From positions 172 to 64,171 of the forward strand of contig NZ_DASZBA010000191.1 of NCBI RefSeq assembly GCF_035944575.1: a DNA stretch of 64,000 bases, in the 5' to 3' direction. The notes below the pieces were generated by a model. The model did no database searches and was not told the DNA's origin. It saw only the letters and a program-made list of their open reading frames with translations. The position numbers and the translations under genes were made by a program. Each line of letters starts with the position of its first letter. Position 1 is the stretch's first letter. This document shows positions 1 through 64,000 of the stretch, in pieces. This stretch comes from Noviherbaspirillum sp. (GTDB taxonomy: Bacteria > Pseudomonadota > Gammaproteobacteria > Burkholderiales > Burkholderiaceae_D).

Positions 1-7
1 CAGAGAC

Positions 8-2023
8 ATGTTCACCAAAATCCTGATTGCAAACCGCGGCGAGATCGCTTGCCGCGTGGCCGCAACCGCGCACCGGCTCGGCGTCAAAAGCGTCGCCGTG
101 TATTCGGAAGCGGATGCAAACGCCAAGCACGTTGCCGTATGCGATGAAGCGGTGCCGATCGGACCGGCGCCCGCGAAGGAAAGCTATCTCAAGGGCGACA
201 AGATCATCGAGGTCGCGCTCGCCACCGGCGCGCAGGCGATCCATCCCGGCTACGGCTTCCTGTCCGAGAACGAAGCCTTCGCCAAGGCCTGCGCCGATGC
301 GGGCCTGGTCTTCATCGGGCCGCCCGCCCCGGCGATCCATGCGATGGGGTCCAAATCCGCAGCGAAAGCGCTGATGGAAACCGCCGGCGTGCCGCTGGTG
401 CCCGGCTATCACGGCGACAACCAGGACCCGGATTTCCTGCGGCAGCAGGCCGACAAGATCGGCTATCCGGTATTGCTCAAGGCCAGCGCGGGCGGCGGCG
501 GCAAGGGCATGCGCATCGTCGAGAAAAGCGAGGACTTCAAGGCCGCGCTCGCTTCCTGCAAGCGCGAGGCGATCAGCAGTTTCGGCGATGACAAGGTGCT
601 GGTGGAAAAATACCTGACCCGTCCGCGCCACATCGAAATCCAGGTGTTCGCCGACACGCAAGGCAATTGCGTCTACCTGTTCGAGCGCGATTGCTCGGTG
701 CAGCGCCGCCACCAGAAAGTGCTGGAAGAAGCGCCGGCGCCCGGCATGACGGAAGAGCGCCGCCGGGCGATGGGCGAGGCTGCGGTGGCGGCTGCGAAGG
801 CGGTCGGCTACGTCGGCGCCGGCACGGTGGAATTCATCGCCAACCAGGACGGATCGTTCTACTTCATGGAGATGAATACCCGCTTGCAGGTCGAGCATCC
901 GGTGACGGAGATGATCACCGGGCTGGATTTGGTGGAATGGCAGCTCAGGGTGGCCGCCGGGCAGCCGTTGCCGAAAAAGCAGGAGGAACTGGCGATCCGC
1001 GGCCATGCGCTGGAAGCACGGATCTATGCGGAAAATCCGGAGAAGGGATTCCTGCCGTCGATCGGGGCCCTGCGGCATTTGCATACGCCGGAAGCGGTCG
1101 CCTTCATGTTGGGCCAAGGCGAAAGCGCGATCACACCTGCGGCGATCCGGATCGACTCCGGCGTCCGCGAAGGCGACACCATTTCCCCGTTCTACGACCC
1201 GATGATCGCCAAGCTGATCGTCTGGGGAGACGACCGCGCCGAAGCGCTCGCCCACATGTCGCAGGCGCTGTCCGAATATCGCATCGTGGGTCTCAGCAGC
1301 AACGTTGCCTTCCTCAAGCGGCTGGTCGAAAGCCCGGCATTCTCGCAGGCCGATCTCGATACCGGCCTGATCGAACGCAATCACGACGTCCTGTTCCCGA
1401 AGGCAATGCCGGTGACGATCGATGTCGTCTCGTTGGCTGCAGCTTTCCTCCTCACATCGGAGCAGAATGTCGGCGCTGCGGCCAATGACCCGTGGGCCGA
1501 TACCACCGGCTGGCGCATGAACGGTACGCTGCTGCGCCGGCTCGATTTCTCGGACGAATCGCATGCCTATCCCGCCGACATCGGTTATCGCGAAACCGGC
1601 TGGTCGGTGCAACTCGGCGAGCGCACGGCGGTCATGACGTTAATCGAGCGCCATGGTGCGCAACTGGTGATCAAGGTCGACGGCGCGACGGTGCGCGGCA
1701 CGGTGGTGCGCGACGGCGAGGCGTTCCATGTGTTCACCGGCGGCATGCATCATGTGCTGGCCTACAGCGATCCGCTGGCCCATGCCGGCGAAGCCGAGGC
1801 CGAAGGCGGCCGCCTCACCGCGCCGATGCCGGGCAAGATCGTGGCCGTGCTGGCGGAGAAAGGCAAGACGGTGGAAAAAGGCGCACCATTGCTGATCATG
1901 GAAGCCATGAAAATGGAACACACGATCGCCGCGCCGGCGGACGGCATGGTGGAAGACCTGCTGTATGCGGTCGGTGACCAGGTAGCGGAAGGCGCGCAGT
2001 TGCTGGCGTTCAAGGCGGCGTAG
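8..2023 (+). CDS. liuD: Biotin-dependent acyl-CoA carboxylase alpha subunit (biotin carboxylase plus biotinyl domain), most likely 3-methylcrotonyl-CoA carboxylase alpha
   Basis: 671-aa ORF. N-terminus is MFTKILIANRGEIACR, the ATP-grasp glycine loop is KASAGGGGKGMR, and the C-terminal biotinylation motif is EAMKMEH. HMG-CoA lyase follows, as in liu/mcc clusters. Confidence 0.85.
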   Translation: MFTKILIANRGEIACRVAATAHRLGVKSVAVYSEADANAKHVAVCDEAVPIGPAPAKESYLKGDKIIEVALATGAQAIHPGYGFLSENEAFAKACADAGLVFIGPPAPAIHAMGSKSAAKALMETAGVPLVPGYHGDNQDPDFLRQQADKIGYPVLLKASAGGGGKGMRIVEKSEDFKAALASCKREAISSFGDDKVLVEKYLTRPRHIEIQVFADTQGNCVYLFERDCSVQRRHQKVLEEAPAPGMTEERRRAMGEAAVAAAKAVGYVGAGTVEFIANQDGSFYFMEMNTRLQVEHPVTEMITGLDLVEWQLRVAAGQPLPKKQEELAIRGHALEARIYAENPEKGFLPSIGALRHLHTPEAVAFMLGQGESAITPAAIRIDSGVREGDTISPFYDPMIAKLIVWGDDRAEALAHMSQALSEYRIVGLSSNVAFLKRLVESPAFSQADLDTGLIERNHDVLFPKAMPVTIDVVSLAAAFLLTSEQNVGAAANDPWADTTGWRMNGTLLRRLDFSDESHAYPADIGYRETGWSVQLGERTAVMTLIERHGAQLVIKVDGATVRGTVVRDGEAFHVFTGGMHHVLAYSDPLAHAGEAEAEGGRLTAPMPGKIVAVLAEKGKTVEKGAPLLIMEAMKMEHTIAAPADGMVEDLLYAVGDQVAEGAQLLAFKAA

Positions 2024-2045
2024 CGGCGTGACTTAGAAACAGCAG

Positions 2046-2271
2046 GTTCCTTCCCACTCGTAGGGGATGAAGCCGGGGTTTCGCAACGCATGCGTTGCCC
2101 CGGCTGAATCGAAGCCGCTTGCAAGCGGCGACGTGGAAAAGTTGTAAGCGGACCGGCTCCTTCCCCCTGTCAGGGGGAAGGCTGGAATGGGGGTAGTGGG
2201 ATCGAGTAAACGCATGCAGTCGATCAACCTTCACACCCCCACCCTAGCCCTCCCCCTAAAAGGGGGAGGGG
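2046..2271 (-). repeat. Composite palindromic repeat, full copy (modules E-D-C-B-A as read on the plus strand)
   Basis: Hairpins lie at 2072-2104 (GCAACGCATGCGTTGC core), 2114-2129 (GCCGCTTGCAAGCGGC), 2159-2181 (CCTTCCCCC/GGGGGAAGG), about 2193-2235 (degenerate long IR) and 2248-2270 (CCCTCCCCC/GGGGGAGGG). Confidence 0.8.
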
Positions 2272-2323
2272 ACCTGTTCTTTATGGCGCGAACCAGCGCG
2301 GACTACATCGAAAAGGCAACCCT

Positions 2324-3232
2324 ATGACCCTCCCCAACAAAGTCAAAATTGTCGAAGTCGGCCCGCGCGACGGCCTGCAGAACGAAAAGGAAACCATTCC
2401 CGCCGCCGTCAAGATCGAGCTGGTCGACCGGCTGACCGACGCCGGCTTCTCCAACGTCGAAGCGGCATCCTTCGTCTCGCCGAAATGGGTGCCGCAGATG
2501 GCCACCTCCACAGAGGTGATGGAAAAGATCCGCCGCAAGCCCGGCGTGATCTATTCGGTGCTCACGCCCAACATGAAAGGCTTCGAGGCCGCCGTCGCGG
2601 CGAAGGCGGATGAAGTCGTGATCTTCGGCGCCGCATCCGAAGCCTTCTCGCAGCGAAACATCAACTGCTCGATTGCAGAATCGATCGAGCGCTTTCGCGA
2701 CGTCGCGCAATCGGCCAAGCAGCACGGCATCCGCCTGCGCGGCAGTATCAGCTGCTCGTTCGGCTGCCCCTACCAGGGAGAGGTATCGCCGGACAGCGTG
2801 GCCGACGTGGTGCGGCGCCTGCGCGATCTCGGCTGCGATGAGATCGATATCGCCGACACCATCGGCGTCGCGACGCCAAACAAGGTCAAGACGGTATTCG
2901 AGCGGGTGAAGCAGGAATTCCCCGCCGAGCGCCTCTCCGGCCATTTCCACGACACCTACGGGCAGGCGCTGGCCAATATCTACGCCGGCATGGAATCCGG
3001 CATCGCGATCTACCACTCGTCGATCGCCGGCCTCGGCGGCTGCCCATACGCGAAGGGCGCGACCGGCAATGTGTCAACCGAAGACGTCTTGTACATGATG
3101 AACGGACTCGGCATCGATACCGGTATCGACCTCGACGCGGTGGTGGATGCCGGCCAGTTCATCTCGCAGCATCTCGGCCGCAAGGCCGCCAGCCGGGCCG
3201 GCAACGCCATCGCCGCCAAGCGGCAGGGCTGA
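2324..3232 (+). CDS. liuE: Hydroxymethylglutaryl-CoA lyase
   Basis: 302-aa ORF. VKIVEVGPRDGLQNE and HFHDTYGQALAN are typical of HMGL-like DRE-TIM lyases. It lies downstream of the carboxylase alpha subunit. Confidence 0.9.
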   Translation: MTLPNKVKIVEVGPRDGLQNEKETIPAAVKIELVDRLTDAGFSNVEAASFVSPKWVPQMATSTEVMEKIRRKPGVIYSVLTPNMKGFEAAVAAKADEVVIFGAASEAFSQRNINCSIAESIERFRDVAQSAKQHGIRLRGSISCSFGCPYQGEVSPDSVADVVRRLRDLGCDEIDIADTIGVATPNKVKTVFERVKQEFPAERLSGHFHDTYGQALANIYAGMESGIAIYHSSIAGLGGCPYAKGATGNVSTEDVLYMMNGLGIDTGIDLDAVVDAGQFISQHLGRKAASRAGNAIAAKRQG

Positions 3233-3250
3233 CACCACCGGCACGACCCG

Positions 3251-4414
<1,164 letters not shown>

Positions 4415-4425
4415 ACGGATGTGCA

Positions 4426-5013
4426 ATGCCTGACCTATTGCGCCCTCTGCTGATCGAGATCGCGGCCTGCCGGCAATGCGCCGCCCATCTGCCGCACGGC
4501 CCGCGCCCGGTGGTGCAGGCCGGCCGCCATGCGCGCCTGCTCATCGTCGGCCAGGCGCCCGGCCGGCGGGTGCACGACACCGGCATCCCGTGGAATGATC
4601 CCTCCGGCAACCGCCTGCGCGACTGGCTCGCCATGCCGCCGGACATTTTCTACGACCCGAAGGTCGTTGCCATCATGCCCACCGCCTTCTGCTATCCCGG
4701 CAAGGGCAAAAGCGGCGATCTGCCGCCCCGCCCGGAATGCGCGCCGCTGTGGCATGACCGCGTGCTCGCCGCGATGCCGGACGTGCGGCTCACGCTGCTG
4801 GTCGGGCGCCATGCACAGGAACGCTTTTTACAGCACAATGCCAAGGCCACCCTGACCGAAACCGTGGCGGCCTGGCGCGACTACCTTCCTGCGTACCTGC
4901 CCCTGCCGCATCCCAGTCCGCGCAACCAGTCCTGGTGGAAAAGCAACCCCTGGTTTGAAACCGACGTGCTGCCTGCCCTGCGCGAGCGCGTCAAATCGAT
5001 CATTGCCTCATGA
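4426..5013 (+). CDS. Uracil-DNA glycosylase superfamily protein
   Basis: Start moved to the internal ATG (MPDLLRPLL), 11 nt after the ATPase stop. Motif A-like GQAPG and motif B-like HPSPRN are present. Confidence 0.7.
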   Translation: MPDLLRPLLIEIAACRQCAAHLPHGPRPVVQAGRHARLLIVGQAPGRRVHDTGIPWNDPSGNRLRDWLAMPPDIFYDPKVVAIMPTAFCYPGKGKSGDLPPRPECAPLWHDRVLAAMPDVRLTLLVGRHAQERFLQHNAKATLTETVAAWRDYLPAYLPLPHPSPRNQSWWKSNPWFETDVLPALRERVKSIIAS

Positions 5014-5516
5014 AAGAATCCATGCAACTTCCCGACAGCGCCCAACGCGTCGCCGACCTGCTCAACGCCATCGGCCACGACAAGCCGGTGGTCATGCTCC
5101 CCGAAACCGGCAAGACCTCCGCCGAAGCCGCCGCCGGCCTCGGCTGCGACATCGCCGCCATCGCCAAGTCCATCGTCTTCCGCCGCCTGTCGGATGATGC
5201 GGCGGTGATGGTCGTGGCCAGCGGCGCCAACCGCGTCGATGAACAAAAGGTCGCCGCCATCGTCGGCCCGCTCGGCCGCGCCGACGCGAAGTTCGTCAAG
5301 CAGCGCATCGGCTATGCGATCGGCGGCGTCTGCCCGATCGGCCACGTCGAGAAAACCGTCATGCTCATCGACGAAGACCTGATGCGCCTGGACAGCCTCT
5401 GGGCAGCCGCCGGCCACCCGCATGCGGTCTTCAATCTCACGCCGCAGCAGTTGCTGAACATGACCGGCGCGCCGCTCGCCGATGTCGCGCTGCGCGTGGA
5501 AACGAGGGTGGCGTGA
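5010..5516 (+). CDS. YbaK/EbsC-family aminoacyl-tRNA deacylase-like protein
   Basis: 168-aa ORF. KSIVFR...ASGANRVD...IGYAIGGVCPIGH resembles the YbaK fold. Its start overlaps the upstream stop. Confidence 0.7.
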   Translation: MKESMQLPDSAQRVADLLNAIGHDKPVVMLPETGKTSAEAAAGLGCDIAAIAKSIVFRRLSDDAAVMVVASGANRVDEQKVAAIVGPLGRADAKFVKQRIGYAIGGVCPIGHVEKTVMLIDEDLMRLDSLWAAAGHPHAVFNLTPQQLLNMTGAPLADVALRVETRVA

Positions 5517-5731
5517 CGCCGTCGCCTTCAATGAAGGCGTTCGACCCGGACCATGACGCGTCGCCGGTGCCGTCGCCCTGCATCAATGTTTGCAGCATGA
5601 ATGCGGCGACGGGCTTGTGCGAGGGATGTTTGCGGACGATCGACGAGATCGCGTTGTGGGGTACGGCGACGGAGAATGTGAAAAGGGCAGTGTGGCGGGA
5701 GATTCGGCGGCGGGAGGAGGGGTTGTTTTAG
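5513..5731 (+). CDS. DUF1289-type small Cys-rich protein
   Basis: 72-aa ORF with PCINVCSMNAATGLCEGCLRTIDEIALW. It overlaps the ybaK-like stop by 4 nt. Confidence 0.65.
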   Translation: MTPSPSMKAFDPDHDASPVPSPCINVCSMNAATGLCEGCLRTIDEIALWGTATENVKRAVWREIRRREEGLF

Positions 5732-5780
5732 ATGTGCCTGTTTCATGATGTTTTCATCGCCATCTCCGGCCGGTTCCCTA

Positions 5781-5800
5781 CTCCTTACAGGGGGAAGGAG
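5781..5800. repeat. Solo degenerate C-type hairpin
   Basis: CTCCTTACAGGGGGAAGGAG. Confidence 0.5.
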
Positions 5801-5870
5801 CAGGTAGGCGTAATGGATAAAGATTAGGTGGACACATCGCTTTCAAACCAGAAGGACAATCAGACCAACC

Positions 5871-6509
5871 ATGAAAACACTCCACTGGTACTTCGACTTC
5901 ATCTCCCCCTTCTCCTACCTCCAGGGCGAACTGCTCCCCACGCTCCCGGCAGACGTCGACATCCACTACAAACCCATCCTCTTCGCCGGCCTGCTGAACC
6001 ACTGGGGCAACGTCGGCCCCGCCGAAATCGGTCCCAAGCGCCGCTGGACCTATGAACACTGCGCCTGGCTCGCACACCGCCACAACATCCCGATGACCAT
6101 GCCCGCGCATCACCCCTTCAACCCATTGCCGCTGCTGCGCCTGTGCATCGCGCTCGGCCCGTCGCGCGATGTCGTGCAGCGCCTGTTCCGCTACGTATGG
6201 TGCGACGGCCACCTGCCCACCGAGGAGCAGCACTGGTCCGCGCTGATGCAGGAAGTCGGTGCCACCAGCGACATGCTCGACACACCGGAAGTCAAACAGC
6301 AACTGCGCGCCAACGGCGACGCTGCCATCGCCGACAGCGTCTTCGGCGTGCCGACTGCCGTCGTGGACGGCCGCTGCTTCTGGGGACTGGATTCCACCGA
6401 CATGCTGCGCGCCTGGCTGGCAGGCGATCCGTTCTTCCAGTCGCCGCTGCTGCAGCAGGCGCAGAACATGCAGCCGGGGCTTCAGCGCAACCGGAGCGGC
6501 GGCGCATGA
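5871..6509 (+). CDS. 2-hydroxychromene-2-carboxylate isomerase / DsbA-like thioredoxin-fold protein
   Basis: 212-aa ORF. The N-terminal WYFDFISPFSY and C-terminal GVPTAVVDGRCFWGLD are typical of this family. Confidence 0.7.
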   Translation: MKTLHWYFDFISPFSYLQGELLPTLPADVDIHYKPILFAGLLNHWGNVGPAEIGPKRRWTYEHCAWLAHRHNIPMTMPAHHPFNPLPLLRLCIALGPSRDVVQRLFRYVWCDGHLPTEEQHWSALMQEVGATSDMLDTPEVKQQLRANGDAAIADSVFGVPTAVVDGRCFWGLDSTDMLRAWLAGDPFFQSPLLQQAQNMQPGLQRNRSGGA

Positions 6510-6594
6510 GCATGCATACACGGATTATCGTCATCACCAACGCGTCCGCACATCCGTGCATGCGCCGCGTTGCCGTCACACCCCGAAAGACACC

Positions 6595-7503
6595 ATGAAA
6601 CTACCCGCCACCATGCGCGTGTTCGAACGCGGCTGGCTCTCCTCCAACAACATACTTTTCATCGGCCGCGACGACACCGCGCTGGTCGACAGCGGCTACG
6701 CCACCCACGCGCCGCAAACCGTCGCGCTGGTGCGGCATGCGCTGCAAGGCAGGCCGCTCGACCGCCTGATCAATACCCACATGCATTCAGACCACTGCGG
6801 CGGCAACGCGGCGCTGCAACGCGAGTATGGCTGCCGCACCACGATTCCTGCCTCGGAAGCCGCAGCCGTGCGCACCTGGAACCAGGACGTGCTTACCTTC
6901 GAACTCACCGGCCAGCAATGCGAGCGCTTCACCTTCACCGACACGCTCGCACCAGGCGATGTGATCATGCTGGGCGGCATGGAATGGCAGGTACTCGGCG
7001 CTCCCGGTCATGACCCGCATTCGCTGGTGTTTTATTGTCCCGCCGAGCGCATCCTTATCTCCGCCGATGCGCTATGGGAAAACGGCTTCGGCGTCATCTT
7101 CCCCGAACTGGAAGGCGAATCCGGTTTCGCCGAAACCCGCGCCACGCTGGAACTGATCGCCTCGCTCGATGTGGACCTCGTGATCCCCGGCCATGGCGCG
7201 CCCTTCACCGATGTCGGCGCGGCGTTGAAACGGGCGTTTTCACGGCTCGACTATTTCGTCGCCGATCCAGCGCGTAATGCGCAGAATGCGGTGAAGGTAC
7301 TGCTCAAATTCCTGCTGCTGGAACGGCAATCCATCCCGCTGGCCGACGTGCCGCGCCTGATGGCCGACATGCATCTGTCGGCGGAAGCAAACCGGCGCTA
7401 TCTGCACCAGCCGCCCGAAGATCTCGCCAAGTGGGCGGTGTCGCAACTGGTGCGTGCCTGCGCGGCGAAAGTGGTCGACGATCAATTGGTGGATGCCGGC
7501 TGA
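6595..7503 (+). CDS. MBL-fold metallo-hydrolase
   Basis: Start set at the internal ATG (MKLPATMRVFERGW). The HMHSDHCGG metal motif is present. Confidence 0.8.
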   Translation: MKLPATMRVFERGWLSSNNILFIGRDDTALVDSGYATHAPQTVALVRHALQGRPLDRLINTHMHSDHCGGNAALQREYGCRTTIPASEAAAVRTWNQDVLTFELTGQQCERFTFTDTLAPGDVIMLGGMEWQVLGAPGHDPHSLVFYCPAERILISADALWENGFGVIFPELEGESGFAETRATLELIASLDVDLVIPGHGAPFTDVGAALKRAFSRLDYFVADPARNAQNAVKVLLKFLLLERQSIPLADVPRLMADMHLSAEANRRYLHQPPEDLAKWAVSQLVRACAAKVVDDQLVDAG

Positions 7504-7510
7504 CCGATTC

Positions 7511-7963
7511 TTACCCGCTTACCGTCGCCGACAGCCCGACCTCGACCCGCTCGCCGGGCGCCAGTCCCTCGATCCACGGCATCAGCAATTCGACGACGCC
7601 ATCCGGCTGATGATGCGCGGGTTTCGTCTCCGGATGCGGGTAGTACCAGAGGCCGGCATACGCGCGCCCCTTCACCTTCAATCGCGCGGGCGAAATCACG
7701 AACCGCTCCTCAATGTCTTCAAACCACCGGATGACGCCGTCGAACAGCGGCGCCTGCGGTACCGGCTTGCAGGGCGCGAGGTCGACATTCAGCGTTCCGG
7801 GGAAGTAAGGCGAGAAGTCGATGCCGTGCTGGAGGAAGAAAGGCTGTTGCAAGGAAATCGTGCCGCCGGGATAACGGCGGTCGTTGCCCCGGCCGCTGGC
7901 GACCCCGTGACCGGCGATGAGGACTCCGGGTGTCCAGTTCATCGCGTGATGGTCAGATGACAT
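7511..7963 (-). CDS. Hypothetical protein with DUF120 / archaeal CTP-dependent riboflavin-kinase-like pattern
   Basis: 150-aa ORF. GHGVASGRG...PYFPGTLNVDL recalls the G.V.SG.G ... GTLN pattern of archaeal RibK. This is a motif-level resemblance only. Confidence 0.4.
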   Translation of the reverse strand: MSSDHHAMNWTPGVLIAGHGVASGRGNDRRYPGGTISLQQPFFLQHGIDFSPYFPGTLNVDLAPCKPVPQAPLFDGVIRWFEDIEERFVISPARLKVKGRAYAGLWYYPHPETKPAHHQPDGVVELLMPWIEGLAPGERVEVGLSATVSG

Positions 7964-8009
7964 GGGTTACGCCATCCGGGCGATATATGGGCGCGGAACA
8001 GTTGCATGT

Positions 8010-8531
8010 TCAACTCGACGGAAACGCATCGATTTCCGCCGCGGCCGCACCGGCAAGCGCCGCAGGTTGAATGCCCATGGCTTCCAGTGCACGCAAGGCG
8101 ACGCCGTGACGGGCGGCGGTGGCAGCCAGCAGGACGTGCGCGCCCAGCAACGGCTTGCCTGCATCCTCTTTTTTCCGCGCGGCCAACTGTTGCATCAGTG
8201 CTTGCGCTGACGGTTGCGCATGGTAGACACCCTTACCCGCAGGGATGGGAGCGGCAGCGCTCCCTGCCGCATCGAGCGACACTTCGATGCCAATATTGCG
8301 CAACGCATCGTCGTATTGCCGGGCGATCGCCGCACGATAACCGTCCGGGTCGCTCTGCATGCGCTCGAACGCCTTGCGTGCCGTTCCGTCCGGCAGCGCC
8401 AGTGCGGCAAGAACAAAATGTTCCGCGCCCGGTTCCTTCCGGCCGTCCGCGTTCGCATATGATTCGGCGTTTTGGCAAAGTACCTTGATGGTATGCATGT
8501 CCTGAAAACGCTGTCTGATTCTGGTGAACAT
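8010..8531 (-). CDS. Clp N-terminal (Clp_R) repeat domain protein
   Basis: Start set at the internal ATG (MFTRIRQRF). It has two helical repeats with EHFVLAAL and AHVLLAAT, resembling the ClpA/B N-domain. Confidence 0.55.
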   Translation of the reverse strand: MFTRIRQRFQDMHTIKVLCQNAESYANADGRKEPGAEHFVLAALALPDGTARKAFERMQSDPDGYRAAIARQYDDALRNIGIEVSLDAAGSAAAPIPAGKGVYHAQPSAQALMQQLAARKKEDAGKPLLGAHVLLAATAARHGVALRALEAMGIQPAALAGAAAAEIDAFPSS

Positions 8532-8544
8532 GGAAGCTCCCGGT

Positions 8545-8763
8545 TTATGAATGCGGTTTTGAAAGCGTGCCGGCCAGGCGCTTATGTGCCGCCTGCTTCG
8601 ATACGCCAAGCGCTTCGGCAATCTGCGACCACGACCAGCCCTGATCCAGCGCAGCTTCCACGGCCTTGCGCTCCAGCTTGTCCGCCATCAGGCGCAATGC
8701 CACGACGGCGGCCAGTGCTTCGGCGGGATCGTCGGGAGAAGGAAGCGATTTGGGATTCATCAT
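8545..8763 (-). CDS. Small helix-turn-helix protein
   Basis: Start set at MMNPK. The C-terminal WSWSQIAEALGVSKQAAHKRL is a classic HTH. It lies 13 nt upstream of the Clp_N gene on the same strand. Confidence 0.55.
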   Translation of the reverse strand: MMNPKSLPSPDDPAEALAAVVALRLMADKLERKAVEAALDQGWSWSQIAEALGVSKQAAHKRLAGTLSKPHS

Positions 8764-8874
8764 GCGCCAATGATAGTTGACGCAGATTTTAATTGTCAAC
8801 TGATGTTGACGGCCATGCCCAACGATGGTGTGCCGGGATGAACGACATCGCCCCGATCCGCTCATCCCTGGCCG

Positions 8875-9921
8875 TTACTTCACGCCGTCCAGAAGATGCC
8901 GTTTGAAAAAGGCGGTGATCTGTTCGTTGATTTTCGGAACAATCGCGTTCCTGTCGAAATCCGGAGGATCGCCGACGAGTGCCTCGACCGCAACGGAACG
9001 GCCGGGCGGAAGGGGGCTTAGCAGTGCACCGTGACCACCGGTCGGCAGATCCGCAAGATGTTCACACGACCGGCATGCCTGCAGTACGGCGTCGCTGTGA
9101 AATCGCGGGGTCAGCCACTTGTCTTTCCGCGCCGAGATGATCGCCAATGCCGGCCGCGGGTTCTTCAGGGAGTCAGGATCGAAATCGACGGCGAAGGGCA
9201 CGCCGGCAACTATCGCAGTGATGCGGGGATCGCTATGTTCGTACCACGAAGGGTCATTGAACTTCATGTTGTTCACGTTACGGACGAGTGCGAGTTTGAT
9301 GCCGTCAAATAGGCTTCCGGTAAGAAACATGAAGGGCCCGGCACAGGTATGAAAGTCTTCCTCGATGTATTCGTTGCAATGGCGCCGGAGCTGCGAAGGA
9401 GACCATTTGCCTCCGGCAAGCGTCAGCGCGGTATGGCCACCGGCGGACATGCCGAACATACCGATACGGGCAAAGTCGAGAGCCGGACCGAATGCCGGCT
9501 CGGCGCGCACCCTGTCGATCGCGCGCGTGACTTCCGTCGGCCGCCTGCGCCAGCTTGGCGGCCCCGGTTCGCTATTGTCCTTGTAGTTGTCGCCGAAATG
9601 TTCCGGCAGCGCCACGACAAAACCCGCGTTGACCAGCGACTTCGCGAGATCGAAATGCACCCACGGCGACGCGGGCGACCCATGCGATATCACGATGAGA
9701 CGCCGGTTGACCGCTCCCAGCGGCGCATCCACCGCGACATTCATGGTAAACGCGCCCCTGCGTTCGACGGCCGGCTCCGATGCGGTCGGATAGAAAATCG
9801 TGACCGGACCGGATTCCGCATCCCCCTCCAGCTCGGCAAGCCCGACGGCTGCTCCGGCCGGGCCGGCACATGCAAGCAACAGGATAATGTAAGCGAGACG
9901 AAGTGCGCGATGCATGATCAA
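8875..9921 (-). CDS. Secreted alpha/beta hydrolase (dienelactone hydrolase / PAF-acetylhydrolase-like)
   Basis: 348-aa ORF with a signal peptide (LLLACAGPAGA) and the nucleophile elbow GMSAGGH. Confidence 0.7.
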   Translation of the reverse strand: MIMHRALRLAYIILLLACAGPAGAAVGLAELEGDAESGPVTIFYPTASEPAVERRGAFTMNVAVDAPLGAVNRRLIVISHGSPASPWVHFDLAKSLVNAGFVVALPEHFGDNYKDNSEPGPPSWRRRPTEVTRAIDRVRAEPAFGPALDFARIGMFGMSAGGHTALTLAGGKWSPSQLRRHCNEYIEEDFHTCAGPFMFLTGSLFDGIKLALVRNVNNMKFNDPSWYEHSDPRITAIVAGVPFAVDFDPDSLKNPRPALAIISARKDKWLTPRFHSDAVLQACRSCEHLADLPTGGHGALLSPLPPGRSVAVEALVGDPPDFDRNAIVPKINEQITAFFKRHLLDGVK

Positions 9922-9969
9922 GGGAAGATAGATAAGGAAGCAATCCGATATGTCGCCACCATGGAAACC

Positions 9970-10389
9970 TCAGTCAACGCTGGCAGGACCCGGCGGGTTC
10001 TTGGCGAACCACTCCACGATCATGCCCATGTTGTCTTCGAAACCGCCGGGTGTGGAAATGTTCAGCACCCCGGCCCGGGCGCCGGTCCGGTTCTGGAAAT
10101 CATGTGTCGCCCCCGCCGGCGCCAGTACGAAGGAACCTTTCGGGCAATCGATCCATGCGCCGTCGACGAAAAAGCTCATCGTGCCCTCAAGCACGTAGAA
10201 GACATCATCTTCGTCATGCGAATGCGCGCCCGGCCCCTGGGTATTTGGTTCAAGCCACCACTCGGAGATGGAATATTTGCGATTCGACTCAGCGCCGTCG
10301 GCTTTGAACAAGGCGGACATGCCGCCCATCCGGTAGGGCCGGCCTTCACCGGGACGAAGAACGATGGGACGGCGGGTTGTCTCTTCCAT
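9970..10389 (-). CDS. Cupin domain protein
   Basis: 139-aa ORF with GPGAHSHDEDDVFYVLEGT ... PAGATHDF cupin motifs. Confidence 0.75.
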   Translation of the reverse strand: MEETTRRPIVLRPGEGRPYRMGGMSALFKADGAESNRKYSISEWWLEPNTQGPGAHSHDEDDVFYVLEGTMSFFVDGAWIDCPKGSFVLAPAGATHDFQNRTGARAGVLNISTPGGFEDNMGMIVEWFAKNPPGPASVD

Positions 10390-10515
10390 GGCGCTTCCTG
10401 TTATCGTGAAACGGCTGAGGTGGCATGAGCTGCCAAATGGCAGATTACCATGGTGCGGGACTACATCAGGCAGGCATGGCGATTCAGGCAGGAAACCGCG
10501 ATGAGGGCATAAAAA

Positions 10516-10875
10516 TCAATGATCCGGTATCGGCATACCCTGCGTACGCAGGAACGTCAGCTTGTCCCAATAGCCGCGTTGAAAAACGATCTGGTCATTC
10601 TGAATGTGAAAGAACCCGCATCCCCGCAGCCCGAGCGGATCGCGCCATTCAAGAATTGCCCATTCACCGTCTTCAAAAATGTTCTCGACGATGCATACCA
10701 TCTTCGCAGCGGCGAACCCGTCGGCGAACATCTTCCGAATCGCGTCTCTGCCTTCGACGGGTGATTCGGCTACCTGGTGGTTCACCGCATGTTCGTTGTA
10801 GAACGATGCGAGCGCATCGACGTCCGCTTTGTTGAAGGCATCCACCCATTGTTTGACGAGGTCTTTTGGTTTCAT
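10516..10875 (-). CDS. NTF2/SnoaL-like protein
   Basis: Start set at the internal ATG (MKPKDLVKQWVDAFNKADVDAL). The sequence upstream of it in the same frame is AT-rich islet DNA. Confidence 0.75.
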   Translation of the reverse strand: MKPKDLVKQWVDAFNKADVDALASFYNEHAVNHQVAESPVEGRDAIRKMFADGFAAAKMVCIVENIFEDGEWAILEWRDPLGLRGCGFFHIQNDQIVFQRGYWDKLTFLRTQGMPIPDH

Positions 10876-10989
10876 GGTGAATGTGTTTGTCGTGGTCCTG
10901 ACAGGCAATGTCTGACCGGACGCCGGCCTATAAGATGATATTGATCGAACTAAATTTAATCTACTCTGACGCTTATATTTTGACCTGTT

Positions 10990-11265
10990 GAGGTTACAGG
11001 TCAGATGTGCTGAGGTGCGAATGTGCTGCTGCAAGACTTGGCCCCGGTTACTGCTGTGCTCAGGACCAACCTGCCCAATTTGGTGCCCACGACGATATCC
11101 CCTCGCGGACGAACTCAGGCATTTTCTGTAACTCGTTGCGGCTTTCAGTTGCCTTGCCTAAATGCTTCTCAGCCATGATTCGTTCCCATCCGGCTCCACA
11201 AGTTTTTGTTCTTGAAGCTCATAGCTTTATCCTCTGCTTGTCACCCGTGAGTACCCGACCTTCAT
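10990..11265 (-). pseudogene. Serine recombinase (resolvase/invertase) N-terminal catalytic domain relic
   Basis: Hand translation of the minus strand across three frames gives MKVGYSRVTSRG*SYELQEQKL, then ERIMAEKHLGKATESRNELQKMPEFVREG, then GDIVVGTKLGRLVLS. Compare the Hin/Tn3 pattern IGYxRVSTxxQxxxLQ ... RIFxDKxSGK ... GDxLVVWKLDRLGRS. The relic has a stop at the conserved Q, at least 2 frameshifts, mutated catalytic residues, and is truncated after about 90 codons. Confidence 0.7.
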
Positions 11266-11564
11266 GTGCCCTTTGTTCTCAAAATTCTAAGATGATGTGA
11301 AACTTTAATATGAGACGATTTTTAAGACGATGCAAAAGGGAGTTTCATGATGTCTCGCGACTTGTAAGTTATAAGACATGCTCAGAAGTCCGATCATTAA
11401 AACCGACCACAGCGAAATAGCTAAATGCTGTAATTTCTGACTTAGAGCCAATACTTGCCCATTGGACATTCTGATTCGGATCTCGTAGACTTCATAAGCA
11501 AATCGCTACAAGTCTACCTAACGCGTAATTGCGTTGCTACCTATCCCTCTCTGAGTCACTCTAG

Positions 11565-12524
11565 ATGTCGACAACGAAGCTAACAGAACAACAACTTGCC
11601 ACTATTCGACCGCTTGAAGCTGCACTCCAGAAGGCGGTTCAACAGGTGGAACCGGAGAGGGCAATTGAGATTGTCACAAAAATACAAGCTGAGTTTCCCA
11701 ACGATCGGAGCCACCACCGTTTGCTTCGCGCAAAACTTTGGGCATTTGAAGCAAATTTAGAAGCGAATCGAATTATGTACGCCGAAACTGGCTTTATCGG
11801 GATTCGGAAGCTATCGGAACCTAATACTCGACTGTACTTGGAAGCAAGTTCCTTGCTTGCAGTATGTAAGTTGCGCCAGAAACGTGTTCCTGAAGCAAAA
11901 GACCTAATTACTGAAGTTATTTCGAAAATAAACAACATTGCCTCAGAGCGAACTCGAAGACAATTTCAAAAGCGGTTGATTGAGCGTATAGAAGAGGAAT
12001 GCATCCTGACAGAGTTAATCGGCACAGGAGATGCAACGTTAGATGTTAATGAAGTTGAGGCTAATGCTATATTTCTTTTGCAACGGAACACCGACGACGA
12101 AATTCTAAAACTAATTGGCGATAGCGTTCCAGCAGCTAGCATACAGTTGCTAAATGATGTTAGAACGCACTCGGTTAAGCAGCTTCCACCATCTGACCGC
12201 AAACTTCTTCCTCCACCCGAAAAGGCCGAAGAACCTAGGCAAATTGGGCGTACGACCTTTGCAATCCTGAAGCGTATCGCGTGGAAGACTTTCTGCAAGC
12301 CATCAAGTCCAATCTTCAAACTTTGGTCGAATCGTGTGCCAAAAGTCTTCAATGAAGGGTATTTTTCTGCAGCCGTTGTCACGACCTTGGGCGATTTTCG
12401 GATTGGAATCCCAATGATCGCGAGTGGCCTTGCTGCACTGGTTATGAAATACTCTGCGGAAGAGTTTTGCGAGTTGGCGAAACCGAAAGGACTGATGATC
12501 CCTAGGAACGAGCCTGAGACTTAG
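11565..12524 (+). CDS. Hypothetical protein (orphan, helical N-terminal region, hydrophobic C-terminal segment)
   Basis: 319-aa ORF in AT-rich DNA, so a long ORF is unlikely by chance. I recognise no family motif. Confidence 0.65.
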   Translation: MSTTKLTEQQLATIRPLEAALQKAVQQVEPERAIEIVTKIQAEFPNDRSHHRLLRAKLWAFEANLEANRIMYAETGFIGIRKLSEPNTRLYLEASSLLAVCKLRQKRVPEAKDLITEVISKINNIASERTRRQFQKRLIERIEEECILTELIGTGDATLDVNEVEANAIFLLQRNTDDEILKLIGDSVPAASIQLLNDVRTHSVKQLPPSDRKLLPPPEKAEEPRQIGRTTFAILKRIAWKTFCKPSSPIFKLWSNRVPKVFNEGYFSAAVVTTLGDFRIGIPMIASGLAALVMKYSAEEFCELAKPKGLMIPRNEPET

Positions 12525-12697
12525 AACATTTGACTCCATTCTTGCAAGGAAGGTCCTTTCCAATCGAGCGGGCAAAGGGTATGGCGGAAAGGGCGCTTCG
12601 TTTGAAGGAGAAACGTGCACGCACAACTTGACGAATTTCGTTGTAAGGTATGGTGCGAGAATCGGGTTATTGGCTGCCGATTCCCGTGCTTAAGCGA

Positions 12698-14110
12698 TCA
12701 ATCTGCTGCTGATTCAGGTTGCGGTGCTAAGTAGCCAGCCTTGTTGGCACTCAACAGTGCATCTAGCTCAGCATCCGAGAATGTCCCCTGTGCTCGAAGC
12801 TTTTGAATAAACGTTCTGTAACTTGTTGCACCAGGTATGTCTGCATTCGTCTCCACTGGAAGTCTAATAATGCGTTCAAAGTCTTCTTTAATTAAATATT
12901 CGAAAATTGGGAAGATCACCTTTCCCATTATTTCATTGACGCGATTGAAAGAATAAGCGCCGCCCAAAAAGTGAATGGCACGGTCCTTTGCAAGTATTCC
13001 TAATCCATGCTCTATTCCTAAAACAAGCTCGTCGAAAGTTAGTTGAGCAACACGTTTCGCGACTGCTTCAGCTAACGCTTCTAATCGGTTAAGGGACGCG
13101 AGACCCGGCACGACTTGTTCAGGCGGTGCACAATTGATAAAGCTTAGCACCTTACCTTTAGCATCCTCGTCGAGCAGGTTCCAACCAATTCGAACATGGG
13201 TAAGTATCGCTACGGCAAACATCAGACCAGCGTCCGGAACGTCCCTAATAGCTTTATTAAGTTGCTGCTTTAGCCGCCTTTCGACCTTATCAGGAAACAT
13301 TTCGAATACCCCCTTCAGGGCGGACATCACCGATAACTCTCCGTAAAAGTTATCGCCCTCCGTCACAAATCCAAAAACAATCATGTCAACGAAATTGCTG
13401 ACTAGAGCTTCGCTAGGGCGGGCAAGGGATGAGGCCCGAAATTGGACGATTACCTTATCGGTTTCATTAGGGAAGAACTGAGAGAGTATGAGAGCTCTCA
13501 ACTTTGCCAATGCTGCCTTTCCCTGAACTGGAGGCTCGGAAAGCACATGAATTACCGCGTTGCGCAGGTGTAGCCGCGCATGTTCTGCACTTGGACGGTA
13601 AGGTTCACCGATTCGTTGAAATGAGGGATGCGCGCACCGGTGTCTATCATCGCGTAATCGTAACAAGTCGGTAAACTGATGAGGATCGAGCATTTGTAGC
13701 TCGTTCCGACAAGTTTCGAGAACCTTTCTCTCGAACTCCAAGGCACCTTTCAGACCCTGATCATTGCCTGCCTCAATCTGAGCAATGTATCGTTCGTACT
13801 GAAGTTCAATGTCTTTGGCTTTACCCTCACCGGATGCGGCGAGCTCACGGATTTTGTCAATCAAGTCAAAAACAACGGCTATCCACGTACTTACAATCGC
13901 AGCACGATAAGCGCCTCCCCGATAACAAAGCACGGCTTCTGCTATATGTTCCTTTGAGCGTTCCGATCTACAGCGGAGGGCTAAGGTCTCAATGTCTGCA
14001 AGACTTTCTGCCACGTTTGTTTCTCCAAGTAAAGGATTGAGTGACAATAGAAGTGTAGGCGTAGACGAGTGCGCGCCTAATAGGTCACCCAATGTGTTGA
14101 CTAAACTCAT
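12698..14110 (-). CDS. Hypothetical protein with N-terminal HEPN-like region (two Rx4H motifs)
   Basis: 470-aa ORF in AT-rich DNA. Residues 56-86 read IAEAVLCYRGGAYRAAIVSTWIAVVFDLIDK. RHRCAH lies at 13628-13645 and RNAVIH at 13547-13564. Coding status is confident, function is not. Confidence 0.7.
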   Translation of the reverse strand: MSLVNTLGDLLGAHSSTPTLLLSLNPLLGETNVAESLADIETLALRCRSERSKEHIAEAVLCYRGGAYRAAIVSTWIAVVFDLIDKIRELAASGEGKAKDIELQYERYIAQIEAGNDQGLKGALEFERKVLETCRNELQMLDPHQFTDLLRLRDDRHRCAHPSFQRIGEPYRPSAEHARLHLRNAVIHVLSEPPVQGKAALAKLRALILSQFFPNETDKVIVQFRASSLARPSEALVSNFVDMIVFGFVTEGDNFYGELSVMSALKGVFEMFPDKVERRLKQQLNKAIRDVPDAGLMFAVAILTHVRIGWNLLDEDAKGKVLSFINCAPPEQVVPGLASLNRLEALAEAVAKRVAQLTFDELVLGIEHGLGILAKDRAIHFLGGAYSFNRVNEIMGKVIFPIFEYLIKEDFERIIRLPVETNADIPGATSYRTFIQKLRAQGTFSDAELDALLSANKAGYLAPQPESAAD

Positions 14111-14457
14111 TACTTTACTTGGATTCTTGTTCGTGAAGCAAGGCTAGCCGCCCTTAGCTGCATTGAGGAGGAAAAATCTCCGAACAAGTTTTGAGATTGA
14201 TGACTGCTTAGCTGAGACATGCGACGTTTGCTGACTCGACGCCATTAGACTATGTAAATGCCTAAGATATTCCTCGAGTAAGCGATGGTTTTGTCTATGC
14301 GAGGTAAAGATGAGTGATCAAGAACGTGTATGTCGAAAGACCATTGTGACGGACGCTTTGGAGCGCATGGTGTGTTGCACCATCACTTCCACTTATAACA
14401 TCAATGGTGGCCTAACTCCTTGAGTTCTAAGGGGCGGTTCAATCCCCGCCATATCCC

Positions 14458-16032
14458 TCAAGCCACATTCTTCAACCGCTTCACCCCCGCCTGCGGCAAG
14501 TCCACCATCATCGGCTCCCCCGGCACCGTACATCCCGTCGCGCAGCATTTCCCCGGCTGCTTGTTCGCCGTGATCGGCCGTCGCGGATCGTCTACCAGCC
14601 CGCGGTCCATCAACCGCTCCACCAGTTCCACCTTGTTCCCGATCGGGTAGTTGCGGTAGATCTCCTGCTTCATCGCCGCCGGTGAGCCGCCGCCGTGCAG
14701 GCTGATGACCGAGTACCAGCCGCCCTGATAGGACGCGGTGAGGTCTTCGATGAAACGGGCCGTTTGTATGCGCTGCTCGTACGGCACATTCGGATTGGCG
14801 CGCAGGACGTCGGCGAGGTTGGCCGCCGTTTCAGGATTGTGGTCTTCGTCGGGGCCGGGGAGGGTAACAATCAGGCCGCCCGATACATAGTGGGCGATGC
14901 GATGCATGTCGTAGATCTGCGTGGCCAGCAGCAGCTTGCCGATGTTGGAGAACACCGCGTCCGGCACGAAGGTGTTCGAGGCCTCGTCAACCTTTGCATA
15001 CACCGATGCGGCCACGCCGCAGGCATAGAAGCCTTCGGTGATCTTGATGAGTTCCACCATCTGTTCGCGCAAGTGAGTTTCCTTGCCAGGATCGAAGCCG
15101 TTCGCTTCGCACATCAATGCGCCGGCGCCGATGAGCAGGTCGCCGAAGCCGGCGCGTGCGCCGATGCAGCTGTGACGGTGGTGGGTCGCGTAGTTGTAGG
15201 TCATGTAGGACGAGTGTTCCCATTCGCCGGCGTAAAACACCCGTTCCCACGGCACGAAGACGCGGTCGAAGACCAGCACGCCGGTGGATTGGCCGAACTT
15301 GTTGGAGAACAGCGCCGATTTTTCTCCCGGGCGTCCGGCGGGGCGGGCGATGATGGTCAGCCCGGGGACATCGCAGGGCACCGCGCAGCAGACCGCGAAG
15401 TCGGCATCCGCCTCGCTCATGTTGCGGCAGGGCATGACGAGAAATTCATGCATGTAGGGCGCACCAGTGACGATGGCCTTGGTGCCGGACAGGACGATGC
15501 CTTTCGCATTGCGCTCGACGATGTGCACATACGAATCCGGATTGGCCTGCTCGTGCGGACGGCGGCTGCGGTCGCCTTTCGCATCGGTCATCGCAATGCC
15601 GACCGAGAGGTCGCGGTCCTGGAAGTCGTGCAGGTAGTTGAGGAAATGCTCGCCGTAGCGAGTGCCCTTGTCGGCGTCGATGCGATGCGTGGCCTGGTAG
15701 ATCGCGTTGAAGGCATCGTGCGCAAGATAGCGCTGCGCGCAGCCGGTTTCCTGGCACAGCAGGCGAACCGCTTCCAGCTTGTTGAGCAGGTCACCGGTAC
15801 TGGTGTTGATGTGCAGCATGCGGTTGACCTGCTTGCCGGAGGTGTGCTGTGTCGCCAGCATCAGCGGCGCGAAGTCTTCCTTTAATGCGTAGTCGTAGGT
15901 GACGCCGAGCGCATTGATGCCCGGTGCGAATGCCGGTTCGTCCGCCACCGATTCGATAAGGCGGCCATCCAGATAGACTTTCGGCTTGTATTGCCGCAGC
16001 GACTCGCGGTATTCGGCGGATGACATCAGCAT
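14458..16032 (-). CDS. HpaB/AbfD-family protein (4-hydroxyphenylacetate 3-hydroxylase / 4-hydroxybutyryl-CoA dehydratase family)
   Basis: Start set at the internal ATG, preceded by AAGGAG at 16039-16044. Family-typical stretches include GIAMTDAKGDRS, GTKAIVTGAPY and ATHHRHSCIGARAG. Confidence 0.75.
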   Translation of the reverse strand: MLMSSAEYRESLRQYKPKVYLDGRLIESVADEPAFAPGINALGVTYDYALKEDFAPLMLATQHTSGKQVNRMLHINTSTGDLLNKLEAVRLLCQETGCAQRYLAHDAFNAIYQATHRIDADKGTRYGEHFLNYLHDFQDRDLSVGIAMTDAKGDRSRRPHEQANPDSYVHIVERNAKGIVLSGTKAIVTGAPYMHEFLVMPCRNMSEADADFAVCCAVPCDVPGLTIIARPAGRPGEKSALFSNKFGQSTGVLVFDRVFVPWERVFYAGEWEHSSYMTYNYATHHRHSCIGARAGFGDLLIGAGALMCEANGFDPGKETHLREQMVELIKITEGFYACGVAASVYAKVDEASNTFVPDAVFSNIGKLLLATQIYDMHRIAHYVSGGLIVTLPGPDEDHNPETAANLADVLRANPNVPYEQRIQTARFIEDLTASYQGGWYSVISLHGGGSPAAMKQEIYRNYPIGNKVELVERLMDRGLVDDPRRPITANKQPGKCCATGCTVPGEPMMVDLPQAGVKRLKNVA

Positions 16033-16070
16033 GGCGATCTCCTTGAATTGAAAACGGTCTATCATGAATG

Positions 16071-16083
16071 TGAACTAAGTTCA
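16071..16083. promoter_or_regulatory. Candidate operator palindrome TGAACTAAGTTCA
   Basis: Perfect 13-nt palindrome in the 102-bp divergent spacer between the HpaB/AbfD-like gene and the TetR gene. Confidence 0.4.
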
Positions 16084-16096
16084 TTTTTGCGTCAAG

Positions 16097-16112
16097 CATG
16101 CATGGATGCATG
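16097..16112. promoter_or_regulatory. Candidate operator palindrome CATGCATGGATGCATG
   Basis: Perfect 16-nt palindrome in the same divergent spacer, 23 nt upstream of the TetR start. Confidence 0.4.
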
Positions 16113-16134
16113 TGCATCGTGCTACATTTTCCCC

Positions 16135-16797
16135 ATGAAAAAACAGACCAGTACGGTAAAGGAAAGTAATGAGGTGATGGAGGCTGTCGAGCCGCGCCGG
16201 GTGCGCCTGCGCGCCGTCAAGGACATGAAGCGGCAGATGATTCTCGACGCCGCGCGGCGGGTGTTCGAGAAGGAAGGTTTGCTTGGCGCCAACATGCGGG
16301 CGATTGCCAACGAGGCCGGCTATACCGCCAGCGCGCTGTACAACCATTACGCCAGCAAGGAAGAGATCTACGGCGACCTGTTGTCGCAATCGCTCGACAG
16401 GCTGAACGACGCGGTCGAGGCGGCATCCGGCAATGGGCAGCCCGCGCACCGCATCAAGCGCCAGGCGCTGGCCTTCTATGATTTCTACCTGAATTATCCG
16501 CGCGAGCTCGACCTCGGCTTTTACCTGTTCCAGGGCATGAAGCCGCTCGGCCTCACGCCGGAACTCAATGAGCAACTGAACCAGCGCCTGCGCCAGGCGC
16601 TGGGCGGCGTGGAGAGCGGCTTGGTCGCGCTCGGCTGCAGCGCCGCCGTCGCAGAACGTGAAACCACGGCGCTGTTCGGCCACTGCGTCGGCCTGCTGCT
16701 GCTCACGCATACCGGCCGTATCCGCATGTTCGGCCAGGACGGCCGCGCATTGTTTTCCCTCTATATCGGCAGAATGATCCAGCAGGCGACCTCATGA
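16135..16797 (+). CDS. TetR/AcrR family transcriptional regulator
   Basis: Start set at the internal ATG (MKKQTS). The HTH is ANMRAIANEAGYTASALYNHYASKEEIY. Confidence 0.85.
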   Translation: MKKQTSTVKESNEVMEAVEPRRVRLRAVKDMKRQMILDAARRVFEKEGLLGANMRAIANEAGYTASALYNHYASKEEIYGDLLSQSLDRLNDAVEAASGNGQPAHRIKRQALAFYDFYLNYPRELDLGFYLFQGMKPLGLTPELNEQLNQRLRQALGGVESGLVALGCSAAVAERETTALFGHCVGLLLLTHTGRIRMFGQDGRALFSLYIGRMIQQATS

Positions 16798-17336
16798 GCA
16801 CACTATGCGATGCGCAGCAATCCACCCTTGTCCTGATCGATCTGCAGGAACGGTTGATGCCGGCCATTCATGACAATGAAACCGTGGTCGCCAATGCGCG
16901 CAGGCTGGCGCAGGCGGCAAAGCTGCTGGAGGTGCCGGTGATCGGCACGGCGCAATATCCGGCGGGGCTCGGGCCCAACGTCGCCGACCTGCATGCGCTG
17001 TGCGAGCGAGTCATCGACAAGAATGACTTTGATGCCTGCGGCGCACCGGCATTCATTGCCGCACTGGATGCGACGGACCGCCCGGATTTGATCGTGACAG
17101 GCTGCGAAGCGCATGTCTGCGTATTGCAAACCGTGCTCGGCCTGCTGGGGCGCGGTCGCCGCGTGCGGCTGGTGGTGGATGCGATCGGATCGCGCCTGCC
17201 GTTGAACAAGACGATTGCGATCGAGCGGGCGAAGGCGGCGGGTGCGGAGTTGGTGACGACGGAGATGGTGTTGTTTGAGTGGATGAGGAGTAGTGAACAT
17301 CCGCGGTTCAAGGAAATGCTGCGGTTGATCAAGTGA
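16794..17336 (+). CDS. Isochorismatase-family cysteine hydrolase
   Basis: 180-aa ORF with LVLIDLQ and VTGCEAHVCVLQT motifs. It overlaps the TetR stop by 4 nt. Confidence 0.8.
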   Translation: MSTLCDAQQSTLVLIDLQERLMPAIHDNETVVANARRLAQAAKLLEVPVIGTAQYPAGLGPNVADLHALCERVIDKNDFDACGAPAFIAALDATDRPDLIVTGCEAHVCVLQTVLGLLGRGRRVRLVVDAIGSRLPLNKTIAIERAKAAGAELVTTEMVLFEWMRSSEHPRFKEMLRLIK

Positions 17337-17449
17337 ACCGGGTTTGCTTTGCATGGCTGGTGTTGGACAGTCGCCCGATTGCAACCCTAGAGTAATAAGG
17401 TCCAACATAATACTGGCAACATATTGCAGCAAATTATTCTGCTGCGTAT

Positions 17450-17477
17450 CTCCTTCGCCCTATCAGGGGTAGGGAGC
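17450..17477. repeat. Solo degenerate C-type hairpin
   Basis: CTCCTTCGCCCTATCAGGGGTAGGGAG. Confidence 0.45.
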
Positions 17478-17521
17478 CGCGCAGTGAAAGCTTAAAGCGC
17501 CGTGTGTATCAGGAGACTTCC

Positions 17522-18082
17522 ATGAAATCATTTATCGCCACCACCCTCATCGCCGCCACGCTTTTTCCCGCCGCATCAAGCGCCACCTCAACCTCTTACG
17601 CTGGCCAGGAAACCCGCGACATCAAATCCCTGTCGCAGGAAGACATCAACGGTTACCTGGCCGGCAAGGGCATGGGCTTTGCCAAGGCAGCCGAACTCAA
17701 CGGCTATCCCGGCCCCATGCATGTCCTCGAACTCGCATCCGAGCTGCAACTGACGCCGGAGCAGCAGGCAAAGACAAAGCAGCTATTCGATGCGATGCAG
17801 GTAAAGGCCAGCATGCTGGGACGGGAACTGGTGGCTGCGGAACAGAAGCTGGACCGGCTTTTCGCCGGCCGGTCGGCCAATACGGAATTGCTGGACAACT
17901 CACTCAAGGAGATTGGCGCCTTGCAAGCGAAGGTGCGCGGTGCGCATCTGGAGGCCCATCTCACGCAGGCAGAGATCCTCACTGCAGAGCAGACCGCCCG
18001 CTATCTCACGCTGCGCGGTTACGGCAAGCAGGCAGCCACTGGTGTCGACCACGGTAGTCACGGCGGCCGGCACAAGCATTGA
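17522..18082 (+). CDS. Periplasmic Spy/CpxP-like (LTXXQ) protein
   Basis: Start set at the ATG after AGGAGA. It has a signal peptide and two LTXXQ motifs (LTPEQ, LTAEQ). Confidence 0.65.
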   Translation: MKSFIATTLIAATLFPAASSATSTSYAGQETRDIKSLSQEDINGYLAGKGMGFAKAAELNGYPGPMHVLELASELQLTPEQQAKTKQLFDAMQVKASMLGRELVAAEQKLDRLFAGRSANTELLDNSLKEIGALQAKVRGAHLEAHLTQAEILTAEQTARYLTLRGYGKQAATGVDHGSHGGRHKH

Positions 18083-18097
18083 CCCCGGCGGCACTCA

Positions 18098-18463
18098 TCA
18101 AGGCAGTCCCACCACGATGCATTCCTTGGGATACGTAATCGCATCGTCTACGTTGTACTGCAGCGCCTGGTTCGGCGCGATCACGGTCTCCCATCCAACC
18201 ACACCGCGCCGGCGCTTCCACGTACCCAGCGTCGGCGGCATTTTCCCGGACGTCTGAACCCTGATCTCTTCCGACGTGCTCACAGGTGACGCTTCCAGCA
18301 CCAGCAGGCCGACCGGCTTCTTGTAGAAACTGGTGATCGTGTACACATCCGTCTCATCCTTGCCCAGGTTATGCAACGTTGCCAATACGGCGTCCCTGAT
18401 GATGCTGGTTACCCTTGTCTGCGGCGCGACGATGAATCTCCCTGGCTTGCCTGCCCTCCTCAT
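18098..18463 (-). CDS. Hypothetical protein
   Basis: 121-aa ORF with non-degenerate composition. I recognise no motif. Confidence 0.45.
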   Translation of the reverse strand: MRRAGKPGRFIVAPQTRVTSIIRDAVLATLHNLGKDETDVYTITSFYKKPVGLLVLEASPVSTSEEIRVQTSGKMPPTLGTWKRRRGVVGWETVIAPNQALQYNVDDAITYPKECIVVGLP

Positions 18464-18711
18464 AAGCTGTTCGCCGTTTTAAGCCAGTTAACAAGTTTTT
18501 CCACGGCGTCCGGCAGAGACGAAATAGCGCCACCGTCAACGGAAATAATGTGTTGTTCAGTCGAAGACCGGACCGTTCGCAACATTGTTCAATAGCCTGT
18601 CATGGAACTGACGCATCGCTGCTGCCACACATTGCCTGTGGCGATAGCGCCACTTCTGCTTGGCCAACCCTTAACGCCAACGGAAATGGCCCGCCAGACA
18701 AGGACAATCAC

Positions 18712-20349
18712 ATGCGATCCACAACAGCCCTGAACACAGCGGATACGCGCCCCGACAAGGTGAGCGCCGCTCATCTCCTGCAAACCGCCAATGCATATCG
18801 TGATGCCGGCGAGCCGGCACTGGCGGAACAGCGCTATCGCGAGGCGCTCGACAGCGCTGCGCACAGCGTGGAAGCGCACTATCGCCTTGCCCTTCTACTC
18901 CAGAACCAGGCGCGTGCCGGCGAGGCATTGCCGCTGATCGATGCCGCCGTCGTTGCGCAACCCGGCAACCCGGCCCTGCATCTTACCCGGGCGATGATTC
19001 TTGCAAGCCTCGGCAAGCATCTGGAGGCGCTGGAAAGCATGGCTGCCGGCTGTCGCATCCATCCCGCCAATGCGGACACGCTTTATAACGTCGGCCTCCT
19101 GTATGCGGAGCTATGCTGTCCGGCCCAGGTCGAAGTCGTCGCCCGCCGTCTGCTTGCACAACGACCCGACTGGCCGGCTGCGCACTACTTGCTCGTGCGC
19201 GCGTTGACCGCGCTCTACGGCGATCCAGTGGAGCTGGACGCGCGCTATGCCCATCTCGTAAAAACCGATCCGCTGAACCCGGCGTTGCGTTTCGCCCGCG
19301 GCCTCCAGCAGCTCCGTACCGGCGATTACCGCGCCGGCTGGGAAGCGCAAGAATGGCGCTGGGAGATCGAGCCGGTAAAGTCGTCACGCTTCCTCTGCGC
19401 ACAGCCGCGCTGGGCCGGCGGTTCGCTGGAGGGTAGAAAGTTGCTCGTAACCGGCGAACAGGGTTTCGGCGACGTGCTGCAATTCGTCCGCTATTTGCCG
19501 CTACTCATCAGCCAGGGGGCGCAGGTCACGCTTCGCCTCGATGCCAACCGGGCGTCGCTGGCGCGGTTGCTGCGAACGATTGACGGTCTGAGGGTCATTG
19601 CCGAAGCCACGCCGCTTCCGCCGTTCGACCTGCATTGTCCGCTCGCCAGTCTGCCTTACGTGTTCGACACGACGCCCGATACGATTCCCGCGACGCCGTA
19701 CTTGCATGTCGATGAGGCGGATGTCGCCGCCTGGCGCGCGCGGCTCGTCGGCATGCCGCGGCCATGGACCGGCGTGTGCTGGGCCGGATCGGCGGAGCAC
19801 GACCACAATATCCGCCGTTCACTGCCCCTGTGCACAGGCAGTCGCTACCACGCCGATCGAAGCCTGCGTGAGCAACGCATCGGTGCCGCATCGGCGGTCA
19901 TTGCCAGTGCGTGCGGTCTTGAGGAGCTAAACGCTGCGGCGGTGCGCGACGCCGCTCCTGCGGCGTACACCATGGAACCCCTGTTGCGCAAACTGGACGG
20001 AAGCATCATTTCGCTGCAGATTGGCCCGCATGCGCAGGACTTCGAGGAACTGCCGGCCGGCTTGCGTGCCCGCAGCATCGCGCCGCTTGCGGATACCTGC
20101 GATTTCTACGACACCGCCTGTCTGGTACGGGCGCTCGACCAGGTAATTACCGTCGATACCTCGGTGGCGCATGTCGCCGGCGCAATCGGCCAGCGCGGAC
20201 TGATCATCAAGCCAGCCGCGCCGGAATGGCGATGGATCGAACAGGAAGGAAAACCGGGCAGGTCGGCATGGTATCCGAACCTGGCATTGATGGAACAGCG
20301 GGCCATTGCCGAGTTCCATCCATCCTCCAGGGACTGGGGCGGCAGATGA
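18712..20349 (+). CDS. TPR-repeat protein with C-terminal glycosyltransferase family 9-like domain
   Basis: Start set at the internal ATG (MRSTTALN). TPR-like repeats occupy the N-half. The C-half has GEQGFGDVLQFVRYLPLL and ITVDTSVAHVAGA, as in heptosyltransferase-like folds. Confidence 0.6.
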   Translation: MRSTTALNTADTRPDKVSAAHLLQTANAYRDAGEPALAEQRYREALDSAAHSVEAHYRLALLLQNQARAGEALPLIDAAVVAQPGNPALHLTRAMILASLGKHLEALESMAAGCRIHPANADTLYNVGLLYAELCCPAQVEVVARRLLAQRPDWPAAHYLLVRALTALYGDPVELDARYAHLVKTDPLNPALRFARGLQQLRTGDYRAGWEAQEWRWEIEPVKSSRFLCAQPRWAGGSLEGRKLLVTGEQGFGDVLQFVRYLPLLISQGAQVTLRLDANRASLARLLRTIDGLRVIAEATPLPPFDLHCPLASLPYVFDTTPDTIPATPYLHVDEADVAAWRARLVGMPRPWTGVCWAGSAEHDHNIRRSLPLCTGSRYHADRSLREQRIGAASAVIASACGLEELNAAAVRDAAPAAYTMEPLLRKLDGSIISLQIGPHAQDFEELPAGLRARSIAPLADTCDFYDTACLVRALDQVITVDTSVAHVAGAIGQRGLIIKPAAPEWRWIEQEGKPGRSAWYPNLALMEQRAIAEFHPSSRDWGGR

Positions 20350-20398
20350 AAATGGTTCCACGCCATCGTGTCGCTTGTCGATGTGCCGACAGCCGGCC

Positions 20399-21301
20399 CT
20401 ACACGGTGCGCTGCTCCCTATCCTTCTTGTTCTGCGCCTCGATGCGGTCGCGCGCATCCTTCCATTGCTCCTGCGACCAGGAACGCAGCTCGTAGAAGTT
20501 GCCGCCGGTGGCGAGATGATTGCCGCCGTCCATCATGATCGCCTGGCCGGTGAGCCAGTCACAGCCGTCGGCCATCAGGAAGGTGGCGAGGTTCTGTAAT
20601 TCCTCCATCTTGCCCGCACGGCCCATCGGGTTGATCGCCGCCGAGCGTGCGCCGGGTTGCTCGCCGGGATTGAGGCGCTTGCTCATGCCTTCGGTCGGTA
20701 TCTCGCCGGGGCCGATCGCATTGAGGCGGACGCCGTACTGCGCCCATTCGGTTGCCAGCGACATCGTCATCGCATGAATGGCCGATTTGCTCATCGCCGA
20801 CGGCACCACGAACGGGCCGCCGTTCAGCACCCAGGTGACGATGATGGAGATCACGCTGCGATAGCCGTCCGCAGGCGTCCATTGTCCGTTGGCGGCCATC
20901 TCGACCCAGCGCTTGCCGACCGCATGGGTGACGTAGAAGGTGCCGTGCATGACGATATTGGCGACGGCATCGAAGCCGCGCGGCGACAGCGCCGAGGTCG
21001 GCGAGATGAAGTTGCCGGCCGCATTGTTGACCAGCCCGGTCAGCGGCCCTTCGGCGAAGATCTGTTCCACCATGTCGTCCACTGCGGCGGCGTCGCGAAT
21101 GTCCAGGCCGAAGGTCTTGACGCTGCCGCCGTGCTGCGCCATCAGTTCGGCGGCCGTCTGGTCGCACACCGGTTTGCGACGGCCGCAGATGTAGACGTCG
21201 GCACCGAGCGACAGATACTTTTCCGCCATCGCGCGGCCGAGGCCGGTGCCGCCGCCGGTGACGAGGATGCGTTTGCCCTGCATGAGTTTCGGTTGGAACA
21301 T
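20399..21301 (-). CDS. SDR-family oxidoreductase, 2,4-dienoyl-CoA reductase-like
   Basis: Start set at the ATG after AAGGAG. The Rossmann motif is VTGGGTGLGRAM. Confidence 0.8.
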   Translation of the reverse strand: MFQPKLMQGKRILVTGGGTGLGRAMAEKYLSLGADVYICGRRKPVCDQTAAELMAQHGGSVKTFGLDIRDAAAVDDMVEQIFAEGPLTGLVNNAAGNFISPTSALSPRGFDAVANIVMHGTFYVTHAVGKRWVEMAANGQWTPADGYRSVISIIVTWVLNGGPFVVPSAMSKSAIHAMTMSLATEWAQYGVRLNAIGPGEIPTEGMSKRLNPGEQPGARSAAINPMGRAGKMEELQNLATFLMADGCDWLTGQAIMMDGGNHLATGGNFYELRSWSQEQWKDARDRIEAQNKKDREQRTV

Positions 21302-21357
21302 GATGGTCTCCTTGAGGTGAAAGGCTGCGGGTCGTGTCGCCATTGGGCGGGGTGGGT

Positions 21358-22221
21358 TTACTTCAGCGTGTATTTTGCCTCTTCAAACGAATGCAGCGGC
21401 GGCAAATCGTCGAACTGGGGCTTGCGTCCCTGCTGCTTTGCGGTGAACGCCTCCACCAGGTTGCTGGTCTGCCATATGCCGGATTGCAGCCAGCCCATTT
21501 GCTGCAATGCATCCTGTGTCGAATGGTCGCGCGCATAGTGGATCGCCTGCTTGCTGCCCCAGACCGCGACCGGTGGCTTTTCCGCGATTTCGCCGGCCAT
21601 CTGCAGCGCCGCCGCAATCATGGCTTCCTGCGACTCGAATACCTCGTTGACCAGCCCGACGGCGAGCGCACGCTGCGCCGGCAGCCGCCGTCCGGTGTAA
21701 GCCATCTCATGCACGATGCCCTCGGGGATCAATTTCGGCAGGCGCTGCAGCGTGCCGAGGTCTGCCGTCATGCCGATATTGATTTCCTGAATGCAGAAGA
21801 AGGCGTCCGCGCTTGCAAGCCGGATGTCGCAGGCCGACACCATGTCTACGCCGCCGCCGATGCAGCCGCCGTGGATGGCGGCGATCACCGGCATGCGCAG
21901 CCGCTCGATGGCGGTGAAGGCCCGCTGCATGTCATCCAGTTGCGGCACGATGTTGGCGCGTCCGCCGGCGTTGCCGTCATTGAGCGCAATGCCGGAATCC
22001 GGGTCGCTGCCGAATACATCGAGCGCCATGCCGGCGGTGAAATGCTTGCCGGTGGAAGAGATCACCAGCGCGCGTGCGGGCGCGGTGCGCTGGAGCATGT
22101 TCACGATGTCGGTCAGCTCGCGCCACATCAGGGGATGCATGGTGTTCATTGACTGCGGCCGGTTCAGCACAAGGTGGGCAACCTTGTTGTCGATGGTCAG
22201 GCTGAAACATTGGTAGGTCAT
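21358..22221 (-). CDS. Enoyl-CoA hydratase/isomerase (crotonase) family, dienoyl-CoA isomerase-like
   Basis: 287-aa ORF with the crotonase pattern VISSTGKHFTAGMAL ... PVIAAIHGGCIGGGVD. Confidence 0.8.
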   Translation of the reverse strand: MTYQCFSLTIDNKVAHLVLNRPQSMNTMHPLMWRELTDIVNMLQRTAPARALVISSTGKHFTAGMALDVFGSDPDSGIALNDGNAGGRANIVPQLDDMQRAFTAIERLRMPVIAAIHGGCIGGGVDMVSACDIRLASADAFFCIQEINIGMTADLGTLQRLPKLIPEGIVHEMAYTGRRLPAQRALAVGLVNEVFESQEAMIAAALQMAGEIAEKPPVAVWGSKQAIHYARDHSTQDALQQMGWLQSGIWQTSNLVEAFTAKQQGRKPQFDDLPPLHSFEEAKYTLK

Positions 22222-22352
22222 GGGAGTCTCCTTGAGAGAATGCTTCGGTAGTATGCGGGAGGGCAGGCATTTCTAGAGGGCCTAATCTAGCACGACCGTT
22301 CTTTTTTTGCCCTATAATCAAAATCCCTTTTTTCCCTTCTCGCGAGGTCGTC

Positions 22353-23321
22353 ATGGCGTTGCCCGCAGCATTGCAGAATCTCAGTCTTCCCGTCATCGGC
22401 TCGCCCATGTTCATCGCCAGCGGTCCGGCCCTCGTCAAGGCGCAATGCAAGGCCGGCATCGTCGGTTCCTTCCCGGCCCTGAATGCCCGTCCGGCCGAAT
22501 TGCTCGATACCTGGCTGACCGACATCCAGAACGAACTCGCCGCATACAGGGAAGCCAATCCGGGCGCGAAAGTCGGCCCGATCGCCGTCAACCAGATCGT
22601 GCATCAGTCGAACGACCGCCTCGCGCACGACGTGGAAGTGTGCGTGAAGCACCAGATCCCCATCATCATCTCCAGCCTGCGTGCGCCGCCAAAGGAAATG
22701 CTGGACGCGATCCACAGCTACGGCGGCATCGTGCTGCATGACGTCATTTCGATCCGCCATGCGCAGAAGGCGCTGGAAGCCGGCGTCGACGGGCTGATCC
22801 TGGTCGCGGCCGGCGCCGGCGGCCACGCGGGCGCGCTGTCACCCTTCGCGCTGGTTGGCGAAGTGCGCAAGTTCTTCAAGGGGCCGGTCGCCTTGTCGGG
22901 ATCGATCGCCACCGGCGACGCAATCCTGTCTGCCCAGGCAATGGGCGCGGATTTCGCCTACATTGGTTCACGCTGGCTGGCGACGAAGGAATCGAATGTC
23001 GATGAAGGCTATCGCCAGGCAATCGTGGAATCGACCGCGGCCGATATCGTCTACACCAACCTCTTCACCGGCGTGCACGGCAACTACCTGAAAAAATCCA
23101 TCGTCGCCGCCGGGCTCGATCCGGACAACCTGCCCACCGCCGACAAGTCGACGATGAACTTCGGCTCCGGCGGCGGCGCCAAGGCCAAGGCATGGCGCGA
23201 CATCTGGGGCGCGGGGCAGGGCGTGGGATTGATGGACGACGTGCCGACCGTCGCGGAACTGGTGGAGCGGTTAAAATCCGAATACCACGCTGCCCGCCAG
23301 CGTCTCGCCATTCCGGGCTGA
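22353..23321 (+). CDS. Nitronate monooxygenase (NMO/2-nitropropane dioxygenase) family
   Basis: 322-aa ORF with LPVIGSPMF ... DGLILVAAGAGGHAG ... typical of NMO/FabK-like TIM barrels. Confidence 0.8.
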   Translation: MALPAALQNLSLPVIGSPMFIASGPALVKAQCKAGIVGSFPALNARPAELLDTWLTDIQNELAAYREANPGAKVGPIAVNQIVHQSNDRLAHDVEVCVKHQIPIIISSLRAPPKEMLDAIHSYGGIVLHDVISIRHAQKALEAGVDGLILVAAGAGGHAGALSPFALVGEVRKFFKGPVALSGSIATGDAILSAQAMGADFAYIGSRWLATKESNVDEGYRQAIVESTAADIVYTNLFTGVHGNYLKKSIVAAGLDPDNLPTADKSTMNFGSGGGAKAKAWRDIWGAGQGVGLMDDVPTVAELVERLKSEYHAARQRLAIPG

Positions 23322-23371
23322 CCATGCATCGCATGCGGCCCTCCTGAAATTCATTTACAGAAAGGGCTGCC

Positions 23372-23677
23372 ATGCCGAAAGCCTACGTCGTCGCAGAAAT
23401 CCAGGTCACCAACCCCACCGGCTACGCCGATTACCGCACACTCTCGACTGCCGCCGTCGCGCAATACGGCGGACGTTTCCTTGTACGGGGCGGACAGCGC
23501 GATCAGCGCGAGGGAGAGGACAGCACGCACAACAGCGGCTGGCGCACCGTCATCGTCGAATACGAATCCATGGAAAAGGCGCAGGCCTGGTACGACTCGG
23601 TGGAGTATGCCAAGGCGAAGGAGGTCCGGCTGGCGAATTCGGTGGGGAGGCTGTTTATTGTTGAAGGGGCGGAGTAG
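23372..23677 (+). CDS. DUF1330 domain protein
   Basis: 101-aa ORF. MPKAYVVAEIQVTNPTGYADY ... YESMEKAQAWYDSVEY is typical of DUF1330. Confidence 0.75.
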   Translation: MPKAYVVAEIQVTNPTGYADYRTLSTAAVAQYGGRFLVRGGQRDQREGEDSTHNSGWRTVIVEYESMEKAQAWYDSVEYAKAKEVRLANSVGRLFIVEGAE

Positions 23678-23809
23678 TAGTGCTTGCCGCATGGACATCT
23701 TAGGACTGCTCTCTGTCCTTGGCAGGAGGAGGGAACCGTGCGGCGCCTTTTGAACATGCAATTCACCGCCTACGTTGCTTTGCCTCACCTCGTTTCATAA
23801 CATCCCCAA

Positions 23810-25432
23810 CTATCTCAACTGCTCCTGCACCTCATCCAGCACCGTTTCCGTCAGCGCGCCACCCTCCAGCTTGATCACCCGATCCGCGACATGGAAATAC
23901 CTGTCGTCGTGGCTGACCACGATCGTCGTCATGCCCTGCGCCTTCAGCTCCGGCAGAATCGCTTCGTAGAAGATCTTGCGGAAATGCGGGTCCTGGTCGG
24001 CTGCCCATTCGTCCAGCACCATCACCGAACGTTTTTCCATGCAGGCGACCACCATGGCCAGGCGCTTGCGCTGTCCGGTCGATAATTCGGTGCGGCTGAA
24101 ACTGCCGCCGCCCACCGACACCACATCCTCCAGTTGGAGGCGCTGCAGCAGTTGCCGCACCTGCGCCTCGTCATCTTCGCCATCCTGCGCCACTACCTGA
24201 TCAAACAGGAAGAAGTCGGACAGTACTGCGGAAAACATTGCCCGGTATTGCCTGCGGTTTCCCGCATGCACTTCCATGCCGTCGATGCCGATGCGGCCGC
24301 TGCTCGGCGCAAGCAGGCCGATCAGGAGCTTGGTAAGGGTGGATTTGCCGGCGCCGTTATGCCCGACGACGAAGATCAGCTCGCCGCGATTGATGCGCAT
24401 CGACACCGGTCCCAGCGCGAAGCTGTCATTGCCGGGATAGCGATAGAACACGTCCTGCAGTTCGATGGCCGACCAGTCGGCGCGCAGCGGCTCGGCGAAA
24501 CCGGTCTGTTCCGGATCGGGCAGCCGCAGGGACGCCAGCTTTTGCAGGGAGACGCGTGCGCTGAGGATGCCGGGTATCTGGTTGAGCGCGATGTTGAGCG
24601 GCTGGCGGATGAAGAGCAGCACCAGCGCGAACGATGCGCCGAGCGCAACGTCACCCCATTGCCAGCGGTAGACCGCCCAGAAAACGAGCCCGATCAGGGC
24701 CAGCGTCACCACCGTCATCATATGGATATTGATGACGATGTAGCGGTCCGCCAGCGTGCGCAGATCGCGTGAACGGCGTGCAACGCCATGCATCAGGGTG
24801 TCGAACACGATGCGGCTGCGCCGCTCGTTCTGCAGCAGTTCCTTGTGGCCGTCCAGGATGTTGCCGTATTGCTTGAACAGGCTGTCCTCCAGCTCCCTAT
24901 CCTCGCGCAGCAGGCGCTGGAAGCGCGAGGTCAATGCCTGCCCGAGTCCCATCGCCACCGACAGGGTGCCCAGGCACAACAGCGCCAGCGGCCATGACAG
25001 CCACAGCATGTATGCCAGGCCGCCCATCACCAGCGTACTGCTGTAAATGAAAAACGGAAACATCACGAAGCCGTCCTGGATGCTGCGGATGTCCTTCGTC
25101 AGCGCGGCGTAGATCCTGCCCTTGCCGAGTTGCTGGATATGCTCGAACTCGGCCTGCAACACCTGCGTGAGCAGGCGGCCGCGCAACTGGTAGATGATGC
25201 GGTAACTCAGCGCCGTCATCATCGACTGCGATGCCACGCCGAAGGAGAACAGGATGACCAGCAGGGCGATCAGCCACAGGCCGTTTTCGATGAAGTGCGC
25301 GCCGCCGGTCGAGATGCTTTTGTTGATGAAGTTGATGGTCGCGATGTTGGCCAGCGCGCTGCCGACGACAAGAGCGGTGCCCCACAGCACCACCCAGCGG
25401 TTCTTCCGGTAAATATCTTTTACGAGGGACAA
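23810..25432 (-). CDS. Fused permease/ATPase ABC exporter of the cyclic-peptide (SyrD/PvdE/YojI-like) type
   Basis: 540-aa ORF. The N-terminal half is a 6-TM domain. The C-terminal NBD has GHNGAGKST, LSTGQRKRLA and VLDEWAADQD. Confidence 0.75.
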   Translation of the reverse strand: MSLVKDIYRKNRWVVLWGTALVVGSALANIATINFINKSISTGGAHFIENGLWLIALLVILFSFGVASQSMMTALSYRIIYQLRGRLLTQVLQAEFEHIQQLGKGRIYAALTKDIRSIQDGFVMFPFFIYSSTLVMGGLAYMLWLSWPLALLCLGTLSVAMGLGQALTSRFQRLLREDRELEDSLFKQYGNILDGHKELLQNERRSRIVFDTLMHGVARRSRDLRTLADRYIVINIHMMTVVTLALIGLVFWAVYRWQWGDVALGASFALVLLFIRQPLNIALNQIPGILSARVSLQKLASLRLPDPEQTGFAEPLRADWSAIELQDVFYRYPGNDSFALGPVSMRINRGELIFVVGHNGAGKSTLTKLLIGLLAPSSGRIGIDGMEVHAGNRRQYRAMFSAVLSDFFLFDQVVAQDGEDDEAQVRQLLQRLQLEDVVSVGGGSFSRTELSTGQRKRLAMVVACMEKRSVMVLDEWAADQDPHFRKIFYEAILPELKAQGMTTIVVSHDDRYFHVADRVIKLEGGALTETVLDEVQEQLR

Positions 25433-25542
25433 ACTGAATTCCGGTTCGGGTATCGACGCCTCTTGCGTGCGAGATGCACGGTCGGGGCAGGAAGCAGGAA
25501 GGCCGGTCGTCGGCTTGCCTGTGATGAAGATGCGAAACGATG

Positions 25543-25791
25543 CTACGCGGCTTTTCCGCAGCCTGCCATTTTATAGACCCGCTCGCGCGACGCCGGGTAA
25601 CTGGCAAGCTTTTCCGCCGGCCTGCGTGGCCGGGCAACGAGTTCGCCGCCGCAGTTCGGGCAGGTGCCGGCCAATATGGTCTCGGCACAGGACGCGCAGA
25701 ACGTGCACTCGAACGAACAAATCCGCGCCTCGGTCGATTCAGGAGGCAGGTCCTTGTCGCAACATTCACAGCCGGGACGTAACTGAAGCAT
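25543..25791 (-). CDS. DUF1272-type zinc-ribbon protein
   Basis: Start set at the ATG after AAGGAG. MLQLRPGCECCDKDL ... CPNCGGELVARP. Confidence 0.65.
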   Translation of the reverse strand: MLQLRPGCECCDKDLPPESTEARICSFECTFCASCAETILAGTCPNCGGELVARPRRPAEKLASYPASRERVYKMAGCGKAA

Positions 25792-25861
25792 GGGTTCTCC
25801 TTCAAAGAGTGGATTAGGCAACGGTCGCGGCACGCAAGTTCACGCGACCGGCGGCCTACTG

Positions 25862-26167
25862 TCAGTTAAGAGTCTGGTCTCCGCCGCTCGCTTCGTATTC
25901 GATTCCTCCGGTGTACTTGCAGATGAAGTTATAGAGCAGGCATCCGACCGCGACCGTCAGGTAGCCGAGCACGAGATACAGCACCGGCATGATCAGGAAC
26001 ATGACCGCCGAGGGACCCATCGCATTACCCTGGCTGTCCACCGGCATGGGAAATATCAAGAACAGCAAAAACATCGGAATGGCGAATACAAGGGCACTCG
26101 CCGCCATCAGCACGCCGAATACCTTGCCGTTCTGGTGAGGAGAGAAGCGTTTGATCTGGATCTTCAT
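25862..26167 (-). CDS. Small integral membrane protein
   Basis: Start set at the internal ATG (MKIQIKRF) after AGGAAA. Three hydrophobic helices are predicted by eye. Confidence 0.5.
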   Translation of the reverse strand: MKIQIKRFSPHQNGKVFGVLMAASALVFAIPMFLLFLIFPMPVDSQGNAMGPSAVMFLIMPVLYLVLGYLTVAVGCLLYNFICKYTGGIEYEASGGDQTLN

Positions 26168-26580
26168 TGCTGTTTCCTGGTGAATCAACGACGTGGTGAG
26201 GGGAGAGGCAAGGGCATATCGCGGCAGGCGCGAATGTTCCGCAAACGAAGTTGCAAAAAATGCATTGCTCGAAGCGATTGTACTTTTCGCGAAACCGGTT
26301 TGCAAACAACCCACGTGCAGTCAGGGCTTCACAGAATAAATAAGGGCAATCCGGCGCAAAGGGCATGTCGACTTGCCGGTTGGATCACAATCGCCGACCC
26401 TGCTTTGGGTGCCATAACGCCAATAGCAATCCGGGCGTCGACCTTCTGCCCGACCTGAACCACCGGTTTCCGAATGCCCTCGGCCGGGCAATCGGCGCCG
26501 AGGCACTGTAAGCTGTCATGGGTACGCGGGCCGGCTGCCGCGATGACGCATTCGAACTTCCAGCAACGGATCCTGAAACC

Positions 26581-26886
26581 ATGATTACCTGCCACATACG
26601 CTATACCGTCGATCCCTATAAGCTCAAGGAGTTCGAGCACTATGCGAAGCTATGGATACCGCTGATCCAGCGATTGGGAGGAATCCATCACGGCTACTTC
26701 CTGCCCGCCGAAGGCGCGAACGACGTGGCGCTCTGCCTGTTCAGTTTTCCCAGCCTGGCCGCCTATGAAACCTATCGCACGCAATCCCGCTCGGACCCCG
26801 GATGCCGGGCCGCATTCAAGTATGCGGAAGAAACACGCTGCTTCAGCAGCACCGAGCGTACCTTCTTCCGGCCGGTCTTCGAATGA
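26581..26886 (+). CDS. NIPSNAP family protein
   Basis: Start set at MITCHIRYTVDPYKLKEFEHY. The pattern is typical of the NIPSNAP dimeric alpha-beta barrel. Confidence 0.7.
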   Translation: MITCHIRYTVDPYKLKEFEHYAKLWIPLIQRLGGIHHGYFLPAEGANDVALCLFSFPSLAAYETYRTQSRSDPGCRAAFKYAEETRCFSSTERTFFRPVFE

Positions 26887-26962
26887 CCGGACCACGGCCG
26901 CATGCGTGAACAGGCGCGGCACGGTTCCTTCGCCACTGCTAACAGGATTCTGAAAGGAGAAA

Positions 26963-27373
26963 ATGGTCATGCATAACTACGGAAGTTGCCTGTGCAAGCG
27001 GGTGCGGTACGAGATCAACGGGCCGTTGAAGGATGTGTTGAACTGCCATTGCTCGATGTGCCGGAAGCTCCACGCAGCGGCATTCCGCACGCGGGCAAGC
27101 GTACGGACGAAAGACTGGACGACCGTCGCCGGTGCGGAGTTCATCAAATTTTATGAATCGTCGCCCGGCGAGCACAAAGCGTTCTGTTCGGAATGCGGGT
27201 CGAGCCTGTTCACGAAATTCGACCGCCATCCCGACTGGCTCGGATTCCCGCTCGGCACGCTGGACAGCGATCCGGGCGTGAAGCCGACCAGGCATGTATT
27301 CGTCAAGTCGAAAGCGCCCTGGTTCGATATCACTGACGATCTTCCCCAGCATGACGAGTTCTGGGAACGCTAG
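26963..27373 (+). CDS. GFA (glutathione-dependent formaldehyde-activating / CENP-V-like) family protein
   Basis: 136-aa ORF with Zn-Cys motifs CLCKRVRY and CHCSMCRK. Confidence 0.8.
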   Translation: MVMHNYGSCLCKRVRYEINGPLKDVLNCHCSMCRKLHAAAFRTRASVRTKDWTTVAGAEFIKFYESSPGEHKAFCSECGSSLFTKFDRHPDWLGFPLGTLDSDPGVKPTRHVFVKSKAPWFDITDDLPQHDEFWER

Positions 27374-27427
27374 CCGCCGGCCGCACGATGACGAAACATT
27401 GTCGACATCCTCGATGACGAGGCGCTG

Positions 27428-27745
27428 ATGGAAATACACTTGCCGCATATGGCTGTTCCATTAGAAGCAGTGATTGCCTGCATCCTCATCGCGGCAATTT
27501 TCTGGATAAATGTAAAAGCCACATTGCTGATCATGCGCGACGGCGTGTCGGAGCGGTCGCAACGCCTGATGCAGCTTGGGTTGGTGTGGGCATTGCCGAT
27601 GATAGGGGCAACGCTGGTCTTCGCCGTGCACCGTCCGCCGGAGAAACATCCGGGCAGATACCGGGAGCCGCCTGATCCGGGCGACGACTTCAGTTTTCCG
27701 CGCTTCAGCGGCAGGCGGTCCGGAAGCGACAGCGATGATGAATAG
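27428..27745 (+). CDS. Small membrane protein, hypothetical
   Basis: 105-aa ORF with two hydrophobic helices and an acidic tail. Confidence 0.4.
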   Translation: MEIHLPHMAVPLEAVIACILIAAIFWINVKATLLIMRDGVSERSQRLMQLGLVWALPMIGATLVFAVHRPPEKHPGRYREPPDPGDDFSFPRFSGRRSGSDSDDE

Positions 27746-27952
27746 AGCGGTTTTCGCAATGGCGCACGGTGCCGCGGGCTGCTTTGGGACGCATGGCGGT
27801 GTTGCTCGTCGCTTGCGTGGCTCGCCACACGGCACTCCTCCCGCCTTGTCCTGCACCCCAAATCAGCCCGCGTCTTCCGCACGCCATCGCGCAAACCGCT
27901 CTAAGGTCCCGTTAAAACGCCGGGCTGGTTTATTCACTTTCAGGACTTTTCA

Positions 27953-28762
27953 GTGCTTGCATTAAAGCTGTTTATTGTCCCGGCATTTCTTCTGCTCCTC
28001 ACGATGGCGGGGAAGCGCTGGGGGCCGTCGGTCGCCGGATGGCTTGCCGGGCTGCCCGTGGTGACCGGGCCCATCCTGTTCTTTCTCGCATCCGAGCAGG
28101 GGCCGGTATTTGCGTCGCGCGCCGCATCGGCATCGTTGTCCGCGGTCCTTGCATCCGTCTCATTCAGCCTGGCTTACTCGCACGCGGCGAAGCGGCTGCC
28201 GTGGCCGCCGTCCTTGCTGTGCGGCCTGGCCGGGTGGACAACCGCCGCCCTGTTGCTGTCACGGCTGCCGGCTTCGCCGTATGCGGCGCTGGGTGTTTCA
28301 TTGACCACGCTGCTCCTGGCGCCACGGCTGTTTCCGGCGGCCCGCGTCCAGATTGCTTCCCGGCCGATCACGACCCTGGAGTTGGGGTGCCGCATGCTGG
28401 CGGGAGCGATCCTGACGGTGGCCGTGACGGTTGCCGCAGGTGCTGTCGGCCAGGCATGGAGCGGTCTCCTTGCGGTGTTCCCGATCCTCGGCACCGTGCT
28501 TGCCGCCTTCTCTCATCAATCGCAAGGCGGCGCATTCGCCGCGGCGCTGTTGCGAGGCATGGTCGCCGGTCTGTATTCGTTTGTCGCGTTCTGCTTCCTC
28601 TTGGCCATGACGCTTCCGCACATGGGCATCACGGGTGCATTCCTTGTTGCCGTTGCAGCCACGGTCGCGGTGCAGTTGGTGTCGAAGCGGCTGCTGTCCC
28701 GACGGAGTGGCGAACGGCCTTCGCCGGTACGCGAAAAATCCCCCACATCGCGTTCGCAATGA
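27953..28762 (+). CDS. Polytopic membrane protein, hypothetical
   Basis: 269-aa ORF with a GTG start and about 8 hydrophobic segments. Confidence 0.5.
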   Translation: MLALKLFIVPAFLLLLTMAGKRWGPSVAGWLAGLPVVTGPILFFLASEQGPVFASRAASASLSAVLASVSFSLAYSHAAKRLPWPPSLLCGLAGWTTAALLLSRLPASPYAALGVSLTTLLLAPRLFPAARVQIASRPITTLELGCRMLAGAILTVAVTVAAGAVGQAWSGLLAVFPILGTVLAAFSHQSQGGAFAAALLRGMVAGLYSFVAFCFLLAMTLPHMGITGAFLVAVAATVAVQLVSKRLLSRRSGERPSPVREKSPTSRSQ

Positions 28763-29332
28763 ACCACTGTTTCATTTGGTGATACAGATAGTCTATAGGC
28801 AAGTATCCTGCCATTGATATTTACCATGAGGAATTACTCTTATTTTGTGAGACTTTGTACCGTAATGATTGTTGCCACTGTCAATCTTGACGGGTAAGCA
28901 AAAACGAATGGTACGAGGAGTCTTATGGACCCAAGAGAAATTTCTCGCGATGAACACGCAACGTCCGCATCTACCCGCAAGGGTGCGAAATACGGAATCT
29001 CAACCTTCGGTTTACATGCAGTCCGCCGTCGCGGCGCGCGGAGTCACGCAACCGGACTTGTGACGGTTCCCCCTGCATCGCTTTCCCCGATATGCCACCA
29101 AGGCGAATTGCCGGCACGACGGCCGTGTGCTTATCGGATGGCCGTCTTTCCTGTCCTGAACGATCGATCCTGAACCACACAATCGGTACGACCTTCGGGC
29201 AGCTACCTATGCATCCCGTATGCCGGACTGACGTCGCCCGGACACCGGTCCTTGATCGGCAGGCGCATCAACCCGCTCTACCTGGCATCACATTTTTCCT
29301 CGTCATTCCTTCAACAGGATCGGAATACCAAC

Positions 29333-31027
29333 ATGAAATTCTCCAATCTGAAAATCGGCACCCGTCTCGGCATCACCTTTGGGTTCATCGCATTGCTGAC
29401 GGTGATGCTTGGCGGGTTTTCGTACAGTGAATTCAGCATGATCGAAAATTCATGGAATCGGTACAGGACCCTGGCGAAGCCGAAGCTGGATGCCACTAAC
29501 CATGCCGACGAGTCGCTGGGCCAGGGCATTCAGCACTTCAAGAACTTCATCATGCGCGGCAAGGATTACGAACAGCGGTTTAATGCCGAGATGACAAACA
29601 TCGATGCGGCAATGACCGCTTACGAAAAACTGGGCAGCCTAACGGCCGTTGAAAAGGCGGAGATCGAGAAGGTGCGGTCCGGCATTGCCGCCTATCGCGA
29701 GGCGATCAGAAAGGCCGCGGAAATGAAAGCAACGGGCGCCGGCATTGCCGAGATCGATTCGGCCATCAAGGGCGCCGACCAGGCGATCAAAAGTGCATTG
29801 GGCAAACTCGAAGCGGTCGCCGAGGAGCAGATCAAGGAAACGAGCGTGATCGTCAACCGGGAAATCGTCAACGGCGAACGCATGGCGGTGATCGCCAGCA
29901 CGCTCACGGTCCTGCTGACGGTGGTGTTCGCCTAGATCACCACCCGGTCGATCACGGCACCGATCGCCCGGGCGGTCAATGCCACCCGCGTGGTCGCATC
30001 CGGCGACCTGACGCAGAACATCGAAGCGGATTCGGCGGATGAAACCGGCGACCTGCTGCGCGCACTGGGGCAGATGAACGCGAGTCTCGCCAAGATCGTC
30101 GGCGATGTCCGGAGCGGGACGGATGCCATCAAAACCAGTTCCGGCGAAATCGCCGCCGGCAACCAGGACTTGTCCTCGCGGACCGAGCAGCAGGCATCGT
30201 CGCTGGAAGAAACCGCGTCGTCGATGGAGGAATTGACCTCGACCGTCAAGCAGAATGCCGACAATGCCCGCCAGGCGAACCAGCTTGCGGTGTCGGCTTC
30301 GGAAGTGGCGGTCAGGGGCGGCGGCGTGGTGTCGGAAGTGGTCAGTACGATGAGCGCCATCAATGAATCGGCGAAAAAGATCGTCGACATCATCGGCGTC
30401 ATCGACGGGATTGCCTTCCAGACCAATATCCTCGCGTTGAACGCCGCCGTGGAGGCGGCGCGCGCCGGCGAGCAGGGTAGGGGCTTCGCGGTGGTGGCAT
30501 CCGAAGTGCGCAACCTGGCGCAGCGTTCGGCGGCGGCGGCCAAGGAAATCAAGACATTGATCGGTGATTCGGTGGAGAAGGTGGACGCCGGCAGCAAGCT
30601 GGTCGATCAGGCCGGCGCGACGATGGATGAGGTGGTTGCCAGCGTGCGGCGTGTCACCGACATCATCAGCGAGATCGCCGCCGCCAGCGACGAGCAGCGC
30701 GCCGGCATCGAGCAGGTGAACCAGGCGATCACGCAGATGGATCAGGTCACGCAGCAGAACGCTGCGCTGGTCGAACAGGCCGCCGCAGCGGCCGATGCGA
30801 TGCAACAGCAATCGGCCGGGCTGGAGCATCTTGTCAGTGTCTTCAGGATCAGTCAGGAACAGGCGCTGACGGTTGCCGCACCGCCTCGTGTGATGCCGGC
30901 GCAGAAGCAGACGGTTCCGGCTGAACGTTCGCAGCGGTTAGCCAGGCGCGATGCTGCAACGCCGGTCAAACGCAAGCCTCCGGTGCAGGACAAGCTTGCC
31001 ATGGCGGGTGACTGGGAGGAATTTTAA
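29333..31027 (+). pseudogene. Methyl-accepting chemotaxis protein interrupted by a single in-frame TAG
   Basis: The N-part (MKFSNLKIG, TM1, helical sensor, TM2) ends ...LLTVVFA at TAG 29933-29935. The same frame continues [14 protein letters not shown]...GDL (HAMP), then the signalling domain with [11 protein letters not shown] and [30 protein letters not shown]. Confidence 0.8.
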
Positions 31028-31158
31028 AAACGCGTTTGCGTGCCGAATTTCCGGCCGGCAGGCTCGCGTCAACTCAGATGCGCAAAAGATATTGAATTGG
31101 GAATTTTTAGTTCTGCCCATGTTCAAACTGATATTGCCATTTGTTAAAGGGAAGCGTC

Positions 31159-31425
31159 ATGAAATCCGCACAGGAACAACTGATCGTAAAGACCGGCAAG
31201 CCGAGCCAGCCGGAATCCACGCCGCGCCTGCCGCATGAGCGCGACGAGTCGGATGACAGCCAGGAAAGCGGCGTGCGTCCCGATATCCTGCAGGCCTACA
31301 AGGATCTGGAAAACGGCCAGGTCGATACCGACCTGCGCGAAGGCCGTGGCGTCGATGCCACTGTCAACAAGACACCGGGCGTATCACCGGTCAATCCACA
31401 GGATGTGCCGGCGCAGAAAAAATAA
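31159..31425 (+). CDS. Small acidic hypothetical protein
   Basis: Start set at the internal ATG (MKSAQEQ) after GGGAAG. 88 aa with no motif. Confidence 0.4.
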   Translation: MKSAQEQLIVKTGKPSQPESTPRLPHERDESDDSQESGVRPDILQAYKDLENGQVDTDLREGRGVDATVNKTPGVSPVNPQDVPAQKK

Positions 31426-31444
31426 ACGCCGGCTGCTTCACTTT

Positions 31445-32698
31445 CTACTCGTATTTCCGCGCATCCTCAATCACCTTGCCATCATTCGGCAAGGTGCCGC
31501 GGGCCACCAGGTTCACGTCGCCGCGCAACTTCGTCACATCGCGGATGCTGTCGACGATGGCCGGCACCAGCGTTGCGGCCGCTGCCGGATCGTCCACTTC
31601 GCAATGCAGCGTCATCACGTCGTTGGCCATCTCACCGCTGACGACCAGCCGCGCCTTGACGATGGGCGCAAATCGCTTGGCGATTTCCGCCACCTGCGAC
31701 GGATGCACGAACATCGCCCGTACCTTGGTGGTCTGGTCCGCGCGTCCCATCCACCCCTTGATGCGGGTATTGGTGCGGCCGCACGGCGACGTGCCCGGCA
31801 GGATCGCGGACATGTCGCCGGTGCCGAAGCGGATCAGCGGATAGTCGGGGTTGAACGACGTGATCACCACTTCGCCGACCTCGCCCTCGGCGACCGGGTC
31901 GCCCGTACCGGGACGGACGATTTCCAGGATCAGGTCTTCATCGAGAATCATCCCGGGATTGACCTGCCCGTCGGTCTCCGACTCGTAGGCGATATTGCCG
32001 ATGTCGGCTGAACCGTACATCTGCAACACATGCGGCACGCCATTATCCTGCAGCCATTTGCGCAAGGACGGTGGCAGCGCCTCCGCACCCACCACCGCAC
32101 GCTGCACGCTGGAGATATCCGCGCCCATTTCCTGCGCCTTTTCAATGATGATCTTGAGGAAGGACGGCGTGCCGACATAGGCATCCGGCTTCAATGCGGT
32201 CATCGCCTGCACCTGCATTTCGGTCTGGCCGCTGCCGGCCGGGATCACCGGACAGCCTATCCGTGCCGCGCCGCCCTCGACCATGAAGGCGGCTGGCGTG
32301 AAGTGGTAGGAAAAGCAGTTCTGCACGATGTGTCCGGCGCGCAGGCCGACCGCGTACATCGGGCGCGCAAAGCGCCACCAGTCGACGCCGCGTCCCTCCG
32401 GATCGAAGATCGGGCCGGGCGACATGAAGAGCCGTCCGAGCTGCGCGACCGGCGTCGTCGTCAGCCCGCCGAAGGGCATGCCGGCGTGTTGCAGGTCTTT
32501 CAGGTCGGATTTGCGGGTGACGGGTAATTGGGCGAGCGCGGCGCGGGAAGTGATGCCGGCGGCGGAGACACCGTCGAGGATGCGCACCCAGCCGGGGGCG
32601 GTTTGGGCGCGTGCGATCAGGCGCGGAAGTGCGGCCATCTGATCTTGTTCGCGTTGCTGCGGGTTGCGGGTTTCAAGGGTATCTAGGGTGTCGGGCAT
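31445..32698 (-). CDS. Phenylacetate-CoA ligase (PaaK/F390 synthetase)-like adenylate-forming enzyme
   Basis: 417-aa ORF with the family pattern VGTPSFL ... MYGSADIG ... RTNTRIKGWMGR. Confidence 0.75.
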   Translation of the reverse strand: MPDTLDTLETRNPQQREQDQMAALPRLIARAQTAPGWVRILDGVSAAGITSRAALAQLPVTRKSDLKDLQHAGMPFGGLTTTPVAQLGRLFMSPGPIFDPEGRGVDWWRFARPMYAVGLRAGHIVQNCFSYHFTPAAFMVEGGAARIGCPVIPAGSGQTEMQVQAMTALKPDAYVGTPSFLKIIIEKAQEMGADISSVQRAVVGAEALPPSLRKWLQDNGVPHVLQMYGSADIGNIAYESETDGQVNPGMILDEDLILEIVRPGTGDPVAEGEVGEVVITSFNPDYPLIRFGTGDMSAILPGTSPCGRTNTRIKGWMGRADQTTKVRAMFVHPSQVAEIAKRFAPIVKARLVVSGEMANDVMTLHCEVDDPAAAATLVPAIVDSIRDVTKLRGDVNLVARGTLPNDGKVIEDARKYE

Positions 32699-32780
32699 GA
32701 GGGACCTGTTACGAATTCCGAATGGATCTGTTAAGTCGGTAGCGCAAATTCACCGCGCTGAAAACATAGACTCACGGTTC

Positions 32781-32980
32781 ACTCCCCCTGTCAGTGGGAG
32801 GGGTGGGCAGTAGGTAGTGAGGTTGAGCAGCCGCATACAGCCGCTCGACCTCGCTACCCCCATCCCGACCTTCCCCCTAAAAGGGGAAAGGAGCTGGTTT
32901 GCTTACAACCTTTCCACGTCGCCGCTGGCAGGCGGCTCCGATTCACGCTGCGCAACGCAGTGCGTTGCGAAACCCTGCGC
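32781..32980 (+). repeat. Composite palindromic repeat, full copy (A-B-C-D-E)
   Basis: B is 32814-32857 (GTAGTGAGGTTGAG...CTCGACCTCGCTAC), C is 32869-32891, the GCTTACAAC linker is 32901-32909, D is 32921-32936, and E is about 32946-32980. Confidence 0.8.
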
Positions 32981-32994
32981 TCATCCTTACCTGA

Positions 32995-33804
32995 TCATGC
33001 CAGCCACCGCTTGCGCCGCCGGTAAAACTTCATGTCCCGGAAGCTCTTCCTGCCCGCGCCGGACACGCCGAGATAGAACTCTTTCACATCCTCGTTCGAT
33101 CCCAGTTCCTTCGCATCGCCTTCCATCACCACGCGTCCGTTTTCCAGGATGTAGCCGAAGTCCGCATAACGCAGCGCGACTGCGGTGTTCTGCTCGGCCA
33201 GCAGGAAGGTGACTTTTTCCTTGGTGTTCAGATCCTTGACGATGTTGAACACTTCTTCGACGATCTGCGGCGCCAGGCCCATCGACGGCTCGTCGAGCAG
33301 AACGATGCGGGGATTGGCCATCAGCGCGCGGCCGATGGCGCACATTTGCTGTTCGCCGCCGGAGGTGTAGGCCGCCTGCGAAGTGCGCCGTGTCTTCAGG
33401 CGCGGAAAGTAGGTGTAGACCTTCTCCAGGTTGGCTGCCACCTCGCCCTTGTCCTTGCGGGTATAGGAACCGGTCAGCAGGTTTTCCTCGATGGTCAGGT
33501 GGGCGAAACAGTGCCGGCCTTCCATTACCTGCACCACGCCGCGATGCACGAGGTCGGACGGCGACAGGTTCTCGATGCGTTCGCCGCGCAATTCGATCGA
33601 GCCCTTGGTGACGGCACCGCGTTCACCGCGCAGCAGGTTGCTGACCGCTCGCAGCGTTGTGGTCTTGCCGGCGCCGTTGCCGCCGAGGATCGCGACAATG
33701 CCGCCTTCCGGCACCTGCAGGGAGACGCCTTTCAGCACGAGGATGACGTGGTTGTAGATCACCTCGATGCCGTTGACGTTGAGTACGATGTTTTGTGGTT
33801 GCAT
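32995..33804 (-). CDS. ABC transporter ATP-binding protein (LivF-like) with basic C-terminal extension
   Basis: 269-aa ORF with GGNGAGKTT, TSGGEQQM and LLDEPSMGLAP. Confidence 0.85.
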   Translation of the reverse strand: MQPQNIVLNVNGIEVIYNHVILVLKGVSLQVPEGGIVAILGGNGAGKTTTLRAVSNLLRGERGAVTKGSIELRGERIENLSPSDLVHRGVVQVMEGRHCFAHLTIEENLLTGSYTRKDKGEVAANLEKVYTYFPRLKTRRTSQAAYTSGGEQQMCAIGRALMANPRIVLLDEPSMGLAPQIVEEVFNIVKDLNTKEKVTFLLAEQNTAVALRYADFGYILENGRVVMEGDAKELGSNEDVKEFYLGVSGAGRKSFRDMKFYRRRKRWLA

Positions 33805-33848
33805 GGGGGCAGAACGGGCAAAGTACAGACACAGTTAAATGGCAGGTT

Positions 33849-34042
33849 CCCTTCCCCTTGCAGGGGGAGGGATAGCGTAGTGAGGTTGAGCCACTGCATG
33901 CGATTGCTCGACCTCACTATCCCCATCCGAGCCTTCCCCCTGCAAGGGGAGAGGACCGGTTCGCTTACAACCTTTCCTTCGCCGCTTGCAGGCGGCTCGG
34001 TGAGGACGGCGCAACGCATGCGTTGCGAAACCCCGTCCTCAT
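33849..34042 (+). repeat. Composite palindromic repeat, full copy (A-B-C-D-E); the last hairpin includes the stop codon of the binding-protein gene
   Basis: A is 33849-33871, B is 33877-33920 (14-bp stem), C is 33932-33954, D is 33981-33996, and E is 34001-34042 (outer TGAGGACGG/CCGTCCTCA around the 18-nt palindrome CGCAACGCATGCGTTGCG). Confidence 0.85.
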
Positions 34043-35373
34043 CCCTGGCAATCTTCCGGTGTGCGTGGTGTCAGCTTCTTCTCCGCCGCATACTTCGCCG
34101 CCGTATTCTTCACCAGCGGCTTGATGATCGTGTCATCCGCCTGCAGCCAGTCCGACGTGAATTTCCACTGCTTGCCGTCCCAGGTATGGATGCGGGCCCA
34201 CGATGCGCCCATGTGGTCGGCGCACGAGGTGCTGATCGGGCGCATTACGCCAGCGAAGCCCAGCGCGTCCAGCTTGGCCTGCGTCAGGTTCAGGTTTTCC
34301 AGGCCCCAGCGCACCTGCTCGCCGGTCATGACCTTGCCCTTGCCGAACCGCTCCTGCGCCGCCCGCACGCCTTCCACGCCAAGCATCGCGCTCATCGCGC
34401 CGCGCATGTACAGCACCTGTCCGACTTCCTCCTTCGGTCCAGTGCCCTGGCCCTTGTCATGCACCATCGCCAGTACATCCTTGACGAACTTCGACTGCGG
34501 TTCCGCGCCGTGCTGCATGGTCACCGCGTTATAGCCCTTCGCGCCTTCGGCCACGTCCTTCACATCCGGCTCGGCGCCGGCCCACCACACGCCGTACATC
34601 TTCTCGCGCGGATAACCGGTGGCCTGTGCCTCCTTGATCGCGGTGGAATTCATCACGCCCCAGCCCCACAGCACCACATAATCGGGACGAGACTGACGTA
34701 CCTGCAGCCAGGTGGCTTTTTGCTCGACGCCCGGCGCGGTTACCGGCAGCAGTTGCAGGTCGAAGCCCTGCAGGCCGGCACGCTGCTGCAGCAGCGGAAT
34801 CGGTTCCTTGCCGAACGGACTGTCGTGATAGACCAGCGCGATCTTCTTGCCTTTCAGCTTGTCGAGTCCGCCTTCCTTCTTGGCGATTGCCTGGATGATG
34901 GCGTCGGCGGCGACCCAGTAGGTGCCGGCGATCGGAAAATTCCACTTGAACACCGTGCCATCGGCGCTTTCGCTGCGGCCGTAGCCGATGGTCACCACCG
35001 GCACCTTGTCGACCGGCGCTTTTTCGGTGATGGCGAAGGTCGCGCCGGTGGACAGCGGCTGCACCATCGAAGCGCCGCCGTTCTTGCCCTTCAGGCGCTC
35101 ATAGCATTCCACGCTGCGCGCGGTGTCGTAACCGGTCTCGCATTCTTCAAATAGAATCTTCACGCCGTTGATGCCGCCGCGCGCGTTCACCAGCTTGAGG
35201 TAATCCACGTAGCCGTTCGCCCAGGGCACGCCGTTCGGCGCATACGGCCCCGTACGGTAGGACAGCACCGGGAAGTACTGTTCCTTGGCTTGCGCATAGG
35301 CACTGGTCGTCAGGACGGACGATGTGCCGGCAGCGAGGACGGCGGCTGCCACGACCATGTTGCGAATCTTCAT
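34039..35373 (-). CDS. Periplasmic substrate-binding protein of a Liv-type (HAAT) ABC transporter
   Basis: Start set at the ATG (MKIRNMVVAAAVLAAG) after GGAGAG. It has a signal peptide and a type-I PBP pattern. Confidence 0.8.
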   Translation of the reverse strand: MKIRNMVVAAAVLAAGTSSVLTTSAYAQAKEQYFPVLSYRTGPYAPNGVPWANGYVDYLKLVNARGGINGVKILFEECETGYDTARSVECYERLKGKNGGASMVQPLSTGATFAITEKAPVDKVPVVTIGYGRSESADGTVFKWNFPIAGTYWVAADAIIQAIAKKEGGLDKLKGKKIALVYHDSPFGKEPIPLLQQRAGLQGFDLQLLPVTAPGVEQKATWLQVRQSRPDYVVLWGWGVMNSTAIKEAQATGYPREKMYGVWWAGAEPDVKDVAEGAKGYNAVTMQHGAEPQSKFVKDVLAMVHDKGQGTGPKEEVGQVLYMRGAMSAMLGVEGVRAAQERFGKGKVMTGEQVRWGLENLNLTQAKLDALGFAGVMRPISTSCADHMGASWARIHTWDGKQWKFTSDWLQADDTIIKPLVKNTAAKYAAEKKLTPRTPEDCQG

Positions 35374-35418
35374 TTGTCTCTCCGTGTATTTAATTTGATG
35401 AAGCACACCAACAACCAC

Positions 35419-36495
35419 TCAATGCGGAAAAGGCCACAGCCGCAATTTCTGTTTGCCGATCGACCACAGCTTAGCCAGGCCGTGCGGTTCGACGATCAGG
35501 AACCACACGATCAATCCGCCGAAAATCATCAGTTCCGCATGGGCGAGTCCGGCGGTGGAAATTTCCAGGCCGACCAGGTGCGCCAGCACCGGCAGGATTT
35601 GGTTAAGTGCGATCGGCAGAATCACGATGAAGGCGGCGCCCAGGAAACTACCCATGATGGAGCCCAGGCCGCCGATGATCACCATGAACAGCAGCCGGAA
35701 CGACTGGTCCACCGAGAACGCCGCCGGCTCCCATGAACCAAGATAGATGAATCCCCACAATGCGCCAGCCACGCCGATGATGAAGGAGCTGACCGCGAAG
35801 GCGGTGAGCTTGGCATACATCGGGCGGATGCCGATTACCGCCGCCGCCACGTCCATATCGCGGATCGCCATCCATTCGCGGCCAATGGCGCCGCGCACCA
35901 GGTTTTTCGCCAGCAGGGCCACCACGGTGAGGATGACGAGACAAAACAAATATCGGTTGACCGCGCTGTCGATCGGCAGCCCGAACACCTGCAGGTTGGA
36001 TACCGAGACGGAACCGGACGGCGAGTCGAGCGTGAACCAGCGCACGCGCAAGAACATCCAGTCGGCGAAGAACTGCGCCGCCAAGGTCGCAACCGCGAGA
36101 TACAAGCCTTTTACCCGCAGGCTCGGCAGGCCGAACAGAATGCCGAACAGCGTCGCGCACAGGCCGCCGAGCACCAGGGCCGGGATGAGCGGCATGTCCG
36201 GAATGCGGATGAAGAAGTTGTAGGCGCCATACGCGCCGACCGCCATGAAGGCACCGGAGCCGAGCGAAATCTGGCCGCAGTAACCGACCAGAATGTTCAC
36301 GCCGACCGCCGCCAGTGACAGAATCAGGAAGGGAATCAGGATCGCGCGGAACAGGTAATCCGACGCCAGCAGCGGCACGGCGATGAAGGCGAAGGCCAGC
36401 ATCAGGCCGATGACAAACCTGTCCTGCGCAATCGGAAAGATCTGCTGGTCGGCCTGGTAGGAGGTTTTGAATTGGCCGTTCTCACGGTAGAGCAT
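35419..36495 (-). CDS. Branched-chain-amino-acid-type ABC permease (LivM-like)
   Basis: 358-aa polytopic ORF containing GQISLGSGAFMAVGAY. Confidence 0.85.
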   Translation of the reverse strand: MLYRENGQFKTSYQADQQIFPIAQDRFVIGLMLAFAFIAVPLLASDYLFRAILIPFLILSLAAVGVNILVGYCGQISLGSGAFMAVGAYGAYNFFIRIPDMPLIPALVLGGLCATLFGILFGLPSLRVKGLYLAVATLAAQFFADWMFLRVRWFTLDSPSGSVSVSNLQVFGLPIDSAVNRYLFCLVILTVVALLAKNLVRGAIGREWMAIRDMDVAAAVIGIRPMYAKLTAFAVSSFIIGVAGALWGFIYLGSWEPAAFSVDQSFRLLFMVIIGGLGSIMGSFLGAAFIVILPIALNQILPVLAHLVGLEISTAGLAHAELMIFGGLIVWFLIVEPHGLAKLWSIGKQKLRLWPFPH

Positions 36496-36512
36496 ATGTT
36501 TTCCTTAACAGC

Positions 36513-37442
36513 CTAAACGCGATCGATGATTTTCTCGCCAAACAAGCCTTGCGGCCGGAACAGCAGGAATACAAGCGCCAGTACGTAGGCAAACCAGATT
36601 TCGATGCCGCCGCCGACGTAGGGGCCGAGATACACCTCCGACAGCTTCTCGCCGACGCCGATGATCAGGCCGCCGATGATTGCGCCCGGCACCGACGTCA
36701 GGCCACCGAGGATGACGACGGGCAATGCCCGCAGCGCCACCGTCGTCAGCGAAAACTGCACGCCGAGCTTGCTGCCCCAGATCATGCCGGCGACCAGCGC
36801 CACCACGCCGGCGACGCACCAGACGATGACCCAGATGCGGTTGAGCGGAATGCCGATCGACTGCGCCGCCTGGTGGTCGTCGGCCACTGCACGCAGTGCG
36901 CGCCCGGTCGCCGTCTTCTGGAAAAAAATGCTGAGCAGGAGGACCAGCGCGGCGGCAATGGCGGCGGCGATGATGTCTTCCTTGTTGACCAGGATGCCGC
37001 CCTGGAAGGTCGACTCCATCACGAAGATCGGTTCCTTCGGCATGCCGATATTGATCTTGTAGATGTCGCTGCCGAAGATGGTCTGGCCGAGGCCTTCCAT
37101 GAAATAGGTGATGCCGAGTGTCGCCATCAGCAGCGTGGCCCCTTCCTGGTTGACCAGGTGGCGCAGCACGAGCCGCTCGATGATCCATGCGACCGCGAAC
37201 ATGATGGCGCCGGCGATCAGGAAGGCGGCGAGATTGGCGAAGATGGGATTGGTAATGCCGGTCCAGCGCGGAATCCATTCGGCAAAGCGGGCCATCGCCA
37301 GCGCCGCGAACAGCACCATCGCGCCCTGGGCGAAGTTGAATACGCCGGATGCCTTGAAGATCAGCACGAAGCCGAGCGCAACCAGCGAGTAGAGCATCCC
37401 GGCCATCAGGCCGCCGAGCAGGGTTTCAAGGAAAAATGCCAT
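36513..37442 (-). CDS. Branched-chain-amino-acid-type ABC permease (LivH-like)
   Basis: 309-aa polytopic ORF containing FNFAQGAMVLFAA. Confidence 0.85.
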   Translation of the reverse strand: MAFFLETLLGGLMAGMLYSLVALGFVLIFKASGVFNFAQGAMVLFAALAMARFAEWIPRWTGITNPIFANLAAFLIAGAIMFAVAWIIERLVLRHLVNQEGATLLMATLGITYFMEGLGQTIFGSDIYKINIGMPKEPIFVMESTFQGGILVNKEDIIAAAIAAALVLLLSIFFQKTATGRALRAVADDHQAAQSIGIPLNRIWVIVWCVAGVVALVAGMIWGSKLGVQFSLTTVALRALPVVILGGLTSVPGAIIGGLIIGVGEKLSEVYLGPYVGGGIEIWFAYVLALVFLLFRPQGLFGEKIIDRV

Positions 37443-37491
37443 GGTTGTTGTCTTTTTACCTTTTCATGCTGCTTTATCCCTCCGCAAGGTT

Positions 37492-37603
37492 CCCTCCCCC
37501 TCGCAGGGGGAGGGCTAGGGTGGGTGTAGTGAGGTCGAGCTACTGCATACGTTGGTTCGACCTCACTACCCCCATCCCAACCTTCCCCCTGAAAGGGGGA
37601 AGG
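37492..37603 (+). repeat. Composite palindromic repeat, short copy (A-B-C only)
   Basis: A is 37492-37514, B is 37526-37569 (perfect 13-bp stem GTAGTGAGGTCGA/TCGACCTCACTAC), and C is 37581-37603. Confidence 0.85.
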
Positions 37604-37648
37604 GGCCTTACAGTGGTGCCAGATTCGTAGTCAATGCATTCACTGCGC

Positions 37649-38473
37649 TTAATGCGACGTCCCCAAATAAGCCCGGATCACATCCTCATTCCCCCGCACT
37701 TCATCCGGCGTACCATCCCCGATCTTCTTGCCGTAATCCAGCACCACCACCCGGTCGCTGATATCCATCACTACGCCCATGTCGTGCTCGATCAGTACCA
37801 CCGTGGTGCCGAACTGGTCGTTCACGTCGAGGATGAAGCGGCACATGTCCTGCTTTTCCTCGACGTTCATGCCGGCCATCGGCTCGTCCAGCAGCAGCAC
37901 TTCCGGTTCCATCGCCAGCGCGCGGCCGAGGTCGACCCGTTTCTGCAGGCCGTACGGCAGCTGGCCGACCGGCGTCTTGCGGATATGCTGGATTTCCAGG
38001 AAGTCGATGATCTCCTCCACCTTGACCCGGTGCGCGATCTCTTCCTTTTCCGCCGGCCCCCAGCGCAGCGCCTGCAGCAGCAGGTTCGATTTCATCTTCA
38101 GGTTGCGGCCAGTCATGATGTTGTCGAGCACTGACATGCCCTTGAACAAGGCGATGTTCTGGAAGGTCCGCGCGATGCCGCTCTTGGCCGCTGCGTGGGT
38201 GTTCATGTCCTTGCGGTGCTTGCCCTGGAAAACGATTTCACCCTGCTGCGGCCGGTAGACGCCGTTGATCACGTTCAGCATCGAACTCTTGCCGGCGCCG
38301 TTGGGGCCGATGATGGCGCGGATCTCGTGCTTGCGCACATCGAAGGAAATGTCGGTCAGGGCTTTCACGCCGCCGAACGACAGTGAAATGTTTTTCAGGC
38401 TGAGGATGACATCGCCGATCCGCCTGGCATTTGTCGTGGTCCCGCCGGTTGCGCCTTCGTCGTCTCGTTTCAT
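37649..38473 (-). CDS. ABC transporter ATP-binding protein (LivG-like)
   Basis: 274-aa ORF with GPNGAGKSS, LPYGLQKRV and LLLDEPMAGM. Confidence 0.85.
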   Translation of the reverse strand: MKRDDEGATGGTTTNARRIGDVILSLKNISLSFGGVKALTDISFDVRKHEIRAIIGPNGAGKSSMLNVINGVYRPQQGEIVFQGKHRKDMNTHAAAKSGIARTFQNIALFKGMSVLDNIMTGRNLKMKSNLLLQALRWGPAEKEEIAHRVKVEEIIDFLEIQHIRKTPVGQLPYGLQKRVDLGRALAMEPEVLLLDEPMAGMNVEEKQDMCRFILDVNDQFGTTVVLIEHDMGVVMDISDRVVVLDYGKKIGDGTPDEVRGNEDVIRAYLGTSH

Positions 38474-40428
38474 GCTGCCTGCCTGATAGCGGGGAATGTC
38501 TTCACGTCACGGATCTGCAGGTCGGCGCTGATCATGCCTTGCCGCCCGTCTTCGAACTTCACCTGCGTTTCGATGTACTGCGAAGTCTTCTCCAAATACA
38601 GCGCATCGATCAGCACGCGGTATTTCTCGCTGATGAACTTGCGCCGCACCTTGCGCGTGCGCGTCAGCTCATCATCGTCCGGATCGAGTTCCTTGTGCAG
38701 GACGAGGAAACGATGGATCTGGGTGCCGCTCATCAGCGGTTCGGCGGCAAGATCGGCGTTCACCTTCTCCACGCATTCGGCGATCAGGTCGGCGGTCTCG
38801 CGCTTGCCCGCGAGATCGGTGTAGCCGGCGTAGGGCAGGCCGCGCCGCTCGGCCCAGTTGCCAACCGCGTCCATGTCGATGTTGATGAAGGCGCACACCC
38901 GGTCGCGCCCGTTGCCGAAGGCAACTGCTTCCTTGATGAAAGGGAAGAACTTGAGCTTGTTCTCGATGTAGTTGGGCGCGAAGATGTCGCCGCCGGACAT
39001 CTTGCCCACGTCGGCCGCGCGGTCGATGATTTTCAGGTGGCCCTGCTCATCGAAGAAGCCGGCATCGCCGGTATGGAAATAGCCGTTTTCGTCGATCACC
39101 TCGGCGGTCGCGTCCGGCCGCTTGTAGTACTCCTTCAGCATCGCGGCAGAGCGCACCAGCACCTCGCCGTTGTCCGCGAGCTTCACTTCCACGCCGGGCG
39201 CGGGCAGGCCGACGCTATCGAACTTGATGTTGCCGTCGGGCTGCAGGCATACATAGGCACAGGTTTCGGTGGCGCCGTAGAGCTGCTTCAGGTTGACACC
39301 GATGGAGCGGTAGAAGCGGAACAGGTCGGGACCGATCGCCGCGCCGGCGGTGTAGGCCACGCGCACCCGCGACATGCCGAGCACGTTCTTCAGCGGGCCG
39401 TAGATCAGCATCTTGCCCAATGTGTAATTGATCCGGTCCATCATGCCGACCGGCTTGCCGTCGAGGATGTCGGAGCCGACCCGCCGCGCCACGTCCATGT
39501 AGTAATGGAACAGCTTGCGCTTGACGAAACCGGCATCCTCCATGCGGATCATCACCGTGGTCAGCAGGTTCTCGAAAATGCGCGGCGGCGCGAAGTAATA
39601 GGTCGGCCCGATCTCGCGCAGGTCGGTCATTACCGTATCGCCGGACTCGGGGCAGTTGACGGTGAAACCCGCCACCAGCGCCTGCGCGAAGGAGAACAGA
39701 TGATCCCCCACCCATGCCATCGGCAGGTAGGACAGGATGTCGTCGGCATCGGTGAGCTTGTCGAAACCGACACCGCCGGTCGCCGCCGCGATCATCGCGC
39801 CATGCGCCATGCACACGCCTTTCGGCTTGCCGGTGGTGCCCGAGGTGTACATCATGATTGATACATCGTCGGGCTTGCCGGCAGCAACTTCGCGCAGGAA
39901 GAAATCCGGATTGGCGCGGTCGAACTCGCGGCCGAGCTGCTGCACGCTCTTGTACGAGGTCAGTTCCGGCTGCGTGTAGTTGCGCATGCCGCGCTCATCG
40001 TCGTAGATGATGTGCGAGATACGCGGCAGCGTGGCCTTGATCTCCATCAGCTTGTCGACCTGTTCCTGGTCCTCGACGATGGCGAAATCGATTTCCGCAT
40101 CGTCCAGCACATAGGCCATGTCGGCCGCCGGCGCATCCTGGTACAGGGGCACGGGCACGCCGCCGAGGCATTGCGCGGCCATCATCGCCCAGTACAGGCG
40201 GGGCCGGTTATCGCCGACGATCGCCAGGTTCATGCCGCGCCGGAAGCCCATGGCCGCCAGCCCGCAGGCGAGCGCGCGCACTTCATCGTTGACCTGGGAC
40301 CAGTTCCAGGTCTGCCAGATGCCCAGATCCTTTTCGCGGAACGCCGGTTTGCCCGGTCTTTGTTTCGCGTGCTGCATCAATATGCGCGGGAAGGTCTGCG
40401 TTCCCGCTGCGTGTGTCTCGTCCATCAT
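38470..40428 (-). CDS. Long-chain acyl-CoA synthetase (AMP-forming)
   Basis: Start set at the ATG after AAGGAAAG. The AMP-binding motif is MYTSGTTGKPKG. Its stop overlaps the livG-like start. Confidence 0.85.
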   Translation of the reverse strand: MMDETHAAGTQTFPRILMQHAKQRPGKPAFREKDLGIWQTWNWSQVNDEVRALACGLAAMGFRRGMNLAIVGDNRPRLYWAMMAAQCLGGVPVPLYQDAPAADMAYVLDDAEIDFAIVEDQEQVDKLMEIKATLPRISHIIYDDERGMRNYTQPELTSYKSVQQLGREFDRANPDFFLREVAAGKPDDVSIMMYTSGTTGKPKGVCMAHGAMIAAATGGVGFDKLTDADDILSYLPMAWVGDHLFSFAQALVAGFTVNCPESGDTVMTDLREIGPTYYFAPPRIFENLLTTVMIRMEDAGFVKRKLFHYYMDVARRVGSDILDGKPVGMMDRINYTLGKMLIYGPLKNVLGMSRVRVAYTAGAAIGPDLFRFYRSIGVNLKQLYGATETCAYVCLQPDGNIKFDSVGLPAPGVEVKLADNGEVLVRSAAMLKEYYKRPDATAEVIDENGYFHTGDAGFFDEQGHLKIIDRAADVGKMSGGDIFAPNYIENKLKFFPFIKEAVAFGNGRDRVCAFINIDMDAVGNWAERRGLPYAGYTDLAGKRETADLIAECVEKVNADLAAEPLMSGTQIHRFLVLHKELDPDDDELTRTRKVRRKFISEKYRVLIDALYLEKTSQYIETQVKFEDGRQGMISADLQIRDVKTFPAIRQAA

Positions 40429-40657
40429 CCCGCTCTTTCCTTTGACCTGCACTTCGGTAGAGAAGAGACGCCGTGACGGCGATGCAAGCGGCCCGTGCGC
40501 TTTCTGCACGCGGTATCCGCTTACAATATCTCCGTGATGTTCTTGGAACTCTTTTTGTCAGGATACTAGAGTGATGCGCCGTCGTGCGCTGTCATCTGAT
40601 TGACAATCTACGCTTTAAAACAAACTAACTTCAACTATCTCGTTGACGCATTGCACA

Positions 40658-41344
40658 ATGAATTCTGATAAAGCCTCCTTCAATCAATTGCTGCGCCAGA
40701 CTATCTGGGCGCAGCAGCTGACGCCCGAGCAGATGGCGCGGGTGGAAGCGGAAACCATCGAGCAGTTCGTGCCGAAAGGCGGCTTCGTGTGCCGCAAGGG
40801 CGAGATGGTGGACGCATGGATCGGCGTGATCGAAGGCTTGATCAAGATCAACAATCTGTCGCCGGAGGGAAAATCGGTGACATTTGCCGGCGTGCCCGCC
40901 GGCGGCTGGATCGGCGAAGGCACGCTGCTCAAGCAGGAACACCGCAAGTACGATGTCACCGCATTGCGCGACAGCCGCATCGCGCGCATGCCGAGCAAGA
41001 CCTTCATGTGGCTTCTCGATACCAGCCTGCCGTTCACCCGTTTCCTGCTGATGCAGCTGAACGAGCGGCTTGGGCAATTCATCGGCATGGTGGAGTTCGA
41101 CCGTCTGCTGGACCCCGATGCCAAGGTGGCACGCTGCCTTGCAGCGCTGTTCAATCCCCATCTCTATCCCGGCACCAGCACGCTGCTGCAAATCTCGCAG
41201 GAGGAAGTCGGCTACCTGTCCGGTGCGTCGCGCCAGCGCGCCAACCAGGCGCTGCAGGTGCTGGAAAGGGAAGGTCTGCTGAAAGTCGATTACGGCGGCA
41301 TCCAGATACTGGATCTGGAAGGATTGCGCAACTTCCGCAAGTGA
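40658..41344 (+). CDS. Crp/Fnr family transcriptional regulator
   Basis: It has a cNMP-binding-like N-domain and a C-terminal HTH (ISQEEVGYLSGASRQRANQALQVLE). Confidence 0.8.
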   Translation: MNSDKASFNQLLRQTIWAQQLTPEQMARVEAETIEQFVPKGGFVCRKGEMVDAWIGVIEGLIKINNLSPEGKSVTFAGVPAGGWIGEGTLLKQEHRKYDVTALRDSRIARMPSKTFMWLLDTSLPFTRFLLMQLNERLGQFIGMVEFDRLLDPDAKVARCLAALFNPHLYPGTSTLLQISQEEVGYLSGASRQRANQALQVLEREGLLKVDYGGIQILDLEGLRNFRK

Positions 41345-41477
41345 TATGTCGGGTACCAGACGCCGCAACTGTCGCGATCTTTAACTATCTCAACAATGGT
41401 CGAATGAGATACGACCCGCCCGGACATCCGCGCTACCATCAGGCAATACCTTATTGCCCGTCGAAGGAAGACCGCCG

Positions 41478-42233
41478 ATGCCCGCCATGGAGTCACTTGC
41501 CGCATTCTGGTCCGGCCATGTGCTGGCGTCGAACCTGATCGTCGTCCTGAGCCTTTTTGGCGCATTGCTGCTGGGATTGCTGGTCGGCTATGAGCGCTCC
41601 TACCATGGCCGGGCCGCCGGCATGCGTACCTACGGCCTGGTGTGCATGGCCTCGGCGGCGCTGACGGTGATCGCCGGCTACCCCGGCGACTGGTTTGGAG
41701 GGCAAAACGGCGCGGAGGCCGGGATGCTGTACGGCGTGGACCCGACGCGCATCATCCAGGGCATCGTCACCGGCATCGGCTTCCTCGGTGCCGGCGTGAT
41801 CATGAAGGAAGGCCTCAACATCAGCGGGCTGACCACCGCCGCGTCGATCTGGGCGGCATCGGTGATCGGCATCCTGGTCGGCGTCGGGTTTTATCCGGCC
41901 GCCATCGGTCTGGCGGTCCTGTCGGCGATGTGCATGGTATGGATACCGAAACTCGGCGCGCGACTGCCATCCCGGCAGGCGGTCGCATTCACGCTGCGTT
42001 TCTGTAAAGGCGTGCAACCCAGTGAGGAAAGACTGCGGCGCGCGGCACTCGAACGTGGTTATGAGATCGCGAACGGATCGATTGCCATTTCCGTCCGGAA
42101 TGGCCAGGCGGAGTGGCATTTTGTCGGTGTCGCGCTCAACAAGGTCAGCGGCGCGCCGCTGACCGAGCTGGCGAGGGAATTGTCGGCCTTCGAAGGCGTG
42201 GAGAGCTTCCAGCTTTCACATGCGCGAAACTAG
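41478..42233 (+). CDS. MgtC/SapB family membrane protein
   Basis: GYERSYHGRAAGMRTYGLVC and TAASIWASVIGILVG are typical of MgtC. The start choice between 41478 and 41487 is uncertain. Confidence 0.8.
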   Translation: MPAMESLAAFWSGHVLASNLIVVLSLFGALLLGLLVGYERSYHGRAAGMRTYGLVCMASAALTVIAGYPGDWFGGQNGAEAGMLYGVDPTRIIQGIVTGIGFLGAGVIMKEGLNISGLTTAASIWAASVIGILVGVGFYPAAIGLAVLSAMCMVWIPKLGARLPSRQAVAFTLRFCKGVQPSEERLRRAALERGYEIANGSIAISVRNGQAEWHFVGVALNKVSGAPLTELARELSAFEGVESFQLSHARN

Positions 42234-42248
42234 ACGCCGGTCGGTTGA

Positions 42249-42848
42249 CTAGCTGCTTGCAATCCCCACTGCATGTTCATCGGCGGTTCCGCGCAGATGC
42301 GCGCGCATCTTGTTGGAGATCGCTTCGACCATCGCTTCGTTGAACGCCGGAAGGTCGTCCGGCGTACGGCTACTGACGAGGTTGCCGTCCGTCACCGCTT
42401 CCTGGTCCACCCAGTTGCCGCCGGCACTACGGATTTCGTCCTGAAGCGTCGGATAACTGGTCAGCGTCCTGCCTTCCACCAGCTTGGCCGATACCAACAG
42501 CCATGCGCCGTGGCAGATCACGGCGATGGGCTTCTGTTCCTCGTCGATCCCCTGGACGAAGCGCTGGGCTTCCGGGATGTTGCGCAATTTTCCCGCATTG
42601 ATTTCGCCCCCCGGCAATAGCACCGCGTGGAATTCCATCGGGTCGGCTTCCGTTAGCAGCAGATCGACGGTAAATTCATCGGCCTTCTGGTCGTGGTTGT
42701 AGCCTTGCACCTTGTCGAATTTGTCGGACACGATGGCGGTGGTTGCGCCGGCCTGTTCCAGCGCCTTTTTCGGCTCCGTGAGTTCGGATTGCTCAAAGCC
42801 ATCGGTGACGAGAATCGCCACCTGCATGCCGTTCAGTACTGGATCCAT
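42249..42848 (-). CDS. DJ-1/PfpI family protein (type 1 glutamine amidotransferase-like)
   Basis: Start set at the ATG after AGGAGA. The nucleophile elbow is AVICHGAWLL. Confidence 0.85.
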   Translation of the reverse strand: MDPVLNGMQVAILVTDGFEQSELTEPKKALEQAGATTAIVSDKFDKVQGYNHDQKADEFTVDLLLTEADPMEFHAVLLPGGEINAGKLRNIPEAQRFVQGIDEEQKPIAVICHGAWLLVSAKLVEGRTLTSYPTLQDEIRSAGGNWVDQEAVTDGNLVSSRTPDDLPAFNEAMVEAISNKMRAHLRGTADEHAVGIASS

Positions 42849-43097
42849 GCTTGTTCTCCTGTCTGCAAATATGAAGTGGAGTAACCCGCATGGAAAAAGT
42901 TCGGCGGGGCATGAGGTCCCTTGGCTTTGCACATTGCGCCGGCGCGGTGGCCGTCACACTGTCTGATCTTCAACAATTGCGGTTGCCGAACCAGCATTCC
43001 GGAAACAAGTCGAACAATAACCAATCCGGCATTTGCGCGACACAACAGGGAGCCGAATGAATCACGCTTGACCCGTATTTATATAGTGGAGGCATTC

Positions 43098-43433
43098 ATG
43101 AATATCAGCCGCATGTCGATCGTTCTTTCCGCCGCAGTCCTGTTCATGGCGGGATGCCAGAAGGCATCCGAGCCGCCAACGCCGGTGACATCGTCGGCCG
43201 CCGGATCGACGTCGTCGAGCACGTCGGTCGCTGCGCCGCCAAGCGCCATGCCGTCGTCGGACGCGACGATGAAGCCAGCCGCCCCGGGCAGCACCGGAAG
43301 CAGCGGTGACGCCCAATCGCCGACGCAGGCCAATCCAAGCACGTTAAGCAAGCAGGAAGAAAAAACCGCCATGCCGCAGTCTGGCCAGGTGAACAATCAC
43401 TCCGTGCCCGACACGACCGGCGAGAAAAAATAA
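43098..43433 (+). CDS. Ser/Pro/Ala-rich lipoprotein
   Basis: Start set at the ATG after GGAGG. The lipobox is LFMAGC, followed by a low-complexity mature region. Confidence 0.5.
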   Translation: MNISRMSIVLSAAVLFMAGCQKASEPPTPVTSSAAGSTSSSTSVAAPPSAMPSSDATMKPAAPGSTGSSGDAQSPTQANPSTLSKQEEKTAMPQSGQVNNHSVPDTTGEKK

Positions 43434-43436
43434 CGG

Positions 43437-44252
43437 TCAGCGATTGGCGAAGGGGAAGAACAACCGCTCGCCATTGACCTTGAAGTCGGCAATACGCCTC
43501 TGGCCCGCGTCGGAGGTGATCCACTCGATCAATTGCATCGCGCCCTTGTGATTGGCGCCCGGATGCCTTGCCGGGTTGACGGCGATGATGCCGTAGGGGT
43601 TGAACATTTTCTTGTCTCCCTCGACCGCGATCGCCAATCCGGTTTTCGCCTTATAGGCGAGGTAGGTGGCGCGGTCGGTCAGCGTGTAAGCCTGCAGCTC
43701 CGCCGCCATCGTCAGCACTTCGCCCATGCCAAGCCCGGCGGAAATGTAGGCGCTGCCCACCGGCTGGGTGCCGATTTCCTTCCAATAGGCTTTTTCCATC
43801 TGGTCGGTCCCGGAATTGTCGCCGCGCGAAATGAACTTCGCTTTCGCGTCGACGATCTTCTTCATCGCGGCCGTCACATCCTTCATGCCCTTGATGCCGG
43901 CAGGGTCCGCGGTCGGGCCGACGATGATGAAATCGTTGTACATGACATCGCGCCGGTTCACCCCATGGCCCTCCGCCACGAACTTGTCCTCCGATGGCCG
44001 CGCATGCACCAGCGTCACATCGACATCGCCATTCTTCGCCAGCTCCAGCGCCTTGCCGGTCCCGACCGAAATCACGTGCACCTTGGTTTTTGATTGCGCT
44101 TCGAACTCCGGCAGCAGGAATTTCAGCAGGCCGGAATTCTCGGTGCTGGTGGTGGTGGAGAGGCGGATGACGTCCTGGGCCAAAGCGGGGAGGTGGAGGA
44201 GGGTGGCGGTCAGGGCGATGGTGAAGAAGCGTCCGAGGAATTGGAAATTCAT
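43437..44252 (-). CDS. tupA: Tungstate ABC transporter substrate-binding protein
   Basis: Start set at MNFQFLGRFF with a signal peptide. It carries the TTTS signature (RLSTTTSTENSGLL) described for TupA. Confidence 0.75.
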   Translation of the reverse strand: MNFQFLGRFFTIALTATLLHLPALAQDVIRLSTTTSTENSGLLKFLLPEFEAQSKTKVHVISVGTGKALELAKNGDVDVTLVHARPSEDKFVAEGHGVNRRDVMYNDFIIVGPTADPAGIKGMKDVTAAMKKIVDAKAKFISRGDNSGTDQMEKAYWKEIGTQPVGSAYISAGLGMGEVLTMAAELQAYTLTDRATYLAYKAKTGLAIAVEGDKKMFNPYGIIAVNPARHPGANHKGAMQLIEWITSDAGQRRIADFKVNGERLFFPFANR

Positions 44253-44286
44253 GTCATGTCTCCGAAGTAGAAGCAATCGGCCACTT

Positions 44287-44315
44287 GCTCCTTCCCCCTG
44301 CAAGGGGGAAGGAGC
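44287..44315. repeat. Solo perfect C-type hairpin
   Basis: GCTCCTTCCCCC-TGCAA-GGGGGAAGGAGC forms a 12-13 bp stem. It lies between tupC and tupA. Confidence 0.8.
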
Positions 44316-44356
44316 ATGCCAGCGGCATAATCAATATCTCATTAAGCTTCCCGCCC

Positions 44357-45031
44357 TCACGCCACCCGCACCCTGTTTTGCCGCGCCTGCAACCTTCCAT
44401 CCCGCAGCTTCAGCCTCTGCACGCCCGGCAGTGCGATCAAATCGCGATCATGGCACGCCATGATCACGCTGCATCCCGCATCGATCAGCGACGGAATCAG
44501 GCGGATCACCTGTTCCCGTGCCGGGCCGTCGAGGTTCGCGGTCGGTTCGTCCAGCAACAGCAACCGGGGCGACAGCACCTTCGCACGCGCCAGGGCGACG
44601 CGCTGCTTTTCACCGCCCGACAGCGTGTGCGGCTTGCTGTTGCGCAGGTGCGCAAGCCCGGCCCACTGCAATGCTTCCTCGATGCGTTGCGCTGCATCAG
44701 CCTTGGCCACGCCGCGCGCCACAAGGCCATAGCCGATATTGTCGACGATGGTCGTTGAAAACAGGATCGGATGCTGGTGCACATAGACGATCGCGTCGCG
44801 CAATGCCCGCGGGTAGGGTTGGAAGGACACCGGTTCGCCGAGGAAGCGGGCGTCGCCGATTGCCGCCGGTTCCAGTCCGGCGAGGATGCGCAGCAGCGTG
44901 CTTTTGCCGGCGCCGTTCAGGCCGGTCAGCACATAGGCGCATCCGGCATTGACGGTCAGCGCGTCGATGTCAAACAGCAGCCGCTCGCCATACGCCTTGC
45001 GCAACAGCCGCAGCGACAGGATCGGGCTCAT
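44357..45031 (-). CDS. tupC: Tungstate ABC transporter ATP-binding protein
   Basis: 224-aa NBD with GLNGAGKST, LSGGEKQRVALA and LLLDEPT. It overlaps the permease stop. Confidence 0.7.
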   Translation of the reverse strand: MSPILSLRLLRKAYGERLLFDIDALTVNAGCAYVLTGLNGAGKSTLLRILAGLEPAAIGDARFLGEPVSFQPYPRALRDAIVYVHQHPILFSTTIVDNIGYGLVARGVAKADAAQRIEEALQWAGLAHLRNSKPHTLSGGEKQRVALARAKVLSPRLLLLDEPTANLDGPAREQVIRLIPSLIDAGCSVIMACHDRDLIALPGVQRLKLRDGRLQARQNRVRVA

Positions 45032-45735
45032 GATGCGCTCCGGACGCCGCGCGCATCGCCCTGCGCCAGCATCAGCAGGGCGTTGATTGCCAGGGCGAAT
45101 GTGATCAGCACCAGCCCGAGCGCGATGCCCTGCGCAAAATCCCCCTTGCTGGTTTCGAGTGCGATCGCGGTGGTGATGGTGCGGGTTTCGCCGGCGATGT
45201 TGCCGCCCACCATGATGGCGCAGCCCACTTCGGAAATCACCCGGCCGAAACCGGTGATGACGGCCGCCATGACGCCGAAGCGCACTTCATACAGCACCGT
45301 TGTCATGACGCGCCATGCCGATGCGCCGAGGCTAAGCGCGGTTTCGGCGATGCGGATGTCTGCCGCCTGCACCGCCGCCAGCGTGAAGGCGATCAGCACC
45401 GGCAGCGCGATGAGTACCTGTCCGGCGATGACGCCGGATTGCGAAAACAGCCATTGCAGGCTGCCGAACGGTCCCTGGCGCGACAGCATCAGGTAGAGCA
45501 GCAGGCCGATCAATACCGTCGGCAGCGATAGCGATACCTGGGCGAGCCAGATGACGATGCGGCGGCCCTTGAAGCTGCGGGTGGCTAGCGCATACCCGGC
45601 CAGCACGGCGATGGGTGCGGCGATCAGCAGCGCGATGAAGGAGGTTTTCAGGGAGACCCAGATGATTTGCCATAGCGCGGCGTCGCCGGAGAAGAGGAGG
45701 GCAAAGGCGTCGTTGATGGCGGTGAGGAGGTGCAT
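45028..45735 (-). CDS. tupB: Tungstate ABC transporter permease
   Basis: 235-aa polytopic ORF with an EAA-like loop (ETALSLGASAWRVMTTV). Confidence 0.7.
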   Translation of the reverse strand: MHLLTAINDAFALLFSGDAALWQIIWVSLKTSFIALLIAAPIAVLAGYALATRSFKGRRIVIWLAQVSLSLPTVLIGLLLYLMLSRQGPFGSLQWLFSQSGVIAGQVLIALPVLIAFTLAAVQAADIRIAETALSLGASAWRVMTTVLYEVRFGVMAAVITGFGRVISEVGCAIMVGGNIAGETRTITTAIALETSKGDFAQGIALGLVLITFALAINALLMLAQGDARGVRSAS

Positions 45736-45863
45736 TGGGTGAGGCTAGGGAGTGCGGATGAGTGTCATTCTACTGAGAGTTTGAGATGTGGTTTGCAGTG
45801 GGTCTGGTGAACGCATACTGCTTCTATCCTTACCGTCTCGCTTCCCGATGTAAAGGAAAGGTC

Positions 45864-45905
45864 CCTTCCCCCTTCCAGGGGGAAGGCTAGGATGGGGGTA
45901 GTGAG
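45864..45905 (-). repeat. Partial repeat (C hairpin plus half of B)
   Basis: CCTTCCCCCTTCCAGGGGGAAGG followed by CTAGGATGGGGGTAGTGAG. Confidence 0.7.
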
Positions 45906-45959
45906 TATCAACCAAAGACTACCTCGGCAACAATATCGAATGCAAAGGGAAACCAGTGC

Positions 45960-46260
45960 AGGAATTCTCTTCGTTAATTCAACGCTTTCCTTTCTTCGAA
46001 GAGACCAGCCGGGACTGGCCCCGGCGGGCCACCTCCTTTTTTGCTTCGCCAAAAAAGGAGGCAAAAAAGGGCTGGAGCACTGCTCCAGCGAGGCAAAGTC
46101 GCTGCCCTTCGGGTCCCCGAGGAAGTGACGCACCAAGCGGGAAGCGAAATAAACTCGCCTGCGGCTCAGACAAATTTCGCTTCTATATCCGCTCGGCACG
46201 CCACTTCCTCGGCAGCGCCACAGCGGAATTCAACAACCACAGCCTCTATGCGCAACCCTG
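45960..46260. repeat. Second, different highly structured non-coding element
   Basis: It contains hairpins CCTCCTTTTTT-GCTTCGCC-AAAAAAGGAGG and GCTGGAGC-ACT-GCTCCAGC. It also has a long imperfect IR, 46125-46143 versus 46196-46214, enclosing the perfect 10-bp IR GAAGCGAAAT/ATTTCGCTTC. Confidence 0.6.
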
Positions 46261-46298
46261 GCGATTTGCAGTCAGCTTACCCATTCTTGGCAAATGCC

Positions 46299-47144
46299 TC
46301 ACGCCACCCTTAACCCGCCTTCCAGCAGATGCGGTTCAAGAATTAACCTCTCCTTGCCCGTCAGCAGCAGGAAATGCTTGCCGGTGCAGCGCGCCAGCAG
46401 CGACATGCCGAGTTTTTCGGCGACCATGTGGCCCATCTGGGTGGTGCCGGAGCGGGAGAGCAGGAAGGGGATGCCCATCTGTGCGCCCTTGATGACCATT
46501 TCCGAGGTCAGCCGGCCGGTGGTGTAGAAGATCTTGTCGTCGCCGCCGATGTCGTCCAGCCACATGCGGCCGGCGATGGAGTCGACCGCATTGTGGCGGC
46601 CGACGTCCTCGACGAAGTACAGCAGTTCGCCATCCGACGAGAACAGCGCGCAGCCGTGCACCGAGCCAGCCTGCTTGTAGATCGATTGCTGTACGCGGAT
46701 GGTATCGACGATCTTGTACAGCGTCGATTGCTTCAGGCGCGCGTCGGGCGAGAGGGTGATGCTGTCGACCTCATCCATCAAACCGCCGAAGACCGAGCCC
46801 TGGCCGCAGCCGGTCGTGACGACTTTTTTCGACGTCCGTTCTTCCACGTCGGCAATGCCGTTGCGGGTGGTGACGGCAACCGCTTCCACTTCCCAGTCGA
46901 CCTGCACCGATTCGATCTCGTCGATGGACCGCACCAGCCGCTGGTTGCGCAGATAGCCGAGCGTCAGGGCTTCCGGCGCGCCGCCCAGGGTCATCAGGGT
47001 GACGAGTTCGCGCTTGTCGACATAGACAGTGAGCGGCCGTTCGGCCGGGATCGAGATGGTGGACAGGCGGCCGCGCTCGTCCATGACTTCGACTTCCCTG
47101 GTGAGAGGGACGGTGGCACTGGAAAGAAGAGGGCGGCGTGACAT
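46299..47144 (-). CDS. fdhD: Formate dehydrogenase accessory sulfurtransferase
   Basis: Start set at the internal ATG (MSRRPLL). VTTGCGQGSVFG and VEDVGRHNAVD are FdhD hallmarks. Confidence 0.85.
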   Translation of the reverse strand: MSRRPLLSSATVPLTREVEVMDERGRLSTISIPAERPLTVYVDKRELVTLMTLGGAPEALTLGYLRNQRLVRSIDEIESVQVDWEVEAVAVTTRNGIADVEERTSKKVVTTGCGQGSVFGGLMDEVDSITLSPDARLKQSTLYKIVDTIRVQQSIYKQAGSVHGCALFSSDGELLYFVEDVGRHNAVDSIAGRMWLDDIGGDDKIFYTTGRLTSEMVIKGAQMGIPFLLSRSGTTQMGHMVAEKLGMSLLARCTGKHFLLLTGKERLILEPHLLEGGLRVA

Positions 47145-47216
47145 GGCGAATCGCTTTATTCCGGGTCTGGCATGGCGACCGGCATCGCCATGCATCGTGC
47201 TGCGTGGTTTGCTGCC

Positions 47217-47582
47217 TTACTTCTTCGTTTCAGCGGCCTGGGCCGGTTGGGCCTGCTGGGTCTGCTGACCCGCCGCCGGTACCGGCTTGGCATCGGCGAC
47301 GCCGACCTGGGTTGCCTGCTGTGCCGCCACGTAGGGGCCGGGATCGGTGCATGCCGGGACTTCCGGCCCGCCCTTGATGCTCACGTTCTTGGTCTTCGCG
47401 TAGTATGCCGCGACCTTGTCCTGCGACAGGCAGAGTTTGTAGGCGGCAACCTTGTCGCCCCACGCCGCCTTGTCCTTGGCGGCTGCTGCTGCGGCGGTTG
47501 CTTCCGGGGTCGGCGGTGGCAGTTTTGCCTGCGCCGCGCCGCAAATTGCAAGGGCGATCAAGCCGAACGACAACTTCTTCAT
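47217..47582 (-). CDS. Small secreted Ala/Gln/Pro-rich protein, unknown function
   Basis: Start set at MKKLSFGLIALAICGAAQA (signal peptide). Its ATG overlaps the stop of the gamma subunit gene (ATGA). Confidence 0.5.
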   Translation of the reverse strand: MKKLSFGLIALAICGAAQAKLPPPTPEATAAAAAAKDKAAWGDKVAAYKLCLSQDKVAAYYAKTKNVSIKGGPEVPACTDPGPYVAAQQATQVGVADAKPVPAAGQQTQQAQPAQAAETKK

Positions 47583-48691
47583 GTGCGGTTCTCCTTCAGG
47601 ACCGTTGGACGGGCGGCGACGGATTTCTTCGTGCGCATGCGCGGAATCTCGCCATTCTCGATTTGCTGATACCACAGGTCATGGTGCTCCTTGGCCCACG
47701 TCTCGTCCACATAGCCTGTGCGCATTGCCTGATATGCACCTTCCATGCCAAGCGTGCCGATGTAGATATGGGCAAACGACATCGCGGTGACCAGCGTCGC
47801 CGAGCTCAGGTGGATGATGTTGGCGACCTGCATCATGCTGCGGTCATACTGCAGGCCCGGCACGATCATGTTGAGCACGAAACCCGAAGTGCTGACAACG
47901 AGGCCGAGCAATACCACGCCGAACCAGAACCATAGTTTTTCGCCGGCATTGAAACGGCCGGCGCTGACATGGCCCTTGCCGACCGCGCCGCCGAGACGCT
48001 TGATCCACTCGATATCGGTCGCATGCGGCAGGTTGTCCTTTACATAGATCACGAAGAACACCAGGGTCGATATGGTGAACAGCGGGCCGACGAAGTTGTG
48101 GATGTTCTTGCACGCATAGGCCAGCCAGCCGAACAGCGTGTGGCCGAACACCGGCAGCAGCACGTACTTGCCGAACAGCATCGCGATGCCGGTGATCGCC
48201 AGCACCACGAAGCTGATCGCCATCGTCCAGTGGGCGATGCGCTCCACGGAGGTGAAGCGTTCGATCAGGCGGCCGGTTCGGGGATGCTGCAGCTTGATCG
48301 GGCCTTTCAGCAGGAACATGCCGGCAATACCCAGGATCGCCACGATCAGCAGCCAGCCGCCGATCTGCGTCAGCGGACCGTTACGGTACTGCCGCCATGC
48401 CTCGCCGGCGGTCACGGCCTGCGCCTGTCCGGGGAACTGTGCCTTCGGCTGGATCAGGACGCCGGCTTCCGGGTACGGCAGGCTGGAATAGTTCTCCGTG
48501 CCTTCCTTGATGGTGCGCCACACCGGCGCGTTGTTGCCGGGCTGAACGACGGCGCGCTCGGCCTGATTCTGCTTGAGGATGTCGACCGATTCGACATTCG
48601 GCGCCGCCGACGCCTGCTGTGCGATGGCCGGTGTCGCCGACATCGTCAGGACCGACAGCCCGATGGCAAGACTGGCAAACCATGTTTTCAT
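47579..48691 (-). CDS. Formate dehydrogenase gamma subunit (cytochrome b) with long N-terminal periplasmic extension
   Basis: 370-aa ORF with a signal peptide, about 130 extra residues, then a 4-TM cytochrome-b-like core (ERIAHWTMAISF..., HNFVGP...). Confidence 0.75.
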   Translation of the reverse strand: MKTWFASLAIGLSVLTMSATPAIAQQASAAPNVESVDILKQNQAERAVVQPGNNAPVWRTIKEGTENYSSLPYPEAGVLIQPKAQFPGQAQAVTAGEAWRQYRNGPLTQIGGWLLIVAILGIAGMFLLKGPIKLQHPRTGRLIERFTSVERIAHWTMAISFVVLAITGIAMLFGKYVLLPVFGHTLFGWLAYACKNIHNFVGPLFTISTLVFFVIYVKDNLPHATDIEWIKRLGGAVGKGHVSAGRFNAGEKLWFWFGVVLLGLVVSTSGFVLNMIVPGLQYDRSMMQVANIIHLSSATLVTAMSFAHIYIGTLGMEGAYQAMRTGYVDETWAKEHHDLWYQQIENGEIPRMRTKKSVAARPTVLKENRT

Positions 48692-48747
48692 GATGTTTCC
48701 CTCTGCTCATGCGGCGCAGTCACCTGCCCGTGCGCCGCACGACGCGT

Positions 48748-48963
48748 TCAGTTGCTTTTGACGTACTCGTTCTGCTGCTGCGAACGGGTGCGAAGCTGGG
48801 TTTCCCATGCCGTCTTGTCGCCGGCGGTCCAGCCTTTTTCCATGTAGGCGTTTTTCGTGCCCTGCCATGGCGGGCTGTCGCCCCTGCTGCCCGTCGTTTG
48901 CTCTTTCTCGCCGCAGGCGGCCAGGACAATCAGGGATGCGGATGCCAGTAACAGTTTCATCAT
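48748..48963 (-). CDS. 71-aa lipoprotein, unknown function
   Basis: MMKLLLASASLIVLAACGE carries a lipobox. Its start overlaps the beta subunit stop (ATGATGA). It is buried in a longer spurious ORF. Confidence 0.5.
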   Translation of the reverse strand: MMKLLLASASLIVLAACGEKEQTTGSRGDSPPWQGTKNAYMEKGWTAGDKTAWETQLRTRSQQQNEYVKSN

Positions 48964-49613
48964 GATTTTTTCCCTTCCGTACCGTTGGCCGACCCGTTCC
49001 CATTCCCATTCGCCGGCCCGTTCGGGGCCTTGCCGTAGGCGGTGCCCCAGCCCCACACTTCGCTGCCCTTGCCGCGTCGCATGACACGGGTGCGGAAGAT
49101 GTCGGCGATCGCATCGCCGTCGCCGCCCAGGAGCGCCTTGGTCGAGCACATTTCCGCGCAGGCCGGCAGCTTGCCTTCGGCAAGGCGGTTGCGGCCGTAT
49201 TTCTCGAACTCCGCCTTCGAGCCGTTTTCCTCCGGACCGCCGGCGCAGAAGGTGCACTTGTCCATCTTGCCGCGCAGGCCGAAAGCGCCATTGGACGGGA
49301 ACTGCGGCGCGCCGAACGGGCAGGCATACGAGCAGTAACCGCAGCCGATGCAGGTGTCCTTGTTGTGCAGTACCACGCCTTCGTCGGTGCGGTAGAAGCA
49401 GTCGACCGGGCAGACCGCCGCGCAGGGCGCATCCGAGCAGTGCATGCAAGCCACCGAGATCGATTTCTCCTGGCCGATCACGCCGTCGTTGACGGTCACC
49501 ACCCGGCGGCGGTTCACGCCCCAGGGCACCTCGTGCTCGTTCTTGCAGGCGGTGACGCAGCCATTGCATTCGATGCAACGCTCCGAGTCGCAAATGAATT
49601 TCATCCGTGCCAT
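48960..49613 (-). CDS. Formate dehydrogenase beta (iron-sulfur) subunit
   Basis: 217-aa ORF with four Cys clusters (CIECNGCVTAC, CMHCSDAPCAAVCP, CIGCGYCSYACP, CTFC). Confidence 0.9.
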   Translation of the reverse strand: MARMKFICDSERCIECNGCVTACKNEHEVPWGVNRRRVVTVNDGVIGQEKSISVACMHCSDAPCAAVCPVDCFYRTDEGVVLHNKDTCIGCGYCSYACPFGAPQFPSNGAFGLRGKMDKCTFCAGGPEENGSKAEFEKYGRNRLAEGKLPACAEMCSTKALLGGDGDAIADIFRTRVMRRGKGSEVWGWGTAYGKAPNGPANGNGNGSANGTEGKKS

Positions 49614-49638
49614 GTTTGTCTCCTCAGCGTCTTATCGA

Positions 49639-52602
49639 TCAAGCGGTAAAACGCTCGATATTGCAAATCGTGGTCTTGGTTTCCTGCATCATGGTCACCG
49701 AGTCGTAGCCGTAGGTCGTGGCGGTATTGACCGCCTCGCCGCGCACCACCGGCGCCGCGCCTTCCGGATAGGAATCGATCATGTCCTTGCCCTGCCACCA
49801 GCCGGAGAAGTGGAACGGGATGAACGCGGTATCAGGACCGACGCGCGGGGTCACCAGCGCCTTCACCTTCAGCCGGGCGCCGGTCGGCGTCGACACGATC
49901 ACAAACTCGCCGTTGCGGATGCCGCGGTCGGCGGCCGCCTTCGGATTGATCTCGACGAAGTTTTCCTGCTGCAGCTCGGCCAGCCACGGATTGGACCGGG
50001 TTTCCTCGCCGCCGCCCTCGTACTCGACCAGTCGGCCCGAGGTGAGGATGATCGGGAATTTCTCGGCCAGCTTGGCTTCGACGTTCTTGTCCTGCACCGA
50101 CTTGAACAAGGTCGGCAGGCGCCAGAAGGCTTTCTTGTCTTCGTGCGTCGGGTACTTGGCGACGAGGTCCGGGCGGGTGTTGTAGAGCGGTTCGCGGTGC
50201 AAGGGGATCGGGTCGGGGAAGTTCCACACCACCGCGCGGGCTTTCGCATTGCCGAACGGGTGCACGCCATGCACTTTCAGGCAGACGCGCTGGATGCCTC
50301 CGGACAGGTCGGTCTTCCAGTTCTTGCCTTCCGCCGCTTTCTGCTCCGCCTCGGTCAGGTCGCCCCACCAGCCGAGCTTCTTCAGCAACACGTGGTCGAA
50401 CTCCGGATAGCCGGTGGTGATATCGGCGCCGACGGAATGCGAGCCGTCTTCCGCCAGCAGGTTCACGCCCTCGCGCTCGACGCCGAAGTTGGCGCGGAAG
50501 TTGCCGCCGCCGTCCATTACATGCTTGGTGGTGTCGTACAGGTTAGGTGAGCCGGGGTGCTTCAATTCGGCATTGCCGTAGCAGGGCCAGGGCAGGCCGA
50601 AGTAATCGCCGGTCATGTCATAGCCGGTTACCGGATCCTTGCCGCCCTTGCACTTGAGCGTTTTTACATCGAACAGATGCATGTTCCGCATGTGCGCCTT
50701 CAGCCGTTCCGGCGACTGGCCGGTGTAGCCGATGGTCCAGGTGCCGCGATTGATTTCGCGCAGCATGTCTTCCGGCTCCGGCTCCATCATGCCGCCCTTG
50801 CCCGGCACCAGCTTGATCTTCGCGACCAGTTCCTTGCCGAAGCCGAGCTTCTCGGCCAGCTGGTACATGATCATGTGGTCGGTGCGCGACTCGAACAGCG
50901 GCTCGATGACTTTCTCGCGCCACTGGATCGAACGGTTGGATGCAGTCACCGAACCGGAGGTTTCGAATTGGGTCGCCGCCGGCAGCAGGTACACCGCGCG
51001 GTTCGGGTTTAGCTCCTGGCCGTCCACCTTCATCGCCGCCATCGCCGCCGTGGCGGACGGATAGGGGTCGATCACCACCAGCAGGTCGAGCTTGTCGAAG
51101 GCCTTCTTCATGTCGAGGCCGCGCGTCTGCGAGTTCGGCGCATGGCCCCAGAACACCATCGCCTTGACGTTGCTGTCCTGGTCGATCAGTTCATTCTTTT
51201 CCAGCACCGCATCCACCCAGCGCGACACCGTCGTGCCGGATTTTTCCATCATCGCCTGCGAGGCGAACTGCTTCTTGATCCATTCGTAATCGACGCCCCA
51301 CACTGTTGCCCAATGCTTCCAGGAACCGGTCGCCAGGCCGTAGTAGCCGGGCAGGGAGTCCGGGTTCGGGCCGACGTCGGTCGCGCCCTGCACGTTGTCG
51401 TGGCCGCGGAAGATGTTGGCGCCGCCGCCGGAGACGCCGATGTTGCCGAGCGCCAGCTGCAGGATGCAGGATGCGCGGACCATCGCGTTGCCGATCGTAT
51501 GCTGCGTCTGTCCCATGCACCAGACGATGGTGGATGGACGGTTCTTGGCCATGGTTTCGGCCGCCTTGAAGATCTCGGCCTCCGGCACGCCGGACACGTC
51601 CTCGACCCGGTCCGGCGTCCACTTCATGATTTCTTCCTTGACCTTGTCCATGCCGTAGACGCGGTCATTGATGTACTTCTTGTCTTCCCAGCCGTTCTTG
51701 AACACATGGTAGGCGATACCGAACAGCACGGCGACGTCGCTGCCGGAGCGGAAGCGGATGTACTGGTCCGCCTTGGCCGCGGTGCGGGTGAAGCGCGGAT
51801 CGCAGACGATCATCTTGGTGCCGGTTTCCTTCGCATGCAGCATGTGCAGCATGGACACCGGGTGCGCTTCCGCGGCGTTGGAGCCGATATACAGCGCCGC
51901 TTTCGCGTTCTGCATATCGTTGTAGCTGTTGGTCATCGCCCCATAGCCCCAGGTGTTCGCGACGCCGGCCACCGTGGTGGAGTGGCAAATGCGGGCCTGG
52001 TGGTCGGTGTTGTTGGTGCCGAAGAAGGACACGAACTTGCGCATCAGCGCCGCCTGTTCGTTGTTGTGCTTCGACGAGCCGACCCAGAACACCGAATCCG
52101 GCCCGCTGGTTTTTCGCATGTCGAGCAGCCTGGCGGATATTTCGTTTAGCGCCTGGTCCCAGCTGATGCGCTGGTATTTGCCGTTGACCAGCTTCATCGG
52201 GTACTTCAGCCGGTACTCGCCGTGGCCGTGCTCGCGCAGCGCCGCGCCCTTGGCACAGTGCGCGCCGAGGTTGAGCGGCGAATCGAATACCGGTTCCTGG
52301 CGCACCCAGACGCCGTTCTCGACCACCGCATCCACCGCGCAGCCGACCGAGCAGTGGGTGCACACGGTACGTTTCACCTCGATCTTGCCGCCGCCCGCGC
52401 CTGCGGCGCTGTCCGCCGCCTTCGCCTTCTGGATCAGGTTCAGCTGGGAAGCGGCAATGCCGGCGCCGACGCCGATGCCGGAACGTTTCAGGAACGTTCG
52501 TCGGTCCATGGTCGGCAATGCGCGCGACAGGGTCTGGCTGAGGCTGGATGAAAAACGATTGGGCGAGCGCTGGCCTGACTGGCCCTTGCGAGTCAACAGC
52601 AT
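49639..52602 (-). CDS. Formate dehydrogenase alpha (molybdo/tungstopterin) subunit, Tat-exported, cysteine type
   Basis: 987-aa uninterrupted ORF. The Tat motif is DRRTFLKRSG and the N-terminal Fe-S motif is CTHCSVGCAV. The active-site stretch QARICHSTTVAG has TGC at 51985-51987 where Sec enzymes have TGA. Confidence 0.9.
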   Translation of the reverse strand: MLLTRKGQSGQRSPNRFSSSLSQTLSRALPTMDRRTFLKRSGIGVGAGIAASQLNLIQKAKAADSAAGAGGGKIEVKRTVCTHCSVGCAVDAVVENGVWVRQEPVFDSPLNLGAHCAKGAALREHGHGEYRLKYPMKLVNGKYQRISWDQALNEISARLLDMRKTSGPDSVFWVGSSKHNNEQAALMRKFVSFFGTNNTDHQARICHSTTVAGVANTWGYGAMTNSYNDMQNAKAALYIGSNAAEAHPVSMLHMLHAKETGTKMIVCDPRFTRTAAKADQYIRFRSGSDVAVLFGIAYHVFKNGWEDKKYINDRVYGMDKVKEEIMKWTPDRVEDVSGVPEAEIFKAAETMAKNRPSTIVWCMGQTQHTIGNAMVRASCILQLALGNIGVSGGGANIFRGHDNVQGATDVGPNPDSLPGYYGLATGSWKHWATVWGVDYEWIKKQFASQAMMEKSGTTVSRWVDAVLEKNELIDQDSNVKAMVFWGHAPNSQTRGLDMKKAFDKLDLLVVIDPYPSATAAMAAMKVDGQELNPNRAVYLLPAATQFETSGSVTASNRSIQWREKVIEPLFESRTDHMIMYQLAEKLGFGKELVAKIKLVPGKGGMMEPEPEDMLREINRGTWTIGYTGQSPERLKAHMRNMHLFDVKTLKCKGGKDPVTGYDMTGDYFGLPWPCYGNAELKHPGSPNLYDTTKHVMDGGGNFRANFGVEREGVNLLAEDGSHSVGADITTGYPEFDHVLLKKLGWWGDLTEAEQKAAEGKNWKTDLSGGIQRVCLKVHGVHPFGNAKARAVVWNFPDPIPLHREPLYNTRPDLVAKYPTHEDKKAFWRLPTLFKSVQDKNVEAKLAEKFPIILTSGRLVEYEGGGEETRSNPWLAELQQENFVEINPKAAADRGIRNGEFVIVSTPTGARLKVKALVTPRVGPDTAFIPFHFSGWWQGKDMIDSYPEGAAPVVRGEAVNTATTYGYDSVTMMQETKTTICNIERFTA

Positions 52603-52626
52603 GGTTGTCCCCTCGACGGTTGACGG

Positions 52627-52824
52627 TTAGATGGTGGTGGTGCGGTAGTATTTTTTGACGTGTTCCGTCATCCGGTAACCGGTACCCGCCGGTTTTTCCG
52701 GGGCGGGTTCCGCGACGGCGGCGGTGACGGCTTTGGGGGAAAGTTTCGCTGCGATGCCTGCGGCTGCGACTAATCCGAGACCGGCGAAGAAGCTCCTTCT
52801 TGCGATCTTGCTCTGCTCTGCCAT
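52627..52824 (-). CDS. Small twin-arginine signal protein (formate-dehydrogenase-region TAT target type)
   Basis: 65-aa ORF with RRSFFAGLGLVAAAG, 24 nt upstream of the alpha subunit, preceded by AGGAGA. Confidence 0.6.
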   Translation of the reverse strand: MAEQSKIARRSFFAGLGLVAAAGIAAKLSPKAVTAAVAEPAPEKPAGTGYRMTEHVKKYYRTTTI

Positions 52825-53036
52825 GGCTGTCTCCTGTGTGGCATGAGTAATCTGTCGTTACTTTTTTATGTAGTTCAAGTTAGCACAATCTTTCCGGCGC
52901 GTGTATTGCGGTGCAACATGCGGCGGAGTCCTCGTCGTGCATTATATTGGTGCAGAGTAACACTATATTGTTTGGTTTGGTGTGGCTGGCTGTGTGGTTG
53001 AAAAGATTTCATGCGTCGAAAGCGTCGCGTGAGGTT

Positions 53037-53078
53037 CCCTCCTCCCTAAAAAGGGGAAGGAGCTTTTCCGCCTACAAT
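53037..53078. repeat. Degenerate C-type hairpin plus linker-like GCCTACAATC
   Basis: CCCTCCTCCCTAAAAAGGGGAAGGAG...GCCTACAATC. Confidence 0.45.
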
Positions 53079-53101
53079 CTTTGAATACGCGATCACAAGC
53101 A

Positions 53102-53716
53102 TTACGCCATATCAAACGCCTGCATCTCCACCTCAAAAAAACTTTTCGCCAGCCGCGCCACCGGCGCATAAAAGCGCGTCCCCGGATGCGCCGTCACCGC
53201 ATCGCACATCTGCAGCACCCAGGGCTGCATGTGATTCGCGAAGAACTGCTTCTGCGTTGCGACATTGGCATGCAGCGGATCGTCCGACGCGATCAGGTAG
53301 CGCATGACTTCGCACAGCGATGCGACATGATCCTCGCTCTCCGGCACGCGTTCATCCCGTTGCAACCCGAGATTCGCGAGGTCGGTGCGCAGCGCCGCCA
53401 GCGGTTTTTCCATCAGAAAGCCGGACAGGTAGAAGGACCCGTACAACATCACCTCCGGTTTGCCGACGCCGAGGAAAAGCGCCTCATACTCTTCCCTCAC
53501 CAATTCTGCCTGCGCAAGCTTGCATGAAGCTGACAGCTCCGCCCATGCCTGTTCAAGCACGCCCTCGCCCTCGCTGCGCGCTGACGCGATCGTGTCCAGG
53601 AGCTGCTGCGACGGCGGCGCGTAGAAGAGGGTGGCCAGCAAGCCATAGAGGTCGGCGCGGGCGGTTTCCTCGCCCTGGTCGGGCGCTTCGAATTTCAGGG
53701 GCTGGGCACTGGTCAT
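53102..53716 (-). CDS. TorD/DmsD-like redox-enzyme maturation chaperone
   Basis: 204-aa helical ORF. ARADLYGLLATLFYAPP and EDHVASLCEVM are typical of this family. Confidence 0.65.
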   Translation of the reverse strand: MTSAQPLKFEAPDQGEETARADLYGLLATLFYAPPSQQLLDTIASARSEGEGVLEQAWAELSASCKLAQAELVREEYEALFLGVGKPEVMLYGSFYLSGFLMEKPLAALRTDLANLGLQRDERVPESEDHVASLCEVMRYLIASDDPLHANVATQKQFFANHMQPWVLQMCDAVTAHPGTRFYAPVARLAKSFFEVEMQAFDMA

Positions 53717-53741
53717 GTGTTTGTCGGTCGCCTTATAAGAA

Positions 53742-55841
53742 TTAGCGCTTCAGGTCCACGATCGTGGTTTCCCGCTTGTTGTCCATCATGTCGATCACCC
53801 GGCAGTCGGAACACATCTTGATGCGGTCGATATTCCCGGCGAAAGCGCCGTGCATGGACAGCTTCGAGACCATGTTCTCGATCATCTGCAGCGTGCCGAA
53901 CGGCTTCTGGCAACGGATGCAGTGATACGGCTGCGCTTCGTTCAGCACCACTGCCTGCTTCGCCGTGTCGGCCAGCAGCAGGCGCGGCGTCAGCGTGATC
54001 GCGTTTTCCGGGCAGGTTTTCTCGCAGAGTCCGCATTGCACGCAGTTGCGTTCGGTCAGCCGCAGCTGCGGCATGTTGGCGTTGTCGGTCAGCGCCGACT
54101 CGGGGCAGGCGCCGACGCAGGACATGCACAGCGTGCAGGCGCTCTTGTTGACGTTGATTGTGCCGTAGGGAGACGCTGCCGGCAGGGCGATTTCCACCGG
54201 TTTCTGCGGCGCGGATTTCAGCAGATGGTCGAGCGCGAAATCGAGGGTGCTGCGCTTGTCCGGCGCAAGGTTGAAGGTAGCGCGTTGCGCCGGGACCTGC
54301 GCCGGCTGCATGGCGTGCAGCGCGGCATCGAGCGCCTCCGGCGTCGCCGCCCGGACCAATTGCACATGGGTGCCGACATACCCCATTCCGGACAGGATGG
54401 CTTGCGCCACCCCGATCTGTGCCGCGATGGCGTCCAGGTACTGCGGCGCTTCCTCGCCGGTGGCGAGGATGGCGATGTTCGTTGCGCCGTAGGCGATCGC
54501 CGCCAGCCAGACATCGATGCCGGTCGAAGCGGTATGGTGCAGATCGACCGGAATCATGCGCGCCGGCAAGCCCTTGATCGTTCCGCCTGCCTTGGCCAGC
54601 CGGCCGGCCTGGCCGATCAGCGCCGTGCCACCGGCCTGGCTGTGCAGCAATAGCGCCGGTTGCGCGCCGCCGGCTTTGGCGTAGGTGGTCAGCAGGGTTT
54701 TCAGGCGCGTGCCGAGATCGGTTGCACGCGGATAGGTGTAGCTCAGCGCGCCCGAGGGACAGACAGTGGTGCAGGCGCCGCATCCAATGCACAGGTTCGG
54801 ATTGACCTTGATATGGTTGCCGTTATGGCTGATGGCGGCGGCGGAGCACACCTCGATACAGGCGTTGCAGCCTATCTGCGTATTGCGGCTGTGCGCGCAC
54901 AGCTTGTCCTTGTAACTGAAGAACTTCGGCTTGCTGAACTGGCCGACCATCTGTGTCAGTTGCAGTGCCGCTTCGGCTTGCTTCGTTTCGCTCGCGCCCG
55001 GCGCGAAATAACCCTGCGGCGGCTGGTGCAGGCTGATCAGCGGCCGGTCGGACAAGTCGAAAATCAGGTCGAAGTCGCCGTCGCGCCTGTCCGCCTCGCG
55101 GCCGAAGTCGATCGCCCCGATGGCGCCGCAGGCTTTCACGCAATCGCGGTGCGAGCGGCACTTGTCGAGGTCGATCTGGTAGTTGAAGTCGATTGCGTTT
55201 TCCGGGCAGACATCGATGCAGGCGTTGCAGCGGGTGCAGGTTTCCAGGTCGATCGGATTAATCTGTTCCCAACGCACCTTGAATGCGCCCAGCCAGCCGT
55301 CGATCTGGATGCGGTCGCCGGAAAATATCGGGAAAACCCGTTCCTGCCACACTGCATCTCCGGCCTGGCCGGAGGTGAGCAGCACGCTGACATCGAGCTG
55401 GCCATTCAGCCGCCGTGCCCATGGCATCACCCGCGCCGACGGGCCGATCAGCAGCACGCTGCCGGCCGAATCGTATTCCACCGTCGGCACCGGTTCCGGG
55501 TCGGGCAGCGCGCCCGCCGCCAGCAGCGCCGCCATCTTCGGCAGCGACTCCGTTGCCTGGGCACCCCAGCCGCCGGTTTCGCGGATATTGACGAAGCGAA
55601 GCGGCGCCACCGATTGCTTTTGCTGCGCCAGCTCGCCGAACAGCGCCTGCTCCTGGGTGCAGGCCACCACGAGGTCGTCGACGCCGTCGAGTGCCTGCAG
55701 GTAAGCGCCGACTTCGCGCCGGCATAGCTGGCTGGCAACCTCCAGCGTTCCGCTGCCAAGCGCAGCGCCAAGCTTTTCCCCGGCGCCGGCATCGAGCGGC
55801 ATGGTGCGATTGCAATTACATACTTTGAATTGGGTTGTCAT
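53742..55841 (-). CDS. Multi-cluster 4Fe-4S ferredoxin-domain protein
   Basis: About 700 aa with at least six CxxCxxCxxxC(P) motifs, for example CTRCNACIDVCPENA and CVQCGLCEKTCPENA. Start set at MTTQFKVCNC. Confidence 0.75.
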   Translation of the reverse strand: MTTQFKVCNCNRTMPLDAGAGEKLGAALGSGTLEVASQLCRREVGAYLQALDGVDDLVVACTQEQALFGELAQQKQSVAPLRFVNIRETGGWGAQATESLPKMAALLAAGALPDPEPVPTVEYDSAGSVLLIGPSARVMPWARRLNGQLDVSVLLTSGQAGDAVWQERVFPIFSGDRIQIDGWLGAFKVRWEQINPIDLETCTRCNACIDVCPENAIDFNYQIDLDKCRSHRDCVKACGAIGAIDFGREADRRDGDFDLIFDLSDRPLISLHQPPQGYFAPGASETKQAEAALQLTQMVGQFSKPKFFSYKDKLCAHSRNTQIGCNACIEVCSAAAISHNGNHIKVNPNLCIGCGACTTVCPSGALSYTYPRATDLGTRLKTLLTTYAKAGGAQPALLLHSQAGGTALIGQAGRLAKAGGTIKGLPARMIPVDLHHTASTGIDVWLAAIAYGATNIAILATGEEAPQYLDAIAAQIGVAQAILSGMGYVGTHVQLVRAATPEALDAALHAMQPAQVPAQRATFNLAPDKRSTLDFALDHLLKSAPQKPVEIALPAASPYGTINVNKSACTLCMSCVGACPESALTDNANMPQLRLTERNCVQCGLCEKTCPENAITLTPRLLLADTAKQAVVLNEAQPYHCIRCQKPFGTLQMIENMVSKLSMHGAFAGNIDRIKMCSDCRVIDMMDNKRETTIVDLKR

Positions 55842-56358
55842 CGTCGGGCTTCGTAGGTGGTTCGGGCGGCGCATCTTCCGCCGGTTGAGCGGCGGTGTGT
55901 TCGGCAGAAGCCGCCGATATATCGGGCTCCGTCTGCGCGGGTTCGTCGACCGGCGCTTCCGGCGGCGCGACGTCTTCCAGCAGGCGCATCAGCGGCTGCT
56001 CGAACTGCGACAGCGGATCGAGCAGGCCCTTGGCATGGTTGAGCATTGCCAGCATTTCCGGCGGAATCGGTTCGAACTTGCTGTAATCGTCGATATAGAT
56101 GTCGAGGCCATCCATGACATTGAAATGCGGGTCGGCAAACAATTTCTTCATCGCCGAACGCCGGATGTCTTCATCGACGCCCCTGGCGACGAAACGGGTG
56201 AAATCGGATTCCGGCGTCAGCGCGGCCACGTCTTCTATCGTCGGCGGCGGCAGGACTTCCTCGGGCTGCGCCGGTTCAGCCGGTACGGCTTGCTCCGTGT
56301 CCGATGCCGTGTCCGCCTTCCGCTTCGACCAGCGGGCAAAAAAGCTCTCAGCTTCCAC
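55816..56358 (-). CDS. DUF3306-like protein
   Basis: GTG start after GGAAGGAG gives VEAESFFARWSKRKAD. The middle is acidic and Pro-rich. It overlaps both neighbours. Confidence 0.55.
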   Translation of the reverse strand: MEAESFFARWSKRKADTASDTEQAVPAEPAQPEEVLPPPTIEDVAALTPESDFTRFVARGVDEDIRRSAMKKLFADPHFNVMDGLDIYIDDYSKFEPIPPEMLAMLNHAKGLLDPLSQFEQPLMRLLEDVAPPEAPVDEPAQTEPDISAASAEHTAAQPAEDAPPEPPTKPDDDNPIQSM

Positions 56359-56869
56359 CGCCGTCTCCTTCCGCCCGTGCCATCTGCTCAACCGCGGCAC
56401 CGCCTTCAAACGACGGCTTCCGGCGCTTCTTCTTCGGCTCGGGTCGATAGTGGTCCTCCACGAAGGCATTCAATCGCTCCAGCACCCCGGCGGGCAACGG
56501 CAACGTATCGACCCGCTGCTCGCCGCCGTCCATCAGGCGTGCAGCCTCGTTGTACGACAACGTGACCTGCTTGGGTACAGCCACTTCGCCGCCGTCGATG
56601 TCCTCGAAACGCCACATGACGAACCAGCAGGGGGTGGGGGAGCTGGTATTCAGGAAATAGCCTTCCGCTTCGTCGCTGAACAGCTTGACATCGAATCCGG
56701 TAAACAGCCAACGGGTTTCGGCGGGATCGTCGCGAAGGCAGCGCGGCGGGCCTTCGGTAATGAGTTCGCCGCCCGTGACCTCGAGCGGCTTCCATTGGTG
56801 CGGCTGCCAACGGTTGTCGAGCGGCGTGCGCTGCATGACAACGGCAACCTTGAGTGCTTCTGTCTCCAT
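56348..56869 (-). CDS. DUF3305-like protein
   Basis: 173-aa ORF (METEALKVAVVMQRTPLDNRWQPHQW). It is the first gene of the four-gene accessory cluster. Confidence 0.55.
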   Translation of the reverse strand: METEALKVAVVMQRTPLDNRWQPHQWKPLEVTGGELITEGPPRCLRDDPAETRWLFTGFDVKLFSDEAEGYFLNTSSPTPCWFVMWRFEDIDGGEVAVPKQVTLSYNEAARLMDGGEQRVDTLPLPAGVLERLNAFVEDHYRPEPKKKRRKPSFEGGAAVEQMARAEGDGGGS

Positions 56870-56957
56870 GTTCTCGCTGGCGCTTTAGTGCGCTTTTTGT
56901 ACTGCATGTGCGAGTGCGAAAAGCACCTGCTACATCAAAACCTGTCGCGGTAGAGTC

Positions 56958-57170
56958 CCCTCCCCCTTACAGGGGGAGGGCTAGGGTAGGGGTAGTGAGG
57001 TTGATTATCTGTATGCAGTAGCTCGACCTCACTACCCCTGTGCGGGCCACCCCATCCCAACCAAAAGGATTGCGCTTACGCGCAATCCTTTCCGCAGGCG
57101 AACGGCATGCCGTTCGAAACCCCTGCTACACCCCCCTGTGAGGGGGAAGGAGCCTGTTTGCTTACAACCT
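56958..57170 (+). repeat. Composite palindromic repeat, mosaic variant (A-B-X-E'-C)
   Basis: A is 56958-56980 and B is 56992-57035. There is an extra 12-bp-stem hairpin at 57064-57091 (AAAGGATTGCGC/GCGCAATCCTTT). The E variant has the 18-nt palindrome CGAACGGCATGCCGTTCG at 57099-57116. A degenerate C and GCTTACAAC follow at 57159-57167. Confidence 0.8.
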
Positions 57171-57196
57171 TCGACAGCGCTACGTATAGCCAACCA

Positions 57197-58285
57197 CTAA
57201 TCATTCTTGATCACAATACTCGGAAACTTGCTCGACATGTCCTTCGCCTTTTCCGCTACCTTGATCGCCACCTTGCGCGCGATCTCCTTGTAGATCGCCG
57301 CCACTTTCCCATCGGGATCGGCCACCACGGTCGGCCGGCCGGAGTCGGCCTGCTCGCGGATCGCCATCGTCAGGGGCAGCGCGCCGAGAAATTCGACGCC
57401 GTACTCGCTGCACATCTTCGCGCCGCCGCCTTCGCCGAAAATCGGTTCCGCGTGACCGCAGTTCGAGCACACGTGCACGCTCATGTTTTCCACGATGCCG
57501 AGGATCGGGATACCGACCTTCTCGAACATCTTCAGGCCCTTGCGCGCATCCAGCAGCGCAATGTCCTGCGGCGTGGTGACGATCACCGCGCCGGTGACGG
57601 GCACCTTTTGCGACAGGGTCAGCTGCACGTCGCCGGTGCCCGGCGGCATGTCGACGATCAGGTAATCGAGGTCGCGCCAGTTGGTCTGTTCCAGCAATTG
57701 CTGTAATGCCTGGGTGACGATCGGGCCGCGCCAAACCATCGGCTCGTCCGGGTCGATCATGAAACCGATCGACGACACCTGCAGGCCATAATTCTCCAGC
57801 GGCTCCATCGTCTTGCCGTCGAGGGTTTCGGGCCGGCCGGAGATTCCCATCATCATCGGCTGCGACGGCCCGTAGATATCGGCATCCAGGATGCCGACTT
57901 CGGCGCCTTCGGCGGCCAGCGCCAGCGCCAGGTTGACCGCGGTGGTCGATTTGCCGACGCCGCCCTTGCCGGAGGCGACGGCGATGATGTTCTTCACGTT
58001 CGGCATCAGCTTCACGCCGCGCTGGGCGGCATGGGCGACGATCTTCGAATACACATTGGCGCTCACATTGCCGGCGCCTTCGATGCCGCGGATGGCGGCG
58101 ATGACGGCCTTGCGGATCTGGTCAATCTGGCTTTTCGCCGGATAACCAAGTTCGACGTCGAGCGTGACATCGCTGCCGTCGACCTTGATATTTCTGGCCG
58201 ACTTCGTGGTATTCAGGTCCTTGCCGGTGTTGGGGTCGATGACCCGGGAAAGCGCCGCCTTGACGGCTTCAATCGAAATGCTCAT
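57197..58285 (-). CDS. apbC: Fe-S cluster carrier ATPase Mrp/ApbC
   Basis: 362-aa ORF with the deviant Walker A ASGKGGVGKST and the CxxC motif (CSNCGH). Confidence 0.9.
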   Translation of the reverse strand: MSISIEAVKAALSRVIDPNTGKDLNTTKSARNIKVDGSDVTLDVELGYPAKSQIDQIRKAVIAAIRGIEGAGNVSANVYSKIVAHAAQRGVKLMPNVKNIIAVASGKGGVGKSTTAVNLALALAAEGAEVGILDADIYGPSQPMMMGISGRPETLDGKTMEPLENYGLQVSSIGFMIDPDEPMVWRGPIVTQALQQLLEQTNWRDLDYLIVDMPPGTGDVQLTLSQKVPVTGAVIVTTPQDIALLDARKGLKMFEKVGIPILGIVENMSVHVCSNCGHAEPIFGEGGGAKMCSEYGVEFLGALPLTMAIREQADSGRPTVVADPDGKVAAIYKEIARKVAIKVAEKAKDMSSKFPSIVIKND

Positions 58286-58388
58286 TCCATCTCCTGAATA
58301 GTTGGAGATAAGTCTAAACTAAGTTATGCCGGTTCGGCTTGCCATTTCGACGGCGCTGTCGGCATCCGGCGAACCGCCAACGCGCACT

Positions 58389-58433
58389 TGTCGTTTTGTC
58401 ATGCGCGGCGTGCCGCGAGTTCGACAGTTTTTT
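58389..58433 (+). terminator. Terminator-like stem-loop plus T6 run in the moaA leader
   Basis: TGTCG...CGCGG-CGTG-CCGCG...CGACA is followed by G and TTTTTT (58428-58433), 42 nt before the moaA ATG. No plus-strand gene lies upstream. Confidence 0.25.
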
Positions 58434-58474
58434 CGCCGGCGACTTACAATGCGTTCAAACAATCCTGCGCCGCC

Positions 58475-59590
58475 ATGACTGAAAAAGTGATTCCGCTTGC
58501 GGACCTTCGGTATCTGAATCGGGTGCCGGCCGTCCCGTCGCAACTCGAAGCACCCACCGGTTTGCTGACCGATGCCCTGGCGCGCCCGTTGCGTGACCTG
58601 CGCATTTCGGTGACCGACCGCTGCAATTTCCGTTGTGTATATTGCATGCCGAAGGAAATCTTCGACAGCGCCTATGCCTTCTTGCCGCAAAGCTCGCTGC
58701 TGTCCTTCGAGGAAATCACCCGCATCGCCAACATTGCTGTTGCGCATGGCGTCGAAAAAATCCGTTTGACCGGCGGCGAGCCGCTGCTGCGCAAGCATCT
58801 CGAAAAACTCATCGCGTCGCTGAGCGCGCTCCGCACGCCCGACGGCCGCGAACTCGATCTCACACTTACCACCAACGGTTCGCTGCTGGCGAAGAAGGCG
58901 CAGGCGTTGAAGGATGCCGGACTCAAGCGGGTAACGGTATCGCTCGACGCGCTCGACGACAAGGTGTTCAGGCGCATGAACGACGTCGATTTTTCGGTGC
59001 AGGATGTGCTGCACGGCATCGACGTCGCGCACACCGTCGGGCTCGGCCCGATCAAGGTGAACATGGTGGTCAAGCGCGGCCTGAATGATCAGGAAATCGT
59101 GCCCATGGCCCGTCACTTCAAGGGCACGCCCTTCGTGCTGCGCTTCATCGAATTCATGGATGTCGGCAGCTCCAACGGCTGGCGCATGGATGACGTCATT
59201 CCATCCGCCGACGTGGTCGCGCGCATCCATGCCGCCATGCCGCTTGAAAAGATCCCCGCCAATTGCGAAGGGGAAACGGCGGAGCGCTGGCGCTATCGCG
59301 ATGGCGGCGGCGAAGTCGGCATGATCTCCAGCGTCACCCAGGCGTTCTGCCATTCCTGCAACCGCGCCCGGCTGTCAACGGAGGGCAAGCTCTTCACCTG
59401 CCTGTTCGCCACCGGCGGCCACGATCTGCGCGCACTGCTGCGCGGCGGCCGCAGCGACGAGGAAATCTCCACCGTGCTGGCCCACCTGTGGCGCGACCGC
59501 GAAGACCGCTATTCCGAGCAGCGGACCAGCAATACCGCATCGCTGCAGGCGCCGCTGCGCAAGGTGGAAATGTCGTACATCGGCGGCTGA
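58475..59590 (+). CDS. moaA: GTP 3',8-cyclase (radical SAM Moco biosynthesis)
   Basis: Start set at the internal ATG (MTEKVIPL). The radical-SAM motif is [10 protein letters not shown] and the C-terminal cluster is [20 protein letters not shown]. Confidence 0.9.
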
Positions 59591-59617
59591 GCCGCCGCCA
59601 CCCAATCCATTTCACCG

Positions 59618-60205
59618 ATGAAACCAGACATTCACCAGATTACCGGCCTCATCCTCGCCGGCGGACGCGGTTCCCGCATGGGCAACGTCGACAAAGGCCT
59701 GCAGACATTCCGTGGCGCACCGATGGTCTTGCATGTGATCATGCGCCTGTCGCCGCAGACCGGCAGCCTGATGATCAACGCCAACCAGAACCTCGGACCG
59801 TACGAGGGCTTCGGCCTGCCGGTATGGCCCGATCAGTTGACCGGGTTCGAGGGCCCGCTGGCAGGCCTGCAGACCGGACTGACGCATTGCGATACCGAAT
59901 ACCTCGTCACCGCGCCCTGTGACTCGCCTTTCCTGCCCAAAGACCTGGTCGAGAGGCTGGCCGATGCGATCGACGGCCACGACCTCGCAGTGGCGGTCAC
60001 CGAGGAGGCCGGCAGGCGCCAGCCGCATCCGGTGTTCTGCCTGATGAAGTCATCGCTGCTGTCGAATCTCTCCTTATACCTGCAGGGCGGCGGGCGCAAG
60101 ATCGATACCTGGTACCGGTCGCTGGATTTTGTCGAAGTGCTGTTTGAAGACGAGTCCGCGTTCCGGAATATCAATACGCTGGAGGAATTGCGGCGGTTTG
60201 AATGA
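59618..60205 (+). CDS. mobA: Molybdenum cofactor guanylyltransferase
   Basis: 195-aa ORF with ILAGGRGSRMG and VTAPCDSPFLP. Confidence 0.85.
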   Translation: MKPDIHQITGLILAGGRGSRMGNVDKGLQTFRGAPMVLHVIMRLSPQTGSLMINANQNLGPYEGFGLPVWPDQLTGFEGPLAGLQTGLTHCDTEYLVTAPCDSPFLPKDLVERLADAIDGHDLAVAVTEEAGRRQPHPVFCLMKSSLLSNLSLYLQGGGRKIDTWYRSLDFVEVLFEDESAFRNINTLEELRRFE

Positions 60206-60266
60206 GGTTTGTTGGTGTAGATATAAAAAACTGATGCCTATTTAAGATTAGGCTGTTTTTGAATTT

Positions 60267-60370
60267 CACTACCCCACCCTACGCCGGGCGCCCCTAACCT
60301 TCCCCCTGAAAATGGGAGGGGACTGGCCCCTTCCCCCTTTCAGGGGGAAGGTTGGGATGGGGGTAGTGAG
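60267..60370. repeat. Two partial repeat copies arranged head-to-head
   Basis: The order is CACTACCCCACCCT, a degenerate hairpin at 60298-60321, a perfect C hairpin at 60329-60351, then GGGATGGGGGTAGTGAG. The outer arms are mutually complementary. Confidence 0.7.
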
Positions 60371-60409
60371 CATCAATACGTGACTCCCTTCATTTCATAA
60401 AAAAAGAAA

Positions 60410-61696
60410 ATGCCCCATCCCACCCTCTCCGACGTCACCAGCTGCCTCTCCGACTACGACCCGAACGCGCTTCCCGTCGCGCAGGCGCAGGCCATCATCC
60501 GCGACTTTGTCACCCCGATCCGGTCGGTCGAAAAAGTCGCGCTACGCAGCGCCCTCGGCCGCGTACTCGCGCAGGACATCGTGTCCGCCATCGACGTCCC
60601 CGCACATGACAATTCCGCGATGGACGGCTACGCAATGCGCGGCGCCGATCTCGATGGGGCGCAGCCGACCACGCTGAACATCATTGCCACCGCCTATGCC
60701 GGCGCCGGGGTCGAGACCAAAGTCGCCGCCGGCGAGTGCGTGCGCATCATGACCGGCGCGCCCATGCCCGCCGGCTGCGATACCGTAGTGCCGCAGGAAT
60801 TCACGCAAGCGGCAACCAGCACGAATGTGACGATTCCCCCCGGCGTGGTGAAGACCGGCGACAACCGCCGCCTGCGCGGCGAAGACCTTGCCGCCGGCAA
60901 GCCCGCGTTGTTGCAAGGCCGCATCCTGCGCCCGGCCGACATCGGTTTGATGGCGTCGCTCGGCATCGCCGAAGTGCCGGTGCAGAGGCGGCTGCGGGTG
61001 ACGTTCTTCTCCACCGGCGACGAGTTGCGCTCCATCGGCGAACCGCTCGACCCCGGCTGCGTCTACGACAGCAACCGCTACACGCTGTACGGCATGCTGA
61101 CCCGGCTCGGCGTCGACATCATCGACATGGGCGTGGTGCGCGACGATCCCGCCTTGCTGGAACAGGCATTCCGCTCCGCCTGCGAAAACGCCGACGCCAT
61201 CATCACGTCCGGCGGCGTATCGGTCGGTGAAGCGGACTACACCAAGCAGATCATGGCGACCCTGGGCGACGTGACGTTCTGGAAGATCGGCATGCGCCCC
61301 GGCCGTCCGATGGCGTTCGGCAAGATCGCGTCAAACGGCCGCAGCGCCTATCTATTCGGCCTGCCGGGCAACCCGGTGGCGGTGATGGTGACCTTCTATT
61401 TCTTCGCGCGCGATGCCCTGCTGCGCATGATGGGCGCGGACAACACCCCGCTGCCGCTGCTGCAGGCGGTCTCTGAAGGCCCGATCCGCAAGAAGCCGGG
61501 CCGCACCGAATACCAGCGCGGCATCCTCAGCACCGATGCAAGCGGCAGGCGACAGGTACGCATCACCGGCTCCCAGGGCTCCGGCATCCTGCGTTCGATG
61601 TCGGAAGCGAACTGCATGGTGGTGCTGCAGCACGAGCAGGGTTCGGTGAAGGCGGGCGACCTCGTCGACGTGCTGATGTTCGAGGGGCTGGTGTGA
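60410..61696 (+). CDS. moeA: Molybdopterin molybdotransferase
   Basis: 428-aa ORF with the MoeA pattern DNSAMDGYA, TGAPMPAG and GLPGNPVA. Confidence 0.9.
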   Translation: MPHPTLSDVTSCLSDYDPNALPVAQAQAIIRDFVTPIRSVEKVALRSALGRVLAQDIVSAIDVPAHDNSAMDGYAMRGADLDGAQPTTLNIIATAYAGAGVETKVAAGECVRIMTGAPMPAGCDTVVPQEFTQAATSTNVTIPPGVVKTGDNRRLRGEDLAAGKPALLQGRILRPADIGLMASLGIAEVPVQRRLRVTFFSTGDELRSIGEPLDPGCVYDSNRYTLYGMLTRLGVDIIDMGVVRDDPALLEQAFRSACENADAIITSGGVSVGEADYTKQIMATLGDVTFWKIGMRPGRPMAFGKIASNGRSAYLFGLPGNPVAVMVTFYFFARDALLRMMGADNTPLPLLQAVSEGPIRKKPGRTEYQRGILSTDASGRRQVRITGSQGSGILRSMSEANCMVVLQHEQGSVKAGDLVDVLMFEGLV

Positions 61697-61705
61697 CGAA
61701 ACGGT

Positions 61706-62830
61706 TCAAGCCAGCCGGAGCATCATGCGCGTCGGCAGCCGGGCGTTGACCAGCGGTTCATAGGCGAACTCGTCCTGCAGCAGCGTCACATCCGGATACC
61801 GCGCATACAGCGCCGCCAGCGTGTCGGCGGCAAGCCGGACCGACAGATGATGCGCCGCGCACATGTGCATGCCGGCACCGAAGCTCAAATGATCGCCGTT
61901 GTTGGCGCGGTCGGGATCGAACCGTTCCGGGTCGGCAAATCGCTCCGGGTCGCGGTTCGCCGCCGCCAGCACCAGCAGCACCGCATCGCCTTGCCCCATC
62001 CGCACGCCGCCGATCTCGGCATCTGCCGCCAGCACCCGCCGGGTATTGTGGATGGGCGGGTCGAATCGCAGGGTCTCCGTCACCAGCCGCCGGTATGCCG
62101 CCACGTCATCGCCGAATCCGCCGGGATGAAACCGGATCTGCTGCCGAAGTGCATTGCTCAGCATGCCTCGCCCCGCATCGTAGCTCTGGATCAGCAAGCC
62201 GATCAGATTCACCGCATGCAGGTCGCGGTCTTCCTTCATCGCCGCCGACAATCCGGGAAGGCCGGTCAGGTGACGCGCCACCGTCCGATACACCAATTCC
62301 GACACCGTGTTCACATCGGCGATCTGCTCCGCGGTCTTGTTCGGCGGCATGATCCTGGTCAGCGTCTCGACCTGCGGCAGAATGGCATCGATGTCCTGCT
62401 GCGGGAAGCCGAAGCTTTTCAGGATGAACAGGGCAGGAAGCTTCCTGCATACCACGTCAACCCAATCCAGCGCGTCGTGGGCATGGCCGTGCAGGAGTGA
62501 GTACAGCAACTCGGCCGCATCAACCGCACGCATGTTTTCAACCAGCTGCATCGCCGCCTGCCTGGAAGCGGCATGCACGGGCGGATTGGCGAGACGCGCC
62601 AGCTGCGTTGCCAGCAGCGCGGTAGGCGGGCTCATCGCCTCCAGCGCCACGGCGGGTTGCGGTGGAATCCGCGCCGCAGCGTGGTGCAGCAGCGCCTTGC
62701 AGGTTGCGTGGGAATACACCGCCCATATCCTGCTTCCTTCGTCGCGATGCACCGGATGCCGGGCCAGCTTGTGCGCATAGATGCTGAACGGATCAGGGAT
62801 GGCCGATTGCAGGAAAAGCGTGTCAGTCAT
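61706..62830 (-). CDS. Cytochrome P450
   Basis: Start set at the internal ATG (MTDTLFLQ). The heme-thiolate loop is FGAGMHMCAAHHL and an ETLRF (ExxR) motif is present. Confidence 0.8.
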   Translation of the reverse strand: MTDTLFLQSAIPDPFSIYAHKLARHPVHRDEGSRIWAVYSHATCKALLHHAAARIPPQPAVALEAMSPPTALLATQLARLANPPVHAASRQAAMQLVENMRAVDAAELLYSLLHGHAHDALDWVDVVCRKLPALFILKSFGFPQQDIDAILPQVETLTRIMPPNKTAEQIADVNTVSELVYRTVARHLTGLPGLSAAMKEDRDLHAVNLIGLLIQSYDAGRGMLSNALRQQIRFHPGGFGDDVAAYRRLVTETLRFDPPIHNTRRVLAADAEIGGVRMGQGDAVLLVLAAANRDPERFADPERFDPDRANNGDHLSFGAGMHMCAAHHLSVRLAADTLAALYARYPDVTLLQDEFAYEPLVNARLPTRMMLRLA

Positions 62831-62841
62831 GTCGTTTTTCT

Positions 62842-63420
62842 TCAGGTTGAACCATGGCGGCGTGATGCCGGGGGAAATTGTTGCGGCGCCTGCGCGCGGT
62901 CGAACATGCCGTAGTCCCGCAAGACGACCGCGCAGTACGGCTGCAGGCCGGCATCCGGACTTGCGGATGCCTTTATCTGCCACTCCCTTGCGGCCGGGCA
63001 GTCGGCGAACTCCAGCAAGCCGATGCGCTTGTCCGCGTTCGTCAGGCTTTCGAAGCGCTTCCCCCGCGCATCGTCCGCCATATCGGCGTAGGCGCGGATG
63101 CCTACCAGCGGCATCTGTTCACCGTCCGCCACCGCAGGCAGGATGCGGAGCACCCGCAGCCGGTGATCATCGAAGACCGATGCGCGCCCTTGCGCCTGAG
63201 CCGCGCGATGCTCGCCTTGCATGCGCCAGCGCACCAGCGCCGCTTCATCGCGCCAGAACGACAGCGACAGGATCCAGCCTGGATCGGTCAGGCTTTTGAA
63301 GCGCTCGATCGACACGAAGCCGTCCATCGAATTGAGGATCGGGCGCAATGATGCGGCCGTATCGAGATAGCGCTGATAGCCGCTTGCCGACGGCAATACT
63401 TCGAATGCAACGGCGAACAT
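62842..63420 (-). CDS. Antibiotic-biosynthesis-monooxygenase (ABM)-like domain protein
   Basis: Start set at the ATG after GGAGGGG (MFAVAFEVLP). The ferredoxin-like ABM pattern SLSFWRDEAALVRW is present. Confidence 0.55.
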   Translation of the reverse strand: MFAVAFEVLPSASGYQRYLDTAASLRPILNSMDGFVSIERFKSLTDPGWILSLSFWRDEAALVRWRMQGEHRAAQAQGRASVFDDHRLRVLRILPAVADGEQMPLVGIRAYADMADDARGKRFESLTNADKRIGLLEFADCPAAREWQIKASASPDAGLQPYCAVVLRDYGMFDRAQAPQQFPPASRRHGST

Positions 63421-63490
63421 GGTCCCCTCCGATGATGTTTTGGCCATGATACGATGGGCATCGATTGAACAGTTCACCGATGGATGAACC

Positions 63491-64000
63491 ATGGAATCCG
63501 CCCTCAACATTGCATCGGTCGCCGCATTGCTCGGTGACCCCGCCCGTGCCGCCATGCTTTGGCTGTTAATCGACGGCCGCGCGAGGCCTGCGGGCGAGCT
63601 GGCCTTCGCCGCCAATGTCTCGGCGCAATCAGCCAGCGGCCATCTGTCGAAACTGGTCGAGGCGCACCTGCTGCAAGTCGAAACGCAGGGCCGCCATCGC
63701 TACTACCGGCTGGCCGATCACACCGTCGCGGTCGCGCTGGAATCGCTCGCAGCCATCAGCCCGCGGCCAGCCGCCCGCGCACTGCCGGCATCCAAAGGCA
63801 CGCCGCCGGCGATGCGTTTCGCCCGCACCTGCTACGACCATCTCGCCGGCGAACTCGCGGTGGCCTTGCTGGACCGGTTTGAAAAGCAGGGCCTGCTGCG
63901 CTGTGAGGGCAAGCAATGGGAATTGTCGGCTGAAGGGGAGAGCGCTTTCCGCAGGTTCGGCATCGACATCGAATCGGCGCGGCGCGCGCAGCGCCGGTTC
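63491..64000 (+). CDS. ArsR/SmtB-family transcriptional regulator (3' end outside window)
   Basis: This frame is open from ATG 63491 to the window end and is absent from the ORF track because it has no stop. LGDPARAAMLWLLIDGRARPAGELAFAANVSAQSASGHLSKLVEAHLL is a classic ArsR wHTH. Confidence 0.75.
   Translation, partial: MESALNIASVAALLGDPARAAMLWLLIDGRARPAGELAFAANVSAQSASGHLSKLVEAHLLQVETQGRHRYYRLADHTVAVALESLAAISPRPAARALPASKGTPPAMRFARTCYDHLAGELAVALLDRFEKQGLLRCEGKQWELSAEGESAFRRFGIDIESARRAQRRF

Follow-up and report, generated by a model that had tools for sequence, protein, structure and literature searches.

A foreign low-GC islet of Noviherbaspirillum carries a DARNA-like HEPN gene and a second, independent gene with a recombinase relic

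Introduction

DARNA, the PD-T7-3 of Vassallo et al. 2022, is a phage-defence system with experimental defence data, a mechanism and structures, and was recently characterised in a protein of an E. coli P2 prophage. As reported for this E. coli protein only, DARNA is a single-gene abortive-infection system that forms a dodecamer, is activated by ssDNA or by phage SSB and cuts tRNA anticodon loops. It is autoinhibited and not controlled by an antitoxin, and its ssDNA-binding C-terminal domain (~290 aa, including F368 and W406) has been described as Pds5-like. The DARNA paper also points out that toxin-antitoxin systems frequently contain HEPN domains. Where the two align, the P2-EC30 Z-region ORF1 has the same sequence as the structure 9wxf; it shares 83% identity with P0242, which carries F6, N33, R98, R117 and H122 in the numbering given for DARNA; DARNA, the 'Dandelion' entries 9wxf/9wx2 and the P2-EC30 Z-region ORF1 are the same protein or family.

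Here we analyse a low-GC islet in a Noviherbaspirillum chromosome, within a stretch of 64 kb that is hereafter called the window. An earlier note on this DNA had proposed that the islet is one uncharacterised defence or abortive-infection locus, made of a decayed recombinase and two orphan genes. We show that the two genes are unrelated modules, the larger of which encodes a HEPN protein homologous to DARNA in its N-terminal part.

Results

Composition and boundaries of the islet

Over ~10.5-14.0 kb the G+C content, calculated in 1-kb segments, is 0.44-0.49, against a mean of 0.621 (sd 0.026, minimum 0.532) outside the islet, which is the sole region below 0.53 in the whole 64 kb (Table 1). 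The abrupt change in composition and codon usage noticed earlier is also apparent from GC3, which is 0.43 in ORF319 and 0.44 in ORF438 compared with 0.64-0.82 in the flanking genes (0.82 in the HpaB-like gene), and from a tetranucleotide distance from the rest of the window of ~3.5x the median for segments of equal length. The G+C content of the neighbouring SnoaL-like gene (0.54) is also somewhat low. A close relative, the Noviherbaspirillum MAG L010, has an HpaB-like gene with 92% nucleotide identity and lacks the islet: homology ends at window position 14453 and restarts at 10878, which is the start of the SnoaL-like gene. Given these breakpoints, the edges originally drawn at 10876-14457 are correct within a few bases, and the absence of the islet from L010 bears out the proposal of horizontal acquisition. 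The islet is of foreign origin, and its insertion has separated the SnoaL-like gene from the HpaB-like gene; it is present in identical form in L009, a second metagenome contig.

Table 1. Coordinates of the features of the islet in the window
Feature	Position	Strand	Description or evidence
Low-GC islet, horizontally acquired	10879..14452	none	3.57 kb; composition outlier, missing from close relative L010
Serine recombinase (resolvase/invertase) pseudogene	11063..11265	-	N-terminal ~68 codons only
Divergent intergenic region, recombinase relic/ORF319	11266..11564	none	Collinear with the L136 intergenic region
ORF319	11565..12524	+	319 aa; TPR-like N-terminal domain (~residues 8-150), conserved C-terminal half
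Convergent spacer between the stop codons of ORF319 and ORF438	12525..12697	none	173 bp; ORF coordinates
ORF438, DARNA/PD-T7-3-like HEPN protein	12698..14014	-	438 aa, GTG start 14014
ORF438 C-terminal domain, HEAT/ARM-like helical	12698-13519	-	
ORF438 HEPN domain	13520-14014	-	~residues 1-165
HEPN catalytic motif Rx4H, R124-H-R-C-A-H129	13628-13645	-	Translation, homologue alignment
AT-rich region upstream of ORF438	14015..14452	none	Sequence inspection

The AT-rich region upstream of ORF438 includes a 19-nt inverted repeat (14024-14042/14105-14123), and a GC-rich hairpin (~14435-14452) lies at the junction of the islet with the stop codon of the HpaB-like gene. No tRNA and no Rfam match was found in this region, which is not conserved in L004, one of the loci with an ORF438 homologue. 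The gap between the two convergent ORFs has the length first reported and yielded neither a terminator-like match nor a match to an RNA family.

The recombinase relic

The translation of the relic runs through three frames (MKVGYSRV.., EKHLGKATESRNELQKMPEFVREG and GDIVVGTKLGRLV), and the stitched peptide matches the Pfam family Resolvase (PF00239) with an E-value of 4e-8 and 33.8 bits (cutoff 23.3). Alignment of the DNA with the intact resolvase gene (191 aa) of L136, the locus of the closest ORF319 homologue, reveals a CAA>TAA stop at codon 13 and two 1-nt deletions; the catalytic-serine motif is changed from RVST to RVTS, and homology vanishes beyond ~codon 70. The recombinase is therefore dead, its frame broken and its gene truncated, and the diagnosis of a decayed serine recombinase stands. 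L136 harbours the same divergent pair with the resolvase intact. Window positions 11063-12524 are collinear with L136 4037-5513 (79% nucleotide identity in a 1484-nt alignment) across the 5' end of the resolvase gene, the intergenic region and ORF319, and homology ends precisely with the stop codon of ORF319 (12524). Because the L136 locus preserves this pair, the relic is the specific partner of ORF319, and not the general island relic that it had been taken for. The only sigma-70-like site in the islet, a consensus match only, is found at 11463-11491 (+).

ORF438 and its homology to DARNA

The mechanical ORF at 12698-14110 (-) encodes 470 aa, which is the size initially assigned. Judged from where its homologues begin and from a GGAGAA ribosome-binding site, the gene starts at the downstream GTG instead, which leaves 438 aa; the other ORF has the 319 aa first assigned to it. 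The HEPN-type motif that had been recognised in the larger ORF is an intact RHRCAH, with R124 and H129 invariant in 37 homologues. Residues 39-203 of the 470-aa reading match the PADLOC model PD-T7-3 with an E-value of 6e-22, the match covering model positions 5-162 only (158/432). ORF438 also matches the PDB entries 9wxf/9wx2 (9wxf has 12 chains of 460 aa; E 4e-12, with RHxxAH aligned) and, by BLASTP, the P2-EC30 Z-region ORF1 (AJ512676; 25% identity over 217 aa, E 7e-16), and profile-profile comparison with a PD-T7-3 family alignment in hhalign gives a probability of 99% (E 2e-18, 361 collinear columns). The catalytic motif is matched by RHLSAH in 9wxf and by R117/H122 in DARNA; in the alignment to 9wxf, read by eye, the tRNA-binding R98 of DARNA faces a Glu.

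The AF2 model of ORF438 (pLDDT 88) is all-helical, with an alpha-solenoid as C-terminal domain. For this domain Foldseek returned weak HEAT/ARM matches (PP2A-A subunit, AP-2, symplekin); no significant structural neighbour of ORF438 was found in PDB or BFVD, and 9wxf was not among the matches. Profile comparisons with DARNA restricted to the C-terminal part are not significant (E 0.41 and 0.21), and F368 and W406 of DARNA have no reliably aligned counterparts in ORF438. At the level of sequence, homology between ORF438 and DARNA is thus demonstrable for the N-terminal ~200 residues only. ORF438 has more than 450 homologues, mostly proteobacterial and mainly from environmental Beta- and Gammaproteobacteria; its close homologues (47-65% identity) carry precomputed matches to Pfam PF27235 (AF_1680), several of them flagged as weak or faint. 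The statement that neither ORF belongs to a nameable family does not hold for the larger one, given its PD-T7-3 match and the PF27235 matches of its homologues.

The ORF319 family

ORF319 has 339 homologues at 50-92% identity, and every one of them is labelled hypothetical. The family forms 222 clusters at 50% identity, among which there are no added domains or fusions; full-length members are nearly all of ~310-330 aa, with two of up to 404, and the mean column identity is 61%. The N-terminal domain is suggested to be TPR-like by a match to Pfam TPR_19 (21.4 bits, below the cutoff of 25), by an AF2 model with helical hairpins in residues 10-140 (pLDDT 80-92) and by weak Foldseek matches, only to TPR proteins (best E 0.017, kinesin light chain TPR, TM ~0.36-0.40). 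The C-terminal half is conserved, has no recognised fold and is poorly modelled (pLDDT <60 beyond these residues). No match was found in PADLOC, NCBIfam, PHROGs or PDB, the protein has no clear transmembrane segment (Kyte-Doolittle maximum 1.45), and a search of 72,556 plasmids and 50,697 phage records yielded no member of the family.

The ORF319 homologue has a lower G+C content than its flanking DNA in most loci that include such DNA (e.g. 0.43 vs 0.60); in a few low-GC contigs there is no difference. There is no conserved neighbour, and nucleotide similarity between loci is limited to the coding sequence. Defence genes are neighbours in at least 6 of ~22 non-redundant loci, counting the DARNA-like gene of this window: a type I restriction-modification system and PDC-S46 (L092), LmuB-like ATPases (L108, L119), NERD+UvrD (L116, L117) and PDC-M34, a HEPN_Swt1 with DUF5343 (L003). 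This enrichment is modest, and some of the PADLOC matches are to generic ATPase or helicase domains. Other relatives are found in type VI secretion contexts (Hcp, PAAR), and several among housekeeping genes (e.g. aspS and nadA in L001).

Genomic contexts of ORF438 homologues and independence of the two genes

Among the contexts examined, the ORF438 homologues have no conserved partner gene. They are located at a prophage end adjoining lysis and tail genes (L143), beside GAPS4-type PDDEXK genes (L145), inside a HicB/HNH/IS66 island (L147), inside an element with resolvase and integrase (L004) or next to a Ppl-like ATPase (L008), and further copies come from IMG/VR contigs and plasmids. Where flanking DNA is included, they mostly have a lower G+C content than this DNA, by 0.12-0.23 in the four IMG/VR contigs; in L008 there is no difference. 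With up to 7 kb of flank considered, an ORF438 relative is found beside the ORF319 relative in 0/45 loci, and an ORF319 relative beside the ORF438 relative in 0/9 loci. ORF319 and ORF438 are independent single-gene modules, and the notion of one locus or system is not supported.

Discussion

The explanation that we favour, and consider fairly probable, is that the islet is a degraded piece of mobile DNA with two independent single-gene cargo modules, the DARNA-type HEPN RNase ORF438 and ORF319, which arrived with a serine recombinase. ORF438 would be a HEPN ribonuclease that acts by itself in the manner of DARNA (PD-T7-3), probably held inactive in uninfected cells by analogy with DARNA. A phage-infection cue, either a nucleic acid or a protein, would be sensed via the helical C-terminal domain and switch the enzyme on; since this sensor may differ from that of DARNA, the trigger may differ as well. 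The activated protein is predicted to cut host RNA, most likely in tRNA anticodon loops, with an Rx4H site formed across the HEPN dimer, and this cleavage would stop translation and thereby abort the infection. ORF319 came with a divergently encoded small serine recombinase, later inactivated and truncated, and the gene for this TPR-like protein moves alone from genome to genome. Our best guess is that it represents another stand-alone defence or conflict gene. As a whole, the islet is a small mosaic of defence type. For genome annotation it is best read as a small defence islet of an unremarkable kind, at a variable site of the chromosome. The idea of defence or abortive-infection cargo put forward in the earlier note fits the larger ORF, a HEPN protein of the anti-phage, abortive-infection type, and for ORF319 it draws on a modest association with defence neighbours; the label 'uncharacterised' is not supported for the larger ORF, whose HEPN domain is homologous to that of PD-T7-3/DARNA, a system of known mechanism and structures.

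HEPN toxins are often paired with antitoxins. This general knowledge, the modes of regulation listed in the DARNA paper, and the adjacency of two low-GC ORFs that are alone together in the islet could suggest one two-component system, either sensor and effector or toxin and antitoxin, in which ORF319 would control or counteract the HEPN nuclease. We regard such a system as very improbable, since the ORFs are convergent and not co-transcribed, the homology to L136 reaches precisely as far as the stop codon of ORF319, and each family occurs in its own varied contexts; the co-occurrence test largely refutes it. Nor do we give practically any credence to the view that the low G+C content arose in native genes through local peculiarities of mutation or selection, although the SnoaL-like neighbour is also somewhat low: the islet is missing from a 92%-identical relative with exact breakpoints, it contains a recombinase relic, and homologues of both genes, mostly lower in G+C than their flanks, are scattered over unrelated taxa. 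The synteny comparison with L010 refutes this view.

The presence of the ORF438 family in mobile elements, at prophage ends and on plasmids, together with the frequency of HEPN domains in toxin-antitoxin systems, could also be explained if ORF438 were a selfish toxin for addiction or stabilisation, or a nuclease for conflicts between bacteria, with a HEPN activity that serves the maintenance of a mobile element and not defence. This is unlikely, considering that no conserved antitoxin-like gene adjoins the homologues, that some of their neighbours are defence genes (GAPS4-type PDDEXK, Ppl-like ATPase), and that the closest characterised relative is an autoinhibited, validated abortive-infection defence protein. 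Somewhat more credible, yet still doubtful, is that the functionally important cargo is ORF319, as a novel defence gene that acts by itself through a TPR-like sensor and a C-terminal effector of a new kind; the islet would then be a mini defence island in which the DARNA-like gene is a second, unrelated defence gene. The compactness, strong conservation, uniform length and lack of fusions of the family argue for this possibility, as do its G+C content below that of the flanks in most loci, the absence of a conserved neighbour, the restriction of similarity to the coding sequence and the defence neighbours described above. It is weakened by the lack of any PADLOC, PHROG, NCBIfam or PDB match, the housekeeping and type VI secretion contexts, the modest enrichment with its partly generic ATPase/helicase matches, the absence from plasmid and phage collections, and a poorly modelled C-terminal half with no clear transmembrane segment.

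A more far-reaching reading, which we rate as rather unlikely, has two parts. ORF319 may represent a new family of single-gene systems against phages or mobile elements, in which a TPR-like sensor is joined to a strongly conserved C-terminal effector of unrecognised fold; the gene passes between Beta- and Gammaproteobacteria as a lone low-GC unit, at times accompanied by a small serine recombinase. Independently of this, the ORF438/PF27235 clade may consist of DARNA-type HEPN nucleases in which the C-terminal solenoid, not homologous to that of DARNA, responds to a trigger different from ssDNA presented by SSB. The locus extends the DARNA HEPN module to a large environmental clade, and the C-terminal domain of this clade, too diverged to be recognised, makes it possible to ask in a natural setting if the sensing of ssDNA is a general property or if the sensor has been exchanged. 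ORF319 in turn belongs to a compact, strongly conserved and unannotated family that behaves like mobile defence cargo, and is a candidate gene that can be cheaply tested.

In comparison with known systems, the relic resembles the N-terminal Resolvase domain of small serine recombinases (PF00239 with HTH_7) from transposons, plasmids and prophage-like elements, and differs from them by its stop, its two frameshifts, the RVTS motif and the deletion of everything beyond ~codon 70. Generically, ORF319 resembles TPR-containing single-gene defence or conflict proteins in its N-terminus of TPR-like helical repeats, its inheritance as a lone gene, its low G+C content and its occasional position beside restriction-modification, Lamassu-like or PDC genes, but it has no homology to catalogued defence proteins and no recognisable effector domain. 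With Csm6/Csx1, HepT of HepT-MntA, PrrC/RloC, ApeA and AbiF/AbiD, ORF438 shares the HEPN fold and an Rx4-6H site, presumably formed across a dimer, and the general logic would be RNA cleavage triggered by infection. Unlike these RNases, it has no CARF or SAVED domain, no MNT partner and no ATPase domain, and among the PADLOC and Pfam models of HEPN RNases it matches that of PD-T7-3 only. From DARNA itself, ORF438 is set apart by a C-terminal domain without detectable sequence or profile similarity to the ssDNA-sensing domain, by the filing of its homologues in a separate Pfam family (PF27235 'AF_1680') and by a mainly beta-/gammaproteobacterial, environmental distribution, as opposed to enterobacterial P2 prophages. 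The two proteins have homologous N-terminal HEPN domains with Rx4H motifs of the same kind (RHRCAH and RHLSAH), similar lengths (438 and ~456 aa) and, as far as the AF2 model of ORF438 indicates, an all-helical architecture with a HEAT/Pds5-like solenoid as C-terminal domain, and both are encoded by single genes without a partner in variable slots of prophages or mobile elements.

Results

The abrupt change in composition claimed in the earlier note proved to be real and large in sliding-window G+C, GC3 and tetranucleotide analyses. In 500-nt and 1-kb windows, G+C is 0.44-0.49 at about 10.5-14.2 kb, against a mean of 0.621 (s.d. 0.026; minimum 0.532) in the remainder of the 64-kb window; GC3 is 0.43 in ORF319, the 319-aa ORF, and 0.44 in the larger ORF, compared with 0.64-0.82 in the flanking genes, and the tetranucleotide distance of the islet to the remainder is about 3.5 times the median of same-length segments. 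A native origin of the low G+C is rejected; the islet is foreign. ORF calling also reproduced the earlier ORF map (Table).

Table. Features of the islet and of related loci (window positions unless a contig is named)
Feature	Position	Strand	Remarks
Metallo-beta-lactamase-fold gene	~6595-7503 (from L009 16563-17471)		weak precomputed match to Anti-Pycsar Apyc1 family
HTH/Clp_N gene pair	8010-8865	-	overlapping; 106-aa HTH protein (HTH_23, E 8.5e-6), 203-aa Clp_N-domain protein (E 2e-9)
SnoaL-like gene	10516-10875	-	Pfam SnoaL_2, E 1.5e-14
Islet	10879-14452		
Perfect 7-bp inverted repeat	10980-11000		GACCTGT-TGAGGTT-ACAGGTC
Serine recombinase relic	11063-11265	-	pseudogene, divergent to ORF319
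Block shared with L136	11063-12524; L136 4037-5513		single block, 1484 nt, 79% identity
ORF319	11565-12524	+	319 aa
Larger ORF as mechanical ORF	12698-14110	-	470 aa
ORF438	12698-14014	-	438 aa
RHRCAH motif of ORF438	13628-13645	-	R124, H129
19-nt inverted repeat	14024-14042 / 14105-14123		89% complementary, 62 nt between arms
GC-rich hairpin	~14435-14452		GGCGG-TTCAATCC-CCGCC
HpaB-like gene	14458-16065	-	HpaB_N, E 1e-87
Logan SRR5177929 contig	L136 1-6835		closest relative of the ORF319 module
LmuB-like SMC-type ATPase genes	L108 1896-4421; L119 8076-10688		large; directly adjoin an ORF319 homologue, same strand
Orphan type VI secretion genes, divergent to an ORF319 homologue	L003 5298-5675		same arrangement in L137-L140

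The edges of the islet were defined by comparison with related contigs. The HpaB-like protein assigns the window to Noviherbaspirillum (Oxalobacteraceae), since it has relatives in a Noviherbaspirillum metagenome-assembled genome (contig L010; 98% identical in aa, 92% in nt) and in N. humi (L011; 88% aa). An identical 12 kb is present in a second metagenome contig, L009. Homology between L010 and the window ends at 14453, just beyond the HpaB-like stop codon, and restarts at 10878, at the SnoaL-like start, so that the edges proposed earlier, 10876-14457, are correct to within a few bases. Between these breakpoints L010 harbors two small ORFs that encode membrane proteins and have normal G+C, together with an HTH/Clp_N-like gene pair; the breakpoints and this differing content identify the islet as DNA inserted at a locally variable site. 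The HTH/Clp_N pair, which in L010 lies between the HpaB-like and SnoaL-like genes and thus at the exact position of the islet, seems to be mobile as one unit inside this variable region. The sole source of the Apyc1-type match is the gene table for L009, the identical contig.

No direct or inverted repeats were found flanking the islet ends, ARAGORN detected no tRNA in the whole window, and no Rfam family matched within the islet at E <= 1. At the right junction, just inside the islet and a few bases beyond the stop codon of the HpaB-like gene, a GC-rich hairpin may be a present-day HpaB terminator or an attachment-site remnant; its likeness to a tRNA T-arm is superficial, neither ARAGORN nor Rfam giving a match. 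Near the other edge, the 7-bp inverted repeat falls in the 184 bp separating the SnoaL-like start from the onset of homology to the L136 resolvase, and could mark the junction of a deletion or belong to the SnoaL promoter.

The closest homologue of ORF319 (P0122; 92% aa identity) is located on contig L136, where an intact 191-aa resolvase gene lies divergently, 312 bp upstream. Bro-N, HTH_24 and HNH/AP2 genes are found on one side, and on the other a convergent unannotated 202-aa ORF fills the slot taken by ORF438 in the window; the region resembles a prophage-like element in which one cargo position can be exchanged. The block shared with the window takes in ~68 codons from the 5' end of the resolvase gene, the intergenic region and the whole of ORF319, and stops at the ORF319 stop codon. 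Relative to the L136 resolvase, codon 13 of the relic has become a stop (CAA>TAA), two single bases are deleted, RVST is changed to RVTS, and homology is lost past about codon 70; the stitched relic peptide matches Pfam Resolvase (E 4e-8). The dead recombinase is linked to ORF319; its derivation from the resolvase beside the closest ORF438 homologue (L004) was rejected, since it does not match that resolvase and matches the L136 resolvase instead; the resolvases that neighbour ORF438 homologues are unrelated to it. No convincing inverted repeats by which the resolvase could flip the ORF319 promoter were found in the window or in L136.

More than 450 homologues of the larger ORF were detected; among the matches listed, most are 430-450 aa long, with the N-terminal consensus MxESLADIE. 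In the window this start corresponds to a GTG at 14014 with GGAGAA just ahead, which points to a protein of 438 aa (ORF438). Just upstream of this start, the 19-nt inverted repeat spans the spurious ATG; the repeat, for which the L004 homologue locus shows no conservation, could act as an operator or form a structure in the 5' leader.

The PD-T7-3 system was discovered by functional selection in E. coli (PMC9519451). It has been renamed DARNA and described as an abortive-infection system of a single gene, whose product joins an N-terminal HEPN domain (R117x4H122) to a helical, Pds5-like domain at the C-terminus, assembles into a dodecamer and cuts the anticodon loops of many tRNAs. Phage SSBs present the ssDNA that activates it, and the C-terminal domains bind this ssDNA, F368 and W406 being among the residues mutated (bioRxiv 10.64898/2026.02.22.705581). 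The PADLOC PD-T7-3 model matches the N-terminal part of ORF438 (E 6e-22), over model positions 5-162 of 432 only. A search of PDB sequences retrieved 'Dandelion' (E 4e-12), with RHRCAHP aligned to RHLSAHP; entry 9wxf comprises 12 chains of 460 aa, and 9wx2 is its HEPN domain. By tblastn over phage records we found ORF1 of the prophage P2-EC30 Z-region, which shares 25% identity with ORF438 over 217 residues (BLASTP, E 7e-16). This ORF1 is identical to 9wxf over the aligned stretch and 83% identical to P0242, a protein with F6, N33, R98, R117 and H122, numbered as reported for DARNA; the characterised DARNA/PD-T7-3 system is thus located in the classic Z/fun hotspot of P2. ORF1 is labelled a hypothetical protein in a 2003-era GenBank entry for this P2 prophage variable region (AJ512676.1), and literature searches on 'Dandelion' with HEPN, and on 'AF_1680', retrieved nothing relevant.

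When a profile of 37 ORF438 homologues was compared with one of 13 partial proteins of the PD-T7-3 family, the alignment was collinear over 361 columns (probability 99%, E 2e-18); the C-terminal part of the PD-T7-3 set is thin (3 sequences), because the search with a PD-T7-3 fragment yielded just partial proteins. R124 and H129 are invariant across the ORF438 family. The HEPN gene of the islet is intact, its catalytic motif is conserved, and it is homologous to the HEPN domain of DARNA. The C-terminal 270 residues alone did not match the PD-T7-3 C-terminal profiles significantly in hhalign (E 0.41 and 0.21), and the ORF438 homologues carry a separate recent Pfam family, PF27235 ('AF_1680'). 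The AlphaFold2 model of ORF438 is all helical (pLDDT 88, and >90 through most of the C-terminal part) and gave only weak Foldseek matches to HEAT/ARM-type solenoids (PP2A A subunit, AP-2, symplekin); no Foldseek match reached E <= 0.001 for ORF438 (PDB, BFVD) or for ORF319 (PDB). The predicted solenoid is of the same fold class as Pds5, which is not evidence of homology.

The relatives of ORF438 are found in a mobile element with resolvase and integrase (L004-7), in Collimonas adjoining a Ppl-like ATPase, an IS3 element, a resolvase and VgrG (L008), at a prophage end beside lysis and tail-tip genes (L143), beside a GAPS4-type PDDEXK cluster (L145), in a HicB/HNH/IS66 island of Burkholderia latens (L147), near an integrase in a further case, on plasmids (e.g. 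near H-NS and Tn3 transposase in B. cepacia ATCC 25416) and on four IMG/VR contigs. No recurring partner gene emerged among the contexts examined. In most loci with flanks the G+C of these genes is under that of the flanks (0.33-0.42 vs 0.52-0.62 in the four IMG/VR contigs); in L008 there is no difference.

ORF319 has 339 detectable homologues (50-92% identity), all labelled hypothetical, in Burkholderia, Paraburkholderia, Nitrotoga, Gallionella, Nitrosomonadales and Gammaproteobacteria, and only 222 clusters were recovered when 1.84 billion representatives were searched exhaustively with a profile. The full-length clusters are nearly all about 310-330 aa (two up to 404), without added domains, and are conserved throughout (mean column identity 61%), with invariant motifs including HHRLLRAKLW, TRxxFQ, EEEC, PDRxxLP and YxAEEFC. 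No match was found in PADLOC, NCBIfam or PHROGs, only a sub-threshold TPR_19 match in Pfam, and chance matches only against PDB sequences. AlphaFold2 predicts TPR-like hairpins at residues about 8-150 (pLDDT 80-92), the remainder being poorly modelled; the Foldseek matches are weak and to TPR proteins only. The highest 19-residue Kyte-Doolittle window is 1.45, and so there is no clear membrane segment. By tblastn, ORF319 has no match in 72,556 plasmids, in 50,697 phage records or in IMG/VR.

In most loci with flanks available, G+C in the ORF319 gene is below that of the surrounding DNA (e.g. 0.43 vs 0.60), the exceptions being a few low-GC contigs without a difference. At the nucleotide level, loci resemble one another in the coding sequence only, and no neighbour family recurs save IS3 transposases in 4 loci. 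When 134 neighbour ORFs from 22 non-redundant loci were scanned with PADLOC, a type I restriction enzyme and PDC-S46 were found one on each side of the ORF319 homologue in L092, NERD and UvrD nearby in L116/117, PDC-M34 in L003, and a type II restriction-modification pair with PDC-S31 elsewhere. PADLOC likewise detected the LmuB-like ATPases of L108 and L119, one of which lies upstream of its ORF319 homologue and the other downstream. Other copies lie between aspS/nadA and housekeeping genes. In several loci (L137-L140 and L003), ORF319 homologues are divergent from orphan type VI secretion genes (Hcp then two small ORFs, or PAAR with Tae4), which may merely reflect shared variable islands or may link the family to inter-bacterial conflict.

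Discussion

Two genes in so small an insertion might be read as one two-gene system. When each protein was searched by tblastn against the loci fetched for the other, co-occurrence was 0/45 for the ORF319 loci and 0/9 for the ORF438 loci; the two genes are convergent, and the ancestral recombinase-ORF319 block ends short of ORF438. On these grounds such a system is rejected: both genes are inherited solitarily, and two single-gene modules make up the islet as a mosaic. ORF319 behaves as variable-island cargo with a modest association with defence; it represents an unannotated family, for which the indications of a defence role are circumstantial.

By analogy with DARNA, ORF438 would dimerize through its HEPN domain and be held in an autoinhibited state; the C-terminal solenoid would sense an infection cue and release the activity, and the active protein would then cut tRNA or other RNA, resulting in abortive infection.

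The islet is an object of an ordinary kind, a small, decayed, defence-type insertion. Given the limits of the C-terminal similarity, we file ORF438 by sequence as a DARNA-type HEPN protein whose candidate sensor domain is possibly different, and it is a divergent variant of a now-characterised system.

Follow-up and report, generated by a model that had tools for sequence, protein, structure and literature searches.

The minus strand of the analysed window, that is the whole stretch of 64,000 nucleotides from Noviherbaspirillum sp., encodes a protein which by homology is a divergent new member of an already described family of single-gene abortive-infection RNases. The known protein, PD-T7-3, was described by Vassallo et al. 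(2022; PMC9519451) and was renamed DARNA (bioRxiv 10.64898/2026.02.22.705581). DARNA is an E. coli protein reported to act in abortive infection via ssDNA-activated cleavage of tRNA anticodon loops, a mechanism that has a single preprint as its source (bioRxiv 10.64898/2026.02.22.705581). We regard it as reasonably likely that the window gene, too, encodes an abortive-infection RNase that works alone and belongs to the DARNA (PD-T7-3) superfamily. The features on which the argument depends are the following, with residues numbered as in the 470-aa open reading frame (ORF).

12698..14014, minus strand: coding sequence of 438 aa, most likely the real one, with GTG start and stop codon at 12698–12700, for a protein assigned by homology to the DARNA/PD-T7-3 superfamily as a divergent member.
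14015..14110, minus strand: 32 N-terminal codons of the mechanically called 470-aa ORF, probably 5′ leader and not protein.
14023..14026, minus strand: GGAG Shine-Dalgarno sequence, seen in the nucleotide sequence itself, 8 nt ahead of the start GTG.
13523..14005, minus strand: predicted HEPN domain, residues 36–196 (PADLOC, PDB, hhalign, AF2 and Foldseek).
13628..13645, minus strand: catalytic-type HEPN motif R156-H-R-C-A-H161, aligned with DARNA R117x4H122.
13547..13564, minus strand: R183-N184-x3-H188, with the superfamily-conserved R-N (DARNA R144-N145) and a clade-specific, variable H188.
13757..13771, minus strand: loop G-N-D-Q-G, residues 114–118, between helices 96–113 and 117–136, the positional equivalent of DARNA loop 81–85.
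12701..13522, minus strand: all-alpha solenoid, residues 197–470, a putative sensor equivalent to the ssDNA-binding Pds5-like domain of DARNA.
12935..12949, minus strand: F388-N-R-V-N392, aligned with DARNA F368...D372.
12830..12859, minus strand: clade-specific loop P418-x-E-T-G-A-D424-(L/I)-P-G427, at the second half of the DARNA ssDNA pocket (N401, Q403, W406, R407, N408).
10879..14455, no strand assigned: 3.6-kb low-GC islet (GC 0.39–0.51 against about 0.62 in the flanks), holding the HEPN gene and a 319-aa ORF at 11565..12524 on the plus strand.

The initial annotation treated the 470-aa ORF as the gene. This ORF is indeed present at 12698..14110 on the minus strand, but its probable product is shorter. 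Since homologues of about 437 aa start at the position of V33, a GGAG stands at the proper place and residues 1–34 have a pLDDT below 50 in the AlphaFold model, the gene is placed at 12698..14014 with 438 codons for amino acids; the true start is thus probably the GTG at 14014, and the ATG at 14110 is unlikely. Exactly this 438-aa sequence is the product of a gene already on record. Nor is the protein an orphan, as had been stated, since a word-indexed search returned 458 homologues at E≤1e-3 and an exhaustive profile search 2,213 clusters at 50% identity, 890 of them at E≤1e-30. The homologues are patchily distributed and horizontally transferred, and occur in Proteobacteria, cyanobacteria and Chlorobiaceae. 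The window protein has no match in Pfam-A (E≤1), NCBIfam or PHROGs, and Pfam searches with the homologues and with DARNA returned no match either. A precomputed match to PF27235 ('AF_1680') is attached to most close homologues, often flagged as weak; the model itself is absent from the Pfam copy that was searched, in which P0109, a protein with an unmarked precomputed PF27235 match, gave nothing, and a literature search on the name 'AF_1680' found nothing relevant.

The identity of the reference protein could be traced through published structures. DARNA is ORF1 of the Z/fun hotspot in the E. coli prophage P2-EC30 (AJ512676.1), whose residues F6, N33, K69, R98, R117 and H122 fit the DARNA numbering of the preprint, and the printed residues 13–298 of PDB entry 9wxf are 100% identical to this ORF1. 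DARNA is therefore apparently the protein deposited as 'Dandelion' (9wxf) and 'Dandelion-hepn' (9wx2), as far as these sequences indicate; a search of the literature for 'Dandelion' together with HEPN, phage or anti-phage found nothing relevant. The initial annotation was not aware of a described single-gene system with such a layout, yet PD-T7-3/DARNA has exactly that layout as well as solved structures, and the layout of the window gene, remotely related as it is to DARNA, is thus a known one.

The kinship is most readily recognised in the N-terminal part. The PADLOC model of PD-T7-3 matches residues 39–203 of the window protein with E=6.1e-22, 'Dandelion-hepn' is found with E=1.7e-11 when the single sequence is the query and 3e-15 when the profile is, and 'Dandelion' with 4e-12 and 7e-17, respectively. 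In pairwise BLASTP the window protein and DARNA are 25% identical over 217 aa (E=7e-16), and hhalign of the N-domain against the DARNA clade, whose HEPN domain spans DARNA residues 1–159, gives 99.7% with E=1.9e-26. The AF2 model of this domain is all helical (pLDDT 90.9, pTM 0.88). When it was compared with the PDB by Foldseek, the top matches were HEPN proteins (2hsb, 1wol, 1ufb, HepT 7ae6, Csm6 6tug and 4nqf), the best of them being 2hsb (probability 1.00, target-normalised TM 0.65), with E-values that are weak throughout, at least 0.17. Judged by homology and by the model, a HEPN domain makes up the N-terminal ~160 residues, so that the HEPN-like region of the initial annotation is borne out both by the relation to 'Dandelion-hepn' and PD-T7-3/DARNA and by a confident model that resembles HEPN proteins. 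Details of that description fared unequally. The peptides quoted in it were located, with their first residues at positions 56, 149 and 181, but the stretch read as one opening helix (IAEAV...DLIDK) comes out in the prediction as two, 50–64 and 68–92, broken at G65-G66, and the supposed resemblance to DUF4145/Abi-type HEPN domains finds no such Pfam match at E≤1.

Two Rx4H motifs had been proposed within this domain, R156-H-R-C-A-H161 and R183-N-A-V-I-H188, and both lie where they were said to lie, at 13628–13645 and 13547–13564. Bare motifs of this kind are only mildly above chance in the protein (Rx4H, three observed against 0.7 expected from shuffles, P=0.03; Rx4-6H, five against 2.1, P=0.05), and it is conservation that sets particular ones apart. 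R156 and H161 are invariant in all 77 sequences compared, 49/49 members of the window family and 28/28 of the DARNA clade; on this alignment R156x4H161 is a conserved catalytic-type motif homologous to DARNA R117x4H122. The other motif did not stand as a second catalytic HEPN motif. R183 is kept in 46/49 of the family and 26/28 of the DARNA clade, and N184 in 47/49 and 21/28, while H188 is found in 43/49 of the family and is replaced by G, V, S or T in the DARNA clade. In DARNA the loop 81–85 occludes the active site (bioRxiv 10.64898/2026.02.22.705581); MAFFT places its D81, P82 and Y83 against N116, D117 and Q118 of the window protein, and by this analogy loop 114–118 would play a DARNA-like occluding role.

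Conservation also bears on whether the gene is active at all. It could be an inactive relic, whether a passenger gene in decay or a HEPN fold used for binding only, a reading we consider highly improbable. Nothing specific speaks for it, apart from the fact that the islet has no mobility genes and that the minus strand upstream of the HEPN gene showed no sigma-70-like promoter. Against it, the full-length reading frame is unbroken and preceded by a good ribosome-binding site, AF2 models the protein with confidence, and the residues that are invariant across the superfamily (D82, K86, E127, R156, A160, H161 and P162) are all present.

The C-terminal ~270 residues had been described as a possible sensor or regulatory domain, and this remains plausible, for they align with the ssDNA-sensing C-domain of DARNA and are plausibly a sensor domain themselves. 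The DARNA C-domain (residues 160–455) is reported to be Pds5-like (bioRxiv 10.64898/2026.02.22.705581). Full-length hhalign joins residues 40–417 of the window protein to DARNA 8–397 over 366 collinear columns (99.7%, E=2.3e-26); with the C-domain alone the alignment is still collinear and E is 2.2e-4, against 0.03–0.24 in cross-domain controls, at a probability of just 45%. The HMMER profile match to 9wxf extends to chain residue 298, and two members of the window clade align up to position 386 of the 432 in the PADLOC PD-T7-3 model, whereas pairwise BLASTP against DARNA gave no match in the C-terminal half. The AF2 model of the C-domain comprises 17 helices with pLDDT mostly above 90. With the full-length model, Foldseek retrieved from the PDB only generic alpha-solenoids and ankyrin proteins at E of at least 0.02, and the result against BFVD was of the same kind and at the same bound, with no P2-EC30 ORF1 model returned; 9wxf was not among the PDB matches (library entries to 2026-04-08). 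The likeness to Pds5B (5hdt), condensin Ycg1, Scc2, importin-alpha and AP-2 is one of fold class, a generic HEAT/ARM resemblance (TM 0.15–0.36, E at least 0.02, 10–13% identity) that gives no evidence of homology.

Taken as whole proteins, the two share a great deal. Both are products of single genes of about 440–455 aa, with an N-terminal HEPN domain that carries Rx4H at an equal aligned position and R-N in the next helix, followed by a collinearly aligned alpha-solenoid, Pds5-like in DARNA and predicted to be of that kind in the window protein, in which aromatic and polar residues are retained at the positions of F368 and D372, and both occur in mobile-element or defence contexts. They differ in identity, which is 25% in the HEPN domain and about 18% overall (at profile level), and in profile scores. 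The window protein obtains 76.4 bits from the PADLOC PD-T7-3 model at positions 5–162 of 432 (37% of the profile), with no full-length, family-level match, and its clade obtains 85–103 bits, compared with 495–560 bits over positions 1–429 for DARNA and its relatives at 35–38% identity. By these scores and alignments the window clade is a clearly separate sister branch of PD-T7-3 proper.

This separation raises the possibility that the scaffold is the same and the wiring is not, i.e., that the clade is a functionally distinct sister family, whose C-domain senses a cue other than ssDNA containing 'CT' (a different base motif, or else RNA, a nucleotide or a phage protein), whose HEPN site might cut another class of RNA and which might not form the dodecamer. 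We hold this to be rather unlikely, although residue-level evidence is in line with it, besides the clear gap in PADLOC score to PD-T7-3 proper. In DARNA the ssDNA activator 'CT' is bound by F368, D372, N402, Q403, Y405, W406 and N408, with F368 stacking on T and D372 hydrogen-bonding C (bioRxiv 10.64898/2026.02.22.705581). This residue set is not kept in the window protein, half of the pocket being different. F368 corresponds to F388, a column that is aromatic (W, F or Y) in 48/49 of the window family, and D372, present as D in 26/28 of the DARNA clade, corresponds to N392, which is invariant in the family. Past DARNA residue 397, where the alignment is by MAFFT only, the DARNA-clade-invariant N401, Q403 and R407 correspond to T421, A423 and G427, and W406 to P426; the pocket loop reads T-G-A-D-L-P-G-A in place of the DARNA N-N-Q-x-Y-W-R-N, each conserved in its own clade, with P418, D424 and G427 conserved to at least 90% in the window family. 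The basic patch that binds RNA in DARNA (K69, R98, K201 and K204) is replaced by D100, E137, N239 and D242, a reversal of charge at K204 and R98 which at the former column is nearly fixed (D in 48/49 of the window clade; K or R in 28/28 of the DARNA clade). The inter-hexamer contacts F6, N33 and E347 of the DARNA dodecamer correspond to A38, G65 and E367, positions that show no conservation across the window clade. The counterpart of the occluding loop has more residues than in DARNA and another sequence. On the other hand, the domain order is the same, the alignment is collinear, an aromatic residue and an amide/carboxylate are paired at an equal helix position, and at ~18–25% identity such residue changes need not alter the class of ligand.

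The surroundings of the gene bear on whether it serves immunity. In blastn against L030/L031 the flanks at 9964–10878 and 14456–17336 match at 81–89% identity and the interval between them is unmatched; a closely related genome thus exists without the islet and so without the HEPN gene, and the low-GC islet is horizontally acquired. An integrative element marked by a tRNA or direct repeats was considered and rejected, as no tRNA was found and the repeats are short and at chance level; megablast of 8000–20000 against plasmids gave no match. The convergent 319-aa ORF was likewise rejected as a partner of the HEPN gene, being missing from 22 homologue loci and having its own unrelated contexts. 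No nucleotidyltransferase (MNT) antitoxin is encoded by the nearest neighbours in the window, whose products are a SnoaL-like protein, a cupin, a member of the 4-HPA hydroxylase family and a TetR regulator, and no conserved partner gene, MNT or other, appears in the homologue loci examined. The search of 10500–14700 found neither a tandem array nor an Rfam match, and so gave no hint of an antitoxin RNA near the gene. With neither an adjacent MNT gene nor a tandem-repeat antitoxin RNA, a HEPN-MNT or a type III (RNA-antitoxin) system was set aside.

HEPN domains are found in toxin-antitoxin and RNA-processing proteins (Anantharaman et al. 2013, as cited in PMC9519451), and the islet is surrounded in the window by metabolic genes rather than by a defence island. 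Both facts would suit a gene without a role in immunity, either a HEPN toxin of addiction or competition or a housekeeping RNA-processing enzyme that shares ancestry with DARNA. The chance of this seems to us slight. The lack of an MNT or other conserved partner and of RNA antitoxin repeats argues against it, as does the patchy, horizontal spread of the homologues, and a housekeeping role is disfavoured by the gene's absence from a closely related genome. No fixed set of neighbours surrounds the homologues; integrases, resolvases, transposases, prophage genes and a Bil-type ubiquitin-like defence cluster all occur beside them, which again speaks for mobile elements and defence.

Among other known systems, ApeA, HepS, PD-T4-2, PrrC, RloC, Csm6 and Cas13 share with the proposed protein the character of a HEPN Rx4-6H RNase that acts as an abortive-infection effector licensed by an infection cue, and several of these defence RNases cleave tRNA anticodon loops (bioRxiv 10.64898/2026.02.22.705581). 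The window protein matches none of their models in PADLOC, Pfam or NCBIfam, and these RNases differ from it in having other sensors, with cyclic oligoadenylates, guide RNA or restriction-enzyme partners as activators. The best structural matches of the N-domain, AF_0298 (2hsb), ST0689 (1wol), TT1696 (1ufb) and HepT (7ae6), with target-normalised TM of 0.56–0.65, are minimal HEPN proteins, from HEPN-MNT toxin-antitoxin pairs or of the archaeal stand-alone kind, which differ in being single-domain, ~125–145 aa long and often accompanied by an MNT antitoxin; their Foldseek E-values are non-significant.

For the preferred reading, that of a stand-alone abortive-infection RNase, the course of events can be proposed from what is reported of its homologue DARNA. 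Two HEPN domains would pair and jointly build one active site, which would stay closed as long as the cell is uninfected; such pairing, like metal-independent RNase activity, is a mark of the HEPN superfamily. The tip of the C-domain would bind an infection-specific cue, most likely ssDNA presented by a phage SSB. Binding of the cue would free the RNase to cut cellular RNA (in DARNA, tRNA anticodon loops), upon which translation would be halted and the infection aborted. Because the window protein falls in a sister clade of its own, it may differ from DARNA in the exact sequence that activates it, in the RNA that it cuts and in its oligomeric state.

No new kind of system is revealed by these data. 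What they provide is a concrete candidate function for a 'hypothetical' gene and for several hundred to about two thousand clusters of homologues, namely that of a single-protein, nucleic-acid-licensed HEPN phage-defence RNase; in most members of the sister clade the PADLOC PD-T7-3 model covers little beyond the HEPN domain. The differences at the ssDNA-binding, RNA-binding and oligomerisation residues of DARNA make the two clades a natural comparison for the choice of activator and substrate. A less likely reading is that the clade forms a sister family to DARNA, large and so far without a name (up to ~890 clusters at 50% identity, E≤1e-30), in which the HEPN-solenoid scaffold would have been kept, with a rewired sensor tip (invariant N392, T-G-A-D-L-P-G-A) and an acidic RNA-docking patch, for another cue and/or RNA and possibly another oligomer. 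If this is true, the rewired sister family would show one immune scaffold diversifying both its trigger and its target.

The abortive-infection protein DARNA, first reported as PD-T7-3 (Vassallo et al., 2022; PMC9519451), combines an N-terminal HEPN RNase (R117x4H122) with a C-terminal Pds5-like helical domain and assembles as a dodecamer; the tips of its C-domain bind 'CT'-containing ssDNA, which is exposed by phage SSBs, and the ssDNA-bound protein cuts tRNA anticodon loops (bioRxiv 10.64898/2026.02.22.705581). Homologues of DARNA are not discussed in that preprint. The HEPN protein of the window is a divergent relative of DARNA/PD-T7-3. The initial annotation was correct in its core call of a single-gene system with an N-terminal HEPN RNase module and a C-terminal sensor-like domain, but it knew of no described system of such layout; the protein is new, the layout is not.

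Genes and gene models of the islet
10879-14455: whole islet
11565..12524, plus strand: 319-aa ORF, the sole other islet gene, convergent to the HEPN gene
12698..14110, minus strand: 470-aa ORF of the HEPN gene, as initially annotated (its numbering is used throughout)
12698..14014, minus strand: probable coding sequence of the HEPN gene (438 aa)

Translation probably does not begin at the ATG at 14110: the homologues (~437 aa) have their N-terminus where V33 lies, the GTG at 14014 (minus strand) is preceded by GGAG at a distance of 8 nt, residues 1-34 have AlphaFold pLDDT <50, and a 438-aa product of exactly this sequence is recorded as a called gene. The 5′ leader contains a 19-nt inverted repeat (89% complementary; arms 14024-14042 and 14105-14123, minus strand), the 3′ arm of which overlaps the GGAG ribosome-binding site. 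The folding energy of the leader is -31.4 kcal/mol (z=-2.4 vs shuffles), and the repeat may form a hairpin that controls translation, or may be a product of chance.

Searches of Pfam, NCBIfam and PHROGs with the window protein gave no match. The PADLOC PD-T7-3 model matched residues 39-203 (E=6.1e-22) and a PDB sequence search returned two entries, 9wxf 'Dandelion' (460 aa, 12 chains; E=4e-12) and 9wx2 'Dandelion-hepn' (163 aa; E=2e-11), which the family profile also found (E=7e-17 and E=3e-15, respectively), so that the N-terminal HEPN assignment is borne out. In place of the single opening helix proposed for this domain, AlphaFold predicts a hairpin of two helices (50-64 and 68-92). P2-EC30 ORF1, from the 'Z-region' of an E. 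coli prophage (AJ512676.1), is 100% identical to Dandelion residues 13-298, as pieced together from printed alignments, and the Dandelion chains agree with it in sequence at all checkable residues. When numbered from an internal Met, P2-EC30 ORF1 has F6, N33, K69, R98, R117, H122, K201, K204, E347, F368, D372, Q403 and W406, the same residues that are named for DARNA (bioRxiv 10.64898/2026.02.22.705581), and by this correspondence of sequence it is identified as DARNA/PD-T7-3. The 2003-era GenBank annotation (AJ512676.1, 364-1779) places its start 16 codons upstream of this Met, the PDB 'Dandelion' chains are numbered DARNA +5, and one protein currently has three names: PD-T7-3, DARNA and Dandelion.

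Which of the two annotated motifs is the catalytic one? Both are encoded where they had been placed, R156-HRCA-H161 at 13628-13645 and R183-NAVI-H188 at 13547-13564. The window protein contains three Rx4H patterns vs 0.7 expected in shuffles (P=0.03); this enrichment is mild, therefore the pattern by itself is poor evidence and what decides is conservation. R156 and H161 occupy the alignment columns of DARNA R117 and H122 and are invariant both in the window clade (49/49 aligned family members) and in the 28-sequence DARNA clade (28/28), as are D82, K86, E127, A160 and P162. R183 and N184 are also kept in both clades (DARNA R144-N145), whereas H188 is H in only 43/49 window-clade sequences (the remainder have Y, N or Q) and corresponds to V149 in DARNA, in a column that is G/V/S/T throughout the DARNA clade. 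Because H188 is not conserved, R183-N184-x3-H188 was ruled out as a second catalytic motif and its 'canonical RNxxxH' appearance is misleading; on conservation, the less canonical-looking R156-H-R-C-A-H161 is the genuine HEPN motif.

The full-length AlphaFold model (pLDDT 87.6) has 17 further helices in the C-terminal 270 residues, and retrieved solely HEAT/ARM-type solenoids in Foldseek, including Pds5B, condensin Ycg1 and Scc2, with weak scores; the DARNA C-domain is likewise described as Pds5-like (bioRxiv 10.64898/2026.02.22.705581). Pairwise BLASTP between the window protein and DARNA found no similarity past residue ~250. Profile-profile comparison of the two clades aligned window 40-417 collinearly with DARNA 8-397 (366 columns, 99.7% probability, E=2.3e-26). 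With the domains split, the HEPN halves aligned at E=1.9e-26 and the C-halves at E=2.2e-4 (45% probability, 155 collinear columns), with cross-domain controls at 0.03-0.24. Homology to DARNA over the whole length is probable but not proven, and the collinear alignment is consistent with the sensor-like region initially proposed.

The distance from DARNA is considerable. Proteins of the DARNA clade proper, with identities as low as 35% and including those of P. aeruginosa, Myxococcus and Paenibacillus, score 495-560 bits over their full length on the PADLOC PD-T7-3 model vs 76-103 bits, mainly over the HEPN domain, for the window clade, which is a sister branch. Several functional residues differ as well; past DARNA residue 397 the alignment comes from MAFFT alone.

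Functional residues of DARNA and their window counterparts
ssDNA-stacking aromatic: DARNA F368, window F388 (W/F/Y in 48/49)
Cytosine-binding residue: DARNA D372, window N392 (invariant N)
Clade-invariant pocket residues: DARNA N401, Q403, R407; window T421, A423, G427
RNA-binding basic residues: DARNA K69, R98, K201, K204; window D100, E137, N239, D242 (D242 in 48/49)
Inter-hexamer contacts: DARNA F6, N33; window A38, G65
Active-site-occluding loop: DARNA 81-85; window region longer, of other sequence

Window T421, A423 and G427 lie within a loop that differs from the DARNA pocket loop and is conserved in the window clade (P418-x-E-T-G-A-D424-L-P-G427).

The protein had been called an orphan, yet it has 458 homologues in a word-indexed search; the best of these are full-length (45-65% identity, ~437 aa) and annotated as hypothetical proteins. 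A family profile made from 49 homologues, searched exhaustively against 1.84 billion cluster representatives, matched 2,213 clusters at a cut-off of E<=1e-3, of which 1,637 had E<=1e-10 and 890 had E<=1e-30; most matches span the full length. Matches occur in genomes of Dechloromonas, Sulfuritalea, Cupriavidus, Massilia, Janthinobacterium, Pseudomonas, Alcanivorax and Vreelandella, and in one cyanobacterium, one Chlorobiaceae MAG and one Geopsychrobacteraceae MAG. Most close homologues (P0002-P0120; loci L001, L005, L024) carry a precomputed match to Pfam PF27235 'AF_1680', a name for which no literature was found.

The HEPN gene is embedded in low-GC DNA (0.39-0.51 vs ~0.62 in the flanks), and the islet is bordered by a SnoaL-like gene and a 4-HPA-hydroxylase-family gene. 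Proteins encoded in the flanks fall into clusters (>=90% identity) with those of Noviherbaspirillum and Herbaspirillum. A related genome (L030/L031) matches the flanks at 9964-10878 and 14456-17336 with 81-89% identity and has no counterpart of 10879-14455, which is replaced there by other small genes (DUF3185, DUF5670, HTH, Clp_N-like). Since the flanks are conserved and the genes between them differ, the interval is a strain-variable islet. The window has the HTH and Clp_N-like pair at another place, 8004-8810, and the region is therefore rearranged. Around the islet there was no tRNA, no integrase and no flanking repeat of note, and near the HEPN gene neither a tandem repeat array nor an Rfam match. 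A dispersed, partly palindromic, G+C-rich REP/MITE-like element of ~85 nt is present at seven or more sites of the window (2190-2273, 32782-32886, 33846-33923, 37489-37604, 45861-45905, 56955-57151, 60328-60370) and in the related genome (L030 14631-14823).

The 319-aa ORF was rejected as a partner of the HEPN protein, being absent at 22/22 homologue loci and belonging to a family of its own with unrelated contexts. This family is unusually tightly conserved (339 full-length matches, 67-92% identity) in Nitrotoga, Gallionella, Nitrosomonadales, Burkholderia, Paraburkholderia and gammaproteobacterial MAGs; the protein has a weak TPR_19 match alone, and none in PADLOC, PHROGs or NCBIfam. Its gene is solo in changing contexts: beside resolvase, Bro-N and HNH genes; beside IS3 transposase, PAAR and Tae4, with HEPN_Swt1 and DUF5343 genes nearby; or between nadA and housekeeping genes.

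At the homologue loci examined the HEPN gene has no conserved neighbour; the homologues adjoin integrases, resolvases, IS elements and prophage genes. In Variovorax sp. W1I1 (L024/L025, 1599-4117) the homologue lies in an integrase-bounded island, likely a defence island, with a Bil-like ubiquitin-type cluster (Prok-JAB/ThiF, Multi_ubiq, Prok-E2_E, BubE) 4 kb away.

By homology, the mechanism of the window protein is most likely that of DARNA: HEPN dimers would be kept inactive until the solenoid tip binds a nucleic-acid cue, and RNA cleavage would follow, aborting the infection. Because the pocket, RNA-patch and interface residues diverge from those of DARNA, there is real room for the activator, the substrate or the oligomer to be other than DARNA's, and any of these may differ in this family.
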